Source: Patescibacteria group bacterium (GTDB lineage Bacteria > Patescibacteriota > Patescibacteriia > UBA1558 > UBA10009). Taken from it: a DNA stretch of 64,000 bases. A program made the translations under genes and the position numbers. Shown piece after piece: positions 1-64,000 of the stretch. Under the pieces are notes generated by a model, which saw nothing but the letters and a program-made list of their open reading frames with translations, was not told the DNA's origin and ran no database searches. The stretch is from contig JAHISB010000018.1 of the NCBI GenBank assembly GCA_018818425.1, forward strand, positions 16,390 through 80,389, given 5' to 3'. How positions within the stretch are numbered: position 1 is the first letter of the stretch; each line of letters starts with the position of its first letter.

Positions 1-389
1 ATGATGAAGAATCAGAGGTGGATGAATGGCTTGAATTTTTCCTTGAAGGCATAGTTGAAATTGCGAATTCAGGCATAGAAACATGCACAAAAATTACCGC
101 GTTGCGTGATCGAGATTTTGCTAAAATGCAAAAACTTGGCAAGAAATCTGCTGCCTCAACACTAAAAATTGTCCATAATTTATTTAGTCAACCAATCGTT
201 GGAGTAGCAGAGATAATGAAATGGACAAAGTTTACCGCACCCGGCGCATATAATGTCATTGAACGACTCAAGAATTTGGGAATCCTTGAGCCTCTTGGCG
301 ATGCCGATTATGATCAAAAATATATTTATGCTGATTATTACGAAATCTTTGATGATTCCTTCAGAGAAGCGCGAAAAATGAAAAAATAA
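1..389 (+). CDS. Fic/DOC-family protein, C-terminal fragment (5' end lies beyond the window start)
   Basis: The reading frame is open from the window edge. The C-terminal segment carries the same W-L-E-F-F-L motif as the C-terminal winged-helix region of the Fic protein at 40569..41627. No Fic catalytic motif falls inside the window. Confidence 0.45.
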
Positions 390-391
390 AT

Positions 392-1561
392 ATGAAAACA
401 ATTTTAAAAACCAACATCACTGTTAGAGATATTTGCGAAGGGTTCGTCTATAACGAACTGGAAGGCAAGGGTTTGTTTGGATTATCCGGCAAGCTCACTA
501 TTCAGCCGGAATACCAACGCAATTATATTTATGCGTCTGACGGCGGCAAAAGAGAAATGGCCGTCATTGAATCAATTCTCAAGGGCTATCCGATCGGCCT
601 GATTTATTTTAATAAAGTGAGTGACAAAAATTTGGAAGTTTTGGACGGGCAACAGCGAATCACCAGTCTTGGACGTTTTGTGACTGACAAATTTGCCATC
701 AAAGATGAAAACGGTATGGAACAATATTTTGGCGGTATGGCAAAAGACAAGAAAGCCAAGATTTTGGAAACTAAACTGCTCATTTACGAATGCGAGGGAA
801 CAGAAAGCCAAATAAAGGAGTGGTTTAAGACGATAAATATTGCCGGAGTTCCGCTCGTCCCCCAAGAATTGTTAAATGCGATTTACTCTGGACAATTCGT
901 GACACTCGGCAAGGAGGAGTTTAGTAATAGCCAAAATGCAAATATTCAAAAATGGAGCGCGTACATAAAAGGAAGTGCAAACCGACAGGCTTTTTTTGAG
1001 AGGGCTCTGGACTGGGTAAGCAAAGGAAATATTGATGATTACATGAGTATTCATCGCCATGACAAAAATATCAATGAGTTAAAAAAATATTTCAACAGCG
1101 TGATCGATTGGATTTCTAGTGTGTTTACCGACGTAGAAAGCGAAATGTGCGGACTTGAGTGGGGCCGACTGTATGAGCAGTATCATAAGAAAGCCTATGA
1201 CCCCAAGAAAGTGTCAGCCGAAGTGCACAAGCTCTATGGTGATTCGTATATCAAAAACCGCAAAGGTATTTTTGAGTTTATTCTAGGTGGTTCAGTAGAC
1301 ACTAAACTGCTGGAGGTTCGCGTCTTTGACGAGGCAACCAAAAAATCAGTTTACACAATACAGACAGAAACTGCCAAAACCAAAGGCAAATCAAATTGTC
1401 CGCTTTGTGCTATCGGGCACGATGCCAATAAGGAGAAAATCTGGAGTTTGAGCGAAATGGACGCTGATCATGTTGCGGCTTGGAGTAAAGGTGGCGCGAC
1501 TGCGGCCAAAAACTGCCAAATGCTTTGCAAAACACATAATCGAGCAAAAGGAAATCGGTAA
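392..1561 (+). CDS. DUF262 (ParB/GmrSD-like nuclease-NTPase domain) fused to a C-terminal HNH endonuclease
   Basis: The N-terminal half has the DUF262 hallmarks ([20 protein letters not shown]). The C-terminus has an HNH-like Cys/His/Asn cluster (CPLC..H..DHV..W..GG....[10 protein letters not shown]). Confidence 0.6.
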
Positions 1562-1930
1562 AAAGTGAAGAGTTTTCGGTCGGGGCAATTCACCCCTTTT
1601 GTTCCCCTCTTGCCCCCCTCCCTCAAACAGAATAAGGAGTTTTGGATTTTGGGCATTCACTCCTAACCCCTCTGCCCAAAATCCAAAACAGAAAAAGAAA
1701 TTTGAAAATTTTTTAAAACAACCGACTATCGTCGGAAAAAGAAAAGGAATACATCAGCTAACAACGAGTATCCGGTTACGGCTTTTTACAAAAGCCTCCA
1801 CCCAAATTTTTCCTCCGTTCCGCTCCAGAAAAACTTCAGATACTCGAAACGTTATATGCTGTTCAAAATTGCTCCTAATCGTCGCAACTTCGGATCAGCA
1901 AGGAACGTTAGATAAAATAAATAAAAATAA

Positions 1931-4705
1931 ATGCCTAAACAACAAAAATTCATAATAATCGACGGTAATGCGCTTTTGCACCGCGCTTTCCATGCCCTGC
2001 CGCCTATGACTTTAAAGAACGGCACTTTGGTTAATGCTGTTTATGGCTTTACTTCCATTCTGTTAAAGATTATTAAAGAGCTGAAGCCGGACTATATCTG
2101 CGCCGCTTTTGACAGAAAAGGCGTTACTAAACGAGCCGAGGAATTTGCCGATTATAAAGCCCAGCGCAAAAAACAGCCCGACGAACTGTATCAGCAGATT
2201 CCGATTATTGAGGATATTCTGAAAGCTTTTAAAGTGCCGGTGATTGATTCTAAAAAAGAGGGCTACGAAGCTGATGATGTTATTGGCACGGTAGTCGCTA
2301 AACTTAAAAAGGATGAACCCGACATTAAATCGGTGATCGTCACCGGCGATTTGGATACTCTGCAGCTGGTTGATGAAAACGTGGAAGTCTTTACGCTTAA
2401 AAAGGGTATTTCCGATACCATTACCTATGCTCCCCAAACAGTTAAAGAAAGGTACGGCCTGGAGCCGGAGCAACTGGTGGACTTTAAAGCTCTGCGGGGA
2501 GACCCTTCCGACAATATCCCGGGGGTCAAGGGCATTGGCGAAAAAACCGCTGCCAAGTTGATTCAAAAATTCGGCGCTTTGGAAAATTTATATCAAGCCA
2601 TAAAGAATGATGATAAAAAACTGGATGATTTTAAAGAAAGAATTATCAACCTGCTTAAAGAGCGGGAAAAAGAAGCTTTTTTAAGTAAGCGGCTGGTTAC
2701 GATTCAAACCGACTTACCCACTAATTTTAAATTGGCTGATACCAAAATTCAGGGCTTTGACCAAAAAGCGGTTATTAAATTATTTACCGACCTTGAGTTT
2801 AAAAGCTTGATGAATAGAATCCCGATGGCAATGGCCGGCGATGTTGAAAAATTGCCGGATGGTGAAAAAACAAAAGGTTCGCAAAGTAAAATGGAATTTA
2901 TGAAATTGGAGACCAGGCCGAAAAATAAAAAATTCAAATATCAATTAATTGATAATGATGATAAATTCAATAAATTTTTTGATGATTTAAAAAAACAATC
3001 TTTATTTGCTGTTGATACCGAAACTACTTCTTTGGATGTTTGGCAGGCAGAGCTTTTGGGGTTAAGCATTTCCTGGCAAGCAGATGTTGCCTACTATATT
3101 GTAAAGAATGGCGAATGGCTGAAAAAATTAAAACCGATTCTGGAAGATCCTAAAATTAAAAAAGTCGGCCATCATTTAAAGTATGATTACGAAGTCTTGA
3201 TGCAAAATGACATTGTTATTGATGGAATTGAATTTGACACTTTGCTGGCCGCCTATTTATTGACTTCGGGCAACCGCAATTTAAATCTTGATGATCTGGT
3301 TTTCAGCGAGCTTAAGTATCAAATGCAGCCCATTGAAGAGCTGATTGGCCCTAAGGGTAAAAAACAAATGTCAATGAAAGATGTTCCGCTGGAACAGCTT
3401 TCGTGGTATGCCTGCGAAGACGCGGATTTTTCTTTAAAGCTTTATAAAAAACTAAAGCCGCAGCTGGAGCAGGCGGCTAATCTGGGCCTGCTGCAAAAAA
3501 TGGAAGTTCCTTTAATTCCGGCGCTGGCAATTATGGAAAAAACCGGCATTAAAATTGATGTTGATTTTCTCAAAAAGATGAATCAAAAATTTAATCAGAA
3601 AATTAATTCTCTGGAAGATAAAATCTATAAACTGGCCGGCGCTAAATTCAATATTGCTTCGCCTCTTCAGCTTAAAGAAATCCTTTTTGAAAAGTTGAAA
3701 ATTTCCACCGCCGGCTTGAAAAAAATTAAAACCGGCATCTCCACGGCCGCCGCGGAGCTGGAAAAAATGAGAGGCAAGCATCCAATTATCGACCTGATTT
3801 CTGAATTTAGAGAATATGCCAAACTGCAAAACACCTATATTAAAGCTCTGCCTAAATTAGCTGATCCCCGAACCGACCGAGTTCATACCAGCTTCAACCA
3901 GACCATTGCGGCCACCGGGCGTTTTTCTTCTTCTGATCCTAATTTGCAGAATATTCCTATCCGGACGGAAATTGGCAGAGAAATTAGAAAGGCCTTTATT
4001 GCCGAGCGGGGCTATCGGATTATTTCGGCCGACTATTCGCAGATTGAACTGCGGGTAATTGCTTCTTTAGCTGGTGACCAGAAAATGATTGACTATTTTA
4101 AAAAAGGCGAGGATATCCATGCCCGCACCGCCGCCAATATCAACAAGATTGATATTAAAGAAGTCACTCGCCAGCAGCGCCGGGCCGCCAAAGAAGTCAA
4201 TTTCGGGGTAATTTACGGCCTGGGCTATGTTGGCCTGGCCCAACGCACAGGCATTAGCCGCGAAGAGGCCCAAAGTTTTATTGACCAATATTTTGCCGTC
4301 CATCCGCAGATTAAAAACTGGCTGGCAGAAACCAAAAAAATAGCCCACAAGCTCGGCTATGTTGAAGACCTTTTTGGCCGCCGCAGATATCTGCCCGATA
4401 TTAATTCCGGGGTGCAGATGCTTAAAGCGGCGGCCGAACGCATGGCTATTAATATGCCGATTCAGGGCACAGCCGCCGATCTTTTAAAACTTTCGATGAT
4501 TGAAATTGATAATCAACTACCGGCCTTCTCACCTAAATCTAAAATGCTCCTGACTGTTCATGATGAACTGGTTTTTGAAGCGCCGGCCAAAGAAGTTGAC
4601 AGAGTCTCTAAATTAGTTAAAAATATAATGGAAAATATTTATAAATTAAAAGTCCCCATAGAGGTTGATGTCCATTCAGCCAAAAACTGGGGTGACTGTA
4701 AATAA
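1931..4705 (+). CDS. polA: DNA polymerase I (5'-3' exonuclease, 3'-5' exonuclease and polymerase domains)
   Basis: 924 aa. The N-terminus matches the 5'-nuclease domain (IIDGNALLHRAFHAL, GVKGIGEKTA). The C-terminus has the polymerase motifs (RRAAKEVNFGVIYG, LLTVHDELVFE). Confidence 0.95.
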   Translation: MPKQQKFIIIDGNALLHRAFHALPPMTLKNGTLVNAVYGFTSILLKIIKELKPDYICAAFDRKGVTKRAEEFADYKAQRKKQPDELYQQIPIIEDILKAFKVPVIDSKKEGYEADDVIGTVVAKLKKDEPDIKSVIVTGDLDTLQLVDENVEVFTLKKGISDTITYAPQTVKERYGLEPEQLVDFKALRGDPSDNIPGVKGIGEKTAAKLIQKFGALENLYQAIKNDDKKLDDFKERIINLLKEREKEAFLSKRLVTIQTDLPTNFKLADTKIQGFDQKAVIKLFTDLEFKSLMNRIPMAMAGDVEKLPDGEKTKGSQSKMEFMKLETRPKNKKFKYQLIDNDDKFNKFFDDLKKQSLFAVDTETTSLDVWQAELLGLSISWQADVAYYIVKNGEWLKKLKPILEDPKIKKVGHHLKYDYEVLMQNDIVIDGIEFDTLLAAYLLTSGNRNLNLDDLVFSELKYQMQPIEELIGPKGKKQMSMKDVPLEQLSWYACEDADFSLKLYKKLKPQLEQAANLGLLQKMEVPLIPALAIMEKTGIKIDVDFLKKMNQKFNQKINSLEDKIYKLAGAKFNIASPLQLKEILFEKLKISTAGLKKIKTGISTAAAELEKMRGKHPIIDLISEFREYAKLQNTYIKALPKLADPRTDRVHTSFNQTIAATGRFSSSDPNLQNIPIRTEIGREIRKAFIAERGYRIISADYSQIELRVIASLAGDQKMIDYFKKGEDIHARTAANINKIDIKEVTRQQRRAAKEVNFGVIYGLGYVGLAQRTGISREEAQSFIDQYFAVHPQIKNWLAETKKIAHKLGYVEDLFGRRRYLPDINSGVQMLKAAAERMAINMPIQGTAADLLKLSMIEIDNQLPAFSPKSKMLLTVHDELVFEAPAKEVDRVSKLVKNIMENIYKLKVPIEVDVHSAKNWGDCK

Positions 4706-4848
4706 CTTGATTATTAGACTATTTGAGTATTTGAATATTAGAATATTTGATTATCTAAATATTAAATTATTAGAATAATGGTAATAAACTAGATAATCAA
4801 ATATTCCACCGGTCAAATAATCTAATAATCTATGAATCTAATAATCTA

Positions 4849-5346
4849 ATGTTTCTAACGGTCCACGCCGCATCAGGAATTTTTATCGGCAGCCAGGTTT
4901 CTGCCCCTTGGCTGGCTTTTATTTTGGGTTTTGTATCCCACTGGCTTTTGGACTTTATACCGCACGGCGATGAAAAAGTGATTGACCGCTCAAAATTTTC
5001 CGAAAGCCGGCTAAAAAAAATGCTTTTTTATGTGGCTGCCGCAGATACCTTGGGTATTATTATTCTTTTTTACTTTCTTATCTCAACAGAAACCATTGTC
5101 TTGACTTCAGGCATTCTTTGGGGCATGCTGGGAGCAGTGGCTCCGGATTATTTATGGGGTCTCCATAAAATTACCCGCATCAGGGTCTTAAAGCCCCTGC
5201 ATAAAATTCACAACTGGTTTCATCTTAAGCTGACTAATCCCCGATACCCCCGATTAAATCGGGGACGGGGACTGCCTTTCAAGCTTGGCAGTTTAATCCA
5301 GCTGGCCGCTTTTATTGCTTTTTTTCTCTTGATTATTTACTTATAA
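4849..5346 (+). CDS. hypothetical polytopic membrane protein carrying an in-frame palindromic mini-element insertion
   Basis: Hydrophobic helices throughout. The segment 5225..5280 encodes NPRYPRLNRGRG and contains the perfect palindrome ccccgattaaatcgggg. Confidence 0.45.
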   Translation: MFLTVHAASGIFIGSQVSAPWLAFILGFVSHWLLDFIPHGDEKVIDRSKFSESRLKKMLFYVAAADTLGIIILFYFLISTETIVLTSGILWGMLGAVAPDYLWGLHKITRIRVLKPLHKIHNWFHLKLTNPRYPRLNRGRGLPFKLGSLIQLAAFIAFFLLIIYL

Positions 5347-5366
5347 TTGACTTTTGAATCTTTATT

Positions 5367-6314
5367 ATGTTCATCTTTTTATATGGCGAGGACTCGTACC
5401 GCTCCGGCCAAAAGCTTAAGGAAATAAAAAATAATTTTAAGGAAAAAACCGACCCTTCGGGCCTTAATATTGCCGTTTTTGAAGATGAGAATTTTGATTT
5501 GGAAAAATTTAATTCTGCTGCCGGCCAAAGCGGTTTCTTAGTTGCCAAAAGATTAATTATTATTAAAAACCTGTTATTAAATAAGCCGGCTAAAGAACTT
5601 GCTGAAAGCTTAGTTGAATTATTAGACAGGCTAAAAGGCAGTGAAAATATTTTTGTTTTTTACGAAAACGGTATTCCTGACCGGAGAACCGGGCTGTTTA
5701 AAAAACTTGGCCAAAGCAAATTGGTCCAGACTTTCGAACCTCTGGAAAATACCAAACTTGATAATTGGATTAAAAAATATATCGAGGAATCGGGCGGTAA
5801 AATAGAAAAAGACGCTTTGGACTTGCTGCTTTCTTTTGTGGGCGACAATCTGTGGCAATTAACCAGCGAGCTGGATAAATTAATGGCTTTTAAAAATAAT
5901 CAGGCCATAAAAAAGGAAGATGTTGAACAGTTTGTGACGGCAAAATTAAATGAGAATATTTTTGGCTTATCCGATGCCTTGGCCGTTGATAATAAAAAAG
6001 AAGCCGTTAGACTCCTTAAAGAACAGCTGGCCGTGGGCCTAAACGAAATTTATTTATTGACTATGATGACCAGGCAATTTAGAATTTTGGCCGAAATAAA
6101 ATCCCTGCTGTCCCAGGGAGTGCCACAGGCCCACATTGCTTCTAAATTAAAACTCCATCCTTTTGTAGTAAAAAAAGCTCTGCCGCAAGCTAATAAATTT
6201 ACTCTGGCTAAATTTAAAAAAATCTATCAGCAGTTGGTTGAACTTGATAAAAAGATGAAGTCCACCTCCCTGCCGCCGGCTACGCTTCTTAATCAATTTA
6301 TTATGCAAATTTAA
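5367..6314 (+). CDS. holA: DNA polymerase III delta subunit
   Basis: N-terminus is LYGEDSYR, and the central LWQLTSELDKL motif is typical of HolA. About 315 aa. Lies just downstream of polA. Confidence 0.75.
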   Translation: MFIFLYGEDSYRSGQKLKEIKNNFKEKTDPSGLNIAVFEDENFDLEKFNSAAGQSGFLVAKRLIIIKNLLLNKPAKELAESLVELLDRLKGSENIFVFYENGIPDRRTGLFKKLGQSKLVQTFEPLENTKLDNWIKKYIEESGGKIEKDALDLLLSFVGDNLWQLTSELDKLMAFKNNQAIKKEDVEQFVTAKLNENIFGLSDALAVDNKKEAVRLLKEQLAVGLNEIYLLTMMTRQFRILAEIKSLLSQGVPQAHIASKLKLHPFVVKKALPQANKFTLAKFKKIYQQLVELDKKMKSTSLPPATLLNQFIMQI

Positions 6315-6330
6315 AAAGGCCTTGCCTTAC

Positions 6331-6462
6331 TCTGTCATTGCGAGCGGAGCGAAGCAATCCCCTTGGTCGAATGAACGTTCGTTCAACTAGGGAATCGCCG
6401 CGTCGTCGAGCTTTGCTCGTCTCCTCGCGATGACAATGAAAGGCAAGGCCTTTTTTGATTCT
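6331..6462. terminator. long imperfect nested hairpin with T-runs on both sides, likely a bidirectional terminator between convergent holA and rpsT
   Basis: The outer arms aaaaaggccttgcctt...aaggcaaggcctttttt enclose the inner complementary arms gtcattgcgag...ctcgcgatgac. Flanked by A-runs and T-runs. Confidence 0.5.
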
Positions 6463-6466
6463 TAAA

Positions 6467-6733
6467 TTACTTCTTTATTTTTCTGACTCTGGCAACTAAG
6501 CGCGACTTTTTCCGATTGGCTGTATTCTTTTTAATTACGCCCCTTTTAACCGCTTTATCAATAGCTTTTTGGGTTTGTTTAAGCAAATCCTGAACCTTGT
6601 CCATTTCTCCGGCTTCTGCGGTTTTTAAGGTTTTTTTAATTAAATCTTTGACAGTTTTTTTACGCTTGATATTTCTGACTGTTCTCTTTTGGTCCCGGCG
6701 CAGCGCTTTTTTTGCTGATGGTGTTGTTGGCAT
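6467..6733 (-). CDS. rpsT: 30S ribosomal protein S20
   Basis: 88-aa basic protein. Starts MPTTPSAKKALRRDQKRTVRN, which is the S20 signature. Confidence 0.9.
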   Translation of the reverse strand: MPTTPSAKKALRRDQKRTVRNIKRKKTVKDLIKKTLKTAEAGEMDKVQDLLKQTQKAIDKAVKRGVIKKNTANRKKSRLVARVRKIKK

Positions 6734-6865
6734 ATTGTTGGTTGATTAAGTTTTATAAGTTATTAACGATAAATTTTATCATTGTTCATTTATCATTGTT
6801 CATTTATAATAAGGGTGTGAGAGATAAAACGATACTAACATAATCATAATAATAAATCAACTAAT

Positions 6866-7111
6866 ATGAAAGTCGAATACATTTCATCCAAAGAACAAAT
6901 GCTGATTGCCGAAAATTTGTATAATATTACCGATTCTATAGAAGCGGCTAAACGATTAGAAGAAGAATGCGGTATCAAAATTACATACGGCAAATCAGTT
7001 GAGCTTAGGGACTTTGCCCGCAAGCTGGATAAAACCAAGTTCTTTAATTGGGAAATTGAAAAAGCTATCGAAAAACATAGCGGGCATAAAATTCGTTTAC
7101 GCGATTTATAG
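6866..7111 (+). CDS. small hypothetical protein (81 aa, charged and helical)
   Basis: ORF only. It converges on and overlaps the 3' end of the truB fusion gene by about 47 nt. Weak RBS. Confidence 0.25.
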   Translation: MKVEYISSKEQMLIAENLYNITDSIEAAKRLEEECGIKITYGKSVELRDFARKLDKTKFFNWEIEKAIEKHSGHKIRLRDL

Positions 7112-8405
7112 CTTCCAGCGGCTTAATCAAATATTTAGAATAATTATCTTTTGTAAGCTGATCCAACCGAACCGCCTCATTAATATTAAAATCCCCGATC
7201 GCGGTTCTTTTTAGTTCTTCAAGAATTGCCCCGGTACCCAACTTTTGACCAATGTCATGCGCCAGCGTTCTGATATATGTTCCGGTTGAACAAACGATTC
7301 TAATTTCAAAATTTGGGATTTGGGATTTGGGATTTGGGATTTGTTTGTTTCTTGCTCCGCCTTGAGCTTGTCGAAAGGTGGGTTGTATCTTGTATCTTAA
7401 TAATTCAATCTTATATATTTCAATCTCCGATGGTTTCCGAGCAATGGTTTTACCCTGACGAGCAATCTCATATAATTTTTTTCCATCGACCTTCTTGGCC
7501 GAAAACATCGGCGGCAACTGCTGCTGTTTACCAATGAACGATTTTAAAATGTTTTGGATTTTGGATTTTGATATTTGAGAATTATTTAGTCCCCGATTTA
7601 TTCGGGGATGGAATTTAGGATTTACCTCTCGGCCATGAGCTCGAGGCCGAATGGGAATTTTACCCGTCCTATCATAAGTATCCGACGTAACTCCCAAAGT
7701 AATGGCCGCTTCGTAAATTTTTGACAGCACATTAAACACTCCTGCAATTTTAGTTGCCTGTCCTATAGCGCAAATCAAAAGCCCGGTGGCAAACGGATCG
7801 AGCGTGCCGGTATGGCCGATTTGTTTGATGCCGGTGATGGAACGAAGCTTGGCCACAACATCGTGCGAAGTCCAATCCATGGGCTTATTAATTAATAAAA
7901 ATCCTGCTCGCCTCGATTCGGCGAAGCGGGCCTGCTCATCCTCTAATGCTTTCCTAATGCTTTTACCCTTGCAGACATCTTCTTTAAACGGTTTAAGTCT
8001 CTCTATTTTAAAATGTAAATCGGAGTTAACCGCTAAATCATGCAAGCCCTTAACATAGTTCTGCTGATCATAGCCCATGCCAATAACATCGGGTTTTTCT
8101 TGTTTAATGATTTTATAAGGATCGTCCAGATCGCCTAAAACAACCTTCCAATCCCCCGGTCTTTTGGTCTTTGATAAAACATCCTTTAATTGATTCAATC
8201 TTTTATTTTCATCAAAGTAAGGATTCCTGCCTTTCATTTTTTTTACATTTTCGTCTCTGGCAATTATAACAACTAAAAAATTATCTGACCCTAAACCGGA
8301 GCGTAGCGACTGGTTTAGGGCACCCAGCTCTTTAGCTTGTTCAATTAAATTGATATGTCCGGGATGGATTATATCAAAAGTTCCCGCAACTAGTACTTTA
8401 GTCAT
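7065..8405 (-). CDS. truB: fusion protein: N-terminal cytidylyl/adenylyltransferase-like domain (HxGH) + C-terminal tRNA pseudouridine(55) synthase TruB
   Basis: The N-terminus GTFDIIHPGHINLIEQAKELG is a nucleotidyltransferase HxGH motif. The TruB catalytic motifs lie further on (GHTGTLDPFATGLL, KIYEAAITLG, QLPPMFSAKKVDGKKLYE). Two in-frame repeat inserts at 7312..7380 and 7552..7660. Confidence 0.8.
   Translation of the reverse strand: MTKVLVAGTFDIIHPGHINLIEQAKELGALNQSLRSGLGSDNFLVVIIARDENVKKMKGRNPYFDENKRLNQLKDVLSKTKRPGDWKVVLGDLDDPYKIIKQEKPDVIGMGYDQQNYVKGLHDLAVNSDLHFKIERLKPFKEDVCKGKSIRKALEDEQARFAESRRAGFLLINKPMDWTSHDVVAKLRSITGIKQIGHTGTLDPFATGLLICAIGQATKIAGVFNVLSKIYEAAITLGVTSDTYDRTGKIPIRPRAHGREVNPKFHPRINRGLNNSQISKSKIQNILKSFIGKQQQLPPMFSAKKVDGKKLYEIARQGKTIARKPSEIEIYKIELLRYKIQPTFRQAQGGARNKQIPNPKSQIPNFEIRIVCSTGTYIRTLAHDIGQKLGTGAILEELKRTAIGDFNINEAVRLDQLTKDNYSKYLIKPLEAINRVNEFYARYVFR
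7312..7380. repeat. (TTTGGGA)4 heptamer array + mini-element half, in frame inside truB
   Basis: atttgggatttgggatttgggatttgggatttgtttgtttcttgctcc... Confidence 0.8.
7552..7660. repeat. (TTTTGGA)3 + palindromic mini-element (tccccgatttattcgggga), in frame inside truB
   Basis: Homologous to the uvrB insert and to the intergenic copy at 34558..34614. Confidence 0.8.
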
Positions 8406-8433
8406 AATAAATATTATTTGAAATTTGACCTTG

Positions 8434-8462
8434 ACATTATTGAAATTTCTGCTATCATAGTT
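8434..8462 (+). promoter_or_regulatory. sigma70-like promoter TTGACA-N16-TATCAT upstream of the lipoprotein gene
   Basis: Direct sequence read: ccTTGACAttattgaaatttctgcTATCATag. A GGAGGA RBS sits before the GTG start at 8504. Confidence 0.45.
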
Positions 8463-8503
8463 GATTAGGCAATTATATCAAAAAATGGAGGAGGAACAAA
8501 ACC

Positions 8504-9085
8504 GTGAAAACAATCGTTCTTTTCACTTTAGCGCTCTGCCTGCTGCTAAGCGGTTGCAACCGCATCGAGCCGCCGGTTGTTCGGGCGGAAAAACAGTTCT
8601 GCCAGCTGGAAAATCAGTTCTGGCTTAAGGCAATCGATAGCGCCACCCAACTAGCCTATAACTGGGTGACAATCGATACCTTGAAAAGTGGGTTTTTTAT
8701 CCCTTCCAACTGCATCAAACAAATGAGCGCAATTTTCACTGACACCTTGCAGGGAGACTCAGTGCAAATCAATGCCTACCGGCTAGCCCAACTAACTTCA
8801 GATGAATACTGCATTATAATTTTGGAATTAGTCCGTCGGTCAACAGATTGGCATCGGACGGTGCGCTGGCCAATGGATACAACCTGGGTAGAATTTACCC
8901 CTAATCTGCCAGATACGATTAGCTTGGGAGTACATAAAATTGCTCATCAGCAATACTGGTACGCCATTACCATCGGCGCGACCAGCGGTCCGGCTTTTGT
9001 CCGCTCCGGTTTCGTCAAAATGCTGTTGGAGAAGATGCGTCTAGATCTTTATCCGCCAACTGCGGCGTCAAAAAATCCAAAATAA
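8504..9085 (+). CDS. lipoprotein (GTG start; lipobox LLLSGC)
   Basis: Signal peptide MKTIVLFTLALCLLLSGC followed by a hydrophilic body. A GGAGGA RBS lies 9 nt upstream. Confidence 0.55.
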   Translation: MKTIVLFTLALCLLLSGCNRIEPPVVRAEKQFCQLENQFWLKAIDSATQLAYNWVTIDTLKSGFFIPSNCIKQMSAIFTDTLQGDSVQINAYRLAQLTSDEYCIIILELVRRSTDWHRTVRWPMDTTWVEFTPNLPDTISLGVHKIAHQQYWYAITIGATSGPAFVRSGFVKMLLEKMRLDLYPPTAASKNPK

Positions 9086-9117
9086 TATGCGAGATAAACT
9101 GAAAAACAGACTGGACA

Positions 9118-11286
9118 CTAAAGTTCAGTCTTTTTATTTCTTAATTTTTTAAAATCAGCAATTTGGTCTCTTAATTCCGCTGCTTTTTCAAACTCTAAAT
9201 TACTCGCGGCCATAGCCATCTGATTCTCCAAGTCCTCAATAAGATGTTTAAGCTCGTCTTTGGGAATATCTTTGAGTTTATCGGTCCTTGGTCTTTGGTC
9301 TTTGGTTCTCTCCCGCACATTCTCAACCTTAACATCTTTCTTAATTGATTGAGGTTCAACGTTGTGCCTGCGATTATATTTCTCCTGAATTTTCCGGCGG
9401 CGGTTGACTTCTTTAATGGCCCTTTTCATCGAACCGGTTTGTTTATCAGCGTACATTATAATTCTACCTTCAATATGCCTGGCAGCTCTGCCCATAGTTT
9501 GGACTAATGATGTTTCGCTACGAAGAAATCCTTCTTTATCAGCGTCTAAAATAGCAATCAGCGAGACCTCGGGCAAATCAAGGCCTTCGCGAAGTAAGTT
9601 GATGCCCACCAAAACATCGTATTTTCCAAGCCGAAGATCCCTGATAATTTCAATCCTTTCTAAAGTGTGAATTTCGGAATGCAAATACTGAACTTTAAGG
9701 CCTTTTTCCTGCAGATATTCTGTAAGATCTTCGGCTAAACGTTTAGTTAAAGTGGTAACTAAAACTCTTTGCTTTTTTTTGACTGTAGCTGTGATCTCTT
9801 TAATTAAATCTGCCACTTGATTCTTGGTTTTTTTGACTTCCACGCTTGGTTCCAAAAGTCCGGTCGGACGAATGAGTTGTTGGGCGACTGCGGAATTTGA
9901 GTCTTCAATCTTCAGTTTTAAATCTTCGTAATCCACCACCTCTTTTGTAAGCGCCCCGGCCTTCATTTTTTTAGTTTTAATTCCCGACATGCGATACTCG
10001 TAAGCAGCCGGCGTGGCCGAAACAAAGACTGCTTTGCTTATATGATTTTCAAACTCCTTGAATTTTAACGGCCGGTTATCTAAAGCTGATGGCAAACGAA
10101 AGCCAAAATCGACCAGGGTCTGTTTTCTGGCCCGGTCGCCATTATACATAGCGTTAAGTTGAGGCACCGTCATATGCGATTCATCAATGAACAGCAGAAA
10201 ATCATCAGGATAATAATCAATCAATGTCGCCGGCTGTTCCCCCGGTTCCCGGTTGGTCAGGTACCTTGAATAGTTTTCTATGCCGTTGCAGTAGCCGGTT
10301 TGTTCTATCATTTCTAAATCGTACTTGGTTCTTTCTTCGATTCGTTGGGCTTCTAGTAGTTTATTTTGATTCTTAAGTTGAGTGGCTCTTTCCTTCATTT
10401 CTTTTTTGATGGATTCCAGCGATTGTTTTAATCTTTCCTCGGGCGTGACAAAATGCTTGGCCGGAAAAACTTCAATGTTTTGGATTTTGGATTTTGCTCG
10501 CCCTGAGCGAAGCCGAAGGGGAATTTGAGATTTGTTTGTTTCTTGTCCTCGATTAAATCGGGGATTGGAACTTGGTACTTGTTGACCTGTGATTAGGTCA
10601 ATGATAGATAACTTTTCAATAAGATCGCCATTAAATTCAACCCTTATTACCTCATTCTTCTCTTCAATTGGAAAAATATCCAAAACATCGCCTTTGACTC
10701 TAAAATTGCCGCGGTAAAAATCATAGTCATTTCTTTTGTACTGAAGATCGGTTAAGTGACGGAACAACTTATCGCGCTTAATTTTTTGTCCGACAGCCAA
10801 CTTGATTCTCATATCCTTATAATCTGCCGGACTGCCTAAACCATAAATGCACGAAACTGATGCCACAATCAATACATCCTGACGGGTTAATAAAGCGTTG
10901 GTTGAAGCGTGGCGCAGTCTGTCGATTTCCTCGTTAACATCAGTTTCCTTTTCTATATAAGTGCCGGACTGGGGAATGTAAGCTTCGGGCTGATAGTAAT
11001 CGTAATAGCTGACAAAATAATGCACCGCATTTTCCGGAAAAAATTCCTTGAATTCTGATGCTAATTGAGCGGCCAATGTTTTGTTATGAGAGATAACCAG
11101 GGTTGGTTTTTGGATTTTCTCAATAACACACGCTACAGTGTAAGTCTTGCCACTGCCAGTGACTCCCAACAAAGTTTGATGTTTATAGCCCCTTTTTATT
11201 CCGCTGGCTAATTTATCAATAGCTTGCGGCTGGTCGCCAGTCGGCTTGAACTTGGATTTTAACTTAAATTTTGGCATAATTAACAA
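9118..11286 (-). CDS. uvrB: excinuclease ABC subunit B, with an in-frame mini-element insertion of about 110 nt
   Basis: Walker A GVTGSGKT, helicase motifs, the UvrB/UvrC interaction domain at the C-terminus (ELRDQIADFKK). The insert at 10477..10585 encodes NPRFNRGQETNKSQIPLRLRSGRAKSKIQN. Confidence 0.95.
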   Translation of the reverse strand: MLIMPKFKLKSKFKPTGDQPQAIDKLASGIKRGYKHQTLLGVTGSGKTYTVACVIEKIQKPTLVISHNKTLAAQLASEFKEFFPENAVHYFVSYYDYYQPEAYIPQSGTYIEKETDVNEEIDRLRHASTNALLTRQDVLIVASVSCIYGLGSPADYKDMRIKLAVGQKIKRDKLFRHLTDLQYKRNDYDFYRGNFRVKGDVLDIFPIEEKNEVIRVEFNGDLIEKLSIIDLITGQQVPSSNPRFNRGQETNKSQIPLRLRSGRAKSKIQNIEVFPAKHFVTPEERLKQSLESIKKEMKERATQLKNQNKLLEAQRIEERTKYDLEMIEQTGYCNGIENYSRYLTNREPGEQPATLIDYYPDDFLLFIDESHMTVPQLNAMYNGDRARKQTLVDFGFRLPSALDNRPLKFKEFENHISKAVFVSATPAAYEYRMSGIKTKKMKAGALTKEVVDYEDLKLKIEDSNSAVAQQLIRPTGLLEPSVEVKKTKNQVADLIKEITATVKKKQRVLVTTLTKRLAEDLTEYLQEKGLKVQYLHSEIHTLERIEIIRDLRLGKYDVLVGINLLREGLDLPEVSLIAILDADKEGFLRSETSLVQTMGRAARHIEGRIIMYADKQTGSMKRAIKEVNRRRKIQEKYNRRHNVEPQSIKKDVKVENVRERTKDQRPRTDKLKDIPKDELKHLIEDLENQMAMAASNLEFEKAAELRDQIADFKKLRNKKTEL
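10477..10585. repeat. (TTTTGGA)3 + palindromic mini-element (cctcgattaaatcgggg), in frame inside uvrB
   Basis: tttgtttgtttcttgtcctcgattaaatcggggattggaacttggtacttg aligns with 34558..34614. Confidence 0.8.
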
Positions 11287-11404
11287 TCTTTATAAAAAAA
11301 TTTGTTGATTAAATAGACCTCGAGCGAATATAACGAGCCGAGAGGTTGGACGGAAATTAGATCGAAGTTTGAATTTCATAGTCAATATATAATATCATTA
11401 CTCT

Positions 11405-11470
11405 TAATTTTTTAAAAGCGAACGTCAAGTAGGTACGCGCCGTGGCGCGTACCTACAAAAGTGCCGTTCG
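11405..11470. promoter_or_regulatory. nested perfect palindrome between divergent uvrB and ruvA (operator or bidirectional structure)
   Basis: The outer arms agcgaacg...cgttcgct enclose the inner 13-bp arms gtaggtacgcgcc-g-tggcgcgtacctac. Confidence 0.4.
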
Positions 11471-11514
11471 CTAAAAAGAATTGATTTTTACCCCAAAAAC
11501 TGCTACATTATACG

Positions 11515-11590
11515 AGCATGGGAGCATGGGAGCAAGTGTTCTAATGTTCTAATGTTCTAATGTTCCAGTGTTCCAATGCTCTAATGAAAA
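11515..11590. repeat. (ATGTTCTAATGTTC)-type tandem array upstream of ruvA
   Basis: gagcatgggagcatgggagcaagtgttctaatgttctaatgttctaatgttccagtgttccaatgctctaatg. Confidence 0.7.
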
Positions 11591-11594
11591 AAAT

Positions 11595-12179
11595 ATGATT
11601 AGTCACCTTACAGGCAAAATCATTCTCAAAAAACCAACATATATAATTCTTGAAGTCAACGGCGTTGGCTACCAGATTTTTTGCAACGAAAAAACTCTTA
11701 ACGGGCTAAAGGAAGGTGCCGAAGCTGTTATCCATACTCATCACCATGTTAAAGAAGATCTGCAGGAGCTTTACGGCTTTTTAAATTTACCCGAACTGGA
11801 ACTTTTTAAAAATGTCATCGGCATATCCGGCGTTGGGCCCAAAACAGGGCTGGCTGTTCTGGCTGTGGCTTCGGTGGAAGATATTATCCAGGCCATTCTT
11901 TCCGAAAATCCCGGGCTGCTGCGGACGGTTTCCGGCATCGGCACTAAAACAGCAGAACGTTTAGTGGTAGAACTTAAATCTAAAATCGGCTCGCTAGCCA
12001 AAGAAATTACCGGCAAAGACCTTTCGGCCGCCTCACCCAATGCCGATGTTATAGAAGCTTTAATAGGTCTTGGCTATTCCAGAAAAGAGGTAATGGAAGT
12101 AGCGCGGCAAGTGCCGAATGATATTACCGATGATTCGGAAAGGATTAAAGGAGCGTTAAAATTATTAGGGAAAAGATAA
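11595..12179 (+). CDS. ruvA: Holliday junction DNA helicase RuvA
   Basis: The N-terminus MISHLTGKI...LEVNGVGYQIF matches the RuvA OB-fold start. Two HhH motifs (GISGVGPKTGLAVL and VSGIGTKTAERL) and a C-terminal domain III. Confidence 0.9.
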   Translation: MISHLTGKIILKKPTYIILEVNGVGYQIFCNEKTLNGLKEGAEAVIHTHHHVKEDLQELYGFLNLPELELFKNVIGISGVGPKTGLAVLAVASVEDIIQAILSENPGLLRTVSGIGTKTAERLVVELKSKIGSLAKEITGKDLSAASPNADVIEALIGLGYSRKEVMEVARQVPNDITDDSERIKGALKLLGKR

Positions 12180-12182
12180 GGC

Positions 12183-12252
12183 CTTGCCTTGTTGTGTTGC
12201 GGCCAATTTAATGTAGCGACGCAAAATTTTGCGTCGCTACAAAAGGCAAGAC
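12183..12252 (+). terminator. nested hairpin after ruvA
   Basis: The inner arms tgtagcgacgcaaaa/ttttgcgtcgctaca are perfect. The outer arms ggccttgcc/ggcaagacc share a stem with the element at 6331..6462. Confidence 0.45.
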
Positions 12253-12272
12253 CACACGATAACCCATAAACC

Positions 12273-13298
12273 ATGGAAATAACTCTTTTAAATAAGCCAC
12301 GATTTGATGAATTTGCCGGCAATCAAAAATACAGTCAATTTTTACAGTCTTGGGACTGGGGCGATTTCCAAAAAAACGTCGGCCATAGAGTCTGGCGACT
12401 GGGCGTTGCTTTAGATAATCAGATTATTGCCTCGGCCCAAATTATTGAGCATCTTTTGCCTTTTAATAAAAGTTATCTTTACTGCCCTCGCGGTCCGGTA
12501 ATAGCAGAAAATTTATCTGACAAACAAAAACTCACGGCCTTAAAACTGATTCTAAGCAAAGCCCGCGACATTGCCATTTCAACTCCCCAAACCGAAGAAA
12601 TCTTCTTCCGCCTAGAGCCAACCCATCGTCTACAACCTACAACCTACCCACTACAACCTACACCCTACAACCTAAGAAAAACAAAGCCCATCCAGCCCGC
12701 CGATACTCTGATTTTAGACCTAACTTTGCCGAAAGAACAATTGCTGACAAACATGCGCCAAAAAACCAGATACAACATCCGCCTGGCCGAAAAACATGGA
12801 GTAACAATTAAAGAAGAGAGTGGCTTTTCCAAAGTCTGGCCATTTTTCGAACAAACTTCTAAAAGAGATAAATTCGGCCTTCATCCCAAAAAATACTATC
12901 AAAAAATGGTTGAGGATTCCGATTTAATAAGGATGTGGGCCGCAGATTATAAAGGAAAAATAGTTGCCGCTAATATTGTCAGTTATTTCGGCAATACCGC
13001 CACTTATGTTCACGGCGCTTCTGACTATCAGCAACGTTCAATGATGGCGCCGTTTCTTTTACAATGGGAAGTGATTAAAAACGCCCAGGAGCAGGGCTAT
13101 AAATATTATGACTTTCATGGAATTGCGCCAAACCATAACAAAAATCACCCTTGGCACGGCATCACTAGATTTAAAAAAGGCTTTGGCGGCCAAGTAATTC
13201 ATTATCCCGGAACTTTTGATTTTATTTATCAGCCATTGAGTTATAATATATATAAGGCCTTGCGAAAATTAAACCTTCTTATCAGAAAAATTTATTAA
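12273..13298 (+). CDS. FemAB-family aminoacyltransferase (peptidoglycan interpeptide bridge formation), with an in-frame (ACAACCTAC)n repeat insert
   Basis: SWDWGDFQ...LYCPRGPV and the C-terminal GFGG region resemble the FemABX family. The repeat at 12630..12675 encodes LQPTTYPLQPTPYNL. Confidence 0.65.
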   Translation: MEITLLNKPRFDEFAGNQKYSQFLQSWDWGDFQKNVGHRVWRLGVALDNQIIASAQIIEHLLPFNKSYLYCPRGPVIAENLSDKQKLTALKLILSKARDIAISTPQTEEIFFRLEPTHRLQPTTYPLQPTPYNLRKTKPIQPADTLILDLTLPKEQLLTNMRQKTRYNIRLAEKHGVTIKEESGFSKVWPFFEQTSKRDKFGLHPKKYYQKMVEDSDLIRMWAADYKGKIVAANIVSYFGNTATYVHGASDYQQRSMMAPFLLQWEVIKNAQEQGYKYYDFHGIAPNHNKNHPWHGITRFKKGFGGQVIHYPGTFDFIYQPLSYNIYKALRKLNLLIRKIY

Positions 13299-13307
13299 TC
13301 TTATAAT

Positions 13308-14330
13308 ATGCCCGATCCAACAAACCAAAATACCCTGCCCGCCCCCGAAAAAAAATATCCGCCGGAAACTGCCGGCCGGCTGATGATTGGCAATGTGCCA
13401 ACGGTTTCACCCGACGATACCATTAGTAAAATTGAAGAGCTTCTCCTAAAAAGAGTAAAGGAATTCGAAACCATCAATTATATATATGTAGTTCTTAAAA
13501 ATGGCAAACTGGCCGGAGTAATATCTATTAAAGATATACTAAGGCAGCCCAAAAGCGCCAAGGTTTCCCAAGTTATGATAAAAGATTTAATTGTCGCTCA
13601 TCCTTACACCGACCAGGAGCACGTGGCAAATTTAGCTTTGCAAAACAATATCAAGGCCGTGCCGGTGGCAGATAAAGACAATATTTTTTTAGGCGTTGTG
13701 CCCAGCGATACTATTTTAAAAGTTGTTTATCAAGAAGCTTCCGAAGACATTTTAGGCCTGGCCGGTATGACTAATTTTAAAATGGCCAGGCGCGGCCTGG
13801 ATGATACCATGAAATTGTCTATTTTTACGCTTCTCAAACACCGTCTGCCCTGGCTTATTATCGGCCTGTTCGGCGGCCTGCTGACCGCTAAAATTATCGG
13901 TTTATTCGAGTATACTTTAGAAAAAAATATTATCCTGGCTTCTTTTATCCCGCTGATTGTTTATATGGGCGGGGCCACTCTGGCCCAAACTCAGGCTTTT
14001 TTAATCAGGGACATGGCCCTTAATCCGGCCTTAAAATTTGGTAAATATTTTCTGAAGCAATTGCTGGTTATTTTTTTTATAGCCATTTTTGCCTCAGTTA
14101 TTATGTTCGGCTTTGGCTTGCTGATTTATAAAAACCTTTTTATTATTCAAATAATCGCCTCGGCCCTGTTTGCAGCAATTATATCCTCTATTTTTACCGG
14201 GCTGGCGGTGCCGTATTTTTTCAATAAATTAAAGATGGATCCGGCCAATGCCAGCGGTCCGATTGCCACTATTATTCAGGATCTTTTGGGTGTAACGCTC
14301 TATTTTTTAATCGCCTCTTTATTCATTTAA
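13308..14330 (+). CDS. mgtE: magnesium transporter MgtE
   Basis: An N-terminal domain, then CBS pair, then a 5-TM C-terminal domain. The layout is typical of MgtE. Confidence 0.8.
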   Translation: MPDPTNQNTLPAPEKKYPPETAGRLMIGNVPTVSPDDTISKIEELLLKRVKEFETINYIYVVLKNGKLAGVISIKDILRQPKSAKVSQVMIKDLIVAHPYTDQEHVANLALQNNIKAVPVADKDNIFLGVVPSDTILKVVYQEASEDILGLAGMTNFKMARRGLDDTMKLSIFTLLKHRLPWLIIGLFGGLLTAKIIGLFEYTLEKNIILASFIPLIVYMGGATLAQTQAFLIRDMALNPALKFGKYFLKQLLVIFFIAIFASVIMFGFGLLIYKNLFIIQIIASALFAAIISSIFTGLAVPYFFNKLKMDPANASGPIATIIQDLLGVTLYFLIASLFI

Positions 14331-14337
14331 AAATTTT

Positions 14338-14697
14338 ATGATCAAACAGCCCCGTGAATATCATCAACGTCTTGAGCAGTTCCGCCGAACCAGATTAAAA
14401 ACAACGGAAAAAACAGCGGATTTAGTGGCCCGCTGGTGCGGCTCGTGGAGTTTTCTGATAATTCATCTTATTGGTTTTATTCTCTGGTTGAGTTTTAATC
14501 TTAATTTCAACTTTTTAACCCTGATTGTTTCTTTCGAAGCCATTCTGCTGATGAATGTTTTATTAATGGCCCAGAACCGCCAAGCAAAAAAAGACGATTT
14601 AAGGGACGAGGCCGACTACCAGGCCGACAAACACGCTGCCAAAGGCATTGACGAAATCAAAAAAAATGTCCAGGATATTCAAAGCAAGCTAAAATAA
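14338..14697 (+). CDS. small two-TM membrane protein (DUF1003-like)
   Basis: 119 aa with a charged N-terminus, two hydrophobic helices and a charged C-terminus. Confidence 0.4.
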   Translation: MIKQPREYHQRLEQFRRTRLKTTEKTADLVARWCGSWSFLIIHLIGFILWLSFNLNFNFLTLIVSFEAILLMNVLLMAQNRQAKKDDLRDEADYQADKHAAKGIDEIKKNVQDIQSKLK

Positions 14698-14763
14698 AAA
14701 AATTTTGCTTATGTACGTACGCGCCGCGGCGCATATCTACAGCAAAACTTCTTTTAATAGAAT

Positions 14764-16080
14764 ATGAAAACTTTTGTAAAGAAACTTCTACCTCCTTTTA
14801 TTCTGGGCTGGTACCACCAAGTACTGGCATTTTTAGCTATGGTCATTTATGGTTTTCCTTCTAATAAATTGATTGTTATTGGCGTAACCGGCACCAACGG
14901 CAAATCAACGGTCGTCAATTTAATCGGCGAAATTTTAAAAATTTCGGGCCATCAAGTTGCCTGGACCGCCACCACCAACTTTTTTCTTGACGGCCAGGAG
15001 CGGCTTAACGACCAAAAAATGACCATGCCGGGCAGATTCAAAACTCAAAAATTCTTAGCAGATAGCGTAAGGGCCGGCTGTAAATATGCCATAATCGAAA
15101 CTTCATCGGAGGGCATTAAACAATACCGGCATTGGGGCATTAATTATGATCTGGCGGTTTTTACTAACCTGACTCCCGAACATATCGAAGCCCACGGCAG
15201 TTTTGAAAACTATAAAAAAGCCAAAGGCAGACTCTTTAAGCATCTGACAAAATTCCCAAAGAAAAAAATCAACAATCAGCTGATTGATAAAACGATTATA
15301 GTAAATACTGACGATCAATATGCCGATTACTTTTTAAATTTTCCGGCTGACAAAAAATTGGCTTTCTCAATTAAAAAAAAATCCGACTTTAGGGCAACCA
15401 GCATTAAGCTTGATTCTAACGGCACTTCTTTCACCCTACAACCTACCCCCTACAACCTACCCCCTACAACCTACAAAACTAATTTACTGGGGAAAGTTAA
15501 CATCTACAACTGCCTCTCGGCTATTGCCGTTGCCAAAGCTCTTGGAATCGACAGCGATAAAATCCAGCAAGCCTTACTAAAATATAAAGGCATGCCCGGA
15601 CGTTTTGAATTTATTGATAAGGGACAAAAATTCAAAGTGATGATTGACTATGCGCCCGAGCCCGAGTCAATGAAAAAATTGTATGAAACTTTGCAATTAT
15701 TTAAGTTTAATAAAATAATTCATGTTTTAGGTTCCTGCGGCGGCGGCCGAGATAAGTCCAGAAGACCTATTTTAGGAAAATTAGCCGCAGAAAACGCTGA
15801 CATTGTGATAGTCACTAACGAAGATCCTTACGACGAAGACCCGCAACAAATTATTGATCAAGTAGCGGCCGGCGCCGAAGCTAATGGTAAAATTCTTAAT
15901 CAAAACTTATTTAAAATATTGGATAGACGCGAAGCAATTAAAAAAGCTTTGTCATTGGCTAATGATAATGATTTAGTTTTGCTGACCGGCAAGGGTTGCG
16001 AGCAGCATATTTGCGTTACTCGCGGGAAGAAAATTAAGTGGGATGATCGAGAGGTTGTTAGAGGGTTGTTGAAAATATAA
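14764..16080 (+). CDS. Mur ligase family protein (MurE-like), with an N-terminal TM segment and an in-frame (ACAACCTAC)n repeat
   Basis: P-loop VIGVTGTNGKST, the Mur ligase middle and C-terminal motifs (TGKGCEQH...WDDRE). The repeat at 15433..15477 encodes LQPTPYNLPPTTY. Confidence 0.7.
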   Translation: MKTFVKKLLPPFILGWYHQVLAFLAMVIYGFPSNKLIVIGVTGTNGKSTVVNLIGEILKISGHQVAWTATTNFFLDGQERLNDQKMTMPGRFKTQKFLADSVRAGCKYAIIETSSEGIKQYRHWGINYDLAVFTNLTPEHIEAHGSFENYKKAKGRLFKHLTKFPKKKINNQLIDKTIIVNTDDQYADYFLNFPADKKLAFSIKKKSDFRATSIKLDSNGTSFTLQPTPYNLPPTTYKTNLLGKVNIYNCLSAIAVAKALGIDSDKIQQALLKYKGMPGRFEFIDKGQKFKVMIDYAPEPESMKKLYETLQLFKFNKIIHVLGSCGGGRDKSRRPILGKLAAENADIVIVTNEDPYDEDPQQIIDQVAAGAEANGKILNQNLFKILDRREAIKKALSLANDNDLVLLTGKGCEQHICVTRGKKIKWDDREVVRGLLKI

Positions 16081-16272
16081 AAGGCGCCTGTACCGCCTCT
16101 CGCGAGAAGCGCTGTGGATAACTTGACGATAAACACCAATTTTGGGGCTAATTATAGGCCTGTTTTTATTTTCTTGACGAAATAAAATGAATTTATCTAA
16201 ATTAACGATTGTGGATAATTCAAATATTTTTGGCTAAAATTAGCAATATTTAAAATATTTAGCTAAAATCTC

Positions 16273-16301
16273 TTGACATATTTTTCATTTTGAGGTATCA
16301 T
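16273..16301 (+). promoter_or_regulatory. sigma70-like promoter TTGACA-N17-TATCAT in the rpoB leader
   Basis: Direct read: ctcTTGACAtatttttcattttgaggTATCATctg. It lies about 140 nt upstream of the rpoB start. Confidence 0.5.
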
Positions 16302-16441
16302 CTGCCTATGTTTTCGTACTCGGCTGTGTAAAAAGCCATTAAAAAAGCCCTAATTTGCAGTTTGGGCCTTATTTTTTGTCATATTTTTTAAAACAAAAAC
16401 TCGTTTATTAATTTAGAATTTATAATTTCTAATTTATTTTT

Positions 16442-19400
16442 ATGCCTCAACCCGCCTCTGAGCGCAAATATTTTACAAAATCTAAGATTGCCACTCCTCT
16501 TCCTAATTTAATAGAAATTCAAAAAAACTCTTATCAATGGTTTATTGATAATGGTTTAAAAGAACTTTTTGATGAGGTTTCCCCCATCAAAGACTTTATC
16601 GGCCGTAATCTTGAATTATATTTCGAAGATTATTATTTAGACGAACCCAAGTTTGATGAAGTAACGGCCAAAAGCAAAAACATCACTTTCGAAGCTCCTT
16701 TAAGGGTCAAAGGCAAATTAGTCAATGAAAGGACCGGCGAAATTAAAGAACAGGAAGTTTATTTAGGCGACCTGCCTTTAATGACCGAGCGGGGCACTTT
16801 TATTATTAACGGCGTCGAGCGGGTAGTGGTCTCCCAGCTTATCAGAAGCGCGGGAGCTTTTTTTACTTCGGAAAACGTCCGGGGCAAAAAGTTTTATGGC
16901 GCTAAAATTATTCCCAACCGCGGGGCCTGGCTGGAATTAGAAACTGACTCCAATCATGTTATTTATGTCAAAATTGACCGTAAAAGAAAAATTCCTATAA
17001 CTGCCCTGCTTAGGGCATTTGGCCTGCCAACGCCAGAAATTATTAAGGCCTTTCAGGAAGTCGAAACTGCGCCCGATATCAATTACACCAATAATACCAT
17101 AAAAAAAGATGTCTCCTCCAATGAAGAAGAGGCCTTAATCGAAGTTTATAAAAGAATCAGGCCGGGCGATTTAGCTACTCCCGATAACGCCAAGTCGCTC
17201 ATCTATTCCATGTTTTTTAATTTTGACCGCTACGACTTCGGCACGGTCGGCCGCTATAAGTTAAATAAAAAATTCGGCGAAGATCTGCCGATAACTAAAG
17301 ACAACCGCATTTTAAGAGTGGAAGATTTAATTAAGGTAGTCAAAGAAATCATCCGCCTTAATAACACCCAGGAAGATGCCGATGATATCGACCATTTAGG
17401 CAATCGCCGGGTTAGGGCTATCGGCGAACTGGTCCAAAATAAATTCAGAATCGGCCTGGCCAGAATGGAAAGAATAGTCAAAGACAGAATGAGCACTTTA
17501 GACATTAATAATTTAACGCCCAATCAGCTGATCAACGCCCGGCCGGTTATTGGCTCTATTAAAGAATTTTTTATGAGCTCCCAGCTTTCCCAGTTTATGG
17601 ACCAAACCAATCCTCTGGCCGAATTGGAACATAAACGGCGGCTCTCGGCTATGGGCCCCGGAGGCCTTTCCAGAGAACGGGCCGGCTTTGAGGTCAGAGA
17701 CGTTCACCGCACTCATTACGGCCGCATCTGTCCTATTGCCACGCCCGAAGGCCCTAACATTGGCTTAGTCGGCCATTTAGCGGCTTATGCCAAAATTAAC
17801 GAATACGGTTTTATTGAAACGCCTTTTAGAAAAATAATTCATAATCCTAAAAATAATCCCTCAAAAACTACTGATAAAATTGCCAGAAAAGATATAAAAC
17901 ATCCCCAAACTCAAGAAACTATCGTTAAAGAGGGGGAGATAATATCGGCCGGCCTTGCCAAAAAATTAGCGGCCCTGGCAGAATTAGAAACTATTCCCGT
18001 TAAGCCGCAGGTGACTAACGAAATTGAATACTTGGACGCCTTTACCGAGGAGCGTTATAATACCGCCTCGGCCACCACTCCTTTAGACGAAAACGGCTAC
18101 TTTATTAATAATTATGCGGAAATGAGAATTAAAGGCAAGCCCTCTTTTGCGCCGGTTCATAAAATTGATTATTTAGATGTCGCGCCCAACCAAATTATTT
18201 CGGTGGCCACCTCTTTAATTCCTTTTTTGGAGCACGACGATGCGGTCAGGGCCCTGATGGGAACCAATATGCAGCGCCAGGCTGTTTCGGTTATTCGGCC
18301 GGAAGCGCCCGTAGTCGGCACCGGCGTCGAATACCGGGCCGCTAAAGATTCGGGCCAGGTTATTGTGGCTAAAGATGACGGCCTGGTGACCGAAGTTCAA
18401 AGCAACCGGATTATTATCACCACCAGTAATGAGGAGCAAATTTATAATCTGGGAAAATTTGTCCGTTCCAATGCTTCCACCTGTATGAACCAGCACCCGC
18501 TGGTGGATAAAAATGAAAAGGTCAAAAAAGGACAGGTTATTGCCGATGGCGGCGCTACCGATAACGGTGAATTAGCGCTGGGGCGAAATGTTCTGGTGTC
18601 TTTTATGGCCTGGGAAGGCGGCAACTACGAAGACGCTATTCTAATTTCCGAACGGGTGGTGCAAAACGATCTTTATACTTCTATTCATATTGAAAACTAT
18701 TCTATTGACATCAGGGATACTAAATTAGGCCCCGAAGTTATTACCCGCGACATACCCAATGTCAGCGAAGAAAAACTCAAAGACCTGGATGAAGAAGGCA
18801 TTGTCAGAATCGGCGCTCAAGTTACGGCCAGCGATATCTTAGTCGGTAAAATCACTCCCAAGGGCGAAACCGAGCTTTCGGCCGAAGAAAAACTTTTAAG
18901 AGCTATCTTCGGCGAGAAAGCTAAAGACGTCAGGGACAGCTCCCTCTATTTAGAGCACGGCGAGCACGGCAAAGTTATTGATATAAAAATCTTCTCCCGC
19001 GAACAGGGAGACAAGCTGTCGGCCGGAGTGATAAAAACCATCCAGATAACAGTGGCCCAGCTCCGCAAGGTGCAGCCGGGCGATAAGCTGGCCGGACGCC
19101 ACGGCAATAAAGGCGTAATTTCCAGAATTGTGCCTGTAGAAAATATGCCCTTTCTAGCTGACGGCACGCCAGTCGATATTATTTTAAATCCCCTGGGCGT
19201 AATTTCCAGAATGAATTTAGGGCAACTATTAGAAACCCATCTGGGCTTTGCCGTCCAAAAACTGGGCTATAAAGTAGCCAGCCCGGCCTTAGACGGCGTG
19301 CCCATAGAAAAAATTAAGGAAGAATTACAAAAAGCCAATCTGCCGGTGGACGGCAAAATTCAACTTTACGACGGCAGGACCGGCGAACCTTTTAATAAAA

Positions 19401-19843
19401 AAACAACCGTCGGCATTATCTATATGCTTAAGCTAAATCATCTGGTAGAGGATAAAATCCACCAGCGCTCTATCGGCCCTTACTCGCTGGTGACGCAGCA
19501 GCCCTTGGGCGGCAAGGCCCAGGGCGGCGGCCAGCGTTTTGGTGAAATGGAGGTTTGGGCACTAGAAGCTTTTGGCGCCGCCTACACTCTGCAGGAAATT
19601 TTAACTATTAAATCCGATGATGTATCCGGCCGCTCTAAAGCTTATGAGTCTATAATTAAAGGCGAGCCGGTCACTAAACTAAATATTCCCGAATCTTTTA
19701 ATGTCTTAGTTAGGGAGCTTAAGGGTTTAGGCTTAGATGTCGAACTTTTAAAGAACGGTAAAAACATGTCTCAAATTAAACCCAAAAGAAGCGAGGACGA
19801 TCCCCGAGAAATAGAGTTTAGCTCAAAAAAAGAATCTAAATAA
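16442..19843 (+). CDS. rpoB: DNA-directed RNA polymerase subunit beta
   Basis: 1133 aa with canonical RpoB blocks ([28 protein letters not shown]). Confidence 0.97.
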
Positions 19844-19904
19844 AAATAATTAAATAGCTTAACTACTCACTACATACTACATACTACATACTACTCACTA
19901 AAAT

Positions 19905-22900
19905 ATGCCAACTCCTTCATCAACTAAAACAACTTTTATTGCCGAGGGCGCTGCCCAGCTTCAGGATTTTGATGCTATTAGGTTAAAGCTGGCTTCGCCG
20001 GAAAAAATCCATAACTGGTCTTATGGCGAAGTTTTAAAACCAGAAACCATTAATTATCGCACCCAAAAACCGGAAAAAGACGGGCTATTCTGCGAAAAAA
20101 TCTTCGGCCCCTCTAAGGACTGGGAATGCTATTGCGGTAAATATAAAAGAATCCGCTACAAGGGCATTATCTGCGATAAATGCGGGGTGGAAGTTACCCG
20201 TTCCATAGTCAGAAGAGAAAGAATGGGCCATATCGATCTGGCCGCGCCGGTTTCTCATATCTGGTTTTTAAGGGGCATCCCTTCTAAAATCGGCTTGGTT
20301 TTGAATCTTTCTATTCAGGAAATAGAAAAGGTTATTTATTTTGCCTCCTTTATTATTACCGAAGTTGATGAAGAGTTAAAAAAGCAAACTTACGATCAGA
20401 TTCAGGGCGAGCTAAAAAGTAAAAAGAAAGCTATTGAAAAAGAGTTTGTTCAAAAACTTAATCAGCTTAACGGCCAAAGAGAGAAAATTTCGGCCAGTCA
20501 ATTCCCTAAAGAAATGGAGCTACTGGAAAAAACTAAAGAGGAAAAAAATAAAACTTTAGAAGAAGCTTTTGATCAGGCCAAAAAAGAGCTTAAAGATTTA
20601 AAGCCCCTAAAAATAATTTCGGAAAACGAATACTATAATCTGTCCCGCCGCTACGGCCATCTTTTTGAAGCCGGCATTGGCGCCGAGGCGATTAGAAAGC
20701 TTTTGACTAAAGTTGATTTAGAAAAATTGGCTCAAGGATTAGACGGACAAACAGCCATAGCCATCCCTTCTAAAAAGAAAAAGCTGTCGCGGCAAACCAG
20801 ACTGATCAAAAGCCTGCTCAAAAATAAAATCAGGCCGGAATGGATGATTCTGACTGCCGTGCCGGTTATTCCTCCTGATCTGCGGCCAATGGTCCAGCTG
20901 GACGGCGGGCGCTTTGCCACCTCCGATTTAAACGATCTTTACCGTAGAATCATTAACCGAAATAACCGCCTTAAAAAATTAAAGGAGCTTAACGCACCGG
21001 AAGTTATCCAGCGCAACGAAAAAAGGATGCTCCAAGAAGCGGTTGATGCCTTAATCGATAATGGCGCCCGTCACGGCAAAACCGTAACGGCCTCTACCGG
21101 CCAAAAAAGAATGCTTAAAAGCATTGCCGATATCCTTAAAGGCAAGCAGGGCCGCTTTAGACAAAATTTATTAGGCAAAAGAATCGACTACTCCGGCCGC
21201 AGTGTTATTGTTATCGGCCCTAAGCTGGAAATGAGCCAGTGCGGCCTGCCTAAAACCATGGCTTTAGAGCTCTTTAGGCCTTTTGTAATTTCTAAATTAA
21301 TTCAAAGGGAGATTGTTCATAATGTCAGAAGCGCTAACCGCTATATTGAACAGGATCATCCGGAAATTTGGGATATTTTAGAAGAAGTTACTAAAAAAAG
21401 CCACGTCCTTTTAAACCGCGCTCCCACCCTGCATCGCCTGGGCATTCAGGCCTTTCAGCCGGTTTTAATCGAAGGCAAGGCCATCCAGGTCCATCCCATG
21501 GTCTGCAAGGCGTTTAATGCCGATTTCGACGGCGACCAGATGGCTGTGCATGTGCCCATTACCGAAGAGGCTAAAAAGGAAGCGGCCGAAATAATGCTGT
21601 CGGTTAATAATCTTTTAAAGCCGGCAACCGGCGAACCGGTAACCACGCCGGACCAGGATATTGTCTGGGGCTGTTACTATTTAACTTTTATTAATCCCAA
21701 GCAGGACCAGCCCGTTAAATATCTTTCTTCAGTAGAGGAAGGCAAAATAGCCCAGAGCCTTAAAAAAATCAGACTGCACGACCGGATAGCTTTAAAAATA
21801 AAGGGCAATTTAACCGAAACCACCGTTGGCCGCTTAATTTTTAACGAAATCATTCCGCCGGAAATTGGCTTTATCAACGAAGAGATGAACGCCAAAACTT
21901 TAAAAAAATTAGTGGCCGACATTCTTAACAGCTGCGGCCGCAAAGCCACCACTAAATTTTTGGATCAAATCAAAAAACTGGGCTACGAAACCATTACCTA
22001 CTCCGGCCTTTCCTGGGGCATCGACGACATACCTTCCGTTAAAGAAAAGGGTCAGTTGATAAAAGAAGGCGAAAAGAAAATCGAACAGATTCAGGAACAG
22101 TACGAGCAGGGATTATTAACTAACAAGGAGCGCTACGTTAAAGTAGTGGAAACCTGGAACGAGATCAAGGATAGAATTTATAAAATCAGCCAGGAATCTT
22201 TTGATACCTCCAGCTCGCTTTATTCGATTATTAATTCCGGAGCCAGGGGTTCCTGGGCGCAGATGATTCAAATTATGGGCATGAAGGGCCTAGTTATCAA
22301 TCCCGCCGGTGAAATTATGGAACTGCCGGTTAAAGCTAATTTCCAGGAAGGCTTGGATGTTTTAGAATATTTTATTTCTACCCACGGCACCAGAAAAGGG
22401 CTGTCCGATACCGCCCTAAGAACTGCCAACGCCGGCTACCTGACCAGGCGCTTAGTGGATGTGTCCCAGGATTTAGTAATTATGGAAGAAGACTGCGGGG
22501 ATCAAGAAGGGCTTGTTTTAACCAAAAAAGACAGGGAGGAAATGGGAGAAGATGTCGGCACCCTGATTTTCGGCCGCGTTCTTTTAAAAAACATTGTTGA
22601 TCCTAAAACTAAAAAAACTCTGATCAAGGCCGGCAAGCTGGTTGACCAAAATGATGTTAATAAAATAAAAAATATAGATATCCAGGAAATACATCTCCGC
22701 TCCTTAATTTCCTGCCAATCGACCAGGGGGGTCTGCCAAAAATGCTATGGTTACGATTTAGGCTACAATCAACCGGTTCAGAAAGGGGTGGCCGTGGGCA
22801 TTATAGCGGCTCAAAGCATCGGCGAACCGGGCACCCAGCTGACCATGAGAACTTTTCATACCGGCGGCGTGGCCGGCCAGGATATTACCCAGGGTTTGCC

Positions 22901-23768
22901 AAGAGTCGAAGAAATTTTTGAAGCCCGATCGCCTAAAAAATCGGCGATTCTGGCAGAGGTTGGCGGCCAAGTTATTATCGATAAAGATCAGCCCGGCGGC
23001 TCCAGAACACAGAGAAAAATCCAAATCCGCTATCAGGGCAAGGTTAAAAACAGTATTGCGGTTAATGAAGATTATAATGTTATAGTTAAAGACGGGCAAA
23101 ACGTTGAAAATAAAGATATCCTGATGAAGCACAAAGAGGATAAAAAAAATATTGTGGCTAATTGCGCCGGTTATATACGCCTGGCTGACAATTTGATCCA
23201 GATAATCTCCCCCGAGGAAACCGAGGAAGAAGTCATTATCCCGCCCGGTTATGTTTTATGGGTAAAAGACGGCGATGAAGTTAAAACGGGCGATTCTTTA
23301 ACCGAAGGCAGTCTGGATTTACAGAAACTTTATAAATACCAGGGCAAACAGGCCGTTCAAAAATATATTATTAAAGAAATTCTCTATATTTATTCCTCCC
23401 AGGGCCAGAAATTAAACATTAAACATATCGAATTAATTATCAGGCAGATGTTTTCCAAAATTTATATACAAAATTCAGGCGATACTGACCTGCTTCCCGG
23501 CGAGATTGTCACCAGCGCCCAATTCTCCGAAGAAAATGCCAAAGTTAAAAAAGAAAAAGGCCAGTTAGCTACAGGCACCACTCTTCTTTTGGGCATAACT
23601 AAGTCCTCCCTGGCCACCGACAGCTTTTTATCGGCCGCTTCGTTCCAGGAAACTGCCCGGGTTTTAATTGACGCGGCCATCAACGGCAAAGTAGACACTC
23701 TAAGGGGCCTTAAAGAAAATGTAATTATCGGCCGGCTGATTCCGGCCGGCACCGGCTTTAGAGAATAA
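19905..23768 (+). CDS. rpoC: DNA-directed RNA polymerase subunit beta'
   Basis: 1287 aa with a zinc-binding CxxC..CxxC N-terminus, NADFDGDQMAVH and the trigger loop region. Confidence 0.97.
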   Translation: MPTPSSTKTTFIAEGAAQLQDFDAIRLKLASPEKIHNWSYGEVLKPETINYRTQKPEKDGLFCEKIFGPSKDWECYCGKYKRIRYKGIICDKCGVEVTRSIVRRERMGHIDLAAPVSHIWFLRGIPSKIGLVLNLSIQEIEKVIYFASFIITEVDEELKKQTYDQIQGELKSKKKAIEKEFVQKLNQLNGQREKISASQFPKEMELLEKTKEEKNKTLEEAFDQAKKELKDLKPLKIISENEYYNLSRRYGHLFEAGIGAEAIRKLLTKVDLEKLAQGLDGQTAIAIPSKKKKLSRQTRLIKSLLKNKIRPEWMILTAVPVIPPDLRPMVQLDGGRFATSDLNDLYRRIINRNNRLKKLKELNAPEVIQRNEKRMLQEAVDALIDNGARHGKTVTASTGQKRMLKSIADILKGKQGRFRQNLLGKRIDYSGRSVIVIGPKLEMSQCGLPKTMALELFRPFVISKLIQREIVHNVRSANRYIEQDHPEIWDILEEVTKKSHVLLNRAPTLHRLGIQAFQPVLIEGKAIQVHPMVCKAFNADFDGDQMAVHVPITEEAKKEAAEIMLSVNNLLKPATGEPVTTPDQDIVWGCYYLTFINPKQDQPVKYLSSVEEGKIAQSLKKIRLHDRIALKIKGNLTETTVGRLIFNEIIPPEIGFINEEMNAKTLKKLVADILNSCGRKATTKFLDQIKKLGYETITYSGLSWGIDDIPSVKEKGQLIKEGEKKIEQIQEQYEQGLLTNKERYVKVVETWNEIKDRIYKISQESFDTSSSLYSIINSGARGSWAQMIQIMGMKGLVINPAGEIMELPVKANFQEGLDVLEYFISTHGTRKGLSDTALRTANAGYLTRRLVDVSQDLVIMEEDCGDQEGLVLTKKDREEMGEDVGTLIFGRVLLKNIVDPKTKKTLIKAGKLVDQNDVNKIKNIDIQEIHLRSLISCQSTRGVCQKCYGYDLGYNQPVQKGVAVGIIAAQSIGEPGTQLTMRTFHTGGVAGQDITQGLPRVEEIFEARSPKKSAILAEVGGQVIIDKDQPGGSRTQRKIQIRYQGKVKNSIAVNEDYNVIVKDGQNVENKDILMKHKEDKKNIVANCAGYIRLADNLIQIISPEETEEEVIIPPGYVLWVKDGDEVKTGDSLTEGSLDLQKLYKYQGKQAVQKYIIKEILYIYSSQGQKLNIKHIELIIRQMFSKIYIQNSGDTDLLPGEIVTSAQFSEENAKVKKEKGQLATGTTLLLGITKSSLATDSFLSAASFQETARVLIDAAINGKVDTLRGLKENVIIGRLIPAGTGFRE

Positions 23769-23794
23769 TTATCTCAACTTTTTGAATATCAAAA

Positions 23795-23826
23795 ACTCCC
23801 CGGTTTGATTTGGGGAGTTTTTTGAT
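23795..23826 (+). terminator. rho-independent terminator after rpoC
   Basis: aaactccccggtttgatttggggagtttttt: a 6-bp GC stem followed by a T-run. Confidence 0.6.
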
Positions 23827-23860
23827 TTTCTAGACTATTTGATTATAAGCGCCGTTGTCC

Positions 23861-23995
23861 GCGGATAACGCTGAGACGCGCTGACCATTAGCTGATATCC
23901 GCCGAGGCGCGCTGATACAAAATTTATCAGCGAATATCCGCCCGCTTCGACTCCGAAGCGAGGCGAGCGCGCCTCGGCGTGTCTTGGCGGTTATC
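23861..23995. repeat. 135-bp GC-rich structured repeat, copy A (direct repeat of 25462..25597)
   Basis: gcggataacgctgagacgcgctgaccattagctgatatccgccgaggcgcgctgatac...ggcggttatc. It differs from copy B at only a few positions. Confidence 0.85.
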
Positions 23996-24060
23996 AGCGA
24001 TACACGATATACGATACCCACCTCCGCTAAAGCTACGGCGAGGCAGGCACGATTTGCGAT

Positions 24061-25401
24061 TTATTCCCACATTAAAGCCGCTTGTTCATATAGAGGCAAA
24101 ACTTTCTCCAGTAATATAATTAACGGTTCTTTGCTTAAAGTTAAAGGAGGGTTAGGCCCAAGCGCTTCCCTATCCTCATCAAAAATTTTAGCAATTTCCA
24201 GATATTTTTGAGCTAATTGATAGTTGCCTTTTTCTTGAAAATAATAATACAGCGCCACCGCGCTTGGCGTATCATAATCATAAGTATAACCCCGGGAAAT
24301 GTTAAAATTGTTATCAGAATTTTTTAAATACTCAATAGTCTTTTTGATATTGGCCGGAGCTTCAACCGCATTCTTTTTATTTATAACATAAAGCTCTGCT
24401 TCTATTTTTGGCTGGCCGGTTTTTTCAAACCAGAACATTTGGTGATTATCGCTCCAAGAGCCGATAAATTCTTCGTAGGCTAAAAACCAGGTGTCTTCTA
24501 TTAAATTCGCTCCCAAGAAATCTTTAGGAAATCTTTCGTGGGAAACTTCAGGCGAACCAAGCCAGACCCCTTTATTGTTATAACCTGCCAAGGCAATAAA
24601 ACTGTCGTTCACATGAACAATGGGAATAAGACCGGCATTTAACAATTTTTTGGCAAAAAGAAACTCCTCATCAACATCTTTAAAGTAAATTAAATTTTCA
24701 AACTTAATACCGGGCACCACATTTTCCGGCGGATGGATCGGGCTGGTTGAACCGCGGTAAACTTCGTAGCCCAAATTCTTAAAAGCATAAAAATTATTCA
24801 TGCCCGGGCCGTAGCGTTCGGAACTGTTTCTGCCCGCGGTAAAAAGAATGGGCTGACCATAAAGAACATATTCATAAAGGTCAATCTCCGGCTCCAGATA
24901 ATGGATAATCCCCGAGCCGGTTTGCAGCCAGCAAAAGCCGCCGGTCGTAATTAAATAACTGGGTACCGGATATTTGACTTCGTCCAAAACCTGTTCCGGT
25001 AGTAGAGTTTTAAAGCTGGCAGCCAAATGCGCCTGATCCTTTTGATATTCCAGCTCATACTTAAAAACCCCTTTAGCCGCCAAAAGAGCTAAAGCCAGAA
25101 AAACAATCAAACCCGGAATAACAATATTCTTAAATTTAAGGCCTTTTTCTGCCTGAACTTTTCTGGCTTTGAAAAAAACATCTGCTAACGCATAAAGATA
25201 AATAAAAACCAGAGCGCCTAAAACCAAATAAGAGCGGGGATTATTAAAAACCAAAAAAGTACTGCTTTTGTAAAAAACAACAAACCATAAAAAGGAGATG
25301 GTTATAATAAAAACAGCCGCATTAGAATAACTGCCGATATACAAATGGCCAAGGCCGGGATAGAAAATGGTTAGCAACAGGGCTAGTTTTTTATTCTTCA
25401 T
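24061..25401 (-). CDS. hypothetical membrane-anchored protein (TM2-like N-terminus, large C-terminal domain)
   Basis: 446-aa ORF. N-terminus GLGHLYIG plus 3-4 TM helices. The C-terminal soluble domain is unassigned. Confidence 0.5.
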   Translation of the reverse strand: MKNKKLALLLTIFYPGLGHLYIGSYSNAAVFIITISFLWFVVFYKSSTFLVFNNPRSYLVLGALVFIYLYALADVFFKARKVQAEKGLKFKNIVIPGLIVFLALALLAAKGVFKYELEYQKDQAHLAASFKTLLPEQVLDEVKYPVPSYLITTGGFCWLQTGSGIIHYLEPEIDLYEYVLYGQPILFTAGRNSSERYGPGMNNFYAFKNLGYEVYRGSTSPIHPPENVVPGIKFENLIYFKDVDEEFLFAKKLLNAGLIPIVHVNDSFIALAGYNNKGVWLGSPEVSHERFPKDFLGANLIEDTWFLAYEEFIGSWSDNHQMFWFEKTGQPKIEAELYVINKKNAVEAPANIKKTIEYLKNSDNNFNISRGYTYDYDTPSAVALYYYFQEKGNYQLAQKYLEIAKIFDEDREALGPNPPLTLSKEPLIILLEKVLPLYEQAALMWE

Positions 25402-25461
25402 ACTATAATTTTAGCATCTTTAGGTAAAACATTAAACTCTTTGTCTGAAACGCCGATGCAT

Positions 25462-25597
25462 GCGGATAACGCTGAGACGCGCTGACCATTAGCTGATATC
25501 CGCCGAGACGCGCTGATACAAAATTTATCAGCGAATATCCGCCCGCTTCGACGAGTAAAGCGAGGCGAGCGCGCCTCGGCGTGTCTTGGCGGTTATC
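25462..25597. repeat. 135-bp GC-rich structured repeat, copy B
   Basis: Near-identical to 23861..23995. It lies just upstream of the start of the gene at 24061..25401 on the minus strand. Confidence 0.85.
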
Positions 25598-25762
25598 TGC
25601 AAACTCTGGCAAACTTATGGGCCTCCGAAAACTGTTTGGACAGGATTTCCTAAAAAAAACTTGCCGGATGATGTAAAGGCAAAAGTTAAAACTTCAGCCA
25701 TAAAAACCGCTGGCATCTACGGCCGATAAAAAACCCGCGAATACAGAGTAACAGGTCTTATT

Positions 25763-26776
25763 TTATTTACGGCTACCCCGACCCGCTAACTGCCCGCAAG
25801 CCGCCATAATATCTTGCCCAAAACTATTCCGCTGGGTTACCTTAACTCTATTGTCTTCTAAAACTTTTTTAAAGGCCATAATTTGTTTTTTATCCGAAGC
25901 TTTAAATTTTCCGGTCGGATTATAAGGAATTAAATTAACTACAAACAAATGATTGTTTATAATTTGGCTCAATTGTTTGGCCATAAATAAACTGTCGTTA
26001 ACGCCCTTAATCAGCAAATATTCAAACATCACCTGCCGGCCGGTTCTTTTTATATAATCATTGACTGTTGCCATAACTTTTTCTAAAGAATACTTTTTAT
26101 TTATGGGCATCAGTTTAGACCTAAGCTCATTGGTCGGCGCATTTAAAGAAATAGCCAAATTTATCTGAAGTTTTTCCTTAGCCAATTTTTGAATACCCGG
26201 AATTACGCCGCAAGTGGAAATAGAAAAATGCCTGGCGCCTAAATTAAAACCTTCGGAATCGTTTAAAATTTTTATGGCCCAAATAACGTTATCATAGTTT
26301 AAAAACGGCTCACCCATGCCCATAAAAATAATGTTGGTGATTTTATGGTTAGAAACATTTAAACTTTTTAAGTAACGGGCCATAACCAGCGCCTGATTGA
26401 TTATTTCGTCCGGCTCCAAATCCCGCTTATACCCCATTTGTCCGGTGGCGCAAAACCGGCAACTAATCTGGCAACCGACTTGCGATGAAACGCACAGGCT
26501 GTTCCGCCCGTCTGAATTTTTTAATAAAACTGTTTCTATTTTTTGGCCATCGGCTAAAGTAATTAAAGCTTTAACGGCCTTATTGTTTTTGGAAATAAAG
26601 AATTCCGCTTTAACTTCCAGCGGATAATCTTTGTTTAAACTTTCCCTGAGTTCTAAAGGAAAGTTGATGGCCTTAGACCAGTTATCGATTAAATCTTGGT
26701 AAACTGCTCTTTGGGCTTGTTTTAATCGATACTTAACCTGACCGATAAAATGTTGGTGTAAATTGTGTAAAGGCAT
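25763..26776 (-). CDS. rlmN: 23S rRNA/tRNA adenine C2-methyltransferase RlmN (radical SAM)
   Basis: CRFCATGQMG radical-SAM cluster, plus the C-terminal conserved Cys (MAACGQLA). Confidence 0.85.
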   Translation of the reverse strand: MPLHNLHQHFIGQVKYRLKQAQRAVYQDLIDNWSKAINFPLELRESLNKDYPLEVKAEFFISKNNKAVKALITLADGQKIETVLLKNSDGRNSLCVSSQVGCQISCRFCATGQMGYKRDLEPDEIINQALVMARYLKSLNVSNHKITNIIFMGMGEPFLNYDNVIWAIKILNDSEGFNLGARHFSISTCGVIPGIQKLAKEKLQINLAISLNAPTNELRSKLMPINKKYSLEKVMATVNDYIKRTGRQVMFEYLLIKGVNDSLFMAKQLSQIINNHLFVVNLIPYNPTGKFKASDKKQIMAFKKVLEDNRVKVTQRNSFGQDIMAACGQLAGRGSRK

Positions 26777-26896
26777 ATAAAACTTATTTTTTATTTTCTT
26801 CTGTGAATTTTTTTATATTTACGCCTTAATTCTACCAATTTCAGAGAAATTAAAAAACCCTTTTTACGATTAAACAAAGCACGGGGGGCTTTGGTT

Positions 26897-27409
26897 TTAT
26901 TTTATTTTAGCATAAAGATAATCATCGTAATATTTGCCATTTTTTTCAGCGTGCTTTTTTAACAAACCCTCCTTTTTAAAGCCCGATTTAAATAGGACTT
27001 TTTGCGAGGCCTTGTTAAAAGTAAACACATAAGCAAAAATTCTTTTTAATTTTAATCTATTAAAACCATAATTAACAACTAATCTAACGGCCCGAGTCAT
27101 AATCCCTTGGCCCCAGTATTTTTCCGCCAGCCAATAGCCGATTTCCGCCTGGTGGCCCTCGATTCTGACCAAGCCAATGCCGCCGGCTACTTCGCTGTTA
27201 ATGTCGATAGCCCATTTGAATCCACTTTTACGGTTCCTGGCCTTCATACTTCTTTTAATCCAGCTTCTGGCGCCATTGATAGTGTAGGGGTATTTGATTC
27301 TTAAAGTATTACGATAAATTTTCTTGTTATTAATATTCTTAAACAAAGAAAAAGCGTCCTCTTTTCTAAAAGGCCTTAAAGTAAATTCTTTAGTTTTTAT
27401 TATTGGCAT
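26897..27409 (-). CDS. GNAT family N-acetyltransferase (RimJ/RimL-like)
   Basis: 170 aa. FTLRPFRKEDA at the start and a WGQG acetyl-CoA binding-like segment. Confidence 0.7.
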   Translation of the reverse strand: MPIIKTKEFTLRPFRKEDAFSLFKNINNKKIYRNTLRIKYPYTINGARSWIKRSMKARNRKSGFKWAIDINSEVAGGIGLVRIEGHQAEIGYWLAEKYWGQGIMTRAVRLVVNYGFNRLKLKRIFAYVFTFNKASQKVLFKSGFKKEGLLKKHAEKNGKYYDDYLYAKIK

Positions 27410-27498
27410 ATATTTATTTTAGCAGGTTTTGGGGAAATAAAATCGAGCTCAGGCCAGCTCAGCTTTGCCTATGGCCGGCGCGATTTGCGATCGGTTCT

Positions 27499-27798
27499 TT
27501 AATTAAATACAACTTTTAATTCTTTACCAAAGGCCTTGGCTAATTTATCCAGCATTTCCACAGTAAAATTCTGCTGTCCTGTTTCCATTCTGGCAATATT
27601 ACTCTGCGTAGTGCCGATTTTTTTGGCAACTTCCGACTGGGTCATTCCCATTTTCTTGCGCAACCTAATTAGACTGAGAGAAATCTCTAGCTGTTTGCCG
27701 TAATAATCGAACAACTTTTTATATTCAGGATTTTTTAAGTCCTCCCTTAATATATCATCAAAATCCGTTAGCTTTATTTTTTTTGATTTAGAGATCAT
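27499..27798 (-). CDS. HTH XRE-family antitoxin (HigA-like)
   Basis: MTQSEVAKKIGTTQSNIARMETG helix-turn-helix. Overlaps the upstream toxin gene by 11 nt. Confidence 0.7.
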   Translation of the reverse strand: MISKSKKIKLTDFDDILREDLKNPEYKKLFDYYGKQLEISLSLIRLRKKMGMTQSEVAKKIGTTQSNIARMETGQQNFTVEMLDKLAKAFGKELKVVFN

Positions 27799-28159
27799 AT
27801 TTATGTAGATTGTTCATAAAGTCATAATAATTATTTAAAGCTTTTCTAATTTCTTTCCTTGGCGCCTTTTGGGATTTTTTAAAGAAGGCGTGTAATAAAA
27901 TTATATTTTTATTAATAAAAGAAAAATAAAATACTCTATGCCGGTTTCGCCCAAAATCAACTTTCAACTCTCGAATCTTGCCTGTTATATGCCTTGAAAG
28001 CGGTTCATCTAGATAGCCTTTACTTTCTTTTAAATACTCTAAATATTTTTCTATTTTTAACCTGTCTTTAATATTTATTTTTAATAGATAATCTAAAACC
28101 GGCTCTTTTTCGTTTCGGCTATTCTTATAGAATTTTACCTTATATTCACTATATATCAT
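27788..28159 (-). CDS. RelE/ParE-superfamily toxin of the HigB / phage Gp49-like type
   Basis: 123 aa. KESKGYLDEPLSRHITGKIRELKV...ILLHAFFKKSQKAPRKEI resembles Gp49/HigB. The toxin sits upstream of the antitoxin, as in higBA operons. Confidence 0.55.
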   Translation of the reverse strand: MIYSEYKVKFYKNSRNEKEPVLDYLLKINIKDRLKIEKYLEYLKESKGYLDEPLSRHITGKIRELKVDFGRNRHRVFYFSFINKNIILLHAFFKKSQKAPRKEIRKALNNYYDFMNNLHKYDL

Positions 28160-28320
28160 ATGTGATATGTTGTCAAATTAATAAAATAAAAAAGCCATTC
28201 CCGAGACTGGCTCGGTAAATGACCCTTTAGCCCTAAATCCATAGTGGTTCAGGGTTTAGCTGTATCTTATATAACCTGAAAATAATGTCAAATTAGAAAA
28301 GCCCCCCCCCTGTCTAAGAC

Positions 28321-28395
28321 GCTGATATGCGCGGATATGCGCTGACCATTAGCTGATGCCGACTCGCCTCGCTTCGACTCTGCAAAGCGAGGAGG
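28321..28395. repeat. partial degenerate copy of the 135-bp GC-rich repeat family
   Basis: Shares the 19-mer gcgctgaccattagctgat and the cgcttcgactc..aagcgagg block with the copies at 23861 and 25462. Confidence 0.6.
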
Positions 28396-28401
28396 GTTAT
28401 T

Positions 28402-28818
28402 TTATTTTAGCAAATATTGGACTAAATACTTTTTAATACAGCCGGGCAACAGTTTAAAAGTTGGCAATTCACTAATTTCCAGCCAGATAATGGAAATATG
28501 GCCTTCCTGGCATTTAATTGATTTGGGCTTTTTAGTTTTTAAATCAACTTGGTACAAAAAATTTATTTCGTGATGATAAACATTATTATGAGTAAAGGAA
28601 TTTTCAAAAAATTCAAGGAATTTTAAATTATTAATTTCTGCTCCCAGCTCTTCCCTGATTTCCCTTTTAAGGGCTTGCTTTATTCCCTCGCCCATCTCCA
28701 AATGCCCGCCCGGCAAATAATAAATCGGCGGATGGTCATTAGATTTACAAACTAAAATTTTATCATCATCAATAATAATAGCTCTTAATATTATTTCAAT
28801 GTGATTAGGGCGGGGCAT
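28402..28818 (-). CDS. NUDIX hydrolase
   Basis: Nudix box GGHLEMGEGIKQALKREIREELG. Confidence 0.8.
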   Translation of the reverse strand: MPRPNHIEIILRAIIIDDDKILVCKSNDHPPIYYLPGGHLEMGEGIKQALKREIREELGAEINNLKFLEFFENSFTHNNVYHHEINFLYQVDLKTKKPKSIKCQEGHISIIWLEISELPTFKLLPGCIKKYLVQYLLK

Positions 28819-28933
28819 GGATTTATTATAAATATCTATAAGTTTAAATTTATTTTTTAATCCAATTCATCCATCACTTCCGGGGCATTGGCGGTTGGCG
28901 GGAAGCCAGCGCGCCGCCTGGCAACCGCCCGGG

Positions 28934-30061
28934 TTATTTCTTTTCCAATTTAATTTTCACGATTTCCGAATGCTTGGAGGTTCTTAAAGTCGGCCCCCAG
29001 ACGCCAAGGCCGCTGGTGGTGTAAATAGCATAATCTCCCTCCTGATGCAGGCCGTAATGATACTTGCCATAAACCAAATAGCTAATAAAATTAAAGGGCG
29101 TCAGCTGTCCTGCGTGAGTATGGCCGGCCAGCTGCAGACTGATGCCGGCCGCGGCCATTGGCTTAGTTTGAACAGGGCTGTGATACAAAAGAATTGACGG
29201 CAGTTGTTGCTTAAAATCAAGCCGGCCCAAGCTTTCGTTTAAATTTTTATTTTCCCCTCTTTCGGGGAAGCTTAAGCCGATTAATTGCAGGCCGTTTAAA
29301 TTTATTATTTCATCTTTTAAAATTCTAATTTTGGTTTTTTCCAAAAGACGGTAAGTTTTCTCCGTCCCAAAGTAAGTTTCGTGGTTGCCGGTAACAAAAT
29401 AAATGCCTGCGGGAGCCTGTAACTGATTAAGCGCCGGCAAAGAAAACTCTGACCCGCTCCCCAAACTATCTAAAAGGTCGCCGGTTATAAAAATAATATC
29501 GGGCTTAAGGCCGTTAACCCGCTCAACTGCCTGTTTTAAAAAATCCTCGCCCAAAACAGCGCCTAAATGCCAATCGGAAATCTGCACCGCCGTTTTGTTC
29601 TGCCAAAATTCAGGTAAATTGCTGATCTTAACGGTTATCTCCTTTAACCGCGGATGATAAGCCGACCAAACGCCATAAGCCGAATAAATTATGGCCAAAG
29701 TTATAGCCGCAAATCCTAAGAGAGATAAATCAAATTTAAAATTAAGTTTATGGCCGATAAAAACCAGCAGCCAAACCAGGGCAAAACCGATCACTAAATA
29801 ATTAAAAACCCCCAGCCACGCGCCGGCCATAAAATAATAAAGCCGGCTGAACAAATTTTCATTGGCCTGGACCAGCAAAGAACTAACAATAAAGCTGACG
29901 GCCAAAACAAACAAAATCACGGCCAGCGCCAGCTTAAACTGCCGGCTGTTTATATTAAAAAAACTGACGGTTGAGCGGTAAATAAAATAATGCCCAACCA
30001 GCAAAATGCCAATAATGACCAGTATAGCCATTATAAAAATCAAATAACTCTGAAGGTTCAT
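28934..30061 (-). CDS. membrane-anchored metallophosphoesterase (calcineurin-like)
   Basis: N-terminal TM helices, then GDLLD...GNHE...GHTH metal-binding motifs. The start was moved to the Met (MNLQ...) because the longer ORF reads into the IS inverted repeat. Confidence 0.75.
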   Translation of the reverse strand: MNLQSYLIFIMAILVIIGILLVGHYFIYRSTVSFFNINSRQFKLALAVILFVLAVSFIVSSLLVQANENLFSRLYYFMAGAWLGVFNYLVIGFALVWLLVFIGHKLNFKFDLSLLGFAAITLAIIYSAYGVWSAYHPRLKEITVKISNLPEFWQNKTAVQISDWHLGAVLGEDFLKQAVERVNGLKPDIIFITGDLLDSLGSGSEFSLPALNQLQAPAGIYFVTGNHETYFGTEKTYRLLEKTKIRILKDEIINLNGLQLIGLSFPERGENKNLNESLGRLDFKQQLPSILLYHSPVQTKPMAAAGISLQLAGHTHAGQLTPFNFISYLVYGKYHYGLHQEGDYAIYTTSGLGVWGPTLRTSKHSEIVKIKLEKK

Positions 30062-30087
30062 AGAAATTATTTTTTTGATAAGTTTAT

Positions 30088-30967
30088 TTGTAAGAATACC
30101 TCGCGTTGTTAGCACTTTTTAGGTATAGTGTTAACAATATGACTATACATAAATGGACTAAACTTACCCCCGTCAAAAGACGGGAAATAGCTGATAAATA
30201 CTTTAAACAAGACATCAGAATAGCAACCTTAGCCAGAGATTACCAAACAAGTAGAAATACTATCTACAATGTCATCAATCGGGCAAGGATGAATGATTTC
30301 AGTATTCATAAAAGCATCAATAAGCGTTACAGGTGTTTGGAGTACGGCCTCAAACGATTATCAAAGATTGAAGCCGCATTTGAGAAAAAGCTTAAAAACA
30401 AAGCCCAACGCTACAACAAGAGCTATCCCGGGGAAATGATGCATTCCGACAACACTCAACTGCCCATGCTCAAGGGAGAAACTACTCAAGACAAGCCGGA
30501 AAAGCTCTATGTGGCCATTGATGACTTTTCCAGAGAGCTGTACGCCACCATATTGCCGGATAAAACCCAGTTTTCCTCCGCAACGTTCTTACTGCAAGTG
30601 CTTGAGGAGTGCCCTTACACTATAGAAACATGGTACACTGATAATGGCACTGAATACAAAGGTAATCCCAAAGAACATGTTTTTATGCAACTGTGTCAGA
30701 AGCATGACATTAAACAGTCGTTTACTAGGGTAAAAACTCCAAAGACCAATGGCAAGGCCGAGCGGGTTATTAGGACTCTTTTCCAGATGTGGCATTCAAG
30801 GACCAAGTTTAAAAGTAACGTGCATCGAAAGCAAGAATTGATCAGATTTGTGAATTACTACAATACTGTTAAACCCCATAAAGGTATTGATAATCTTACT
30901 CCTTTTGAAAAATTAACTAACTATTTTTATCCTAAAGAACTGTGAACAACGCTGTTACTTCTTACAA
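30088..30967 (+). mobile_element. IS481-family-like insertion sequence with imperfect terminal inverted repeats of about 26 bp, flanked by a TTTAT(T) target-site duplication
   Basis: IRL TGTAAGAATACCTCGCGTTGTT pairs with the reverse complement of the IRR at 30941..30967, TGTAAGAAGTAACAGCGTTGTT. The flanking tttatt repeats at 30083..30088 and 30968..30973. One transposase ORF inside. Confidence 0.7.
30139..30945 (+). CDS. DDE transposase (N-terminal HTH + integrase core, IS481-like)
   Basis: HSDNTQLP...YVAIDDFSRELYA...WYTDNGTEY...KTNGKAERVIRT, which is the rve DDE core. Start taken at MTIHKW. Confidence 0.85.
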   Translation: MTIHKWTKLTPVKRREIADKYFKQDIRIATLARDYQTSRNTIYNVINRARMNDFSIHKSINKRYRCLEYGLKRLSKIEAAFEKKLKNKAQRYNKSYPGEMMHSDNTQLPMLKGETTQDKPEKLYVAIDDFSRELYATILPDKTQFSSATFLLQVLEECPYTIETWYTDNGTEYKGNPKEHVFMQLCQKHDIKQSFTRVKTPKTNGKAERVIRTLFQMWHSRTKFKSNVHRKQELIRFVNYYNTVKPHKGIDNLTPFEKLTNYFYPKEL

Positions 30968-30978
30968 TTTATTGTACC

Positions 30979-31863
30979 CTAGCGGGAATGGGTAATGCCA
31001 ATTTTCCAAACATTTCTTTCTAAAAAGGCTTCGATTGTTTGCCGGCCGGCTTTATTTATTAGGTTTGAGTGTGAAAATTTATTATTTTTTGCGTAATCAA
31101 CAAGGGTCATAATTTCTTTATCTTCTAAATACGCCAATCGTTTATGATAGCTGTTAGTAAGCGCTCTTCCGACTATTTCTTCCATAATTAAAGTTCTGCC
31201 TTTTTTATCAAATTCTTTAAACGCTTCATAATATTTCTGCCTATCAATAAATTTTATATTTATAGGAACAAACCCTTCCCGTATTAATAAATAATTATTA
31301 ATAACGCGCCCAATGCGGCCGTTGCCGTCAACAAATGGATGAATATGTTCAAAAGTAAGATGTAATTTTGCTATACGATTGATAATATTTTCATGGCTAG
31401 CGGCATTATACTCGGTCAGCATTTTTTCTAAACGATACGCCACTTCTTTTGAATTGGGGGCAATGTAATTTCCGACTCTAACATATTCACCATTTTTTCT
31501 GAACCTGCCGGCAATATCATCACGAATATTTGAAATTAACATTTTGTGCAGTAATAAAATAACCTCAAGAGTGAGTTCTTGTTCCTTAGCTTTTTTACCT
31601 ATATATAACACAACTCGCGCCAAATTTTTTGCTTCAAAAAATTCTCGTTCAATAATAAATCTATCTAAGTCAATTTGTAAAAGTATTTTTTCGGTTTCTT
31701 CAAGAGTAAGAGTACTATTTTCTATAGCATTAGAGTTATATACTTGTTCGGCAACTTCGGCTTCCAAGATAAGCTTAATTAGCGCGTCCTTGCCTGTAGA
31801 CGCCTTATAGTATCTTTCCCGAAGAGAATCTATTTTATTGTAAACATTAAGTATTTTTACCAT
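30979..31863 (-). CDS. Fic family protein
   Basis: Fic motif HPFVDGNGRIGR. Confidence 0.85.
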   Translation of the reverse strand: MVKILNVYNKIDSLRERYYKASTGKDALIKLILEAEVAEQVYNSNAIENSTLTLEETEKILLQIDLDRFIIEREFFEAKNLARVVLYIGKKAKEQELTLEVILLLHKMLISNIRDDIAGRFRKNGEYVRVGNYIAPNSKEVAYRLEKMLTEYNAASHENIINRIAKLHLTFEHIHPFVDGNGRIGRVINNYLLIREGFVPINIKFIDRQKYYEAFKEFDKKGRTLIMEEIVGRALTNSYHKRLAYLEDKEIMTLVDYAKNNKFSHSNLINKAGRQTIEAFLERNVWKIGITHSR

Positions 31864-32056
31864 ATATCATCATTATATTCTTTTTTCACGATTTTGTCAA
31901 CATAACAGTGAAAAATTGTTTAAAAATGTAAATTTTCACTGTTTTGATATGTTTGTAGTATAATAGACTACACAAATAACGTGATGCGCTAATTCCCCAT
32001 TTTCCAAACACTTCCACAAAAAACCGAAAAATGCTAAAATATGATAGCATTAATCT

Positions 32057-34480
32057 ATGGCCAGACGAAGAAAAAAACGGCGACCGTACCGCAGAAGGCA
32101 GATTGAATACGAAGAAACCGGCCTGCTTTCGGCAGAAACCAAAAAGGGCATTGCCATTGTCCTGCTTTTTGTTATGGCCATCATCACCGTCCTTTCGCTG
32201 TTTAATCTGGCTGGCGCCCTGGGCAGTTATATTAAGCCGGCCTTAACTTCGGTGATGGGCTGGGGCATTTACTTTCTGCCGGTTATTTTAATTACGCTGG
32301 CCTATTTTTTATTAAGACCGGAAAAATACGAGGTCAGGCCCAGCAACTATTTAGGCCTGATAATTTTTATCTTCAGCTATCTGGGAATTCTGCAGCTGAT
32401 TAAAGGGTTTGAGCAGACCGCCGATTTAACCGGTACCGGCGGCGGCTATCTGGGCTTTATAGCCACCTATCCCCTGCAAAAATTTATGGGCCCTTTGGCT
32501 GCAGTTTTGGTCATGATCGGCTTATTTTTAATTTCTCTGCTGATTACTTTTAACACCAGTCTTAACAGCTTATTTCAAAAACTAAATTTATTCAGCCGGG
32601 CTAAAGAAAAGCTGGCTGAAGCAGAAGAAGAGTATGACGAAGAGATAGAAGAAGAGCCCGCAGAAGCAGAAGAAGGCGATGACGGCTGGATTAAAGGAAA
32701 AACTGAAGAAGACGAAGAATCCGCGGATGCCGGCGAAGAAGAGCCGGACAAAACAGGTTTATTCACCAGAAAAAAAATCGGCTCCATACCCATCAAAAAA
32801 GGGTCTAAGGCCGTTCTTGAAGATTTAAAAGTTACTTTTGCCAGAGGCATTGGCAAAAAAGTCCAGCTGCCTTTGAGCTTGCTGGACAGCAAAACTTCCA
32901 AGCCCACTAGCGGCGATATTAAAGCCAATATCGAAAAAATCAAAACCACTCTGGAAAACTTTGGCATCGAGGTTAGCATGGGCGAAGTCAATGTCGGCCC
33001 CACCATCACTCAATTCACCCTTAAGCCCATCGACGGGGTTAAGCTTTCCAATATTACCGCCCTGCAAAACGATCTGGCTCTGGCCTTGGCCGCCCACCCC
33101 TTAAGGATCGAGGCGCCGATTCCCGGCAAATCCCTGGTGGGCATCGAAGTGCCCAACCAGAGCATTGCCACCGTTAAGCTTAAAGAAATAATTGACAATC
33201 CAAAATTTAAAAAGAAAGGGGCCGGCTTAACAGCCGCTTTGGGCAAAGATGTCTCAGGCAAAATCTGGACTATCGATCTGGCTAATCTGCCCCACCTGTT
33301 GATTGCCGGCGCTACCGGTTCAGGAAAATCGGTCTGCATTAACAGCGTTATCATCAGTTTGCTGTTCCAGAATTCGCCGGAACAGTTAAGGCTGATTCTG
33401 GTCGACCCTAAAAGAGTGGAATTAACTAATTACAACGGACTGCCTCATCTGCTGGCGCCGGTGATTACCGATGTATCTAAAACCGTCAACGCCCTGCGCT
33501 GGGCCGTTAGAGAAATGGACGAAAGGTTCAAGCTTTTAGAAGCCACGGGCAAACGCAATATTAACGCCTATAATGCCGGCGTAATTACCAGCCGCCTGCC
33601 CTATATTGTCATTATCATCGACGAGCTGGCCGATTTAATGGCCGTGGCCGCCAAAGACATCGAAGGAGCCATTGTCCGCTTGGCCCAAATGGCCCGGGCC
33701 GTAGGCATCCATTTGGTAGTGGCCACTCAAAGGCCTTCTGTTAATATTATTACCGGCTTAATCAAGGCCAACATTACCTCCCGCATCGCTTTTGCCGTGG
33801 CCTCTAGCGTTGATTCCAGAACCATTCTGGATTTTAGCGGGGCCGAAAAACTTTTAGGCAAGGGCGATATGCTTTATATTTCCGCCGAATTAAGCAAGCC
33901 CCGAAGAATTCAGGGCGCTTTAGTCACCGACGAAGAAATTGAGCGGGTAACCGATTATTGGCGCAACCAGGCCGAACCGGAATTTGACGAAGGGGTCACC
34001 GAAAAACAAACCAGAATAAATTTGGCCGGCTCCGGCAGTTTTGACGAAAACGGCGATGAGCTTTTAGAAGAAGCCAAAGAAATAATCTTAAGAGCCGGCA
34101 AAGCTTCGGCCTCGTTTCTGCAACGAAGATTGCGCGTGGGCTATGCCAGAGCCGCCCGCCTGCTCGACCTAATGGAAGAGCAGGGAATTATCGGCCCGGC
34201 TGACGGCGCCAAACCCAGAGAAATCCTGGTCAACGAAAGCGTTCTTCATGGCGAACCAGCCGGCGAGGCCGATGAGTTTGCAGATGATGAAGAAGAAGAT
34301 GATGATGATGATGAATCAGCCGACGATCAGGGGCCGGACGAAGAAACAGAAACAGAGTCAGAGCTTGATGATGAAGAAGAGGAAGAATTAAACGAGGAAA
34401 TTGATGAAGAGGAAGACAATGAAGACGACAAAGAAGAGGGTAAAATAAAAATTCATTATAAAAAAGATAACAACTTCTAA
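32057..34480 (+). CDS. ftsK: DNA translocase FtsK/SpoIIIE, with an acidic low-complexity C-terminal tail
   Basis: N-terminal TM helices, an acidic linker, the motor domain with Walker A GATGSGKS, the gamma domain, and a C-terminal D/E-rich tail. Confidence 0.9.
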   Translation: MARRRKKRRPYRRRQIEYEETGLLSAETKKGIAIVLLFVMAIITVLSLFNLAGALGSYIKPALTSVMGWGIYFLPVILITLAYFLLRPEKYEVRPSNYLGLIIFIFSYLGILQLIKGFEQTADLTGTGGGYLGFIATYPLQKFMGPLAAVLVMIGLFLISLLITFNTSLNSLFQKLNLFSRAKEKLAEAEEEYDEEIEEEPAEAEEGDDGWIKGKTEEDEESADAGEEEPDKTGLFTRKKIGSIPIKKGSKAVLEDLKVTFARGIGKKVQLPLSLLDSKTSKPTSGDIKANIEKIKTTLENFGIEVSMGEVNVGPTITQFTLKPIDGVKLSNITALQNDLALALAAHPLRIEAPIPGKSLVGIEVPNQSIATVKLKEIIDNPKFKKKGAGLTAALGKDVSGKIWTIDLANLPHLLIAGATGSGKSVCINSVIISLLFQNSPEQLRLILVDPKRVELTNYNGLPHLLAPVITDVSKTVNALRWAVREMDERFKLLEATGKRNINAYNAGVITSRLPYIVIIIDELADLMAVAAKDIEGAIVRLAQMARAVGIHLVVATQRPSVNIITGLIKANITSRIAFAVASSVDSRTILDFSGAEKLLGKGDMLYISAELSKPRRIQGALVTDEEIERVTDYWRNQAEPEFDEGVTEKQTRINLAGSGSFDENGDELLEEAKEIILRAGKASASFLQRRLRVGYARAARLLDLMEEQGIIGPADGAKPREILVNESVLHGEPAGEADEFADDEEEDDDDDESADDQGPDEETETESELDDEEEEELNEEIDEEEDNEDDKEEGKIKIHYKKDNNF

Positions 34481-34557
34481 AAAACTCCAAATTAAAAGAA
34501 CTAAGGAACCAAACAATAACCAAAATCAAAAATAAAAATTTCTTATTTGAATTTTTT

Positions 34558-34614
34558 AATTTGTTTGATTCTTTTCCCTCGATTAAATCGAGGGTCGGTT
34601 CTTGGTAATTTTTA
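34558..34614. repeat. intergenic copy of the palindromic mini-element (ccctcgattaaatcgaggg)
   Basis: aatttgtttgattcttttccctcgattaaatcgagggtcggttcttggtaattttt. Confidence 0.75.
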
Positions 34615-35345
34615 CGACTATGTCCAGCTTTATCCACAAAAAACTTTCTTCAGACAAAAGTGTGGCGGAAATAATTAAAGAAGAGAGGCAGAAAAGAAAT
34701 TTAAGCTTATCGGAGGTTTCTTTAAAAACCCAAATTGCTTTAGATTATTTAAATAAACTGGAGCAGGGCCGTTATCATCAGCTGCCGGGCGATATTTATA
34801 TTAAGCAGTTTGTAAAAAAACTGGCTAAATATTTTAATTTTTCGGAAAAAAATCTTTTGGCCATTTATCAGAAAGAGAAGATCAACCAGTTAAACATTTT
34901 CCAGTCAACTCCCCTAAAGTTATCTAAAAGGCCTCAAAAAAATCTGTTATCGTTTTTAACCCCTCGGTTAATCAGACTTTCCCTGGTCAGCTTAATTATT
35001 TTAGGCCTCTTTGGTTATCTGGCTCTGGAGATTACCAATATCTTTACCCCGCCCTTGCTGGAAATTGAATCGCCCGCCGCGCAGACTATTACGGTCAAGC
35101 CGGCTATTACCATTAAAGGCAAAACCATGCCCGAGGCCCTGATTTTAATCAACCAGCAGGAAATTTTAACCAAGCCCGACGGCAGTTTTTCCCAGGATGT
35201 TAATTTAAATATGGGGCTCAATCTTTTTGAAATTTCGGCCTCCAAAAAGCATAGCAAAGAAAATATTATCACTATTTCCATTCTCCGCCAGCCGGCCACC
35301 ACCTCCGACTTAAATATGTTTGACAGATCTGTTTCTTTTCAATAA
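34602..35345 (+). CDS. HTH-domain membrane protein, RodZ-like
   Basis: N-terminal XRE-type HTH (LSLSEVSLKTQIALDYLNKLEQG), one TM helix, and a C-terminal extracytoplasmic domain. The start may lie at the downstream Met, because the 5' end overlaps a mini-element copy. Confidence 0.55.
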   Translation: MVIFTTMSSFIHKKLSSDKSVAEIIKEERQKRNLSLSEVSLKTQIALDYLNKLEQGRYHQLPGDIYIKQFVKKLAKYFNFSEKNLLAIYQKEKINQLNIFQSTPLKLSKRPQKNLLSFLTPRLIRLSLVSLIILGLFGYLALEITNIFTPPLLEIESPAAQTITVKPAITIKGKTMPEALILINQQEILTKPDGSFSQDVNLNMGLNLFEISASKKHSKENIITISILRQPATTSDLNMFDRSVSFQ

Positions 35346-35603
35346 GATAGATAAGCGCTGAAAGGTTGAATAATCATTCATCATCCTATATCCGCGCTTA
35401 TCAGCGCACCTCTCCTGCCATGCTCCGCATAGCGGGGCTGGCAGCGCACCTCGGCGAATATCAGTGATTTTTTATTTTTGAATTTGTTATTTATTTGGAA
35501 TTTGCCGACAGGCCTCGAACGCAGTCCTCGAGCGAAGTCGAGAGGGCGAAGTCGAGAGGAAATTTATTAATTAAGGGTCATTTAACTATTAATGACTATT
35601 TGT

Positions 35604-36650
35604 ATGTCCAAAGTCGCAGAAGAAGATAAAAAAATCGAGTCTGACTCTAAAATCAAGTCCGACTTGAATAAAACCATGGCTACCAACCAGGCCATTGAGC
35701 AAATAAAGCACAGGTTCGGCGAGGGCTCAATTATGAAATTCGGCGAAGCCAGAGCAACGGCTGTTGAAGCGGTGCCTACCGGCTGTTTATCTTTAGATAT
35801 TGCTTTAGGCGTAGGCGGAGTGCCCAGGGGCAGAATTATAGAAATCTACGGCCCCGAAGCTTCCGGCAAAACCACCCTGGCCCAGCATATTGTGGCTGAA
35901 GTTCAAAAAATGGGCGGCACCGCCGCCTTTATTGACGCCGAACATGCGCTGGACCCGGAATACGCCAAAAAAATCGGCGTTAATATTGATGAACTGTTAA
36001 TCTCCCAGCCCGATACCGGCGAACAGGCCCTGGAAATTGTCGAAACCCTGGTCCGCTCCAACGGCGTTGATGTTATTGTGATTGACTCGGTAGCCGCCTT
36101 AGTGCCCAAAGCGGAGATTGAAGGGGAAATGGGCGATTCCCACATGGGGCTGCAAGCCCGGCTGATGAGCCAGGCCCTAAGAAAGCTTTCCGGCATTATC
36201 AGCAAAACCAAAACCGTGGTTATATTTATCAACCAGATCAGAATGAAGATCGGAGTATTTTTCGGCAACCCCGAAACCACCACCGGCGGCATGGCTTTAA
36301 AATTTTATTCTTCGGTAAGAATTGAGGTAAGGCGCGCCGCCCAAATTAAAAAAGGCGACCAGATTATCGGCAACCGCGCCAAAGCCAAGGTGGTTAAAAA
36401 TAAAGTGGCGGCTCCGTTTAAAAATACCGAATTCGATATAATGTATAACGAAGGCATTTCTATTTCCGGCGATGTTTTAGATACCGGAGTTCAGTTCGGC
36501 GTTATTGATAAATCCGGCAACTCCTATACTTACGGCGAAGTTAAGCTGGGCGTTGGCCGCGAAAATGCCAAACAGTACTTAAGAGAAAATCTTAAACTGA
36601 TTGCCGAAATTAAAAAGAAAGTTTGGGAAAAGGTGAAGGCAGAGGAATAA
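35604..36650 (+). CDS. recA: recombinase RecA
   Basis: GSIMKFG, Walker [10 protein letters not shown] and the L1/L2 loop regions. The start is ambiguous between 35592, 35604 and the Met at MATNQ. Confidence 0.95.
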
Positions 36651-36814
36651 TGATTAATGACTGATGACCAATGATTTCGGCCAAAGGCCGACCAGCCTTT
36701 GGCTGGGATGACTGATGATTATATATTAAATTGACTAGCCGGGGGTTTAGTCGAGCTGAGCTCGATAGCCCTCGGCTTTTTGAATTACTTAACTATAAAT
36801 GCTAAAATAGGGAT

Positions 36815-36902
36815 ACTATAACATTAGAACATTAGAGCATAGGAGTAATTATTTATGTTCTAATGTTCTCATGCTCCCATGTTCTAATGTTCTCATGTTC
36901 TT
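36815..36902. repeat. the same ATGTTCTAATGTTC-type array in inverted pairing upstream of the flippase gene
   Basis: aacattagaacattagagcatagg...tatgttctaatgttctcatgctcccatgttctaatgttctcatgttc. Confidence 0.7.
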
Positions 36903-38315
36903 ATGACTTTGACTAAAACCATCGCTAAAAACACTCTCTGGCAAATAATCGGTAAAATTATCGGCACTATTTTGGGAGTTGTTACCATTGCTCTGCTGAC
37001 CCGTTATTTGGGCAAAGAGGGCTTTGGCCATTACACCACGGCTTTGGCCTTTATGCAGTTCTTTGGCGTGCTGGTTGATATGGGGCTTTATTTAATTTGT
37101 TTAAGGGAGATTTCAGCCCGGCCGGAAAAAGAAAGCTATATTACCAGCAACATTTTTACCTTGCGCTTTTTTTCGGCTCTGATTTTTTTGGGCGGCGGTA
37201 CTCTGCTGATTTTTGTTTTCCCCTACCCGCCGGTGGTTAAGTGGTCGGCTGCCATTGTTTCCGGCTCATTTTTATTTATGTCTTTGGTCCAAACTCTGAC
37301 TACGGTTTTTCAAAAACATCTTAAAATGGGACAGGTGGCGCTGGCCGAAGTAGTTGGACGGACCGGTTTTTTAATTGTGATCTTCCTCTTTATTTTCTAT
37401 AAAGGCAACTTGCCGGCTTTGATGTTGGGCAATGTGGCCAATGCTATTATTTATTTTGTCATTCTGTGGGTCCTAATTAAAAAGTATGTAAATATAAAAT
37501 GGTCATTCGACTTTGTCTATTGGAAAACAGTAATCGCCAAGGCCTGGCCCATTGCCCTGGGCGTGGTTTTCAACCTGGTTTATTTTAGGGCCGATACCAT
37601 TATTCTTTCACTCTATAAACCGGCCGGCGATGTTGGCCTTTACGGCGCGCCTTATAAAATTCTGGAGATAATCACCACTTTCCCCCATATGTTTATGGGC
37701 TTGGTGATGCCCATTTTAACGGCTGCCTGGATCAGCCGAAATATGGAAAAATTCAAAAGCATTATGCAAAAAACTTTTGATTTTTTTATTATTTTGATTA
37801 TGCCGATGGTTCTGGGAACAATTCCTTTGGCTGATAAAATTATGGTTTTAATCTCCGGCAACGAATTTGCTCCGTCAGGAAAAGTTCTGCCGGCTCTGAT
37901 GCTGGCTACCGGCATGATATTTTTAGGCACGCTGTTTACCTACACTTTGGTGATTCTGGAAAAACAAAAAACCATGCTGAAATATTTTGCCCTGGCCGCC
38001 GTGCTGGCCTTAATCGGCTACTTTATTTTTATTCCCAAATATTCCTACTTTGGCGCGGCCTGGGTCACTGTGATTATTGAGGGCTTTATCACTTTGACTG
38101 CCCTGATGCTGGCTTATAAATTTTCTAAAATTAAGCTCACTGGTAAAACTTTTATAAAAAGCTTGATTGCTTCGGTAATTATGACGGGCGCGTTATATCT
38201 GCTTTTAGATTTAAATATTATCCTGTTGCTGATTATTAGCATCTTGATTTATGGAGCGGTGATGATTATAATTAAAGGGGTTGACAAAAAGATAATTAGT
38301 GATATTATAAGGTGA
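36903..38315 (+). CDS. polysaccharide biosynthesis protein / Wzx-like flippase (MOP superfamily)
   Basis: 470 aa with about 12-14 TM helices. The N-terminus TIAKNTLWQIIGKIIGTILGVVTIALLTRYLG is typical of the Wzx/PST family. Confidence 0.7.
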   Translation: MTLTKTIAKNTLWQIIGKIIGTILGVVTIALLTRYLGKEGFGHYTTALAFMQFFGVLVDMGLYLICLREISARPEKESYITSNIFTLRFFSALIFLGGGTLLIFVFPYPPVVKWSAAIVSGSFLFMSLVQTLTTVFQKHLKMGQVALAEVVGRTGFLIVIFLFIFYKGNLPALMLGNVANAIIYFVILWVLIKKYVNIKWSFDFVYWKTVIAKAWPIALGVVFNLVYFRADTIILSLYKPAGDVGLYGAPYKILEIITTFPHMFMGLVMPILTAAWISRNMEKFKSIMQKTFDFFIILIMPMVLGTIPLADKIMVLISGNEFAPSGKVLPALMLATGMIFLGTLFTYTLVILEKQKTMLKYFALAAVLALIGYFIFIPKYSYFGAAWVTVIIEGFITLTALMLAYKFSKIKLTGKTFIKSLIASVIMTGALYLLLDLNIILLLIISILIYGAVMIIIKGVDKKIISDIIR

Positions 38316-38366
38316 TTATCTTTAGATTAATCAAGGCATAAAATCCAATATAAGGCGGAGGAAATC

Positions 38367-38783
38367 ATGAACCCTTTAAAAAAAATACTGCCGGAAAACG
38401 GACTCTTGCCGTGGTTTCCGGTATATCTCCCGGTGATAAATATTATCGCCTGCGGGATGTATCTCGCTGAGTTGATTGGGGCAGAAATTTGCGCCACGAC
38501 CACGTTATTCCAGGGGGCGCTAATTTTCCTCATCCTCTATTTAATCCCCGCTCGTTTGAAGTGGAAGCCGAAATGCAACGATCGTTGCATTATAATTTTC
38601 CACGTTTTGATAACGCTGGCACCGGCCGCCGTCATTGGCGCTGGATTCCTGGGATTAATTTGGAGGCCAACGCTCCCATTAGTATTAGGGGGGATATTCC
38701 TCAGCCTGGCGTACTTGTTCGTATTTTACCTGCTCCCAAAATGGGAGAGAGAAAATTATCACAAACAGTTAGCACTAAATTAG
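38367..38783 (+). CDS. hypothetical membrane protein in a GC-rich segment
   Basis: GGAGG RBS 6 nt upstream. Four hydrophobic helices. Competing overlapping ORFs exist in this unusually GC-rich stretch. Confidence 0.35.
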   Translation: MNPLKKILPENGLLPWFPVYLPVINIIACGMYLAELIGAEICATTTLFQGALIFLILYLIPARLKWKPKCNDRCIIIFHVLITLAPAAVIGAGFLGLIWRPTLPLVLGGIFLSLAYLFVFYLLPKWERENYHKQLALN

Positions 38784-38977
38784 CACTTGATGCTATACTG
38801 TAATAGACCGCTCCTGGATTTGAGCGGTTTTTTATCTCGCCTCTCGCCCTTCGGCTGGCTCAGGGCGCCTTGAATGAAATTGAAAGGCGACTTCGCCTCT
38901 CGACTTCGCTCGAGGCGGATTTATCTTGCCCAACAGGATGAATTGATAAAATTAGTGGGTCAAGGTAAAATACAACT

Positions 38978-40402
38978 ATGCTTTACTTATTAATCATTAT
39001 TTTTTACCTGTTATTTACCTGGGTATCGCATCGAGATATCCGCTGGGGCATTTATTTAACTCTGTTATTTTTGCCTTCTTATCTGATTCGTTTTCAGATT
39101 TTAGGAATGCCGGCGACCCTTTTAGAAGGCATGATCTGGCTGCTTTTTATTGTCTGGCTTTTAAAACTTCGCCAAGAAAAAGGCCTGACCCTAAATCCAG
39201 TAAAATGGGTAAAGAACATCCTTAATCCTCAATCCTTAATCCTCAAAGAACAAAATCCAATTCCTAGATTTTTCAGATTACCGATGATTTTATTCCTCGC
39301 CGCCGCCACTATTTCGGCCTTTGTCTCCCCCCAGCTTCAGGCCGCTTTAGGCATCTGGAAAGCTTACTTTGTTGAAGCGCTGATGTTCTTTATTATTTTT
39401 ATCTATAACATCAGAACATCAGCACAGGTAAAACAGGTTATCAGGATTTTAGGAGTTTTGACGATTGTTATAGGGCTATTTGCCATTTACCAAAAACTGA
39501 CCGGGGATTTAATTCCCCACCCCTACTGGGCAGCCGAAGCCACCAGAAGAGTAACCACTTTCTTTGGCTATCCCAATGCCAATGCGTTATTGATAGCGCC
39601 GGTTTTGATGTTGACTATTGGCAATTTGTTGACTGATAAAAAATTTAAACTGATTGTCATTAATTTACTGGTTCTAATTCTTGGAATCTTAACGATTCTC
39701 TGGGCCGGCTCAACCGGCGCTCTGCTCGGCATTGCCGCCGGCCTAATCTGCTTCCTGCTCTTCTGCAAAAAAACCAGAATTATAACCATAGCGGTTTTAG
39801 CCATAGTTCTGATTGTCAGCTTCACTCAACTGCCGGCCGCAGACTACCTAAAACAAACAGCCGGCTCGCTAGTTTACACCGATCTGCCCCTGGTGCCTTC
39901 CGACGTCCAGATCCGCTACCAGCAATGGAAAGAAACTTTAACCATGCTCAAAGACACGCCGATTTTTGGCGCAGGTCTTAACGGTTATCAAACTTTAATG
40001 ATTCCCTATCATCAATTTTGGCATATTGAAATTTTTCTTTATCCTCATAATTTCTTTTTAAATTTTTGGTCAGAAACTGGACTATTGGGATTAATCTCAA
40101 TTATATGGATTTTAGTATCCTTTTTTATTATAAGTTTTAAGTTTTCAGTTTTTAATCTTAAATCAATAAAAAACTTAAAACTGAAGACTGAAAACTATAA
40201 TCAGAGTTTCACTTACCAAATATTGACTATTACAACGTCTTGCGCTATGATTACTCTCCTTGTTCACGGCCTGGTTGATGTTCCTTATTTTAAAAACGAT
40301 CTGGCGATATTGTTTTGGATAATAATCGGAATAATAATAATTTTATACAACGAACGGAGGCGTGCGAGAGTGGTTGAATCGGACGGTCCCGAAAACCGTT
40401 AG
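38978..40402 (+). CDS. O-antigen ligase / Wzy_C-family membrane protein; its 3' end reads 48 nt into tRNA-Ser
   Basis: Polytopic. The periplasmic loop with FGAGLNGYQ...H...FW resembles O-antigen ligase family proteins. An in-frame (ATCCTTAATCCTCA)2 repeat sits at 39219..39248. Confidence 0.6.
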   Translation: MLYLLIIIFYLLFTWVSHRDIRWGIYLTLLFLPSYLIRFQILGMPATLLEGMIWLLFIVWLLKLRQEKGLTLNPVKWVKNILNPQSLILKEQNPIPRFFRLPMILFLAAATISAFVSPQLQAALGIWKAYFVEALMFFIIFIYNIRTSAQVKQVIRILGVLTIVIGLFAIYQKLTGDLIPHPYWAAEATRRVTTFFGYPNANALLIAPVLMLTIGNLLTDKKFKLIVINLLVLILGILTILWAGSTGALLGIAAGLICFLLFCKKTRIITIAVLAIVLIVSFTQLPAADYLKQTAGSLVYTDLPLVPSDVQIRYQQWKETLTMLKDTPIFGAGLNGYQTLMIPYHQFWHIEIFLYPHNFFLNFWSETGLLGLISIIWILVSFFIISFKFSVFNLKSIKNLKLKTENYNQSFTYQILTITTSCAMITLLVHGLVDVPYFKNDLAILFWIIIGIIIILYNERRRARVVESDGPENR

Positions 40403-40444
40403 GCCAGCAATGGTCTCGAAGGTTCGAATCCTTCCGCCTCCGCC
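40355..40444 (+). tRNA. tRNA-Ser (anticodon CGA) with long variable arm and encoded CCA
   Basis: Acceptor arms GGAGGCG/CGCCTCC. Anticodon stem acggt/accgt with the loop ccCGAaa. Long variable arm. T-arm gaaggTTCGAATccttc. Discriminator G followed by CCA. Confidence 0.85.
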
Positions 40445-40568
40445 AGTACATTTTTTTATCAATAGACCCGATTGCCTATATTTTTCTTATATTTTTAAAG
40501 TTTTATGAAATACAAAAAAGTTCGACCCAAGCGGGATTCGAACTTTTTTATTATTCAATGCCGTAATT

Positions 40569-41627
40569 TTATACTTTCTGATATCTTGTCGCTCTGCCCT
40601 GGCCGATGCGTTCGATCTTTTTTAGTCGCAGCAAAACTTCCAATGCCTGCGAAACAGTCGGCCGCGGCACATTTGTCGCCCTGGTTATTTCTAAAGGCGC
40701 GGCTTCGCCCGTCTTTTCCAAATATTGCCAGACAGCAAGTTGTTTTGGTGACAACAATTTTTCAATATTTTCTTTGGACAAAAAATCAACGGCCATTTTA
40801 CCCTGCACCAAACAAATATTCAGAAAAAACTCCAGCCAATTCGCAATGTCAGGCTGTTTATTTTTTAAATTTTTCTGGCTTCGCCTCAAGGCAATATAAT
40901 AATCAGCCTTATTATCCTCAATTAATTTTTCATGCGATAAGTAAGGAGCATAGGCATAGCCGGTTTTTAACATTAATAAATTGGTTAGAATCCGGGACAG
41001 TCTGCCGTTGCCGTCCTGGAACGGATGAATGGCCAAAAATTCCACCAAAAAATTGCCGATGATTAACAACGGATGGATGGTTTTTAGGGCTAAAGCTTCT
41101 TTTGTCCAGTCAACCAGTTCCTGCATTTGTTTGGGCGTAAGATAAGCCGGGGTAGTGTCGAAAACAACGCCGATTGATTTTCCAGACGCGTCAAACATTT
41201 CCACCTTATTTTCGCCTTTCTTGTACTCGCCCAAATGCCCCTTGTCTTTATCAGAGTATTTAAGCAGTTCTTTATGAAAATGTTTGATGGCGCTTTCAGT
41301 AAAAGATATGTGCTGCCAGGAGTTAAAAGTATTCTCCAAAAGTTCGTAATATCCTTTAACTTCCTGCTTGTCCCTATTGCTGAATTTTTGGGTTTTAAAG
41401 CCACGGATAAACGCCTCAACCTCTTCATCCGTCATTTTAGCTCCTTCAATGCGCGTCGAAGCTCCCGCAGAAGTGATGAGGGTCCAGCGCTTTAAACGCC
41501 CCAAGGCTTGCGGGTTTAATTTAACCCCCCCAATCCACTGGCCTTTTAACAGATCGATTTGGTTGATTAAAGACCAGATTTTTTCAGAAATATTGCTGAT
41601 TCTTTTGTTATATTGGTTCATAATCAT
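40569..41627 (-). CDS. Fic family protein
   Basis: Fic motif HPFQDGNGRLSR, plus a C-terminal winged-helix DNA-binding region. Confidence 0.85.
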   Translation of the reverse strand: MIMNQYNKRISNISEKIWSLINQIDLLKGQWIGGVKLNPQALGRLKRWTLITSAGASTRIEGAKMTDEEVEAFIRGFKTQKFSNRDKQEVKGYYELLENTFNSWQHISFTESAIKHFHKELLKYSDKDKGHLGEYKKGENKVEMFDASGKSIGVVFDTTPAYLTPKQMQELVDWTKEALALKTIHPLLIIGNFLVEFLAIHPFQDGNGRLSRILTNLLMLKTGYAYAPYLSHEKLIEDNKADYYIALRRSQKNLKNKQPDIANWLEFFLNICLVQGKMAVDFLSKENIEKLLSPKQLAVWQYLEKTGEAAPLEITRATNVPRPTVSQALEVLLRLKKIERIGQGRATRYQKV

Positions 41628-41946
41628 GTTGTTAATCTTATACTTTAACTATATGAGATTATATATGATTTATTAAAGTAAAGCAAATATTAATTTTTGA
41701 CCTCTTGTGGAGCTTGCTAATATTAGATAAAATGCAAGAGTGGCGAACCCGCGTAGTTCGGTTCCCACCCTCTCCACCATCGCCACGCTGAAGCTTTAGC
41801 GAAAGCGGGCCACCATCGCCGCTCGTGGTCTTCGACCATTCTCCTAATAAATTTATAAATTATTGAGAAGTCGAGTGCTTCGAGCGACCTTGAGCGAGCG
41901 TAGCGAGTCGAAAGGGAGTCGAGAAGCCAACATCCGCTTTTCAGCT

Positions 41947-43446
41947 ATGAATTCAAACACCAATTTAAAAATCCTTCTGGTTTATCCTAAATTCCCGGAA
42001 ACTTTCTGGAGTTTTAAATATGCTTTAAAGTTTATTATTAAAAAAGCCACTAACCCGCCCTTAGGGCTTTTGACGGTTGCGGCCATGCTGCCAACAGCAT
42101 GGGAGCAAAAGCTGATTGATCTGAACATTACCACCATGGAAGATAATGACTTAAAGCAAGCTGATTATGTTTTTCTTTCAGCTATGTCCATTCAACAAAA
42201 TTCAGCCAAAGAAATTATTTCAAGATGCCGGCAATTAGGCGTCAAGGTCGTGGCTGGCGGACCGCTTTTTACCAATAATCAAGAGGAGTTTAACGAGGTT
42301 GATTATTTGGTGCTTAATGAAGCCGAGCTTACCTTGCCCCGGTTTCTGGAAGATTTAAAAAAAGGCTCGCCCCAGCATCTCTACCAAACAGATCAATGGG
42401 CCAATTTAGAAACTACTCCTCTGCCCCTCTGGCGCCTGGCAGATATTAAAAAGTATGCTTCGTTAAACATTCAATACTCGCGCGGCTGTCCTTTTAACTG
42501 TGAGTTCTGCGATATTACTTTGCTTTATGGACACCGGCCCAGAACTAAAACTAAAGAACAGGTAATGGCCGAGCTGGACAGTCTTTATGAGCAGGGCTGG
42601 CGCAGCAGCGTCTTTTTTGTTGATGATAATTTTATCGGCAATAAAGATAAATTAAAAAAAGAAATTCTGCCGGCCATTACCGCCTGGCAACAGCGGAAAA
42701 AATACCCCTTTACTTTTTTAACCCAGGCCTCCGTCAACCTGGCGGACGATGAGGAGTTAATCCGGCTGATGGTCGAAGCGGGCTTTAATACCGTTTTTGT
42801 CGGCATAGAAACCCCGCACGAAGAAAGCTTAGCTGAATGCGCCAAATACCAAAATAAGAACCGCGATTTAATCGCCAATGTTAAAAAAATTCAGCGGCTG
42901 GGCTTGCAGGTGCAGGCCGGCTTTATCCTGGGCTTTGACAGCGACCCCTTATCAATTTTTGAAAAACAAATTAAATTCATTCAAAACAGCGGGATTGTTA
43001 CCGCCATGGTCGGCCTTTTAAACGCCCTTAAAGGCACCAAGCTGTATCAACGTTTAGATGCTGATCGCCGGCTGTTAGCCGGCATCACGGGCAATAACAC
43101 CGATTTTTCCATAAACTTTATTCCTAAAATGAACCGCCAAACCTTGATGGAGGGCTACAAAAAAGTATTAAGCACAATTTATGCGCCAAAATATTATTAT
43201 AAAAGGGTTAGAACTTTTTTACGGGAATACCAGCCGAGGCAGAAGATAAAATTCAAAATTAACGGCCGCGAGTTATGGGCCCTTGGCAAATCAATTATCT
43301 ATTTAGGCATAATCGGCAAAGAAAGATTCCAATATTGGAAGCTTGTTTTTTGGACCATCTTTACCCGGCCCAAACTTTTCCCCCTGGCGGTAACCTTATC
43401 GATTTACGGCTTTCACTTTAGAAAAATTTTTGAAAAATATCTATGA
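41947..43446 (+). CDS. B12-binding domain radical SAM protein
   Basis: N-terminal cobalamin-binding-like domain, then the CPFNCEFCD radical-SAM cluster. Start moved to the Met (MNSNTNLKILL); the upstream part of the ORF is translation of GC-rich repeats. Confidence 0.75.
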   Translation: MNSNTNLKILLVYPKFPETFWSFKYALKFIIKKATNPPLGLLTVAAMLPTAWEQKLIDLNITTMEDNDLKQADYVFLSAMSIQQNSAKEIISRCRQLGVKVVAGGPLFTNNQEEFNEVDYLVLNEAELTLPRFLEDLKKGSPQHLYQTDQWANLETTPLPLWRLADIKKYASLNIQYSRGCPFNCEFCDITLLYGHRPRTKTKEQVMAELDSLYEQGWRSSVFFVDDNFIGNKDKLKKEILPAITAWQQRKKYPFTFLTQASVNLADDEELIRLMVEAGFNTVFVGIETPHEESLAECAKYQNKNRDLIANVKKIQRLGLQVQAGFILGFDSDPLSIFEKQIKFIQNSGIVTAMVGLLNALKGTKLYQRLDADRRLLAGITGNNTDFSINFIPKMNRQTLMEGYKKVLSTIYAPKYYYKRVRTFLREYQPRQKIKFKINGRELWALGKSIIYLGIIGKERFQYWKLVFWTIFTRPKLFPLAVTLSIYGFHFRKIFEKYL

Positions 43447-43585
43447 AAAATATGCCGATTTTATAATCAAAAACGACCTTGCTCAAGCCATACCGATTAT
43501 TAAAAAATTGATGGTCAATTGACTTTTAATGTTACCTTCCCTCTCCTCCTTCGTTATATATGATAGAAGATATCTTTAAAATTCC

Positions 43586-44146
43586 ATGGAAGTAAACGAA
43601 CAACAAATTATTATCAATTGTCAGCAGGGCAATTTAGAGGAATTTAGCCGTCTTTACGACAAATATATCAAAAAAATCTATAATTTTGTCTATTACAGAA
43701 CGCACCATAAAGAAACAGCTGAAGATTTAACCAGCCAAACTTTTACCAAGTGCTTGGAAAATCTTAACAAATTCAGCGATAAAAAGGGAACATTCTCTTC
43801 CTGGCTCTACCAGATTGCCCGTAATACAGTGATTGATTATTACAGGACCTTTAAAAAAGAAACTGATATTGACGATGTTTGGGATTTACAGACTGATGAT
43901 GATGCGCCAAGAGATGTTGATACCAAAATGAAGCTTGAAAAAATTGCCGAATATCTAAAACTTTTAGACAAAGAGCAAAGAGATTTAATTATCATGCGGA
44001 TCTGGGACGGTTTATCTTACAAAGAAATTGCCGCCATTGCCAAAAAGAGTGAAGCTTCGCTAAAGATGATGTTCTCCCGAACTATAAAAAGATTGAAAGA
44101 AAAAGATGCGCTGGCCCTGATACTCTTGTTGCTATTAATTGAATAA
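43586..44146 (+). CDS. ECF-subfamily RNA polymerase sigma-70 factor
   Basis: Region 2 (FVYYRTHHKETAEDLTSQTF, YQIARNTVIDYYR) and region 4 (LSYKEIAAIAKKSEASLKMMFSRTIKRL). Confidence 0.85.
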   Translation: MEVNEQQIIINCQQGNLEEFSRLYDKYIKKIYNFVYYRTHHKETAEDLTSQTFTKCLENLNKFSDKKGTFSSWLYQIARNTVIDYYRTFKKETDIDDVWDLQTDDDAPRDVDTKMKLEKIAEYLKLLDKEQRDLIIMRIWDGLSYKEIAAIAKKSEASLKMMFSRTIKRLKEKDALALILLLLLIE

Positions 44147-44238
44147 ATATTTACCAATTCGCAATTATTCGAGAATTAGCGACATATTCGCGGGGTAAAT
44201 TCGAGATTTATTAGCATTATATTCGTAATAAAAAATAT

Positions 44239-45768
44239 ATGAACAACGAAATTCAAAAAATTCTGGAAGATTTATATCAGATTGACAAAAGTTTCAGAAA
44301 ATACGAAAAGCAGCTTATTAAAATAATTAACGAACTTATGGTTTCACGGCCGGAAACAAAGTTCGATGAAAACTTTCGGCAAGAGCTTAAAACTAAACTT
44401 TTATATCGAGCCGAAGAATTAATGAAAAAGGGGAATAAATTAACCTTTAATCTTATGAACTTAAAAAATATCTATTACTTGGCAGGGGTTGTTGCTATCT
44501 TGCTCTTAATTATTGTTCCGACTATTTACTTAACCAAACAAGGCGCAGTTATCCCCTTAAGTTTTAATCTTAATATTTCTAAAACTTCCGACAACGCTTT
44601 CGGCTCTTTGTCAGCTGAACAAGGGGATAAATCAGCAAATTTAACAGCAGAAGACGGTATTGGAGCAGCCGCTCCGATTGTTGCCTCTGAAAATATTAGA
44701 GTTCAGGGTGGCGGCGGTGGCGGCTACGCCATGCCTGCGCCTGACTTTATCAGCTACAGCTATATCTACAGCGGCGGCGAAATAACTGTGCCGGCCGATA
44801 AAATGGAGGTTTTAAAGAGAATCAAAGAAGCCGGCCTGGGCCCGAATCTGGAAGCTTTTTTAGAAAAATTCAGCTTTGATTCAGTAGACTTGGGCAAGTT
44901 TGCCGGCTCCAAACTGCAAAACATCAGCTTTGCCGAAAACAAGGAATTCGGCTATATAATAAATATTAATATGGAAGAAGGTGCCTTGGTAATTTACGAA
45001 AACTACCTTAAATGGCCCAATCCTTTTAAAGACTGCGGGGATGAAAAATGCTACCAGCAGAATCAATTAAAAATTTCCGACATTCCAGATGATCAGACTA
45101 TAATAAATATTGCCAATAAATTTGTAAACGAATACGGCATCAATACCAACGGTTATGGTCAGCCGGTAGTCGACAGCCGCTGGCGCCAATCCTACGAAAG
45201 CTATCCCGACCAAGAAAACTTTTATGTGCCCGACACCCTTAGCGTAATCTATCCTCAAACTATTAATGGCCAGCCAGTTTACGATGAATCCGGCTATGAG
45301 CAGGGTTTAACTATAAATATTAATATCAGATACAATAAGGTCAGCAACGTTACCAACTTCTTTTCCCAAAACTACCAGAGCTCCGCTTACCAAACGGCTG
45401 ATGCCGATACCATAAAAGCCTCGGCCGAAAACGGCGGCTACCATAACTATCTCTACTATGATGCTTCCGGCCAAACCGATGAGCTGGAGCTGGGCAGCCC
45501 TGAACTGGCTTATATAAAAATCTGGAACTACCGCAGCGGCCAAACCGATGAGCTGATTGTGCCCGCCTATATTTTCCCCCTTCTTAACCCGCCGGCAGCG
45601 CCGGGCTTCTATAAAAAAAACGTGGTCGTGCCGCTGATTAAGGAACTGCTTGAAGCTGACGAATCCAGGCCGATTATTGAACCAATGCCTTTGCTTAAAG
45701 AAAGTTCCGCCACCGCGCCGAGCCAAGACCAGCCCGCCGAAACTGTGATTGATACAACTGACGAATAA
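44239..45768 (+). CDS. single-pass membrane protein, putative anti-sigma factor
   Basis: Immediately downstream of the ECF sigma gene. A cytoplasmic N-terminus of about 85 aa, one TM helix (IYYLAGVVAILLLIIVPTIYL) and an extracellular domain of about 400 aa. The assignment is positional only. Confidence 0.4.
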   Translation: MNNEIQKILEDLYQIDKSFRKYEKQLIKIINELMVSRPETKFDENFRQELKTKLLYRAEELMKKGNKLTFNLMNLKNIYYLAGVVAILLLIIVPTIYLTKQGAVIPLSFNLNISKTSDNAFGSLSAEQGDKSANLTAEDGIGAAAPIVASENIRVQGGGGGGYAMPAPDFISYSYIYSGGEITVPADKMEVLKRIKEAGLGPNLEAFLEKFSFDSVDLGKFAGSKLQNISFAENKEFGYIININMEEGALVIYENYLKWPNPFKDCGDEKCYQQNQLKISDIPDDQTIINIANKFVNEYGINTNGYGQPVVDSRWRQSYESYPDQENFYVPDTLSVIYPQTINGQPVYDESGYEQGLTININIRYNKVSNVTNFFSQNYQSSAYQTADADTIKASAENGGYHNYLYYDASGQTDELELGSPELAYIKIWNYRSGQTDELIVPAYIFPLLNPPAAPGFYKKNVVVPLIKELLEADESRPIIEPMPLLKESSATAPSQDQPAETVIDTTDE

Positions 45769-45858
45769 TACATCAGAATAATTAAAAACCCCCGACTTGC
45801 TCTGAGGGTTTTTGATATTTATAAGTGTCTGTCCGTTTTTTATTTGCTAAAAAAATCA

Positions 45859-45888
45859 ATTGTCAAAATATTTAAAAAATTGTATAAT
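45859..45888 (+). promoter_or_regulatory. sigma70-like promoter TTGTCA-N17-TATAAT upstream of galU
   Basis: Direct read: aaTTGTCAaaatatttaaaaaattgTATAATaac. Confidence 0.4.
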
Positions 45889-45902
45889 AACATCATCTTA
45901 TT

Positions 45903-46787
45903 ATGATTAAAAAGGGTTCAAAACAAACAATCACCAAAGCCATTATTCCGGTGGCTGGCTATGGCACCAGGTTTTTGCCGGCCACTAAAGCCCAGCCCAA
46001 AGAAATGCTGCCCATAGTTGATAAGCCGGTGATTCAATATATTGTAGAAGCGGCAGTGGCCGCCGGCATTAAGGAAATTATTATTGTTACCAGCACCAAT
46101 AAAAGGGCGGTGGAAGACCATTTCGACAGATCGCCGGAGCTGGAAAAATGGCTAGCCAAATCGGGCAAAAAACAGCTGTTAGAAGAACTGCGCTATATTC
46201 CCCGCATGGCCAACTTTGTTTACATCCGCCAAAAAGGCCCGATCGGCAATGGCACGCCGGTTTTAAACGCCAAGCCCCTGATCGGCAACGAACCCTTTGC
46301 GGTTTTTTACGGCGATGAATTTTATACCGGCAAAACTTCCTGGATAAAGCAGATGATAAAAGTTTATGAAAAATATCAGGATCCGGTCATGGCTTTAGCC
46401 AAAGTAACTAAAGAAGAGACTAATCGTTATGGCATTGTTGACGGCATTGAAGTGGATAAGAATATCATTGAAATAAAAAGTATTGTTGAAAAGCCAGGCC
46501 CTAAAAAAGCCAAATCCAACTTAGCCAGCATTGGCGGCTATATCTTGACTCCTGATATTTTTCCAATTTTAGAAAATTTAAAGCCGGGCAAGGGCGGAGA
46601 AGTTTGGCTGGCAGATGCCGTAAAAAAATTAAGCCAAGAACGCCCGATTTATGGCTGTGAAATCAACGGCAAGCTTTATGATGCCGGCACTATTATGGGC
46701 TGGCTTAGAGCCAATGTGGAACTGGCCTTGGAACATAACAAAACCGGCGGCGAGTTTAAAAAATATCTGCGCCAACTAAAATATTAA
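45903..46787 (+). CDS. galU: UTP-glucose-1-phosphate uridylyltransferase
   Basis: [40 protein letters not shown] is the GalU signature. Confidence 0.9.
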   Translation: [294 protein letters not shown]

Positions 46788-46791
46788 AACT

Positions 46792-48162
46792 ATGAAACAT
46801 AAAATAAAATTCCTTGTTTTGATCTTGACGGGAATTTTGCTGATAACCTCTGGCTTTTCCTGCAAACTTTTTCCCAGTAAACAAGCATCAGTATCCTTAA
46901 CCCAGACTATTAATTTAGAATACTGGGGCGTTTGGGACGAAAGCGCCGACCTGCAGCCGATTATTAATGATTTTAAAAACCAGCATCCTAATATTAATAT
47001 TACTTACCGCAAATTCCGCTACCAGGAATACGAACAAAAACTGTTAGAGGCCTGGGCCGAAGACAGGGGGCCGGATTTATACAGCATTCCCGTTGAATGG
47101 TTAAAAAAATACCAGAATCGCATTACTCCCCAGCCCGCCAAAGTTCAGCTGGCTTTTCAGGAAGTTAAAAAAACACTGGGCAAAACCGAAATCAGCACCA
47201 TTGTCAGGCAGATTCCCGCCTTTACCAGCTATGATATCAAAAACCAGTTTGTAGACACTGTTTATAACGATGTGATTATTGATGGCCAAATCTATGGTTT
47301 GCCTTTAAGCGTTGACAATTTGGCTTTATTTTATAACCGCGACCTTTTGGATGCCGCCGGCATTGCCACTCCGCCAACCAACTGGACCGAAGTCAAAGAA
47401 GCGGTTAAAAAAACCACAATTTTAAATTCACAAAATAACATTATTCAGGCCGGCATTGCCCTGGGTACGGCCGAAAATATTCCCCGGGCCGTTGATATTG
47501 TTTCTTTATTAATGATGCAAAACGGCGCCCAAATGATGAAAGGCAACAGCGTAAGCTTTCAGGAAGGCGAGTCATCCGGCTTTATACCAGGCCTGGAAGC
47601 TTTAAAATTCTATATTGATTTTGCCGACCCCATTAAAGAAGTTTATTGCTGGCACGAAAATATGCCCAATGCCCTGGATGCTTTTATTGAAGGCAAGGTA
47701 GCTATGGTTTATGGCTATTCTTATCAACTGCCGGTTATTAAAGGCCGCTCGCCCAAACTGGATATTGGCATTGCGCCCATGACGCAGATTCAAGGCAGTA
47801 ATGCCTCTATTAATTATGCCAATTACTGGGTAACCACCGTCTCTCATAAAGTTAAAAATGTTGATGCTGGCTGGGGCTTTTTAAACTTTGCCGCCAGGGA
47901 TATAGAAGTCAAAAAATATCTGGAAACCACCCAGCGGCCAGCCGCTTTAAGGACTGTCATTAATCAACAAAAAACCGACCCGGAACTGGCTGTTTTCGCC
48001 GAACAAGCCCTGACTGCCACCCATTGGTATAATGGCAGCGATGCTTTAAAAATGGAAGAAATATTTTTAAAAATGATAGAAGATTTTCCCCAGGCCACTA
48101 CTCCGGAAGGACTAATTAATATAATGACTAACGCGGCTCAACAAATCAATCTTACTCTATGA
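46792..48162 (+). CDS. extracellular solute-binding lipoprotein (SBP family 1, sugar type), orphan (no permease or ATPase nearby)
   Basis: Signal peptide with a lipobox-like SGFSC, then sugar-SBP-like blocks. No ABC permease or ATPase genes are adjacent. The stop overlaps the start of the first pilin-like gene (ATGA). Confidence 0.7.
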   Translation: MKHKIKFLVLILTGILLITSGFSCKLFPSKQASVSLTQTINLEYWGVWDESADLQPIINDFKNQHPNINITYRKFRYQEYEQKLLEAWAEDRGPDLYSIPVEWLKKYQNRITPQPAKVQLAFQEVKKTLGKTEISTIVRQIPAFTSYDIKNQFVDTVYNDVIIDGQIYGLPLSVDNLALFYNRDLLDAAGIATPPTNWTEVKEAVKKTTILNSQNNIIQAGIALGTAENIPRAVDIVSLLMMQNGAQMMKGNSVSFQEGESSGFIPGLEALKFYIDFADPIKEVYCWHENMPNALDAFIEGKVAMVYGYSYQLPVIKGRSPKLDIGIAPMTQIQGSNASINYANYWVTTVSHKVKNVDAGWGFLNFAARDIEVKKYLETTQRPAALRTVINQQKTDPELAVFAEQALTATHWYNGSDALKMEEIFLKMIEDFPQATTPEGLINIMTNAAQQINLTL

Positions 48163-49064
48163 TAAAATTTATCAAAATAAGTTTAGGTTTTTCAATTCTA
48201 GGTCTGGTGATTTTACCAGGGCTGGCTTATGCCCAAATCCTGCCTCCCTGCACCGCCACCGGCAACTGCGGCATTTGCGATTTTTTGCAGACTTTTGTCA
48301 ATATAATCCGCTGGGTTTTGGGCATTCTGGGCGGCAGCGCTTTATTTTTATTAATTTGGCACGGCTTTACCTGGCTCTCTTCCGCCGGTAATAAAGAAAG
48401 GGTGGATGCGGGCAAAAAGGGCTTGATTCATACTGTTATAGGCCTGGTAATTATTATTGGTTCTTGGTTTTTGGTTAACTTAACTTTAGTTTTACTATTA
48501 ACTTCCACTGAACAAGCCAGCCAGGGGCAAGTGGTCCAATCGTTATTCAGCGGCAATGTGCCCTGGTACCAATACTGCCAAGGCGCTGGCAATGCTTTTT
48601 GCCAGCAGGGCTGGGGCGAAGGCACGCCCTGCGGCAGTGGCAAATTCTGCTTGAAAAGAGTCGGCAGCGATAATAAACCTGAAACCACCTACTCGTGTAG
48701 CAATAAAGGCGCCAATAATCAGACTGAATACGAAAATGCCTGCCATTACTGGGCCTGCCACCCGACCAGAAAGGAGTATCAATATTACAACTGCGTGAGC
48801 GATGCTAATGATTGCGTTTCTGGGAAAATTCTCGGGCCGGAATATTGCAGCGGGTCCGGCATGGTTTGCTGCGAACGTCAAGACAAGCAAAAATATCAGT
48901 GTCCGGGCGTTTCTCAATCAGAATTAAGTTCATGTTTTTCAGTTAGTTACATCTCTCAAGATAGCTGCGAAGAGGAATGCCCTGACTGGTGTGAAAGTCA
49001 AAACTGCCCTAATTATCAATGCGAAGAATCTTCTCCCTCATATCAATGTAATTGTAGCGAATAA
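48159..49064 (+). CDS. pilin-like array member a: TrbC/VirB2-like two-helix core + 190-aa Cys-rich C-terminal domain
   Basis: Signal peptide, LLIWHGFTWLSSAGNKERVDAGKK loop, a second hydrophobic helix, then a domain with more than 25 Cys. Confidence 0.6.
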   Translation: MIKFIKISLGFSILGLVILPGLAYAQILPPCTATGNCGICDFLQTFVNIIRWVLGILGGSALFLLIWHGFTWLSSAGNKERVDAGKKGLIHTVIGLVIIIGSWFLVNLTLVLLLTSTEQASQGQVVQSLFSGNVPWYQYCQGAGNAFCQQGWGEGTPCGSGKFCLKRVGSDNKPETTYSCSNKGANNQTEYENACHYWACHPTRKEYQYYNCVSDANDCVSGKILGPEYCSGSGMVCCERQDKQKYQCPGVSQSELSSCFSVSYISQDSCEEECPDWCESQNCPNYQCEESSPSYQCNCSE

Positions 49065-49091
49065 ATAATCAGCTTTTAACTTTTTAACTAT

Positions 49092-49484
49092 ATGAAAATT
49101 TTTTTAAAAAAACTGCTTTTGATAACAATTTTAGTTTTATTAATTGGCTGCCCGACAGCTATAATTATAGCTCAACAAAATACACAAAATACCCAAAGCG
49201 CCCAAGGGGGCGCGGTAACCGGTAGTTTAAACAACCCCTTAGGCAGCCCTAATTTGGGGCCCCAGCAAATTTACGGGCGGCTAATCTACTCTTTTATGGG
49301 CCTTACCGGCATAGTTGCTTTATTAATGTTTATTCTTGGCGGCTTTCAGTGGATGACAGCCGGCGGCAGTCCGGACAAAATTAAAAAGGGCAGGGATACC
49401 TTGATGTGGGCAGTGCTGGGCTTAATAGTTATTTTCTCCAGTTATGCCATTCTTAGAGCCATTCTGGAAACTCTGCAGTTTTAA
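49092..49484 (+). CDS. pilin-like array member b (core only)
   Basis: FILGGFQWMTAGGSPDKIKKGRD core. Confidence 0.6.
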   Translation: MKIFLKKLLLITILVLLIGCPTAIIIAQQNTQNTQSAQGGAVTGSLNNPLGSPNLGPQQIYGRLIYSFMGLTGIVALLMFILGGFQWMTAGGSPDKIKKGRDTLMWAVLGLIVIFSSYAILRAILETLQF

Positions 49485-49694
49485 TAATCAGCCCTAATTT
49501 TGATTGTGGATAAAAGTTGGCAAAAACTATTATTTTATTGTATAATAATATCAGTCTGACATCTAAACTATCCGCTTTATTCCACTATTTTTAGAGATTA
49601 AAATATTAAAATATTAAACTTAATTAAAATTCAATTGATTGAATAATGTCTTTAAATAAGAACATTATTTCAAATCACGAAAGGAATTAAAGAT

Positions 49695-50060
49695 ATGAAA
49701 AAATATCTAAGGAATGGACTGGCTGGCTTAAGCGGCTTAACTCTGCTGCTGGCGCCTTTGCTGGTCAAGGCCCAGATCTCTTTGGGCATCGAGTATGGTT
49801 CTGCTCTAAATTTAGGCAGCAGGGATGTTAGGGCTATGGTTTCCGACATTATTAATGTGTTGCTGGGGTTTTTAGGCATTATTGCCGTGGTTATTATTCT
49901 TTTGGGCGGCTTTAAGTGGATGACGGCCGGCGGCAACGAAGATAAAGTCGGCGAAGCTAAAAAGCTTATTGGCGCTGGCATTATCGGCTTGATTATCATC
50001 CTGGCTGCTTATGCTATTGCCACCTTTATTGTTACTCAATTGGCAGAAGTAACCTATTAA
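49695..50060 (+). CDS. pilin-like array member c (core only)
   Basis: ILLGGFKWMTAGGNEDKVGEAKK core. Good RBS (aaaggaattaaagat ATG). Confidence 0.65.
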   Translation: MKKYLRNGLAGLSGLTLLLAPLLVKAQISLGIEYGSALNLGSRDVRAMVSDIINVLLGFLGIIAVVIILLGGFKWMTAGGNEDKVGEAKKLIGAGIIGLIIILAAYAIATFIVTQLAEVTY

Positions 50061-50223
50061 CTAAAATTGATATAACTTGAGTAATAGCTCATCCTTGCTA
50101 CTTTTAAAAGGGTGGGCTAATGCTTGGATTATATTTAAGTGACAAGTGATCAACTCGGTCTAAGCCGGGTAAATGACAAATGTAAGTAATCTTGGTCATT
50201 TGTCGCTTGTCATTTTTATTTTT

Positions 50224-50688
50224 ATGATTAAGAAGGGGAAAATAGTTATTAAGATTACTCTGGCTTTATTTTTTTCCGCGCTTGTTTGTTTTACAGTAAT
50301 CGCTGGCTCGGCCATGGCTCAAACAGAGCCGCCGGCAAGCCCCGGCTCCAACGCCGCCGAGCGGGCTTTGAATATTTTAGACGCTACGGCCCAGGAGGCC
50401 AAAATAATCTCCAGCGCCCAGGCCGCGCCCACCGCTTACGGCATTATCGGCGATGTCATTAATATAATTCTTAGCTTTTTAGGAGTTGTCTTTTTGCTTC
50501 TAATTATATACGGCGGGATTACCTGGATGAGAGGCGGCACGGTTGTCGGCGGCGGCGCGACCAAAGTAGATATCAACAAGGCCAAGCAGATCATCACTCA
50601 GGCAACTATCGGCTTAGTTATTGTTCTTTTTGCCTATCTGGTAACCAACTTTGTGATTTTTAAAATTATTGAAGTCGCCGTAGACTAA
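50224..50688 (+). CDS. pilin-like array member d
   Basis: IYGGITWMRGGTVVGGGATKVDINKAKQ is a divergent core with an insertion. Confidence 0.55.
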   Translation: MIKKGKIVIKITLALFFSALVCFTVIAGSAMAQTEPPASPGSNAAERALNILDATAQEAKIISSAQAAPTAYGIIGDVINIILSFLGVVFLLLIIYGGITWMRGGTVVGGGATKVDINKAKQIITQATIGLVIVLFAYLVTNFVIFKIIEVAVD

Positions 50689-50692
50689 AACT

Positions 50693-51262
50693 ATGAATCA
50701 CTCTAAATTAACACTAGCCATGCTTATTATTATTTCCTGTTTGCTGATAACTCCGCTTATCAGTTATGCTGTCAATATTAGCGATGTTATTAACGACTTA
50801 GACAAAACCGCTCAAAATGCTAGAATAATAGGAGAAAACCCGGCCGAAGCCGCCACTATTTACGATATTATCGGCCAGATACTTAATTTGGTTTTAACCT
50901 CTTTGGGAGTCATCTTCCTGCTTTTAATGATTTATGGCGGCCTGACCTGGATGACGGCCGGCGGCAATCAGGAAAAAGTTAAAACAGCCGGCTCAATAAT
51001 CAATAAAGCGGTTATCGGCTTAATAATAATTCTATTAGCCTGGCTTTTAACCAATTTTGTTATTTTTAGAATTATTGATGTAACCACCAGCAGTACTGTT
51101 CTTAGTAATTGTAACCCCGCTGACTGCGATAACGAATGTAAAGATGCTGGCGCTCCGACGGGTTGCTGTACCAGAGGCAGCGAGGAGCCAAGCAGCCCTT
51201 ATTATGATGATATTAGCTGTGAATGCCAAACCGATCCCGATATTTCATTAATTTGCCAATAA
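50693..51262 (+). CDS. pilin-like array member e, with a Cys-rich C-terminal tail
   Basis: IYGGLTWMTAGGNQEKVKTAGS core. The C-terminus is CNPADCDNECKDAGAPTGCCTRG...CECQTDPDISLICQ. Confidence 0.6.
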   Translation: MNHSKLTLAMLIIISCLLITPLISYAVNISDVINDLDKTAQNARIIGENPAEAATIYDIIGQILNLVLTSLGVIFLLLMIYGGLTWMTAGGNQEKVKTAGSIINKAVIGLIIILLAWLLTNFVIFRIIDVTTSSTVLSNCNPADCDNECKDAGAPTGCCTRGSEEPSSPYYDDISCECQTDPDISLICQ

Positions 51263-51290
51263 ACTTTCCATAAAATATTTCTAAAACTCT

Positions 51291-51878
51291 ATGACTAAAA
51301 AAATTACTATCCTTTTTTCAATTATAATCTTAGCGGGAATTCTCCTCTTGCCGGCTTTGACTTTAGCCCAGCAAACCTGCCCCTACAGTACTCTGGAAGA
51401 ATGCCAAAAATGGGCTCTTAATAAAGTGGGTGATAAAATTGGCTATGGCTCTGCCGGCGCAGTTACATCAGCCGACTTATCTTATACCATCGGCCAGGTA
51501 GTTTCTTATGTTTTGGCTTTTTTGGGCGTGGCCTTTTTAGTTATTGTGGTTTACTCCGGCATCCAGTGGATGACGGCCGGCGGCAATGCGGAAGCCGTTA
51601 AAAAAGCCCGCGATAGATTAGTTAACGCCGCTATTGGTTTAGTCATTGTTTTAGGCGCTTATGCTATTACTTGGTTTGTGGTAAGTAAGTTACAAACTTC
51701 CGTTTCTCCACCAACTTCAACTCCTCCTTATACGCCCCCAACTGCTTCTTGTTTAGATTATACTAATTGCGCTGGTGAATTTAAAACTTGGTGTGATGGT
51801 CAAAGTGGAATAACACAATGCCCGCAAGATCCTAACGAACCAAATTATCATAAATGTTACTGTGATTTAAGTACATGA
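51291..51878 (+). CDS. pilin-like array member f, with a Cys-rich C-terminal tail
   Basis: VYSGIQWMTAGGNAEAVKKARD core. The C-terminus is a P/T-rich linker followed by a Cys-rich domain. Confidence 0.6.
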   Translation: MTKKITILFSIIILAGILLLPALTLAQQTCPYSTLEECQKWALNKVGDKIGYGSAGAVTSADLSYTIGQVVSYVLAFLGVAFLVIVVYSGIQWMTAGGNAEAVKKARDRLVNAAIGLVIVLGAYAITWFVVSKLQTSVSPPTSTPPYTPPTASCLDYTNCAGEFKTWCDGQSGITQCPQDPNEPNYHKCYCDLST

Positions 51879-51913
51879 TATAATAATTATTTTAATTAAT
51901 AACAATTTAAAAA

Positions 51914-52315
51914 ATGTTTAAAAAAATAACTATTACTCTTCTCATATTATGGACTGTTATACCAATGTATTATGCGCTAGCGGAAACTGGAGAAACACCA
52001 GCTAATCCGCTAACTATGAACCTTCTTCCTGATCTTCAACAAGCCGCTACCGGTGCACAATATGGCTCAGCCACTGAAAACACCATCCCCCAAATAGTCG
52101 GCTTAATTGTCAGGGCGGTTTTAAGCTTTGTGGGCGCCATCTTTTTTATTCTAATTATCTTTTCCGGCATCCAGTGGATGACCGCCGGCGGCAACGAGGA
52201 AAAAATAACCAAAGCCCGCGCCAGAATGACCAATGCCGCTATTGGCCTGGCCATTACCACGGCCGCCTACTTTATTACCTGGTTTATCAGCGAAGCTTTA
52301 TTATCCAATGTTTAA
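51914..52315 (+). CDS. pilin-like array member g (core only)
   Basis: IFSGIQWMTAGGNEEKITKARA core. Confidence 0.6.
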   Translation: MFKKITITLLILWTVIPMYYALAETGETPANPLTMNLLPDLQQAATGAQYGSATENTIPQIVGLIVRAVLSFVGAIFFILIIFSGIQWMTAGGNEEKITKARARMTNAAIGLAITTAAYFITWFISEALLSNV

Positions 52316-53120
52316 AATCACAGCTACAATCTGTTTTTTATTGCTGATGTTCTTTTTTATTACCGCCACTGCTTTGGCTCAAGATATCGGCATCACCAAT
52401 TCCTTAAAAACCATTGCCGACACCGGCGGTTTTAAAACCGACAGCGTAGCTGACGATGCCTTTTTAAATACCGCTGCCGGCGGATTAATAGCTATGGCTC
52501 TGGGCTTAGTAGGCCTGTTATTTTTAGGTTTAACTATTTATTCCGGCATCCAGTGGATGACGGCCGGCGGCAACGAAGAGCAGGTCGCCAAAGCCCGGAA
52601 AAAAATAATTAACGCCGCCATCGGCCTGGGCGTGGTTATTCTGGCTTATGTGATTTCCAACGCTGTTTTTGCCCTTTTTTATCAGATATCCGAACGCGAC
52701 AATACCGGCATAACTCCGCAAGGCCTAGCCTGCCAAACCAGCAACGAGTGCCCGGGCAGTTATGTCTGCGTAGACAACCAGTGCAAAAAACTTTGCAGCA
52801 ATGACGGCGACTGCGAGTACCCCGGCGAGGTCTGCAATACCTGGACCGGCGCTTGCGAAACCGGCTGGGGCTCTAACTGCGAAAACAATTCCGACTGCCC
52901 GTCCCAGGCGCCAGTTTGCCAGTCGTTTTTAATCTGGAAAATGTGCACCTGCACCGGACCTAATAGCTGTGAAGGAATTACGCCTCCCAAACCTTACTGT
53001 ATGGACATAGAAACACAATCCCAGGGCTATTCAGAAAACCCTGCTGAATGCGTTCAATGCTACGAAGACAACCACTGTCCCGGCAGCAGCTGCAACCAAA
53101 ATACTCATACCTGTAATTAA
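52308..53120 (+). CDS. pilin-like array member h, with a 150-aa Cys-rich C-terminal domain ending in CNQNTHTC
   Basis: Start at MFKITAT, which overlaps the stop of member g. IYSGIQWMTAGGNEEQVAKARK core. EGF-like Cys spacing in the tail. Confidence 0.6.
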   Translation: MFKITATICFLLLMFFFITATALAQDIGITNSLKTIADTGGFKTDSVADDAFLNTAAGGLIAMALGLVGLLFLGLTIYSGIQWMTAGGNEEQVAKARKKIINAAIGLGVVILAYVISNAVFALFYQISERDNTGITPQGLACQTSNECPGSYVCVDNQCKKLCSNDGDCEYPGEVCNTWTGACETGWGSNCENNSDCPSQAPVCQSFLIWKMCTCTGPNSCEGITPPKPYCMDIETQSQGYSENPAECVQCYEDNHCPGSSCNQNTHTCN

Positions 53121-53121
53121 T

Positions 53122-54033
53122 ATGAAACTGAACTATAAAATAATAATCATTTCTGCAACTATGGCTTTAAGCTTTTTAATTCTGCAAAATGCTGAAGCTT
53201 TTACAAATGATTTTACAAATTATTTAAACCAGGCGGCCCAGCAAGCCGATTTTCCCGCTACCCAAGCCCAGGAAAATTTTTTAAATTCTAGGGTCGGGCA
53301 GATAATCGGGGTAATTGTCAGTTTTATCGGCATTCTTTTTTTAGGATTGACTGTTTACTCCGGCATCCAGTGGATGACCGCCGGCGGCAACGAAGAAACA
53401 GTAACCAAAGCCCGAAAAAGAGTGGTTAACGGCGCCATTGGCGTTGGCTTAACCTTGTGCGCTTTTATAATTGCCAATTTCTACTTTAGTTATTTTGAAA
53501 GCAAGCTTTTAACCACGCCTTCTACAATTACCACAGGGCCTGTTGGCTACCAAGCCGCTGACTGCCAAACCAATGCCCAGTGCCAAGACCGCCAGGTTAT
53601 TACGCCCGGCGCCGGCATAGCCAACCCGTCCAATCCTAACGGACCCCGTGTAATGTTCTGCTTCGGCGGCAAATGCGTGGAATGCAGCGGCTCTTGTCCT
53701 GCTGGTTTTATGTGCGATTCTGGTTCAGGGCTATGCTTATCAGCTGCTGATGAATGTGGCAATATTGCCAGCATTTCTCAATGTGTTTTTCGCTCTGACT
53801 GCATTTGGGAAGCTGACCCTAACGGAACCGGCTGGGAAGACGGACTTTGTGTAGATTCTTCAAGTTATTCAACTAATTGTTTACCGCCCCAAGCGCCCTC
53901 CGCCGCTCCTTATTGCGTCTACGACAGTAGCCATGGCGGTTATTTATGGGTGGAGTGCGCTAATGATAATAATTGTCCTGGTTGGCTGGGCTTTAATAGT
54001 TGTAATCAAGTCACTCATGAATGTGTCCTTTAA
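53122..54033 (+). CDS. pilin-like array member i, with a 180-aa Cys-rich C-terminal domain ending in CNQVTHEC
   Basis: VYSGIQWMTAGGNEETVTKARK core. The C-terminal motif is shared with member h. Confidence 0.6.
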   Translation: MKLNYKIIIISATMALSFLILQNAEAFTNDFTNYLNQAAQQADFPATQAQENFLNSRVGQIIGVIVSFIGILFLGLTVYSGIQWMTAGGNEETVTKARKRVVNGAIGVGLTLCAFIIANFYFSYFESKLLTTPSTITTGPVGYQAADCQTNAQCQDRQVITPGAGIANPSNPNGPRVMFCFGGKCVECSGSCPAGFMCDSGSGLCLSAADECGNIASISQCVFRSDCIWEADPNGTGWEDGLCVDSSSYSTNCLPPQAPSAAPYCVYDSSHGGYLWVECANDNNCPGWLGFNSCNQVTHECVL

Positions 54034-54042
54034 TTAAAAACA

Positions 54043-54429
54043 ATGCTAAAAAAAACAAAATCAATCTGGCTGTGGCTGAATGTAATTTTCTTTTTTCTGC
54101 TGGCTAAAACCGCCTGGGCTTTTACTATTGCCAGTCCTAGGCAAACCTTGGAAAGCATCTCTGGCGGAGCTAATTTTACTGCCAGCAACAAGCCAATTCA
54201 GGAAATAGTTATAGCCATCATCTTTTTTGTGCTGGGCTTGCTGGGCATTCTTTTTTTAACCCTGATGATTATCGGCGGCATCCAGTGGATGACTTCCGGC
54301 GGCAACGAGGAGAAACTGGGCAAAGCCAAAGCCCGCGTTAAAAACGCTTTTATCGGCTTTGCCATTGTAATGATAAGCTACTCCATTACTGTCTTTATGG
54401 TTAATATGTTCAGCCGGTCAACTTTTTAA
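54043..54429 (+). CDS. pilin-like array member j (core only)
   Basis: IIGGIQWMTSGGNEEKLGKAKA core. Confidence 0.6.
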   Translation: MLKKTKSIWLWLNVIFFFLLAKTAWAFTIASPRQTLESISGGANFTASNKPIQEIVIAIIFFVLGLLGILFLTLMIIGGIQWMTSGGNEEKLGKAKARVKNAFIGFAIVMISYSITVFMVNMFSRSTF

Positions 54430-54434
54430 AATTT

Positions 54435-54848
54435 ATGTTGAAAAAAATTTTTTACTTATTTAATCTGGCTAGCTTATTCTGCTATGTTAAGATTGCCAAG
54501 GCCATTAATATTGATACTGATCCGTTAAACCGCTTAGAGTGGGCCTCGCAGCATGCCGGCTATAATGTCTATAATAAAACGCCCTTTCAGGCGGTTATTA
54601 TCACCATCATCCATTATGTGCTGGGTTTTGTGGGCATGATTTTTGTAGTCTTAATTTTAATAGCCGGCTACCAATGGATGACCTCCGGCGGCAACGAAGA
54701 AAAAATCGGCAAAGCCAGGGATAAATTAAGAGAAGCTGTTATAGGCCTAATAATTATTTTAATTGCCTGGTCCATAACCTGGTTTACAGCCAACATGCTG
54801 ATTAAATCCACCACGCCCGGTTACTACAGCTTTTTCCCTTGGCCGTAA
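54435..54848 (+). CDS. pilin-like array member k (core only)
   Basis: LIAGYQWMTSGGNEEKIGKARD core. Confidence 0.6.
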   Translation: MLKKIFYLFNLASLFCYVKIAKAINIDTDPLNRLEWASQHAGYNVYNKTPFQAVIITIIHYVLGFVGMIFVVLILIAGYQWMTSGGNEEKIGKARDKLREAVIGLIIILIAWSITWFTANMLIKSTTPGYYSFFPWP

Positions 54849-54862
54849 AATTTAATAAAAAA

Positions 54863-54888
54863 AGCGCCTCTATAACCTGAGGCGCCCT
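54863..54888. terminator. hairpin terminator shared by the convergent pilin-like array and the gene at 54870..55916
   Basis: aaaaaaagcgcctctataacctgaggcgcc: an 8-bp GC-rich stem preceded by an A-run. Confidence 0.5.
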
Positions 54889-55916
54889 GTTCCCGCTCCT
54901 TGAGGGCGGGTTTTAATTTGTAGAACGTGCCGAAAGTATATCCCTGAACCTAGGGATTTTGATTCGGCATAAATCATAAAGATTGAGTGATGGCCGGCCG
55001 GAGTTGTGCACAAAGAATCCTTAAAATACATCACCTCAACCTGAACTCTTTCTCCGGCCAAAACCTCAAACTCTTTATGTTTACCAGGTTCTAATTTTCC
55101 TTCAAACCCAGCTATGAGTTTTGCCCAGTAAGGGGTATTGTTTATAATCACGCCCTTTCGGCGCAGGGCCTTTTCCAAATCCCGGTCATAGATAACAGCC
55201 AGCCGATCTGTCTTAATGGGGGTCCACAAGCTGATGCTGCTTACAGAAACTCTTTTCCAGCTATGGATCCTATCCTCAACTCTTAATTCGCCCCTGACCA
55301 TTAAGGGTTGGCCTTCTAATACTCTAACGGCCCTTTCTTTGCCTGGGAAAATCAGATAGCGGAGATTTCTTTTGCCAAGCACAGGAACTGTTATAGGCCG
55401 GCTGGATTGATTATTCACCAATACTTTAAAGGCCTTTGCTGCCTTCTTCTTAGGAGGGCCATTCAATTCTAATTTACTAACTTTACCGGGCTGGTCTTTT
55501 ATAATTTCCTCCAAGTTATTTTTATGGTCAATAACTTTTTTGCCACCCTTGATTGTTACTATCTTAATCTTCAAACCTTTAAAGAGGGTCAATCCTTGGT
55601 CGGCAAAATAGCTAATCAGCAGGCCCGCCTTGGCCTTAGGCCACTCCCATTTTTCCCGGAATTTGACCAAAGCGCCCTGTTGATTGTACTCTTGCCTGCT
55701 GGCAGTAACTTTAGGCGTTATGGCCAGTAAAGAATCCAAACTAACCTGCTTTTGCGAACCGGGTCCTAGTACCTTAACCATAACCATTTCTGATTGATCA
55801 TACACTATGGTTATTTCCAGCCAGCAATCAGATGGATTGCTTAGCTCCAGGGTGTAATTGCCGGCCCAGCTGACTGCGGCCAGCATCAAGCCAATGATCG
55901 TTAATGATCTTTTCAT
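54870..55916 (-). CDS. secreted hypothetical protein
   Basis: Start taken at MKRSLTIIGLMLAAVSWA (signal peptide), with a GGAG RBS upstream. No recognisable domain. Confidence 0.5.
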   Translation of the reverse strand: MKRSLTIIGLMLAAVSWAGNYTLELSNPSDCWLEITIVYDQSEMVMVKVLGPGSQKQVSLDSLLAITPKVTASRQEYNQQGALVKFREKWEWPKAKAGLLISYFADQGLTLFKGLKIKIVTIKGGKKVIDHKNNLEEIIKDQPGKVSKLELNGPPKKKAAKAFKVLVNNQSSRPITVPVLGKRNLRYLIFPGKERAVRVLEGQPLMVRGELRVEDRIHSWKRVSVSSISLWTPIKTDRLAVIYDRDLEKALRRKGVIINNTPYWAKLIAGFEGKLEPGKHKEFEVLAGERVQVEVMYFKDSLCTTPAGHHSIFMIYAESKSLGSGIYFRHVLQIKTRPQGAGTGRLRL

Positions 55917-56021
55917 TTCTATCTCCATTGATTTTTTGAGAGAACAAATTATTATATTATGCACTATTAAATAAATTTTGTCAAGATATTTATTTAATCC
56001 AATCTCTGATAAAATTGAAGG

Positions 56022-58010
56022 ATGAAAATAAGTAAATTAATAAATTTTTTCAAGAAAAAAAGCTGGTTGATTCTTTGGCTGGCTATTGGCTTATATTTTT
56101 TGATTTTTTCCTTAATCTGCATCTGGAAATATTTTAATTTTGGCTACAACGGCCTGGATTTAGCCATTATTAACCAGGTTTTTTATAATTCGGCCCAGGG
56201 CAATCTTTTTGGCCTGACTATTCACCCCCATTCTTATTTAGGCGACCACTTTGCTTTGATTCTTATTCTGCTTTTGCCTTTTTATTACTTGTGGCAGCAT
56301 CCCATCAATCTTTTAATCTTACAATCTTTAATTTTAGCTCTGTGCGCCTGGCCCCTGTATTTAATTGCCAAACATAAATTATCTAATGCCTGGCCTTTAT
56401 TTATTGCCCTGGCCTGGCTGACAAATCCTTTTGTCCAGAATATTAATATCTTTGAGTTTCATTTTCTGCCCTGGGCAATTTTCTTTTTGTTCTGGACTTT
56501 TTATTTTTACCAGCAAAAAAACTTGGCGGCTTTTTTAGTCTTTGCTGTTTTGAGTTTGGCAGTCAGAGAGGATGTGGCTTTAGTTGTTTTGATGTTTTCG
56601 GCATTGGCTCTGATTAACAGACGTTCTAAAGTTTGGATTTTTACGCCCGGTTTAATGGCCCTAAGCTGGTTTGCCGCGGCCACAACATTTATTGCTTCTA
56701 TTACGCCTACCGGCAGTTACAAATTTTTTTATTACTACTCCTGGCTGGGCGGAAATTTAAACGAAATTTTGACCAATGCTTTAGTTGAACCCCAGCTAAT
56801 TTTATACCGCTTCTTGGCTTTAAATAATCTGCTTTTTATTTTAGCTCTGCTGCTGCCCTTTGCTTTTATCTTTTTTGACCTTGCGCTGCTCCTTTTAGGC
56901 CTGCTCGTTTTTCTGCAGCTTTCGCTGGGCGGCTCTAATAATTCATTGATTGTTCTTAAAACCCATTACTCCAGCTTGCTCTTGCCAGCCCTGTTTATTG
57001 GCTATGCGTATGGTTTGGCCAAGTTGGGTCAGACAAAATTCAAGTTTTTTAAATTTAAAAAATATCTCTTTAAAGAAAGAGGATTATTGGTAATGATTAT
57101 CGGCGCGGCCGCAATCTATAGCTGTCTAGCTTTGGGGCCGCTGCCCGCAGTTGTTAAACAGCTGTTTAAGCCGGGCTCCTTTTCAGAGACCAGGGAATTA
57201 AAAACTGAATTTTACCAAAGCCTGCCCCAAACACAAAGCATAGCCGCCTCTTACGAATTTTTAACTAATCTTTCCTCGCGGCCCAGCATTTATTCTTTGC
57301 ACTATGCCTATATCGGCAAAAAGCAGTTTAGCGATATTGATTATAAACTGCCGGCAGACACCCGGACTTTGCTTTTTGATTTTGACGATCTGGTGACCTA
57401 CTCGGTTCAATTCCCTAACAGCAGCCAGTGGCAGAAGTATTATTTAACTGGTGATGATAATTTTAGAAAAATTATTCAGGCGGGAAATTACGGCGTGGTT
57501 AAAATAGCCGACACCTTGGTCAGAATGGATAAAAATGCTGAAACTGATATTCATCTATATCAAACCGCTCAAAAATTTACTGATATTCAACATCCTCAAA
57601 ATATTGACTTTGGCAACGGTTTAAAATTTCTGGGCTGGTCTGATAATCCGCCTCTTTTGGATTCTGATAAAAATTTCTTGCCCGCGGCTCTTTATTTTCA
57701 AACTAAGCAAAGAATAGAAAAAGACTATCAGTTAAAGCTGACGCTTAACAACGAGGAAGGGCAGATTGTTAAGCAAAAATATTATCCTCTGGCCTATGGG
57801 CTATACCCAACCAGCGAATGGCAAGCCAACGAAATAGTCAAAATCAACTATTGGTTTTTACTGCCTCAAAAAATAGCTGACAGTAATTATCAGCTAGAGT
57901 TGCAGTTGGTCTACTTAGAGGGCTTTTTAAAACTAAACGGCCTCCGCTCGGCCGTGCCTCAAATCACTCAAGAAACTATTTTAGAACCAAAAATTACATT
58001 GATTCCCTAA
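56022..58010 (+). CDS. large polytopic membrane protein with a C-terminal extracytoplasmic domain (DUF2079 / GT-C-like putative glycosyltransferase)
   Basis: 662 aa. About 10 or more TM helices in the N-terminal 370 aa, then a soluble domain. Confidence 0.45.
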   Translation: MKISKLINFFKKKSWLILWLAIGLYFLIFSLICIWKYFNFGYNGLDLAIINQVFYNSAQGNLFGLTIHPHSYLGDHFALILILLLPFYYLWQHPINLLILQSLILALCAWPLYLIAKHKLSNAWPLFIALAWLTNPFVQNINIFEFHFLPWAIFFLFWTFYFYQQKNLAAFLVFAVLSLAVREDVALVVLMFSALALINRRSKVWIFTPGLMALSWFAAATTFIASITPTGSYKFFYYYSWLGGNLNEILTNALVEPQLILYRFLALNNLLFILALLLPFAFIFFDLALLLLGLLVFLQLSLGGSNNSLIVLKTHYSSLLLPALFIGYAYGLAKLGQTKFKFFKFKKYLFKERGLLVMIIGAAAIYSCLALGPLPAVVKQLFKPGSFSETRELKTEFYQSLPQTQSIAASYEFLTNLSSRPSIYSLHYAYIGKKQFSDIDYKLPADTRTLLFDFDDLVTYSVQFPNSSQWQKYYLTGDDNFRKIIQAGNYGVVKIADTLVRMDKNAETDIHLYQTAQKFTDIQHPQNIDFGNGLKFLGWSDNPPLLDSDKNFLPAALYFQTKQRIEKDYQLKLTLNNEEGQIVKQKYYPLAYGLYPTSEWQANEIVKINYWFLLPQKIADSNYQLELQLVYLEGFLKLNGLRSAVPQITQETILEPKITLIP

Positions 58011-58022
58011 AACACCCTAGTT

Positions 58023-59537
58023 TCATTTAAGGACTTGATAAATTTCCGCGTCCTTATTTTGATATATTAATTTTAAATAATCTTGAAGGCCAGGATTGTA
58101 ATCGCCTAATCTTTTTTCAATATCGCTGTAAAATAAATAATCTATGTTATTCTGCTGTAAAAAAATTTTCTTTTCCTGATCAAACTGATTATCTTTAAAA
58201 AACCACTCAATTTTATCAAAATTTTCCTTAAAGCTGGTAAAATAGCCGCCGGCTAAATAAGAAATGTGTCCGGTATAACCAGAGATAACTGTATTCCAAG
58301 TGCCAAAATCAGCAAAAATTCTGCTTTCTGTCGGCAAATTATCTTTCATCCAGTAAAATATTTCTATATATTTTCTTGCTATATAATGCGGGGGTCCGTG
58401 GAATTTAATAATTAATAGCTCATAACTAAAAATGGAGAAATAGCTTTGAGTTAAAAATAAAATAATTATTATAGCTGTAATTATCCTGCTGAATTGCCTT
58501 TTTAATTTTATTAAAATAAATTTAAATCCATGATAGGCTAAAATGGTCAAAGGGATCGATAAGCCTAAAACGAAGCGACGATTAAATTGAATTTGAGAAA
58601 AAATTATAAACAAAGAAGATAAACACCATAATATTAAATACCAGTATATCTCTTCCTTTCTCTTCTTTATCGCTCCAATAATAGCTAAAGGAGAAAGCAA
58701 GCCATAACCATAAATTAAAAACTGCCAACTAGGCAAGGGAGTAAAATTTTGCATAGCCCAACGGCTTAAAGCTTCTTCAGCCGAAAAGATATAATAATAG
58801 TATACAGCTCCAAGAGTTACTGATAATATAGTAATTAAAGCCGGTAAAAAATTTTTAAATTTTTTGGTGGATAAATATCTATAAATAGACCAACTTAAAA
58901 TAACTACCAATAAAGAGACGGCATCATAAAAATGAACTAAAAATAATAATAACGCCCCTAAAAAAATAGTAAAAAGATGAATATTTTTGTGAGTTTTAAA
59001 ATATTTTAAAACTGCGTGATAAATTAAGATAAATAAAACTAAAACTAAAGCAAATAAGGGGCTAAAGTATAAATTATAAAAGGTATCTTTTTCAATCAGC
59101 CAAGTAAAAATACCAGCGGCAAATATACAAAAAGGAAATAACCAAATATTTTGTTCTAAATTAAAAAACTCCTTTAAAAATTTTCTTAAAAGAATACAGA
59201 AAATAATTGCAAAGATTACTTTAAAAAGTTGATAAACTAAAAAAATGTTTAAGCTGAATATTTTAACTAGCCAGCCCATTATTAGCCATAAAGGATGAAA
59301 AAATAAGTCTCGTTGCTCTATGGGATTATATAAATTTTTAAAAAGAACTTTTCCTTGAGCCGCTTGAGTGATAAAAGAAAAGTGGCCTGTCATATCCCCC
59401 ACTCTAGTGGGTTGATTGCCAATATAATAGAATTCTTCATTAGAATAAAAATAACCCGCCAGATGAATAAAGGTAATTAAAAAAACCAAAACAATAACGG
59501 TTAAAATAAAAACTTTTCTTTCTTTATTGACAGCCAT
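58023..59537 (-). CDS. polytopic membrane protein, paralog family (GT-C-like), member 1
   Basis: The N-terminal TM helix, the YYxG/NQP..GD motif and the C-terminal block (IDYLFY...LGDYNP...YQNKDAEIYQV) are shared with 59574..61193 and 61193..62839. Confidence 0.5.
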   Translation of the reverse strand: MAVNKERKVFILTVIVLVFLITFIHLAGYFYSNEEFYYIGNQPTRVGDMTGHFSFITQAAQGKVLFKNLYNPIEQRDLFFHPLWLIMGWLVKIFSLNIFLVYQLFKVIFAIIFCILLRKFLKEFFNLEQNIWLFPFCIFAAGIFTWLIEKDTFYNLYFSPLFALVLVLFILIYHAVLKYFKTHKNIHLFTIFLGALLLFLVHFYDAVSLLVVILSWSIYRYLSTKKFKNFLPALITILSVTLGAVYYYYIFSAEEALSRWAMQNFTPLPSWQFLIYGYGLLSPLAIIGAIKKRKEEIYWYLILWCLSSLFIIFSQIQFNRRFVLGLSIPLTILAYHGFKFILIKLKRQFSRIITAIIIILFLTQSYFSIFSYELLIIKFHGPPHYIARKYIEIFYWMKDNLPTESRIFADFGTWNTVISGYTGHISYLAGGYFTSFKENFDKIEWFFKDNQFDQEKKIFLQQNNIDYLFYSDIEKRLGDYNPGLQDYLKLIYQNKDAEIYQVLK

Positions 59538-59573
59538 AAAAAATTTAATCTTTGCGCTTAAAAAGCTCTATGA

Positions 59574-61193
59574 TTAAGGTACTGGTTTCACTTGATAAAT
59601 CGCTACCTCGCTATTTTGAAAAACTTGTTTCAAATACTCTTTATTTTGAGGATTAAATTCGCCCAAAGCCATCTCCCTTGAACCGTAATAAAGATAATCA
59701 ATGCCTTCCCTCGATAACCAACGGGCTTTTAGCTTGTCCCCCCGATTATCTTTAAAAAACCATTCCTCAACATCATATTTTTTTATCAGCCAGTTATTGG
59801 TCTGAATTTTATAGCCTAAATATACAAACCTGCCCGCAATCGAAGGAATTATGCTGCCCATTTGACTTTGAGATAATATAATATCTGATTTATCTGAATT
59901 TTCCTTCAGCCACCATATAGCTTCTTTTTCTCCCTTAGTTAAGTGGAATTCTCCAATTGAAAAAAAATGATAATTTAATCCTAAAAAAAACAGGTTTGTG
60001 CTTGTCATTAAAAATATAAAAATAATTAATATAACTATTTTAATCGTAAATTTATTATTTATTTTATAGTATAGTTTTGTTTTTTTAATTTTATCCAGCA
60101 AAACAGCCGCCCCCAAAACCGCTAATAGTGCCATAGGGATATGCATGCCGTTGCCTAATCTGCGCTGAAAAGACAATGGCATATATAAAAGCAGCCAGGA
60201 AGTTAAAGACCAAACCGCTAAAAAATTTAAATATTTATTTTTGCTTTTCCATGCAGGTGAAATACCAAAAAGAAAAAAAATAAAGATTAAACCAAAACCA
60301 GCCATATAATTATGCGGCGGGGGCGACAACTGAACTAATTGTTCAGCCCAGCCTGCGAACCCGGGTGAAAAAATTCTAAAAATAAAAAAATAAAAAATCG
60401 AGGCGAAGGAAATTAAAAAGAAAATTACTAATTTAAAAAAATCCGGCCAGGGCCATAATTTATTTTTTATAATATTAACTATAAACCAAACTGATAGAAT
60501 AAAAAATGCGATAAAAACATCATATGGATGAAAAAATCCTAATAAACAGCCGATGATGCCCATGCCTATTACTTCTGGATATTTGGCGATTTTAAATCGG
60601 GCGATTGTCCACCAAAATATTAGTAAAAGACAAATTTGGGAAAGAATGAATAAAGGGGAATGAAAAAGGGTCAAAAAAGTATTGCCTTCGCTATACCAAA
60701 TATCGGCGCCAAAATAACCATTGGGATTCTTTAATATATAATTAATAAAAAAGGTGAAAAAACCAAAGCCAGAACTAATGGCTAAAGTAACAAAGGCAAT
60801 TTTTCTCCACGTCTCTTTTAAAAAAATCTTGGAAACAAACAAATACAATAAATATAAGAATATAAAACCAAAAATAACTCTAAATAAATGGTAAGTAAAT
60901 AACGGCGGCAGTTTAGTAATTCCCGAAAACCAGCCTAAGCTTGCCCACAAGGGCGAAAAATAACCGGCTTGTGGTTCGGAGGTATATAAATTATGGATAA
61001 AAAAATAACCCTGTCTAGCTTCTTCGATCTGGGAGAGGTAAACCATTTTATCAGCTGCTCCAACCAAAGTTCCGCCGGTATAATAATCTTTATTTGAATT
61101 ATATACTCCAATATAGGGCAATAAGGTAATAATTAACACAAGTACTATTATACTTATTATAAACTTTCTTTTTTTAATATTGATTATTTTCAT
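59574..61193 (-). CDS. polytopic membrane protein, paralog family (GT-C-like), member 2
   Basis: About 65% identical to member 3 by inspection. EARQGYFFIHNLYTSEPQAGYFSPLW is conserved. Confidence 0.55.
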   Translation of the reverse strand: MKIINIKKRKFIISIIVLVLIITLLPYIGVYNSNKDYYTGGTLVGAADKMVYLSQIEEARQGYFFIHNLYTSEPQAGYFSPLWASLGWFSGITKLPPLFTYHLFRVIFGFIFLYLLYLFVSKIFLKETWRKIAFVTLAISSGFGFFTFFINYILKNPNGYFGADIWYSEGNTFLTLFHSPLFILSQICLLLIFWWTIARFKIAKYPEVIGMGIIGCLLGFFHPYDVFIAFFILSVWFIVNIIKNKLWPWPDFFKLVIFFLISFASIFYFFIFRIFSPGFAGWAEQLVQLSPPPHNYMAGFGLIFIFFLFGISPAWKSKNKYLNFLAVWSLTSWLLLYMPLSFQRRLGNGMHIPMALLAVLGAAVLLDKIKKTKLYYKINNKFTIKIVILIIFIFLMTSTNLFFLGLNYHFFSIGEFHLTKGEKEAIWWLKENSDKSDIILSQSQMGSIIPSIAGRFVYLGYKIQTNNWLIKKYDVEEWFFKDNRGDKLKARWLSREGIDYLYYGSREMALGEFNPQNKEYLKQVFQNSEVAIYQVKPVP

Positions 61194-62839
61194 TATTTAA
61201 CTTTAATCCTATAAATTGTCACCTCTTGATTTTTATATACTTCCTCTAAATAACTTTTTTCGTCAGGGTTAAAATTTCCCAAAGCCATCTCCCTTGAACC
61301 ATGATAAAGATAATCAATGCCTTCCCTTAATAACCAGCGGTATTTTAAAGCGTCCCCCTGATTATCTTTAAAAAACCATTCCTCAACATCATATTTTTTT
61401 ATCAGCCAGTTATTGGTCTGGTGGCCATGGCCTAAATAGACATAACGGCCCGATATAGCCGGGATTATGCTGCCGATGGTATTCTTTGATAAAATTACTT
61501 CTGTTGTTTTTAGGTTATCCTTAAACCAAATTATTGCCTCTTTTTCGTTTTGGGTTATATAAAAGCCTTTAAGGGCATGATAAAAAAATTCAGCGCCAAT
61601 TAAAAATAAATTCGAACTTATAGCCAAAAAAACCAAAATTAAAATCGCTGTTGTTTTAATAATGTATTGTTTATTTACAATTTTAAAAAGCCATAACTGC
61701 TTTAATTTATTTAAAATTACCACTAAGCCAAAAATGGCTAATATCACCATAGGCATATGCAGCCCGTTGCCCAGTCTTCTTTGAGATTGCAAAGGGGCAT
61801 ATAGTAAAAGCCATGAAACAATAGCCCAGATAGCTAAAAAGTTGAAATATCTATTTCTGCTTTTCCAGGCCGGATAAACGCCGAAAAGAAAAAGAATAAA
61901 AATTAAACCATAACCAATCATATAATTATATATTCTTGGTGAAAGGGTAATATTTTGTATGGCCCAGCCAGCAAAGCCCGGAGAAAAATATTTTAAAAGG
62001 AAAAAATAACCTATAGGCAGAAAAGAAATAAATAAGACTATAATAAGCTTTAAAAAGACCGGCCAGAACCATTCTTTCTTTTGGACTGTTTTTACTGCAA
62101 ACCAAACTAAGAGAACAGAAAAAATAATAACTATATCATAGGGATGAATAAAGCCTAAAAAACCGCCTATTAAACCAATGGCTGCTGCTTCGGTATATTT
62201 AGCCGAAGTTAATCTGGCAATCGTCCACCAAAATATTAATAAAAGACAAATTTGGGAAAGAATGAATAAAGGGGAATGAAAAAGGGTCAAAAAAGTATTG
62301 CCTTCGCTAAACCAAATATCGGTGCCAAAATAATTATACATATTCTCCGCTGTCCAGGGCCTAATTACGGTAAATATTCCCAGCCCTGAACTAAAAGATA
62401 GCGCCAAAAAGGTAATTTTTCTCCATTTAACGCTAGAGAAGATTTGAGAAATAAAAAGATAAAGTAGATATAAAAAGATAAAACCGAAAATGATTCTAAA
62501 AAAATGTAAAGTAAATAGCGGTGATAGTTTAGTAGCTCTAGAAAACCAGCCTAAACCGGTCCACAAGGGCGAGAGATAGCCTATTTGTGGTTCGGAAGTA
62601 TATAAATTATGAACCAAAGCATTGCCTTGCCGGGCTTCTTCAATTTGGGAAAGGTAAACCATTTTATCGGCGGCAGCAATAAAAGTTCCGCCAGTAAAAT
62701 AATCATCACTAGATCTAACCCAGGAAAAAGCTAAAGGAATTAAAGTAATTAATAATACCGTAAAAGAAACTATAAATACGAATTCTTTCTCTTTTCTACT
62801 GAGTGATTTTAAAACTTGTTTTAGATAAGTCAACATCAA
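61193..62839 (-). CDS. polytopic membrane protein, paralog family (GT-C-like), member 3
   Basis: Tandem paralog of member 2. Its stop and the start of member 2 abut at 61193. Confidence 0.55.
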   Translation of the reverse strand: MMLTYLKQVLKSLSRKEKEFVFIVSFTVLLITLIPLAFSWVRSSDDYFTGGTFIAAADKMVYLSQIEEARQGNALVHNLYTSEPQIGYLSPLWTGLGWFSRATKLSPLFTLHFFRIIFGFIFLYLLYLFISQIFSSVKWRKITFLALSFSSGLGIFTVIRPWTAENMYNYFGTDIWFSEGNTFLTLFHSPLFILSQICLLLIFWWTIARLTSAKYTEAAAIGLIGGFLGFIHPYDIVIIFSVLLVWFAVKTVQKKEWFWPVFLKLIIVLFISFLPIGYFFLLKYFSPGFAGWAIQNITLSPRIYNYMIGYGLIFILFLFGVYPAWKSRNRYFNFLAIWAIVSWLLLYAPLQSQRRLGNGLHMPMVILAIFGLVVILNKLKQLWLFKIVNKQYIIKTTAILILVFLAISSNLFLIGAEFFYHALKGFYITQNEKEAIIWFKDNLKTTEVILSKNTIGSIIPAISGRYVYLGHGHQTNNWLIKKYDVEEWFFKDNQGDALKYRWLLREGIDYLYHGSREMALGNFNPDEKSYLEEVYKNQEVTIYRIKVK

Positions 62840-62840
62840 T

Positions 62841-64000
62841 TTATAAATTATGTTGATTACAATGAAAAACTCTTAGATCATCGTTAATCTGCTCGGTGGG
62901 ACATCTTTCTATAATATTTTTATAAGAGGCATTTTCAATAATGCATAATCTCTCATTATTTAAAAAGGGGCAAAAATCTTTAATATATGTAAAAAAATAA
63001 AATTCTTCTTTGGTGTTATCTAAATATTCCCGTTTCATCGCATCAATCAGCAAAACCTTATTAGGAATAATAACATTTAATGACTGATGGCAATTTCTTA
63101 AATAAATTGGTATATTTGCAGGAACATTATTATCTTGCAAATAATCTCTGGCCTGCCAAATCCAATACGGACGATACACAACTTTATAATCTATTTTAAT
63201 CGACCAAAATAAATAACCATTAATAATAATTATAAGAAAAATAAATAAATACCTAAGATTTTTTTCAAGAAATATCTTTCTAAAATAAATTACTAATAAT
63301 ATATTAAATAAAACAAAAATTGGTAAAAATATTCTATGGTGGGCAGATTCAGAAGGAACTAATAATACACTAATAAAAATATATATTATTATAAAAATTT
63401 CTAAGAATGAAAGTTTGGATAAATCAATTCTCTTTTTATTTTTTCTAAAAAAATTGAAAATAGTATTTAAAAAATAAATTGTAAAGATATAAACAAAAAC
63501 ACTAACTAACCATTGTAATTTCCAGTCTAGGGAACCTTGGGTGGAAAAGTTGACCCAAAATCTAACCAAAAAAATCCACGGAATAGTAAATAATAATAGT
63601 AATGTAAAATTAATTATAATTTGTTTATTAATTCTTTCTTTTTTATTAAAAAACCAATAATAAATAATAAATAAAGAAGTTGCCATAAAAGAAATTATAT
63701 GGGTGTGGAATAATAAAATTAAACTTAAAGTAATTAAATAGTAATATTTATTCTTGTTAGTCTGGCATAGTTTAATAAAAAAATATAAACTCAAAAAAAC
63801 TAATAAAATCAATAAAGAAAAATAACGGCACATTCGGCCGTATTCTACTAAGGGAATGTTTACTGCATAGAAAGCGCTGGCAATTAAAGCTGTCTTAGGA
63901 CTATATAACTCTCTGGTTATTAAATATAATAAGAATATCGATAATATTGAAAAAATTATAAATAGAAACCTGGCATTAAAGGTTGTAAAACCTGCGAGCT
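62841..64000 (-). CDS. polytopic membrane protein, 5' end probably beyond the window (the frame stays open upstream of Met 63833 to the window edge)
   Basis: The ORF track starts at the first Met (63833). Hand translation of the same frame for about 100 nt upstream (63834..63935) shows no stop codon. Highly hydrophobic. Confidence 0.4.
   Translation of the reverse strand, partial: LAGFTTFNARFLFIIFSILSIFLLYLITRELYSPKTALIASAFYAVNIPLVEYGRMCRYFSLLILLVFLSLYFFIKLCQTNKNKYYYLITLSLILLFHTHIISFMATSLFIIYYWFFNKKERINKQIIINFTLLLLFTIPWIFLVRFWVNFSTQGSLDWKLQWLVSVFVYIFTIYFLNTIFNFFRKNKKRIDLSKLSFLEIFIIIYIFISVLLVPSESAHHRIFLPIFVLFNILLVIYFRKIFLEKNLRYLFIFLIIIINGYLFWSIKIDYKVVYRPYWIWQARDYLQDNNVPANIPIYLRNCHQSLNVIIPNKVLLIDAMKREYLDNTKEEFYFFTYIKDFCPFLNNERLCIIENASYKNIIERCPTEQINDDLRVFHCNQHNL

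Follow-up and report, generated by a model that had tools for sequence, protein, structure and literature searches.

We report herein an array of 11 neighbouring open reading frames (ORFs) on the plus strand of a Patescibacteria (CPR) chromosome, at positions 48159-54848 of the 64-kb stretch of DNA that was analysed (the window). Our preferred explanation, to which we assign a probability of roughly 0.55, is that these eleven old and distinct PF18895 paralogs are specialised components of a host-contact structure, namely a surface filament of VirB2 type or a display system, whose assembly ATPase is encoded elsewhere. By analogy, we infer that the array products form a pilus.

Tandem arrays of 2-11 divergent VirB2-like pilins were previously published for Patescibacteria in a survey of 441 arrays (PMC12102498), and pilin arrays of this phylum also appear in PMC10633639 and PMC12857230. 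The array type itself is thus already known and is not a discovery, contrary to the initial annotation of this DNA, which treated it as undescribed. What we did not find described are arrays of the class ABY1 that are linked to a solute-binding protein (SBP) gene, show no VirB4 within 10 kb, and combine a fixed ortholog set with cysteine-rich tails and adhesin-domain fusions. The published Patescibacteria pilin-array literature that we searched mentions neither cysteine-rich or adhesin-domain C-terminal extensions nor collinear orthology of the paralogs.

Gene layout and family membership

The ORF coordinates match the 11 consecutive plus-strand genes initially listed, with intergenic spacing from -8 to 210 nt. 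Pilin a (48159-49064; 301 aa) consists of a signal peptide, an N-terminal segment with three cysteines, the hairpin core, and a 184-aa tail with 21 cysteines, and scores 41.2 bits against the Pfam model PF18895 (T4SS_pilin). It is followed by two tail-less members, b (49092-49484; 130 aa; 46.0 bits) and c (49695-50060; 121 aa; 34.2 bits). Pilin d (50224-50688 from its probable start, the ORF opening at 50173; 154 aa) has a divergent loop, and pilin e (50693-51262; 189 aa; 36.1 bits) has a tail of about 58 aa with eight cysteines. Pilin f (51291-51878; 195 aa; 31.2 bits) carries two cysteines in its N-terminal segment, a Pro/Thr/Ser-rich linker, and a tail with six cysteines. Pilin g (51914-52315; 133 aa) is tail-less and 100% identical to an NCBI entry named "pilin [Patescibacteria group bacterium]". 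The probable start of pilin h (52308-53120; ORF opening at 52233; 270 aa; 39.2 bits) creates an 8-nt overlap with g; its tail comprises 142 aa with 20 cysteines, and that of pilin i (53122-54033; 303 aa; 33.7 bits) comprises 174 aa with 18. The array ends with the tail-less pilin j (54043-54429; 128 aa; 32.3 bits) and with pilin k (54435-54848; 137 aa; 36.2 bits), whose short tail is free of cysteine. A sigma-70-like promoter match (11/12) lies on the plus strand in the 210-nt gap between b and c (49517..49546), and a hairpin resembling an intrinsic terminator (seven pairs, six of them GC, with a T-run) lies just 3' of pilin k (54892..54910, plus strand), both being consensus matches only. Rfam and tRNA scans found no RNA elements within the array.

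Ten of the 11 products pass the PF18895 gathering threshold of 26.6 bits, with scores of 31.2-46.0 bits (E 2e-7 to 6e-12). The remaining member, d, reaches 17.9 bits; it shares 54% identity with e, however, and a core HMM derived from the array picks it up. The homologs number more than 4,000, and those that bear a name are entered as pilin in Patescibacteria. The assignment to a pilin family thus holds. Similarity to the canonical VirB2/TrbC proteins stays below threshold: the TrbC/VirB2 model PF04956 (cut-off 27.9) is approached most closely by c at 25.1 bits (E 2e-5), then by k at 21.1, and hhalign against four annotated plasmid VirB2 sequences gave a probability of 3.4%. This sub-threshold similarity speaks against a filament. 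Moreover, no solved pilin was among the matches of the core profiles to PDB sequences or of the fold search.

Membrane topology and cysteine-rich tails

All products share one layout: a Sec-type signal peptide that ends in A-x-A is followed by an acidic N-terminal stretch of variable sequence and then by two hydrophobic helices with a conserved basic loop between them. Hydropathy analysis placed a signal peptide and a two-helix hydrophobic hairpin in all 11, and an AF2 model of pilin g (mean pLDDT 84.5) shows, after the helix of the signal peptide, one short helix and then a long hairpin whose helices span residues 57-89 and 95-132 (pLDDT >90), in agreement with the architecture first proposed. 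The loop motif G-x-x-W-M-T-A/S-G-G-N-E-E-K..K-A-R/K, initially described as almost invariant, is kept in nine members; a and d deviate, d carrying a 6-residue insertion. In a comparison of 86 homologs no part of the protein was more conserved than this loop, which suggests a conserved partner or a contact with lipid.

Several features bear on the orientation of the hairpin. The loop is net basic: nine members have 3-5 lysines and arginines there, whereas c and e have 1-2. The N-terminal segments and the tails are net acidic (K+R versus D+E of 11/22, 5/18 and 5/17 in the tails of a, h and i, respectively). An even number of cysteines occurs in 73 of 89 cysteine-bearing tails, and in five independent orthologs of pilin a the three cysteines of the N-terminal segment always accompany an odd number in the tail (21, 13, 11, 1 and 1). 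In addition, the core bears C-terminal Big_5, Big_7, TIG and Laminin_G_3 domains in relatives, and these Ig-like, TIG and lectin fusions yield proteins of 700-3,470 aa. A predicted N-out/C-out topology with displayed ectodomains is supported by the basic loop, the acidic ends, cysteine parity and the adhesin-domain fusions, and the earlier view that both variable ends are extracellular appears sound. Tails of 140-185 aa and the relatives' fusions of 700-3,470 aa would be difficult to accommodate on all subunits of a closely packed VirB2-type helix, an observation that counts against the filament.

Disulfide-rich, cysteine-bearing tails occur in five of the 11 members. The estimate of about 10-25 cysteines per tail applies to a, h and i; e (8) and f (6) fall below it. 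The h and i tails do share the C-N-Q-x-T-H-x-C ending noted at the outset. Far from being unrelated in sequence, as was then thought, they are homologous, with 33% identity over 317 aligned columns, and the h tail consists of C-x4-5-C-P-x3-5-C-x4-7-C modules that are common to the i tail. The suggested EGF-like spacing found no counterpart among HMMs or structures: no tail had any Pfam match at E up to 1 or matched an EGF-type model of NCBIfam, and the a and h tails matched no PDB sequence at E up to 10. The Myxococcus cysteine-rich repeat model TIGR04201 (Myxo_Cys_RPT) gave 16.3 bits (E 0.008) for h and 13.2 bits over three stretches for i, below its cut-off of 25, and had no match on the a, e and f tails. 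An AF2 model of pilin i, built with seven homologs, reached a pLDDT of 49.8; its tail is unreliable and too poorly modelled for a fold comparison, which also weighs against the preferred explanation. When the i tail was compared with 1.84 billion representative proteins, the only matches were the tail itself and three proteins with SpaA_2 repeats or TPR; we judged these three spurious, since many weak repeat matches had been summed. The i tail thus has no detectable relatives beyond its own orthologs. Cysteine-rich C-terminal tails, mostly with even counts, are present in 34 of 69 arrays.

Genomic context and age of the paralog set

The array lies among envelope-glycan genes. Two genes upstream is a sugar-nucleotidyl transferase gene (NTP_transferase, PF00483; 45903..46787, plus strand) that is conserved in relatives, preceded by a sigma-70-like consensus match (11/12; 45860..45888, plus strand) as a possible start of the transcription unit. 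Next comes an SBP_bac_1 solute-binding protein gene with the lipobox SGFSC (46792..48162, plus strand), which runs, with its stop, 4 nt into the start of pilin a. Of 60 arrays whose upstream side is intact, 44 have this SBP lipoprotein gene as their immediate same-strand neighbour on that side; a homolog of the NTP_transferase gene occurs in 44 of 82 sources, the usual order being NTP-SBP-pilins. The array is probably co-transcribed with these two genes.

As the initial annotation stated for the 64 kb, T4SS machinery is absent. Among window ORFs of at least 100 aa, and in the 7.2 kb beyond the right end (the search covering these parts of a 104.4-kb contig), we found no VirB4, VirB6, VirD4 or other T4SS domain. 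VirB4 was likewise found within 10 kb of none of 79 related ABY1-type loci. These absences speak against a filament. In favour of a T4SS link, homologous arrays of Southlakia epibionticum ML1 (Saccharimonadia) lie inside an essential T4SS cluster (PMC10633639), and in the related ABY1 genome GW2011_GWC2_37_14 the genes for VirB4 and TrsD lie far from the VirB2 matches (PMC12102498, Table S3). A mobile element or conjugative plasmid was rejected, as the window is core chromosome (PolA, UvrB, RpoB/C, RecA, FtsK and MurE-type genes).

That VirB4 was found near none of the 79 related loci also fits another explanation, namely that the products never polymerise and that the PF18895 core is a two-helix anchor displaying N- and C-terminal ectodomains independently of any T4SS. 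Tight coupling to a lipoprotein gene, envelope-glycan genes all around, giant adhesin-type fusions that are awkward in a helical pilus lattice, and uninformative fold and profile comparisons with real pilins all fit such an anchor. Nonetheless, a passive anchor has no need of a cytoplasm-facing loop that is the most conserved part of the protein, six members have almost no ectodomain past a short N-terminal segment and thus nothing to anchor, and the Saccharimonadia arrays sit within an essential T4SS cluster. We consider this explanation rather unlikely.

Pilins a-k correspond collinearly, as best matches, to genes 1-11 of a related locus, L003 (reciprocally for ten of the 11, one way for d), with 31-68% identity to these orthologs versus 20-54% among the paralogs. 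The arrays of L004, L007, L008 and L009 show nearly the same collinear orthology as L003, and the nearest loci belong to Komeilibacteria and Magasanikbacteria, class ABY1. Judged by its sequence, the array is therefore an old fixed set and not a shuffling cassette. The paralogs have no DNA repeats in common longer than about 22 exact nt, and no inverted repeats or recombinase genes for switching were found. The tip domains had been called exchangeable and hypervariable, but across the collinear orthologous arrays the places of the tails are conserved, and so are their cysteine columns. Ortholog identity is 57% in the core, 42% in the N-terminal segment and 33% in the tail; the outward-facing parts evolve faster than the core.

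This faster change, together with eleven divergent copies whose variable segments face outward, is what one would expect of interchangeable paralogs used alternatively for host range or antigenic variation across host strains, a use proposed for Bartonella trwL and Anaplasma virB2 and suggested for Patescibacteria (PMC12102498). One-to-one collinear orthology at only 31-68% identity shows that each copy is kept individually, long repeats and recombinase genes are absent, and the tight gene spacing has the look of co-transcription. Alternative use is hence a poor prospect, and an antigenic-variation cassette was rejected as the main reading on account of the collinear orthology and the lack of DNA repeats. 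Very improbable is a device for nutrient capture or uptake, rather than an adhesive filament, formed by the hairpin proteins and the upstream SBP: for lack of a nearby ABC permease or ATPase gene the SBP counts as an orphan, its gene is closely joined to the array, and a review speculates that the pilus is an uptake conduit (PMC12857230), but hairpins with Ig-like or lectin tails are unlike any known importer, no energising component is linked, and the SBP may merely share an operon with envelope genes.

Under the preferred explanation of specialised filament subunits, signal peptidase would cleave the products, leaving hairpins in the cytoplasmic membrane whose loop is on the inner side and whose two ends are exposed outside. 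If they behave like VirB2, TrbC and TraA, a VirB4-type T4SS encoded elsewhere in the genome would extract the hairpins and build a surface filament that has the loops around its lumen and the N-terminal segments and tails on its outer face. Its shaft would consist of the short members b, c, d, g, j and k. The tail-bearing a, e, f, h and i would serve as minor subunits or at the tip, presenting rigid cysteine-knotted modules to the host cell. That they are specialised subunits of one structure is suggested because one-to-one collinear orthologs are kept in related genomes.

Comparison with known systems and implications

The array resembles the published Patescibacteria VirB2-like (PF18895/PF04956) arrays in Pfam family, phylum, tandem same-strand genes, signal peptide and two-helix core, and in having no relaxase nearby. 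Membership by at least two tandem pilin genes of low identity extends to its eleven genes, and paralog identity is 20-54% here versus a mean of 25% and a maximum of 54% there (PMC12102498). The arrays scored in that survey were those near virB4, and most came from Microgenomatia and Saccharimonadia; a "Sec secreted array" of Nanosynbacter lyticus TM7x is among the known VirB2-like arrays. Unlike the arrays of PMC12102498 and S. epibionticum, neither the present one nor those of the 79 ABY1-type loci had virB4 nearby, and the genes preceding the array are those for NTP_transferase and the SBP lipoprotein.

Amplified VirB2 paralogs are also known as the trwL copies of Bartonella Trw and the virB2 copies of Anaplasma (cited in PMC12102498). 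The likeness lies in the tandem multiplication of a VirB2-type pilin. The presumed role of those amplified pilins is contact with host surfaces rather than the transfer of DNA. The Bartonella Trw system has no coupling protein. Their copies, located within or beside complete diderm T4SS operons, are short, have no extra domains, and are discussed as variants, whereas the copies here are old, individually conserved and partly extended by domains. Canonical VirB2/TrbC/TraA pilins (PF04956) have in common with the array products a signal peptide, a helix-loop-helix hairpin, a basic loop and a predicted N-out/C-out orientation, but they are single-copy, lie inside T4SS operons and lack large C-terminal domains, and the array approaches them at sub-threshold similarity only. 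Some of them are cyclised or acetylated. In the Myxococcus cell-surface receptor TraA, repeats of the TIGR04201 type form a rigid extracellular stalk; the h and i modules match these weakly, below cut-off, and the PA14-like recognition domain is absent. Modular minor pilins of type IV pili and type II secretion, such as CofB and TcpB, occur in few copies per filament, at the tip. They too have a small N-terminal polymerisation or anchor module bearing a bulky functional domain, but their fold and assembly machinery are unrelated, making this an analogy only.

It is tentatively possible that the ABY1-type PF18895 hairpin underlies a modular system for surface display or filament formation that is genetically uncoupled from the T4SS, with a fixed set of about 6-13 specialised subunits, a co-expressed orphan SBP lipoprotein, flanking GT-C-type glycosyltransferases, disulfide-knotted stalks on some subunits, and giant Ig-like, TIG or lectin adhesins in sister loci. 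If so, the system would be a heteromeric VirB2-type filament decorated with adhesins, or else a display independent of the T4SS, and nothing described among T4SS pilins would match it.

T4SS genes and pilin arrays are essential for epibiotic growth in the one Patescibacteria species tested genetically. Also against a filament, the literature that we examined reports no observation of a Patescibacteria T4SS pilus, and a 2025 review still treats it as a possibility (PMC12857230); on the role of the pilins, reviews offer only the speculation that a pilus might be built by a monoderm T4SS. The present array and its relatives add three constraints: the ends of the pilin core appear to be extracellular and able to bear adhesin-type domains; the conserved, ordered paralog set favours a heteromeric structure over variant switching; and in a large clade the array travels with SBP lipoprotein and glycan genes, not with virB4. 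These constraints would alter how matches to T4SS pilins in CPR genomes are interpreted.

The pilin array and its chromosomal setting

Eleven open reading frames (ORFs), designated a to k, lie on the + strand at 48159-54848, with intergenic gaps of -8 to 210 nt. In the alignment, each member opens with a signal-peptide-like stretch that closes on A-x-A; a variable segment follows, then a first hydrophobic helix, a loop, and a second helix. The loop bears the motif G-x-x-W-M-T-A/S-G-G-N-E-E-K..K-A-R/K, from which a and d depart. Ten of the eleven members match the T4SS_pilin model PF18895 at 31-46 bits, above its gathering score of 26.6 bits; the eleventh, d, falls under that score (17.9 bits), shares 54% identity with e, and was detected by a core HMM derived from the array. 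Member g matches the NCBI entry "pilin [Patescibacteria group bacterium]" at 100% identity. At the sequence level, the membership of a-k in PF18895 is established. Coordinates, alignment and Pfam matches thus agree with the initial annotation, which had described eleven same-strand genes of helix-loop-helix architecture and assigned them to the T4SS pilins; the feature is real and its family was correctly recognized, and arrays of this kind are already known.

The window is core chromosome, with genes for PolA, UvrB, RuvA, a Mur ligase, RpoB, RpoC, FtsK and RecA. No VirB4, VirD4, VirB6 or relaxase domain was found in its ORFs of at least 100 aa, as had been claimed for the 64 kb, nor in the 7.2 kb that follow the window on its right side, on a 104.4-kb metagenomic contig (ENA ERZ27247128 k141_561449). 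The 807-aa FtsK shows the complete architecture expected of FtsK. Directly upstream of pilin a is a gene for an SBP_bac_1 solute-binding lipoprotein (SBP; 46792-48162, +; lipobox SGFSC), the stop codon of which overlaps the start of a by 4 nt. The SBP is an orphan: the window contains neither a permease nor an ATPase gene of an ABC transporter.

The NTP_transferase-SBP-pilin unit is immediately preceded by genes for an ECF sigma factor and for a 509-aa single-TM protein without a Pfam match, possibly an anti-sigma factor (43586-45768, +); outside the window, the two are paired only in its closest relatives, loci L001 and L007. Also upstream, a gene for a DUF4070-containing, B12-binding radical SAM protein (41863-43446, +) has no evident tie to the array. 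Downstream (56022-63833, and L086:3765-15172), a DUF2079 membrane protein is followed by a series of paralogous proteins of ~500-550 aa with 9-10 TM segments, in low-GC DNA (0.22-0.33). One neighbor carries PMT_2 (GT-C mannosyltransferase family), and GT2, PGI and GT4/GT5 genes are repeatedly found nearby in relatives. These genes suggest an envelope or protein-glycosylation cluster, whose targets might include the Ser/Thr/Pro linkers in the pilins. A low-GC patch (26000-32000) with an rve-type transposase (30106-30945), a Fic/DOC gene (30979-31863) and a Gp49-like toxin (27788-28159), together with a second Fic/DOC gene (40569-41627) and a GmrSD-type restriction enzyme (392-1561), looks like mobile or defence cargo without relation to the array.

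An orthologous set of paralogs in related genomes

The best hits of a-k in a related locus, L003, are collinear with its genes 1-11 (31-68% identity) and reciprocal for 10 of the 11, d being one-way; nearly the same collinear mapping was obtained with L004, L007, L008 and L009. Identity between paralogs is only 20-54%, and the longest DNA stretch common to them is ~22 nt. The collinear orthologs, low paralog identity and lack of long shared DNA indicate that the eleven-gene set is old, with each copy conserved individually. Mean identity to orthologs is 57% in the core, 42% in the N-terminal segment and 33% in the tails. Pilin a (48159-49064; orthologs in L003, L004, L008 and L009) shows the opposite of all other members, its N-terminal segment (63%) exceeding its core (56%); this segment bears a C-x5-C-x2-C motif.

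The search for synteny and member counts proposed in the initial annotation was run on 79 related loci, in which ORFs were called and searched with the core HMM. The nearest loci in the genome collection come from Komeilibacteria, Magasanikbacteria, Falkowbacteria, Buchananbacteria and similar groups, the first two of which, the ones looked up, are placed in class ABY1 (Table S1, PMC12102498). Arrays in relatives contain 3-13 pilin genes (median 7), and at least one Cys-rich tail is present in 34 of 69. Of the 60 arrays whose upstream side is intact, 44 have the SBP_bac_1 gene as their immediate same-strand upstream neighbor, usually preceded by the NTP_transferase gene. T4SS machinery is absent from the recurrent neighbor families, and the only P-loop proteins of at least 450 aa nearby are FtsK, a PilB-type ATPase, ComM, ClpB and SMC.

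Tails, fusions and topology

Cys-rich C-terminal tails are present, as first described, on a, e, f, h and i (21, 8, 6, 20 and 18 Cys, respectively). They had been called unrelated, but those of h and i are homologous (33% identity over 317 aligned columns), and the "EGF-like" label was not upheld, no EGF-type model matching any tail. The h and i tails are made of C-x4-5-C-P-x3-5-C-x4-7-C modules, which weakly match a Myxococcus Cys-rich repeat (TIGR04201) under its cut-off. Among i orthologs, the Cys columns are invariant and the residues between them variable. Searches gave no credible relative for the i tail (1.84 billion representative proteins) and no sequence relative in the PDB for the tails of a and h; an AF2 model of i was unreliable. 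In f and i, a linker rich in Pro, Ser and Thr comes before the tail.

Larger fusions also exist. Six Magasanikbacteria-like genomes with an SBP-linked array carry, at a separate locus (L044:4323-14755, L046, L055, L068, L075 and L078; L074 is a smaller related case), a pair of proteins of ~700 aa and 2,750-3,470 aa that share an N-terminal T4SS_pilin core followed by Big_5, Big_7, TIG and Laminin_G_3 domains, with 85-118 Cys. The order is always signal peptidase S26, HisRS (hisS), then the pair. In other proteins (P0001-P0004; L020:7269, L022:7440 and L061:6177), two pilin cores are joined in tandem in one polypeptide with four predicted membrane helices.

All 11 members have an N-terminal hydrophobic segment, then A-x-A, then two more hydrophobic segments. 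The loop contains 3-5 Lys/Arg in nine members (one in c, two in e), both the N-terminal segments and the tails have a net acidic charge, and 73 of the 89 tails with Cys have an even number of them. In the a orthogroup, three N-terminal Cys always accompany an odd tail count (21, 13, 11, 1 and 1), giving an even total; this parity suggests a disulfide joining the N-terminal segment and the tail of pilin a. An N-out/C-out hairpin with a cytoplasmic loop is thus well supported by loop charge, acidic ends, Cys parity and the adhesin-type fusions, in agreement with the earlier placement of both variable ends outside the cell.

Relation to described pilins and possible function

The best score against the TrbC/VirB2 model was only 25.1 bits (cut-off 27.9), NCBIfam yielded weak hits to the "pilin-like conjugal transfer protein" of a Mycoplasma ICE, and family profiles matched no solved structure. 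With four annotated VirB2 sequences, hhalign gave a probability of 3.4%, with the Trp-containing loop in register. Homology to canonical pilins, like pilus formation, is what we infer.

The initial belief that the array was without a described precedent was wrong, since VirB2 arrays are already published (PMC12102498, PMC10633639). A 2025 survey applied PF04956 and PF18895 to 3,035 Patescibacteria genomes; it found 441 arrays, each with 2-11 pilin genes, across 383 assemblies (identity mean 25%, maximum 54%), and likened them to the VirB2 paralogs of Bartonella and Anaplasma (PMC12102498). In Southlakia epibionticum, pilin genes within a T4SS cluster are essential (PMC10633639), and a possible monoderm pilus is an open question in a 2025 review (PMC12857230). 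The ABY1 arrays differ from those described in genomic context and extended subunits: SBP linkage, fixed orthology, Cys-rich tails and adhesin fusions were not found in these accounts (PMC12102498, PMC10633639, PMC12857230). The survey scored arrays close to virB4 (Fig. S9 legend, PMC12102498). For the ABY1 genome GW2011_GWC2_37_14, it lists VirB4 at genes 246 and 802 and only three VirB2 hits (genes 461, 463 and 531), each marked as lying away from virB4 (Table S3, PMC12102498); L058, a locus from the same genome, has 11 pilin-core ORFs by the core HMM. Relatives thus encode VirB4 elsewhere, and the ABY1 array type seems to have been missed and not yet described.

In the most likely mechanism, the genes are co-transcribed, with starts at 45860 and 49517, where promoter-like sites occur, and a stop at 54892-54910, a terminator-like hairpin (all consensus matches only). 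The products would be exported by Sec, cleaved and inserted as hairpins, and a T4SS encoded elsewhere would build them into a heteromeric surface structure. The principal alternative is a display system anchored in the membrane and independent of the T4SS. In its favor are the giant fusions and the lack of linkage to virB4; against it are the strongly conserved cytoplasmic loop and the many tail-less members. Variant switching among paralogs is less likely, being at odds with collinear orthology, as is an SBP-linked uptake device, for which gene adjacency is the sole argument. In a heteromeric structure assembled by a T4SS, the short members would form the body, and the tail-bearing members would present disulfide-rich modules to a host cell.

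Follow-up and report, generated by a model that had tools for sequence, protein, structure and literature searches.

In mycobacteria and corynebacteria, MptA/MptB, AftA-D, EmbA-C and PimE work stepwise, together with the donor synthase Ppm1, on one envelope glycoconjugate. The mycobacterial Mpt/Aft/Emb enzymes and YfhO of Bacillus and Listeria act from polyprenyl-phosphate sugars on envelope polymers, and MptA/B-type and LtaS-like genes are typical of such polymers. Low-GC variable cassettes with conserved flanking genes are typical of polysaccharide-specificity loci. In the Gtr-type three-component systems and GT136, a GT2 polyprenyl-phosphate sugar synthase is combined with a GT-C enzyme that attaches the sugar on the non-cytoplasmic side, and it is the GT-C enzyme that sets serotype or strain specificity (PMC11127046). 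Arrays of VirB2-like T4SS_pilin genes are already known from Patescibacteria (PMC12102498).

The window analysed here is a stretch of 64,000 nucleotides from a Patescibacteria contig. Its last part probably forms one end of a surface-glycosylation locus conserved in Patescibacteria, in which a GT-C operon (PMT_2-B-A-C) faces a convergent GT-C gene of the DUF2079 family. The features of the region are as follows.

45903..48162, (+): GalU-type NTP_transferase and solute-binding protein (Pfam); far end of the conserved block
48159..54848, (+): array of 11 VirB2-like T4SS_pilin genes (Pfam PF18895 matches), several of them with S/T/P-rich linkers and C-terminal extensions rich in Cys
54870..55964, (-): secreted or soluble protein of unassigned function, 352-364 aa; poorly conserved, with a signal-peptide-like N-terminus
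56022..58010, (+): DUF2079 protein, 662 aa; predicted GT-C-fold membrane domain plus C-terminal beta-sandwich domains; Pfam DUF2079 (PF09852), E 1e-53
58023..59537, (-): C, 504 aa; more divergent subclade; its orthologue L1_e is 62% identical
59574..61193, (-): A, 539 aa; unannotated membrane protein of predicted GT-C fold, with 11 predicted TM helices and a C-terminal extracytoplasmic alpha/beta domain
61193..62839, (-): B, 547 aa from the ATG at 62836, or 548 aa from a TTG
62841..64000, (-): PMT_2-family GT-C protein, 494 aa in full; the gene reaches to about 64325, beyond the window

PMT_2, B, A and C make up a compact minus-strand operon, with PMT_2 as the first gene visible in the window, and the DUF2079 gene converges on C with a gap of 12 nt. 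Translational coupling of B and A is suggested by the overlap between the B stop codon and the A start codon (TAATG). The region had earlier been described as holding five large, even giant, membrane proteins. This picture has to be corrected on three points. First, the product of 54870-55964 is not polytopic: beyond its signal-peptide-like N-terminus it has no hydrophobic segment above threshold, searches of Pfam and NCBIfam gave no match, and of the fetched loci L001 alone has a homologue of it (E ~1e-17). Secondly, sizes of 504-662 aa are not giant. Thirdly, the last gene does not encode 330 aa: its frame is open to the window end, and the full gene, read from the same contig (fetched as L002), encodes the 494-aa protein, which matches Pfam PMT_2 with E 6.5e-14 (52.9 bits, cut-off 26.1).

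A, B and C are indeed the three tandem paralogues that the earlier note had recognized. A and B are identical in 60% of residues, A and C in 29-31%, and B and C in 31%; BLASTP of A against C gives a full-length alignment with E 5e-54 and 29% identity. Each has the N-terminal TM helix and the conserved C-terminal block described before, with 11-12 hydrophobic segments. The YY(T)GG motif proposed as common to all three is found in A (DYYTGG) and B (DYFTGG) but not in C (YYIGN), and the family consensus is YTG. D48 is invariant in the family, and D164, E169, H222, D225, W282, Q285 and N286 are near-invariant. C lacks D164 and H178, both near-invariant, and may therefore be inactive or work differently. 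The family is large, with 8,572 cluster representatives at E up to 1e-3, and Pfam and NCBIfam searches of A, B and C found no model for it; Pfam STT3 did not match the family, nor did A, B or C match Pfam DUF6541 at E up to 1. Among 42 homologues of A, five match DUF6541 (PF20176; best E 1.5e-16), and one matches DUF2142 or EpsG weakly. DUF6541, DUF2142 and EpsG are families of the membrane glycan-enzyme type. DUF6541 and DUF2079 are not mentioned in the literature searched.

Since sequence-level searches of A, B and C gave no match to a characterised family, it might be supposed that these proteins are transporters or other polytopic proteins that only resemble GT-C enzymes. The earlier note had proposed a Foldseek comparison with GT-C structures, with a transporter fold as the opposing outcome. 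The AlphaFold2 model of A (pLDDT 92.8, pTM 0.92) had 25 matches in the PDB at E up to ~1e-3, and 25 of 25 were GT-C enzymes (STT3, AglB, PglB, DPY19, AftA, ArnT); STT3, AglB and PglB came top, with E 2e-9 to 6e-7 and TM scores of 0.5-0.6, whereas transporters stayed at a probability <0.1. The model of the DUF2079 protein (pLDDT 89.5) matched STT3, ArnT, PglB, ALG9 and EmbC at E 8e-5 to 3e-3, and GT-C enzymes were its sole matches at E up to 1e-3. By profile-profile comparison, no relation between DUF2079 and the A family was detectable (probability 3%). In A, model helices and the positive-inside rule put every conserved polar residue in a loop predicted to be extracytoplasmic, with the K/R-rich loops on the other side, and the conserved acidic residues occupy the positions of GT-C catalytic residues. 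The C-terminal domain of the family profile aligns weakly with that of yeast STT3 (E 0.79), in agreement with the fold match; the WWDxG motif of oligosaccharyltransferases (OSTs) is absent from A, B and C. In related loci, GT2 genes lie adjacent to members of the family, and one database protein (P0261) fuses a GT2 domain to an A/B/C-family domain. Together with the DUF6541, DUF2142 and EpsG matches among the homologues, these results make a transporter-like identity very improbable. Because its significant structural matches are all GT-C enzymes, the models support a GT-C fold for A, and likewise for its DUF2079 neighbour and, by Pfam, for PMT_2, as the GT-C-like shape noticed earlier had indicated.

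If A and its neighbours act as GT-C enzymes do, they would draw the sugar from a polyprenyl-phosphate donor, which a small GT2 synthase would produce on the cytoplasmic side and which would have to be flipped before use. At the outer face, the GT-C enzyme would move the sugar onto a growing surface glycoconjugate. The catalytic residues would be Asp48, which is invariant and opens external loop 1, and D164/E169 in external loop 2, and the C-terminal alpha/beta domain may help to hold the acceptor; distinct paralogues might make distinct linkages or modify distinct positions.

A and B align in register with an offset of 1616 nt and are 69% identical at the nucleotide level overall. Two segments are far more alike.

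60607..60717, (-): candidate conversion tract 1, A copy; residues 159-196, covering the last part of extracytoplasmic loop 2 (with D164 and E169) and the TM helix that follows
62223..62333, (-): candidate conversion tract 1, B copy; pairs with 60607-60717
59662..59804, (-): candidate conversion tract 2, A copy; residues 464-511, core of the C-terminal domain
61278..61420, (-): candidate conversion tract 2, B copy; pairs with 59662-59804

Tract 1 is identical at 108/111 nt, with a 70-nt perfect run (60624-60693 / 62240-62309); tract 2 is identical at 131/143 nt, with a 61-nt perfect run. The near-identical tract of the earlier note is thus real, but its A coordinates (60598..60690) were shifted by about 9 nt and too short, and tract 2 had been missed. 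The tracts fall on the most conserved segments of the proteins, in the catalytic loop and C-terminal domain, and the contig comes from a metagenome assembly (k141_561449). An assembly artefact, or selection on the nucleotides themselves (an embedded RNA element or a regulatory site), might accordingly be considered. At aligned positions where both genes encode one and the same degenerate amino acid, A and B use identical codons in a run of up to 30 (permutation p ~1e-4), as against runs of 4-12 (p >0.03) in orthologue and other paralogue pairs. Codons are the same between A and B at 66/71 positions inside the tracts and 127/230 outside; for B and its orthologue, the same columns show no excess (35/65 inside, 171/297 outside). 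This orthologue (L1_b in L001, 73% identical to B) has the same tract residues with many synonymous differences, at sites where A and B share codons. Over tract 1, nucleotide identity to B is 95% for A, 82% for L1_b and 77% for L3. Collapse in assembly is unlikely because the perfect runs are shorter than the 141-mer implied by the contig name; moreover, A and B are both intact and in frame, the 3 and 12 mismatches are scattered, and an independent conversion tract is present in a different assembly (L007). Artefact or nucleotide selection is thus scarcely credible. The synonymous-site tests and the orthologues agree in supporting recent gene conversion, as first proposed for the tandem set, and the exchange of at least two short tracts between A and B. 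The tract 2 peptide QTNNWLIKKYDVEEWFFKDN is common only to A, B and L1_b, which implies a transfer from B to A in at least this tract.

Comparison with related genomes shows a block that recurs in 15 loci: GalU, solute-binding protein, pilins, DUF2079, a variable GT-C set, p528 and PGI/PMI. GalU and the solute-binding protein also flank the pilin array in L014-L018. The DUF2079 gene adjoins an A/B/C-family member in every bacterial locus examined and so forms a conserved bookend, and p528 is a remote homologue of the A/B/C family (hhalign probability 96%, E 4e-9). The paralogue set between these two ranges from one gene to six or more, and GT2, PMT_2, MptA_B, methyltransferase or sulfatase genes may be present in addition. 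A GT2 gene (233-247 aa) lies within the cassette in L001, L007, L013, L014, L015, L016 and L017. No GT2 synthase or flippase adjoins the cassette in the 74 kb of the present contig that were seen; this, like the missing D164/H178 of C, goes against a surface-glycosylation locus. In the genome studied, GC3 is 0.24-0.31 in p430, PMT_2, B, A and C, 0.43-0.44 in both bookends and 0.43-0.54 in the rest of the window, which suggests that the cassette is compositionally foreign and was laterally replaced; in seven other loci GC3 is uniform. Low GC3 might also have another cause, for example low expression. Because the set varies in size and is of foreign composition here, the locus looks like a glycan-specificity cassette that varies between strains and is exchanged laterally, in the manner of an O-antigen locus.

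What the enzymes modify is a separate question. The earlier note had suggested glycosylation of the pilin-like proteins. On this view the enzymes would glycosylate the adjacent VirB2-like pilins, N- or O-linked, paralogue diversity giving strain-specific glycoforms. Such pilin glycosylation is plausible from the conserved gene order: the array lies beside DUF2079 and GT-C genes in all bacterial loci whose length allows this to be seen, over a GC3 range of 0.23 to 0.66 and down to ~25-30% protein identity, including Buchananbacteria, and the sugar-activation genes GalU and PGI/PMI bracket the pilins and GT-C genes jointly. The structurally nearest proteins to A are protein glycosyltransferases (OST and DPY19), the cassette includes a PMT_2 enzyme, and the long pilins of the array have S/T/P-rich linkers beyond the second TM helix. 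However, the housekeeping genes ruvC, yebC and glgA are also syntenic in related loci, so that adjacency may reflect conserved chromosome order alone. The acceptor-binding motif WWDxG is missing, N-x-S/T sequons are few in the pilins, an archaeal homologue lies in a polysaccharide cluster that has no pilins, and cassettes elsewhere carry MptA/B-type and LtaS-like genes. We regard the pilins as a rather doubtful acceptor, and another surface protein as an improbable one.

Alternatively, the enzymes may act serially from polyprenyl-phosphate sugars to build or decorate not a protein but a glycopolymer of the envelope, for instance a cell-wall polysaccharide, a lipoglycan or a teichoic-acid-like polymer. 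GT-C families stand in series in these loci (the A/B/C family, DUF2079, PMT_2, p528 and MptA_B_family), and related cassettes add GT2 synthases, a methyltransferase, a sulfatase/LtaS-like gene and LPG_synthase_TM. A has AftA as one of its close structural matches; the archaeal homologue is beside Wzx, GT4, GT9, GT2 and deacetylase genes; a low-GC variable cassette sits between conserved genes; and a Wzx flippase and a Wzy_C protein are encoded 16-20 kb upstream in the window. Against this, we know of no envelope polymer or lipoglycan of such kind described for this Patescibacteria lineage, the OSTs that match the fold best modify proteins, and the strict adjacency to the pilin array is left unexplained. 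An envelope glycopolymer or lipoglycan is, in our judgement, the acceptor with a little under an even chance of being right; what remains falls to something else.

Set against the described systems, A is structurally closest to STT3/AglB/PglB (CAZy GT66). It shares with these enzymes an N-in polytopic membrane domain that is followed by an extracytoplasmic alpha/beta domain at the C-terminus, an acidic residue opening external loop 1 (D48, as against D47 in yeast STT3) and a second acidic pair, in external loop 2. Unlike OSTs, the A/B/C family has S-x-x-x-G-N-x-I-P where WWDxG aligns, A has 11 predicted TM helices in ~540 aa rather than 13 in 640-870 aa, and the genes occur as tandem variable paralogues. 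The GT2 genes inside related cassettes and the GT2 fusion recall the Gtr/GT136 systems; however, no GtrA- or MATE-type flippase was found in the cassette and no GT2 gene lies beside it in this contig, many GT-C enzymes stand in series here instead of one, and there is no sequence relation to GtrC or GT136. The mycobacterial GT-C sets are similar in their multiple GT-C enzymes, the AftA match, the MptA_B_family genes of the L014 cassette and the PGI/PMI neighbour, but belong to a different phylum and envelope, and here the genes are gathered in one variable cassette. Finally, as in gene conversion of surface antigens and pilins, mosaic tracts (97% and 92% identical) lie in genes otherwise 69% identical, and the exchange appears non-reciprocal with an inferable donor. 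In contrast to those systems, only two or three events are visible here, and the effect of the A/B tracts is to homogenise segments of the conserved catalytic and core parts, not to diversify variable parts.

The genes considered here are carried on a 104.4-kb metagenomic contig (k141_561449 in ENA; NCBI locus tags KJ840_02065/02070). The contig was also fetched in reverse orientation as locus L002, which continues about 10 kb beyond the end of the window (window x = 72837 - L002 x). The region is organised as follows.

48159-54848, plus strand: pilin array of 11 VirB2-like genes (PF18895), ending at 54848
54870-55964, minus strand: secreted protein gene, signal-peptide-like N-terminus, no family match
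56022-58010, plus strand: DUF2079 gene (Pfam DUF2079)
58023-59537, minus strand: gene C, tightly packed with A, B and the PMT_2 gene
59574-61193, minus strand: gene A, tightly packed with C, B and the PMT_2 gene
61193-62839, minus strand: gene B, tightly packed with C, A and the PMT_2 gene
62841 onward, past the window end, minus strand: PMT_2 gene (Pfam PMT_2), 494 aa in full

The earlier note had five large membrane proteins following the pilin array. This holds for the DUF2079, C, A, B and PMT_2 products, all of GT-C type, but not for the 54870-55964 product, an unrelated secreted protein: its N-terminus resembles a signal peptide, it lacks any hydrophobic segment above threshold, and it matches no family in Pfam or NCBIfam. 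The last gene is longer than 330 aa; it runs off the window, and the full 494-aa protein, taken from L002, matches PMT_2 (PF13231) well above the cut-off (52.9 bits vs 26.1, E 6.5e-14), while the 330-aa fragment inside the window has no Pfam match alone. The start codon of A is overlapped by the stop codon of B in a TAATG junction. The database entry for B is the 547-aa version starting at ATG; no database record was found for a 548-aa version with a TTG start. C and the DUF2079 gene are convergent with a gap of 12 nt. Convergence of DUF2079 with the adjoining GT-C gene was also seen in nine related loci (L001, L003, L005, L006, L008, L014-L016 and L018), and in most relatives the 3' ends overlap by 8-20 nt. 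There is no terminator-like hairpin between 58010 and 58023, and a promoter and terminator scan gave matches no commoner than in shuffled sequence. Overlapping terminator-like hairpins lie on both strands at 54861-54910, between the last gene of the array and the 3' end of the convergent 54870-55964 gene. Elsewhere in the window, genes of mobile or defence type (an rve-family transposase, two Fic-domain proteins and a GmrSD/HNH endonuclease) were seen at 30106-30945, 30979-31863, 40569-41627 and 392-1561, and GC dips to 0.35 around 26-32 kb.

A, B and C gave nothing meaningful against Pfam and NCBIfam, and their homologues are "hypothetical proteins" of Patescibacteria, including Komeilibacteria, together with one from a Woesearchaeota archaeon. 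For A, AlphaFold2 gave a confident model from 42 homologues (pLDDT 92.8, pTM 0.92). When the model was compared with the PDB by Foldseek, all 25 matches at E <= ~1e-3 were GT-C glycosyltransferases: STT3 of the yeast and human oligosaccharyltransferase (OST; E 2e-9 to 4e-7, with TM-scores of 0.5-0.6 for the OST matches), AglB (4e-9 to 9e-8), the C-mannosyltransferase DPY19 (3e-7), PglB (6e-7 to 3e-6), AftA (1e-6) and ArnT (1e-3). Transporters and receptors appeared at Foldseek probability below 0.1 only, so a transporter fold, the outcome which the earlier note had set against its GT-C proposal, was not observed. The DUF2079 gene encodes a full-length domain (PF09852, profile positions 2-458 of 459, E 1e-53, 183.6 bits vs a cut-off of 28.2). 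The model of its product (pLDDT 89.5), which has C-terminal beta-sandwich domains in addition, matched only GT-C structures at E <= 1e-3 (STT3, ArnT, PglB, ALG9 and EmbC). Both models therefore bear out the GT-C fold. A family relationship between DUF2079 and A was undetectable by profile-profile comparison, and the PMT_2 gene was rejected as a paralogue of A. DUF2079, PMT_2 and p528, a further protein encoded beyond the window, have no match among PDB sequences, and neither DUF2079 nor DUF6541, a Pfam family considered below, is mentioned in the literature searched.

The model of A comprises 11 long helices plus an alpha/beta domain at the C-terminus (residues ~414-539), and short K/R-rich loops alternate with loops bearing conserved polar residues. 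By the positive-inside rule, D48, D164, E169, H222 and D225, then W282, Q285, N286, Q343 and R344, and the C-terminal block G446 ... G460-H-x-x-Q464-T465 would all be on the outer face. D48, at the start of the helix after TM1, is invariant in the 42 sequences; we take it to occupy the position of the catalytic Asp in external loop 1 of GT-C enzymes, and D164 and E169 presumably correspond to their second acidic motif, that of external loop 2. The features by which GT-C enzymes are recognised, 7-13 TM helices and an acidic residue in the loop after TM1, are both found in the model, with sidedness assigned by the same rule. An exhaustive profile search collected 8,572 cluster representatives at E <= 1e-3, and 3,758 at E <= 1e-30; the A/B/C family is large and uncharted. 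Pfam DUF6541 (PF20176) is matched by 5 of the 42 homologues (best E 1.5e-16) and by none of A, B and C at E <= 1, which places A, B and C in a related family outside the coverage of that model. In one database match of 1352 aa (P0253), a YfhO-like C-terminal segment is fused to the A/B/C family. A fold and a probable chemistry can hereby be assigned to an unannotated family of about 8,500 clusters at 50% identity, and likewise to DUF2079.

That A, B and C are paralogues was well founded: A and B share 60% of residues, A/C and B/C 31%, and BLASTP aligns A with C over the full length (E 5e-54). Each has 11-12 hydrophobic segments, and the N-terminal TM helix and conserved C-terminal block attributed to all three are indeed common to them. 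The "YYTGG" motif is present in A and B only; in C it reads YYIGN, and in the family consensus YTG. D164 and H178 are absent from C.

Aligned in register at an offset of 1616 nt, A and B are identical at 69% of their nucleotides. The near-identical tract previously described within them is real, and its coordinates in B were right; those in A were about 9 nt off, and a second tract had been missed. Tract 1 (60607-60717 in A, 62223-62333 in B) spans 111 nt with 3 mismatches and a perfect run of 70 nt; tract 2 (59662-59804 in A, 61278-61420 in B) spans 143 nt with 12 mismatches and a perfect run of 61 nt. Self-BLAST of the loci at >=88% identity missed both, because BLAST extended them into flanks of lower identity, and codon-run tests were used in its place. 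In these permutation tests only aligned codons for the same degenerate amino acid were counted. The longest run of identical codons between A and B was 30 (p about 1e-4), against runs of 6-10 in orthologue pairs (p above 0.19). Identical codons amounted to 66/71 inside the tracts and 127/230 outside (Fisher p 4e-10, the tracts having been chosen post hoc). The control comparison of B with its orthologue in L001 (L1_b, 73% identical protein) gave no excess in the same columns (35/65 vs 171/297). Moreover, the L1_b codons for SEGNTFLTL.HSPLFILSQICLLLIFWW depart from those of B at about ten synonymous sites, while the codons of A are those of B. The synonymous differences and the flat orthologue control rule out selection on the nucleotides of the tracts, and the tests indicate a recent, non-reciprocal exchange between A and B, as the proposal of gene conversion within the tandem set had it. 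Since the tract 2 peptide QTNNWLIKKYDVEEWFFKDN is common only to B, L1_b and A, it points to B as the probable donor and A as the recipient for this tract. Assembly collapse, which would make the tracts an artefact, is unlikely, because the 141-mer that the contig name implies is longer than either perfect run, both genes are intact and the mismatches are scattered. Among 31 paralogue pairs in seven loci, p fell below 1/3000 in only one other pair, in L007, so conversion appears to recur occasionally in the A/B/C family. That pair, two tandem family members, shares a tract of 201 nt at 93.5% identity (12419-12619 vs 13964-14164), which covers the D48 loop region and includes a run of 34 identical codons. 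Gene conversion as such is ordinary biology here.

Besides L002, 16 further loci were examined, with ORFs classified by profiles built in the analysis; genome contigs had been scanned with 18 closer family sequences. One order was found in 15/15 bacterial loci that were long enough (L002 included). From the GalU end to the PGI/PMI end, it reads NTP_transferase (GalU), solute-binding protein, VirB2-like pilin array, DUF2079, GT-C genes, p528, PGI/PMI (bact-PGI_C), often followed by yebC, ruvC and glgA. The number of GT-C genes between DUF2079 and p528 varies from one to at least six, and p528 is kept at the far end of this cassette in 13 loci.

Content of the cassette between p528 and DUF2079
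L003-L006: one family member
L008, L009: two family members
Window contig: p430, PMT_2, B, A, C
L001: five family members, GT2, p405
L013: five large genes, GT2, PMT_2
L014: GT2, methyltransferase, two MptA_B_family genes, two family members
L015, L016, L018: GT2 genes, PMT_2, sulfatase/LtaS-like gene, LPG_synthase_TM

L006, L008 and L009 (CAZPMS010000005.1, CAZCGY010000001.1 and CAZBMC010000033.1) are titled "uncultured Gammaproteobacteria bacterium" and carry the Patescibacteria-type block; the label is probably wrong. The Woesearchaeota homologue lies among Wzx, GT4, GT9, GT2 and deacetylase genes and has no pilin genes around it. The gene-order association is conserved and previously undescribed, and the family is new and unannotated within a known fold.

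In the window contig the cassette also differs in composition. GC3 is 0.24-0.31 in p430, PMT_2, B, A and C, against 0.43-0.44 in the bookends p528 and DUF2079 and 0.43-0.54 in other window genes; the low-GC3 stretch covers 58023-64000 of the window and goes on to about 65620 on the contig (L002 7213-14814). Seven other loci show uniform GC3 throughout the block. Outside the window, directly past the stop codon of p528, lies a frameshifted remnant, 150 nt long, of the 3' end of a PMT_2 gene (L002 6999-7147, ~65690-65838), 89% identical to window 62923-63070, which may be a scar of cassette rearrangement. The foreign GC3, this remnant and the variable content together suggest that lateral exchange has replaced the cassette between its conserved flanks, as happens at O-antigen and capsule loci.

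VirB2-like pilin arrays are widespread in Patescibacteria, a group whose members live attached to host cells. The A/B/C family and DUF2079 share a conserved block with the pilin array and sugar-activation genes, and the set of enzymes between the bookends is swapped among lineages. The enzymes may act on the VirB2-like pilins, an assignment that is plausible but on balance rather doubtful. Adjacency to the array is strict across lineages far apart in composition (GC3 0.23-0.66) and sequence, GalU and PGI/PMI bracket pilin and enzyme genes together, the closest solved structures are protein glycosyltransferases, a PMT_2 enzyme is present, and the long pilins have S/T/P-rich linkers. However, the synteny extends to housekeeping genes, sequons are few, and A, B and C are without WWDxG, the motif of the OST C-terminal domain that binds the +2 Ser/Thr of the sequon. 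Furthermore, related cassettes contain MptA/B-type, LtaS-like and LPG-synthase genes, which suggest an envelope polymer; a glycopolymer or lipoglycan acceptor has not quite an even chance of being correct, and proteins other than the pilins are a very improbable acceptor. Were the pilins the acceptor, the genes would found a new branch of OST-like protein glycosylation in bacteria and would be candidates for determining host specificity; were it an envelope polymer, they would give the first pointer to such a polymer in the lineage.

In the array itself, four long pilins (189-303 aa) combine S/T/P-rich linkers with Cys-rich C-terminal extensions (8-21 Cys); a fifth (48159-49064) has 301 aa and 24 Cys, and the ORF at 52233-53120 overlaps the preceding gene and has an uncertain start. 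A survey of VirB2-like pilin arrays in Patescibacteria described 441 arrays of 2-11 genes and reported them essential in one cultivated species tested (PMC12102498). The most far-reaching interpretation is that the super-locus of ABY1-type Patescibacteria (Komeilibacteria, Buchananbacteria and relatives) is a pilin-dedicated protein-glycosylation machine, composed of a WWDxG-less STT3-like GT-C family, DUF2079 and the DWDDFP-bearing p528, in which a swapped and gene-converted cassette gives strain-specific glycoforms that tune host-cell recognition. As a whole this is unlikely; if true, it would amount to a previously undescribed bacterial relative of the OST pathway, coupled to surface variation.

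With regard to the sugar donor, a GT2 of 233-247 aa lies inside the cassette in seven loci and agrees in size and family with polyprenyl-phosphate sugar synthases such as GtrB and DPM1, and in one database protein of 790 aa (P0261) a GT2 is fused to the A/B/C family. Both observations lend indirect support to a lipid-linked donor. Polyprenyl-phosphate sugars would then serve as donors, catalysis would proceed via D48 and D164/E169, and each paralogue would add a separate sugar or linkage. Upstream in the window, 36903-40402 and 41863-45768 encode a Wzx-type flippase (Polysacc_synt, 36903-38315) and an O-antigen ligase-like Wzy_C protein. Next come a B12-binding radical SAM/DUF4070 protein, an ECF sigma factor and a possible anti-sigma factor, a protein of 509 aa without family match. 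Published work describes three-component GT-C glycosylation and the features that define GT-C enzymes (PMC11127046). In such Gtr-like systems a polyprenyl-phosphate sugar synthase, a flippase and a GT-C enzyme are encoded together. The GT-C component is present here; however, GT2 genes occur in the seven related loci and none adjoins the window cassette, in which no flippase of GtrA or MATE type was seen either.

The hallmarks of OSTs include acidic motifs in external loops 1 and 2 and a glutamate in external loop 5 (TIXE/SVSE). In the A/B/C family alignment, D48, D164 and E169 are conserved in the loops expected for the acidic motifs, and no conserved acidic residue was identified in the later loop (W282/Q285/N286, Q343/R344). 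In place of the OST WWDxG the aligned consensus is ILSxxxxGNxIPA, with S-x-x-x-G-N-x-I-P at the WWDYG position of STT3. The family C-terminal domain resembles that of yeast STT3 in a profile search of PDB sequences, weakly and below threshold (E 0.79), and neither A, B and C nor the 42 homologues match Pfam STT3 at E <= 1. No OST of Patescibacteria is described in the literature searched. p528 (L002 5408-6994, beyond the window) is remotely homologous to the A family (hhalign probability 96%, E 4e-9), and its invariant DWDDFP falls close to the STT3 WWDYG, the transitive alignment being off by one residue; it is a candidate OST-like enzyme, as a lead only. Because the defining OST motif and a match to the STT3 sequence model are both lacking, A, B and C are not filed as OSTs; judging from the predicted structure, they appear to be GT-C enzymes whose nearest likeness is to the OSTs.
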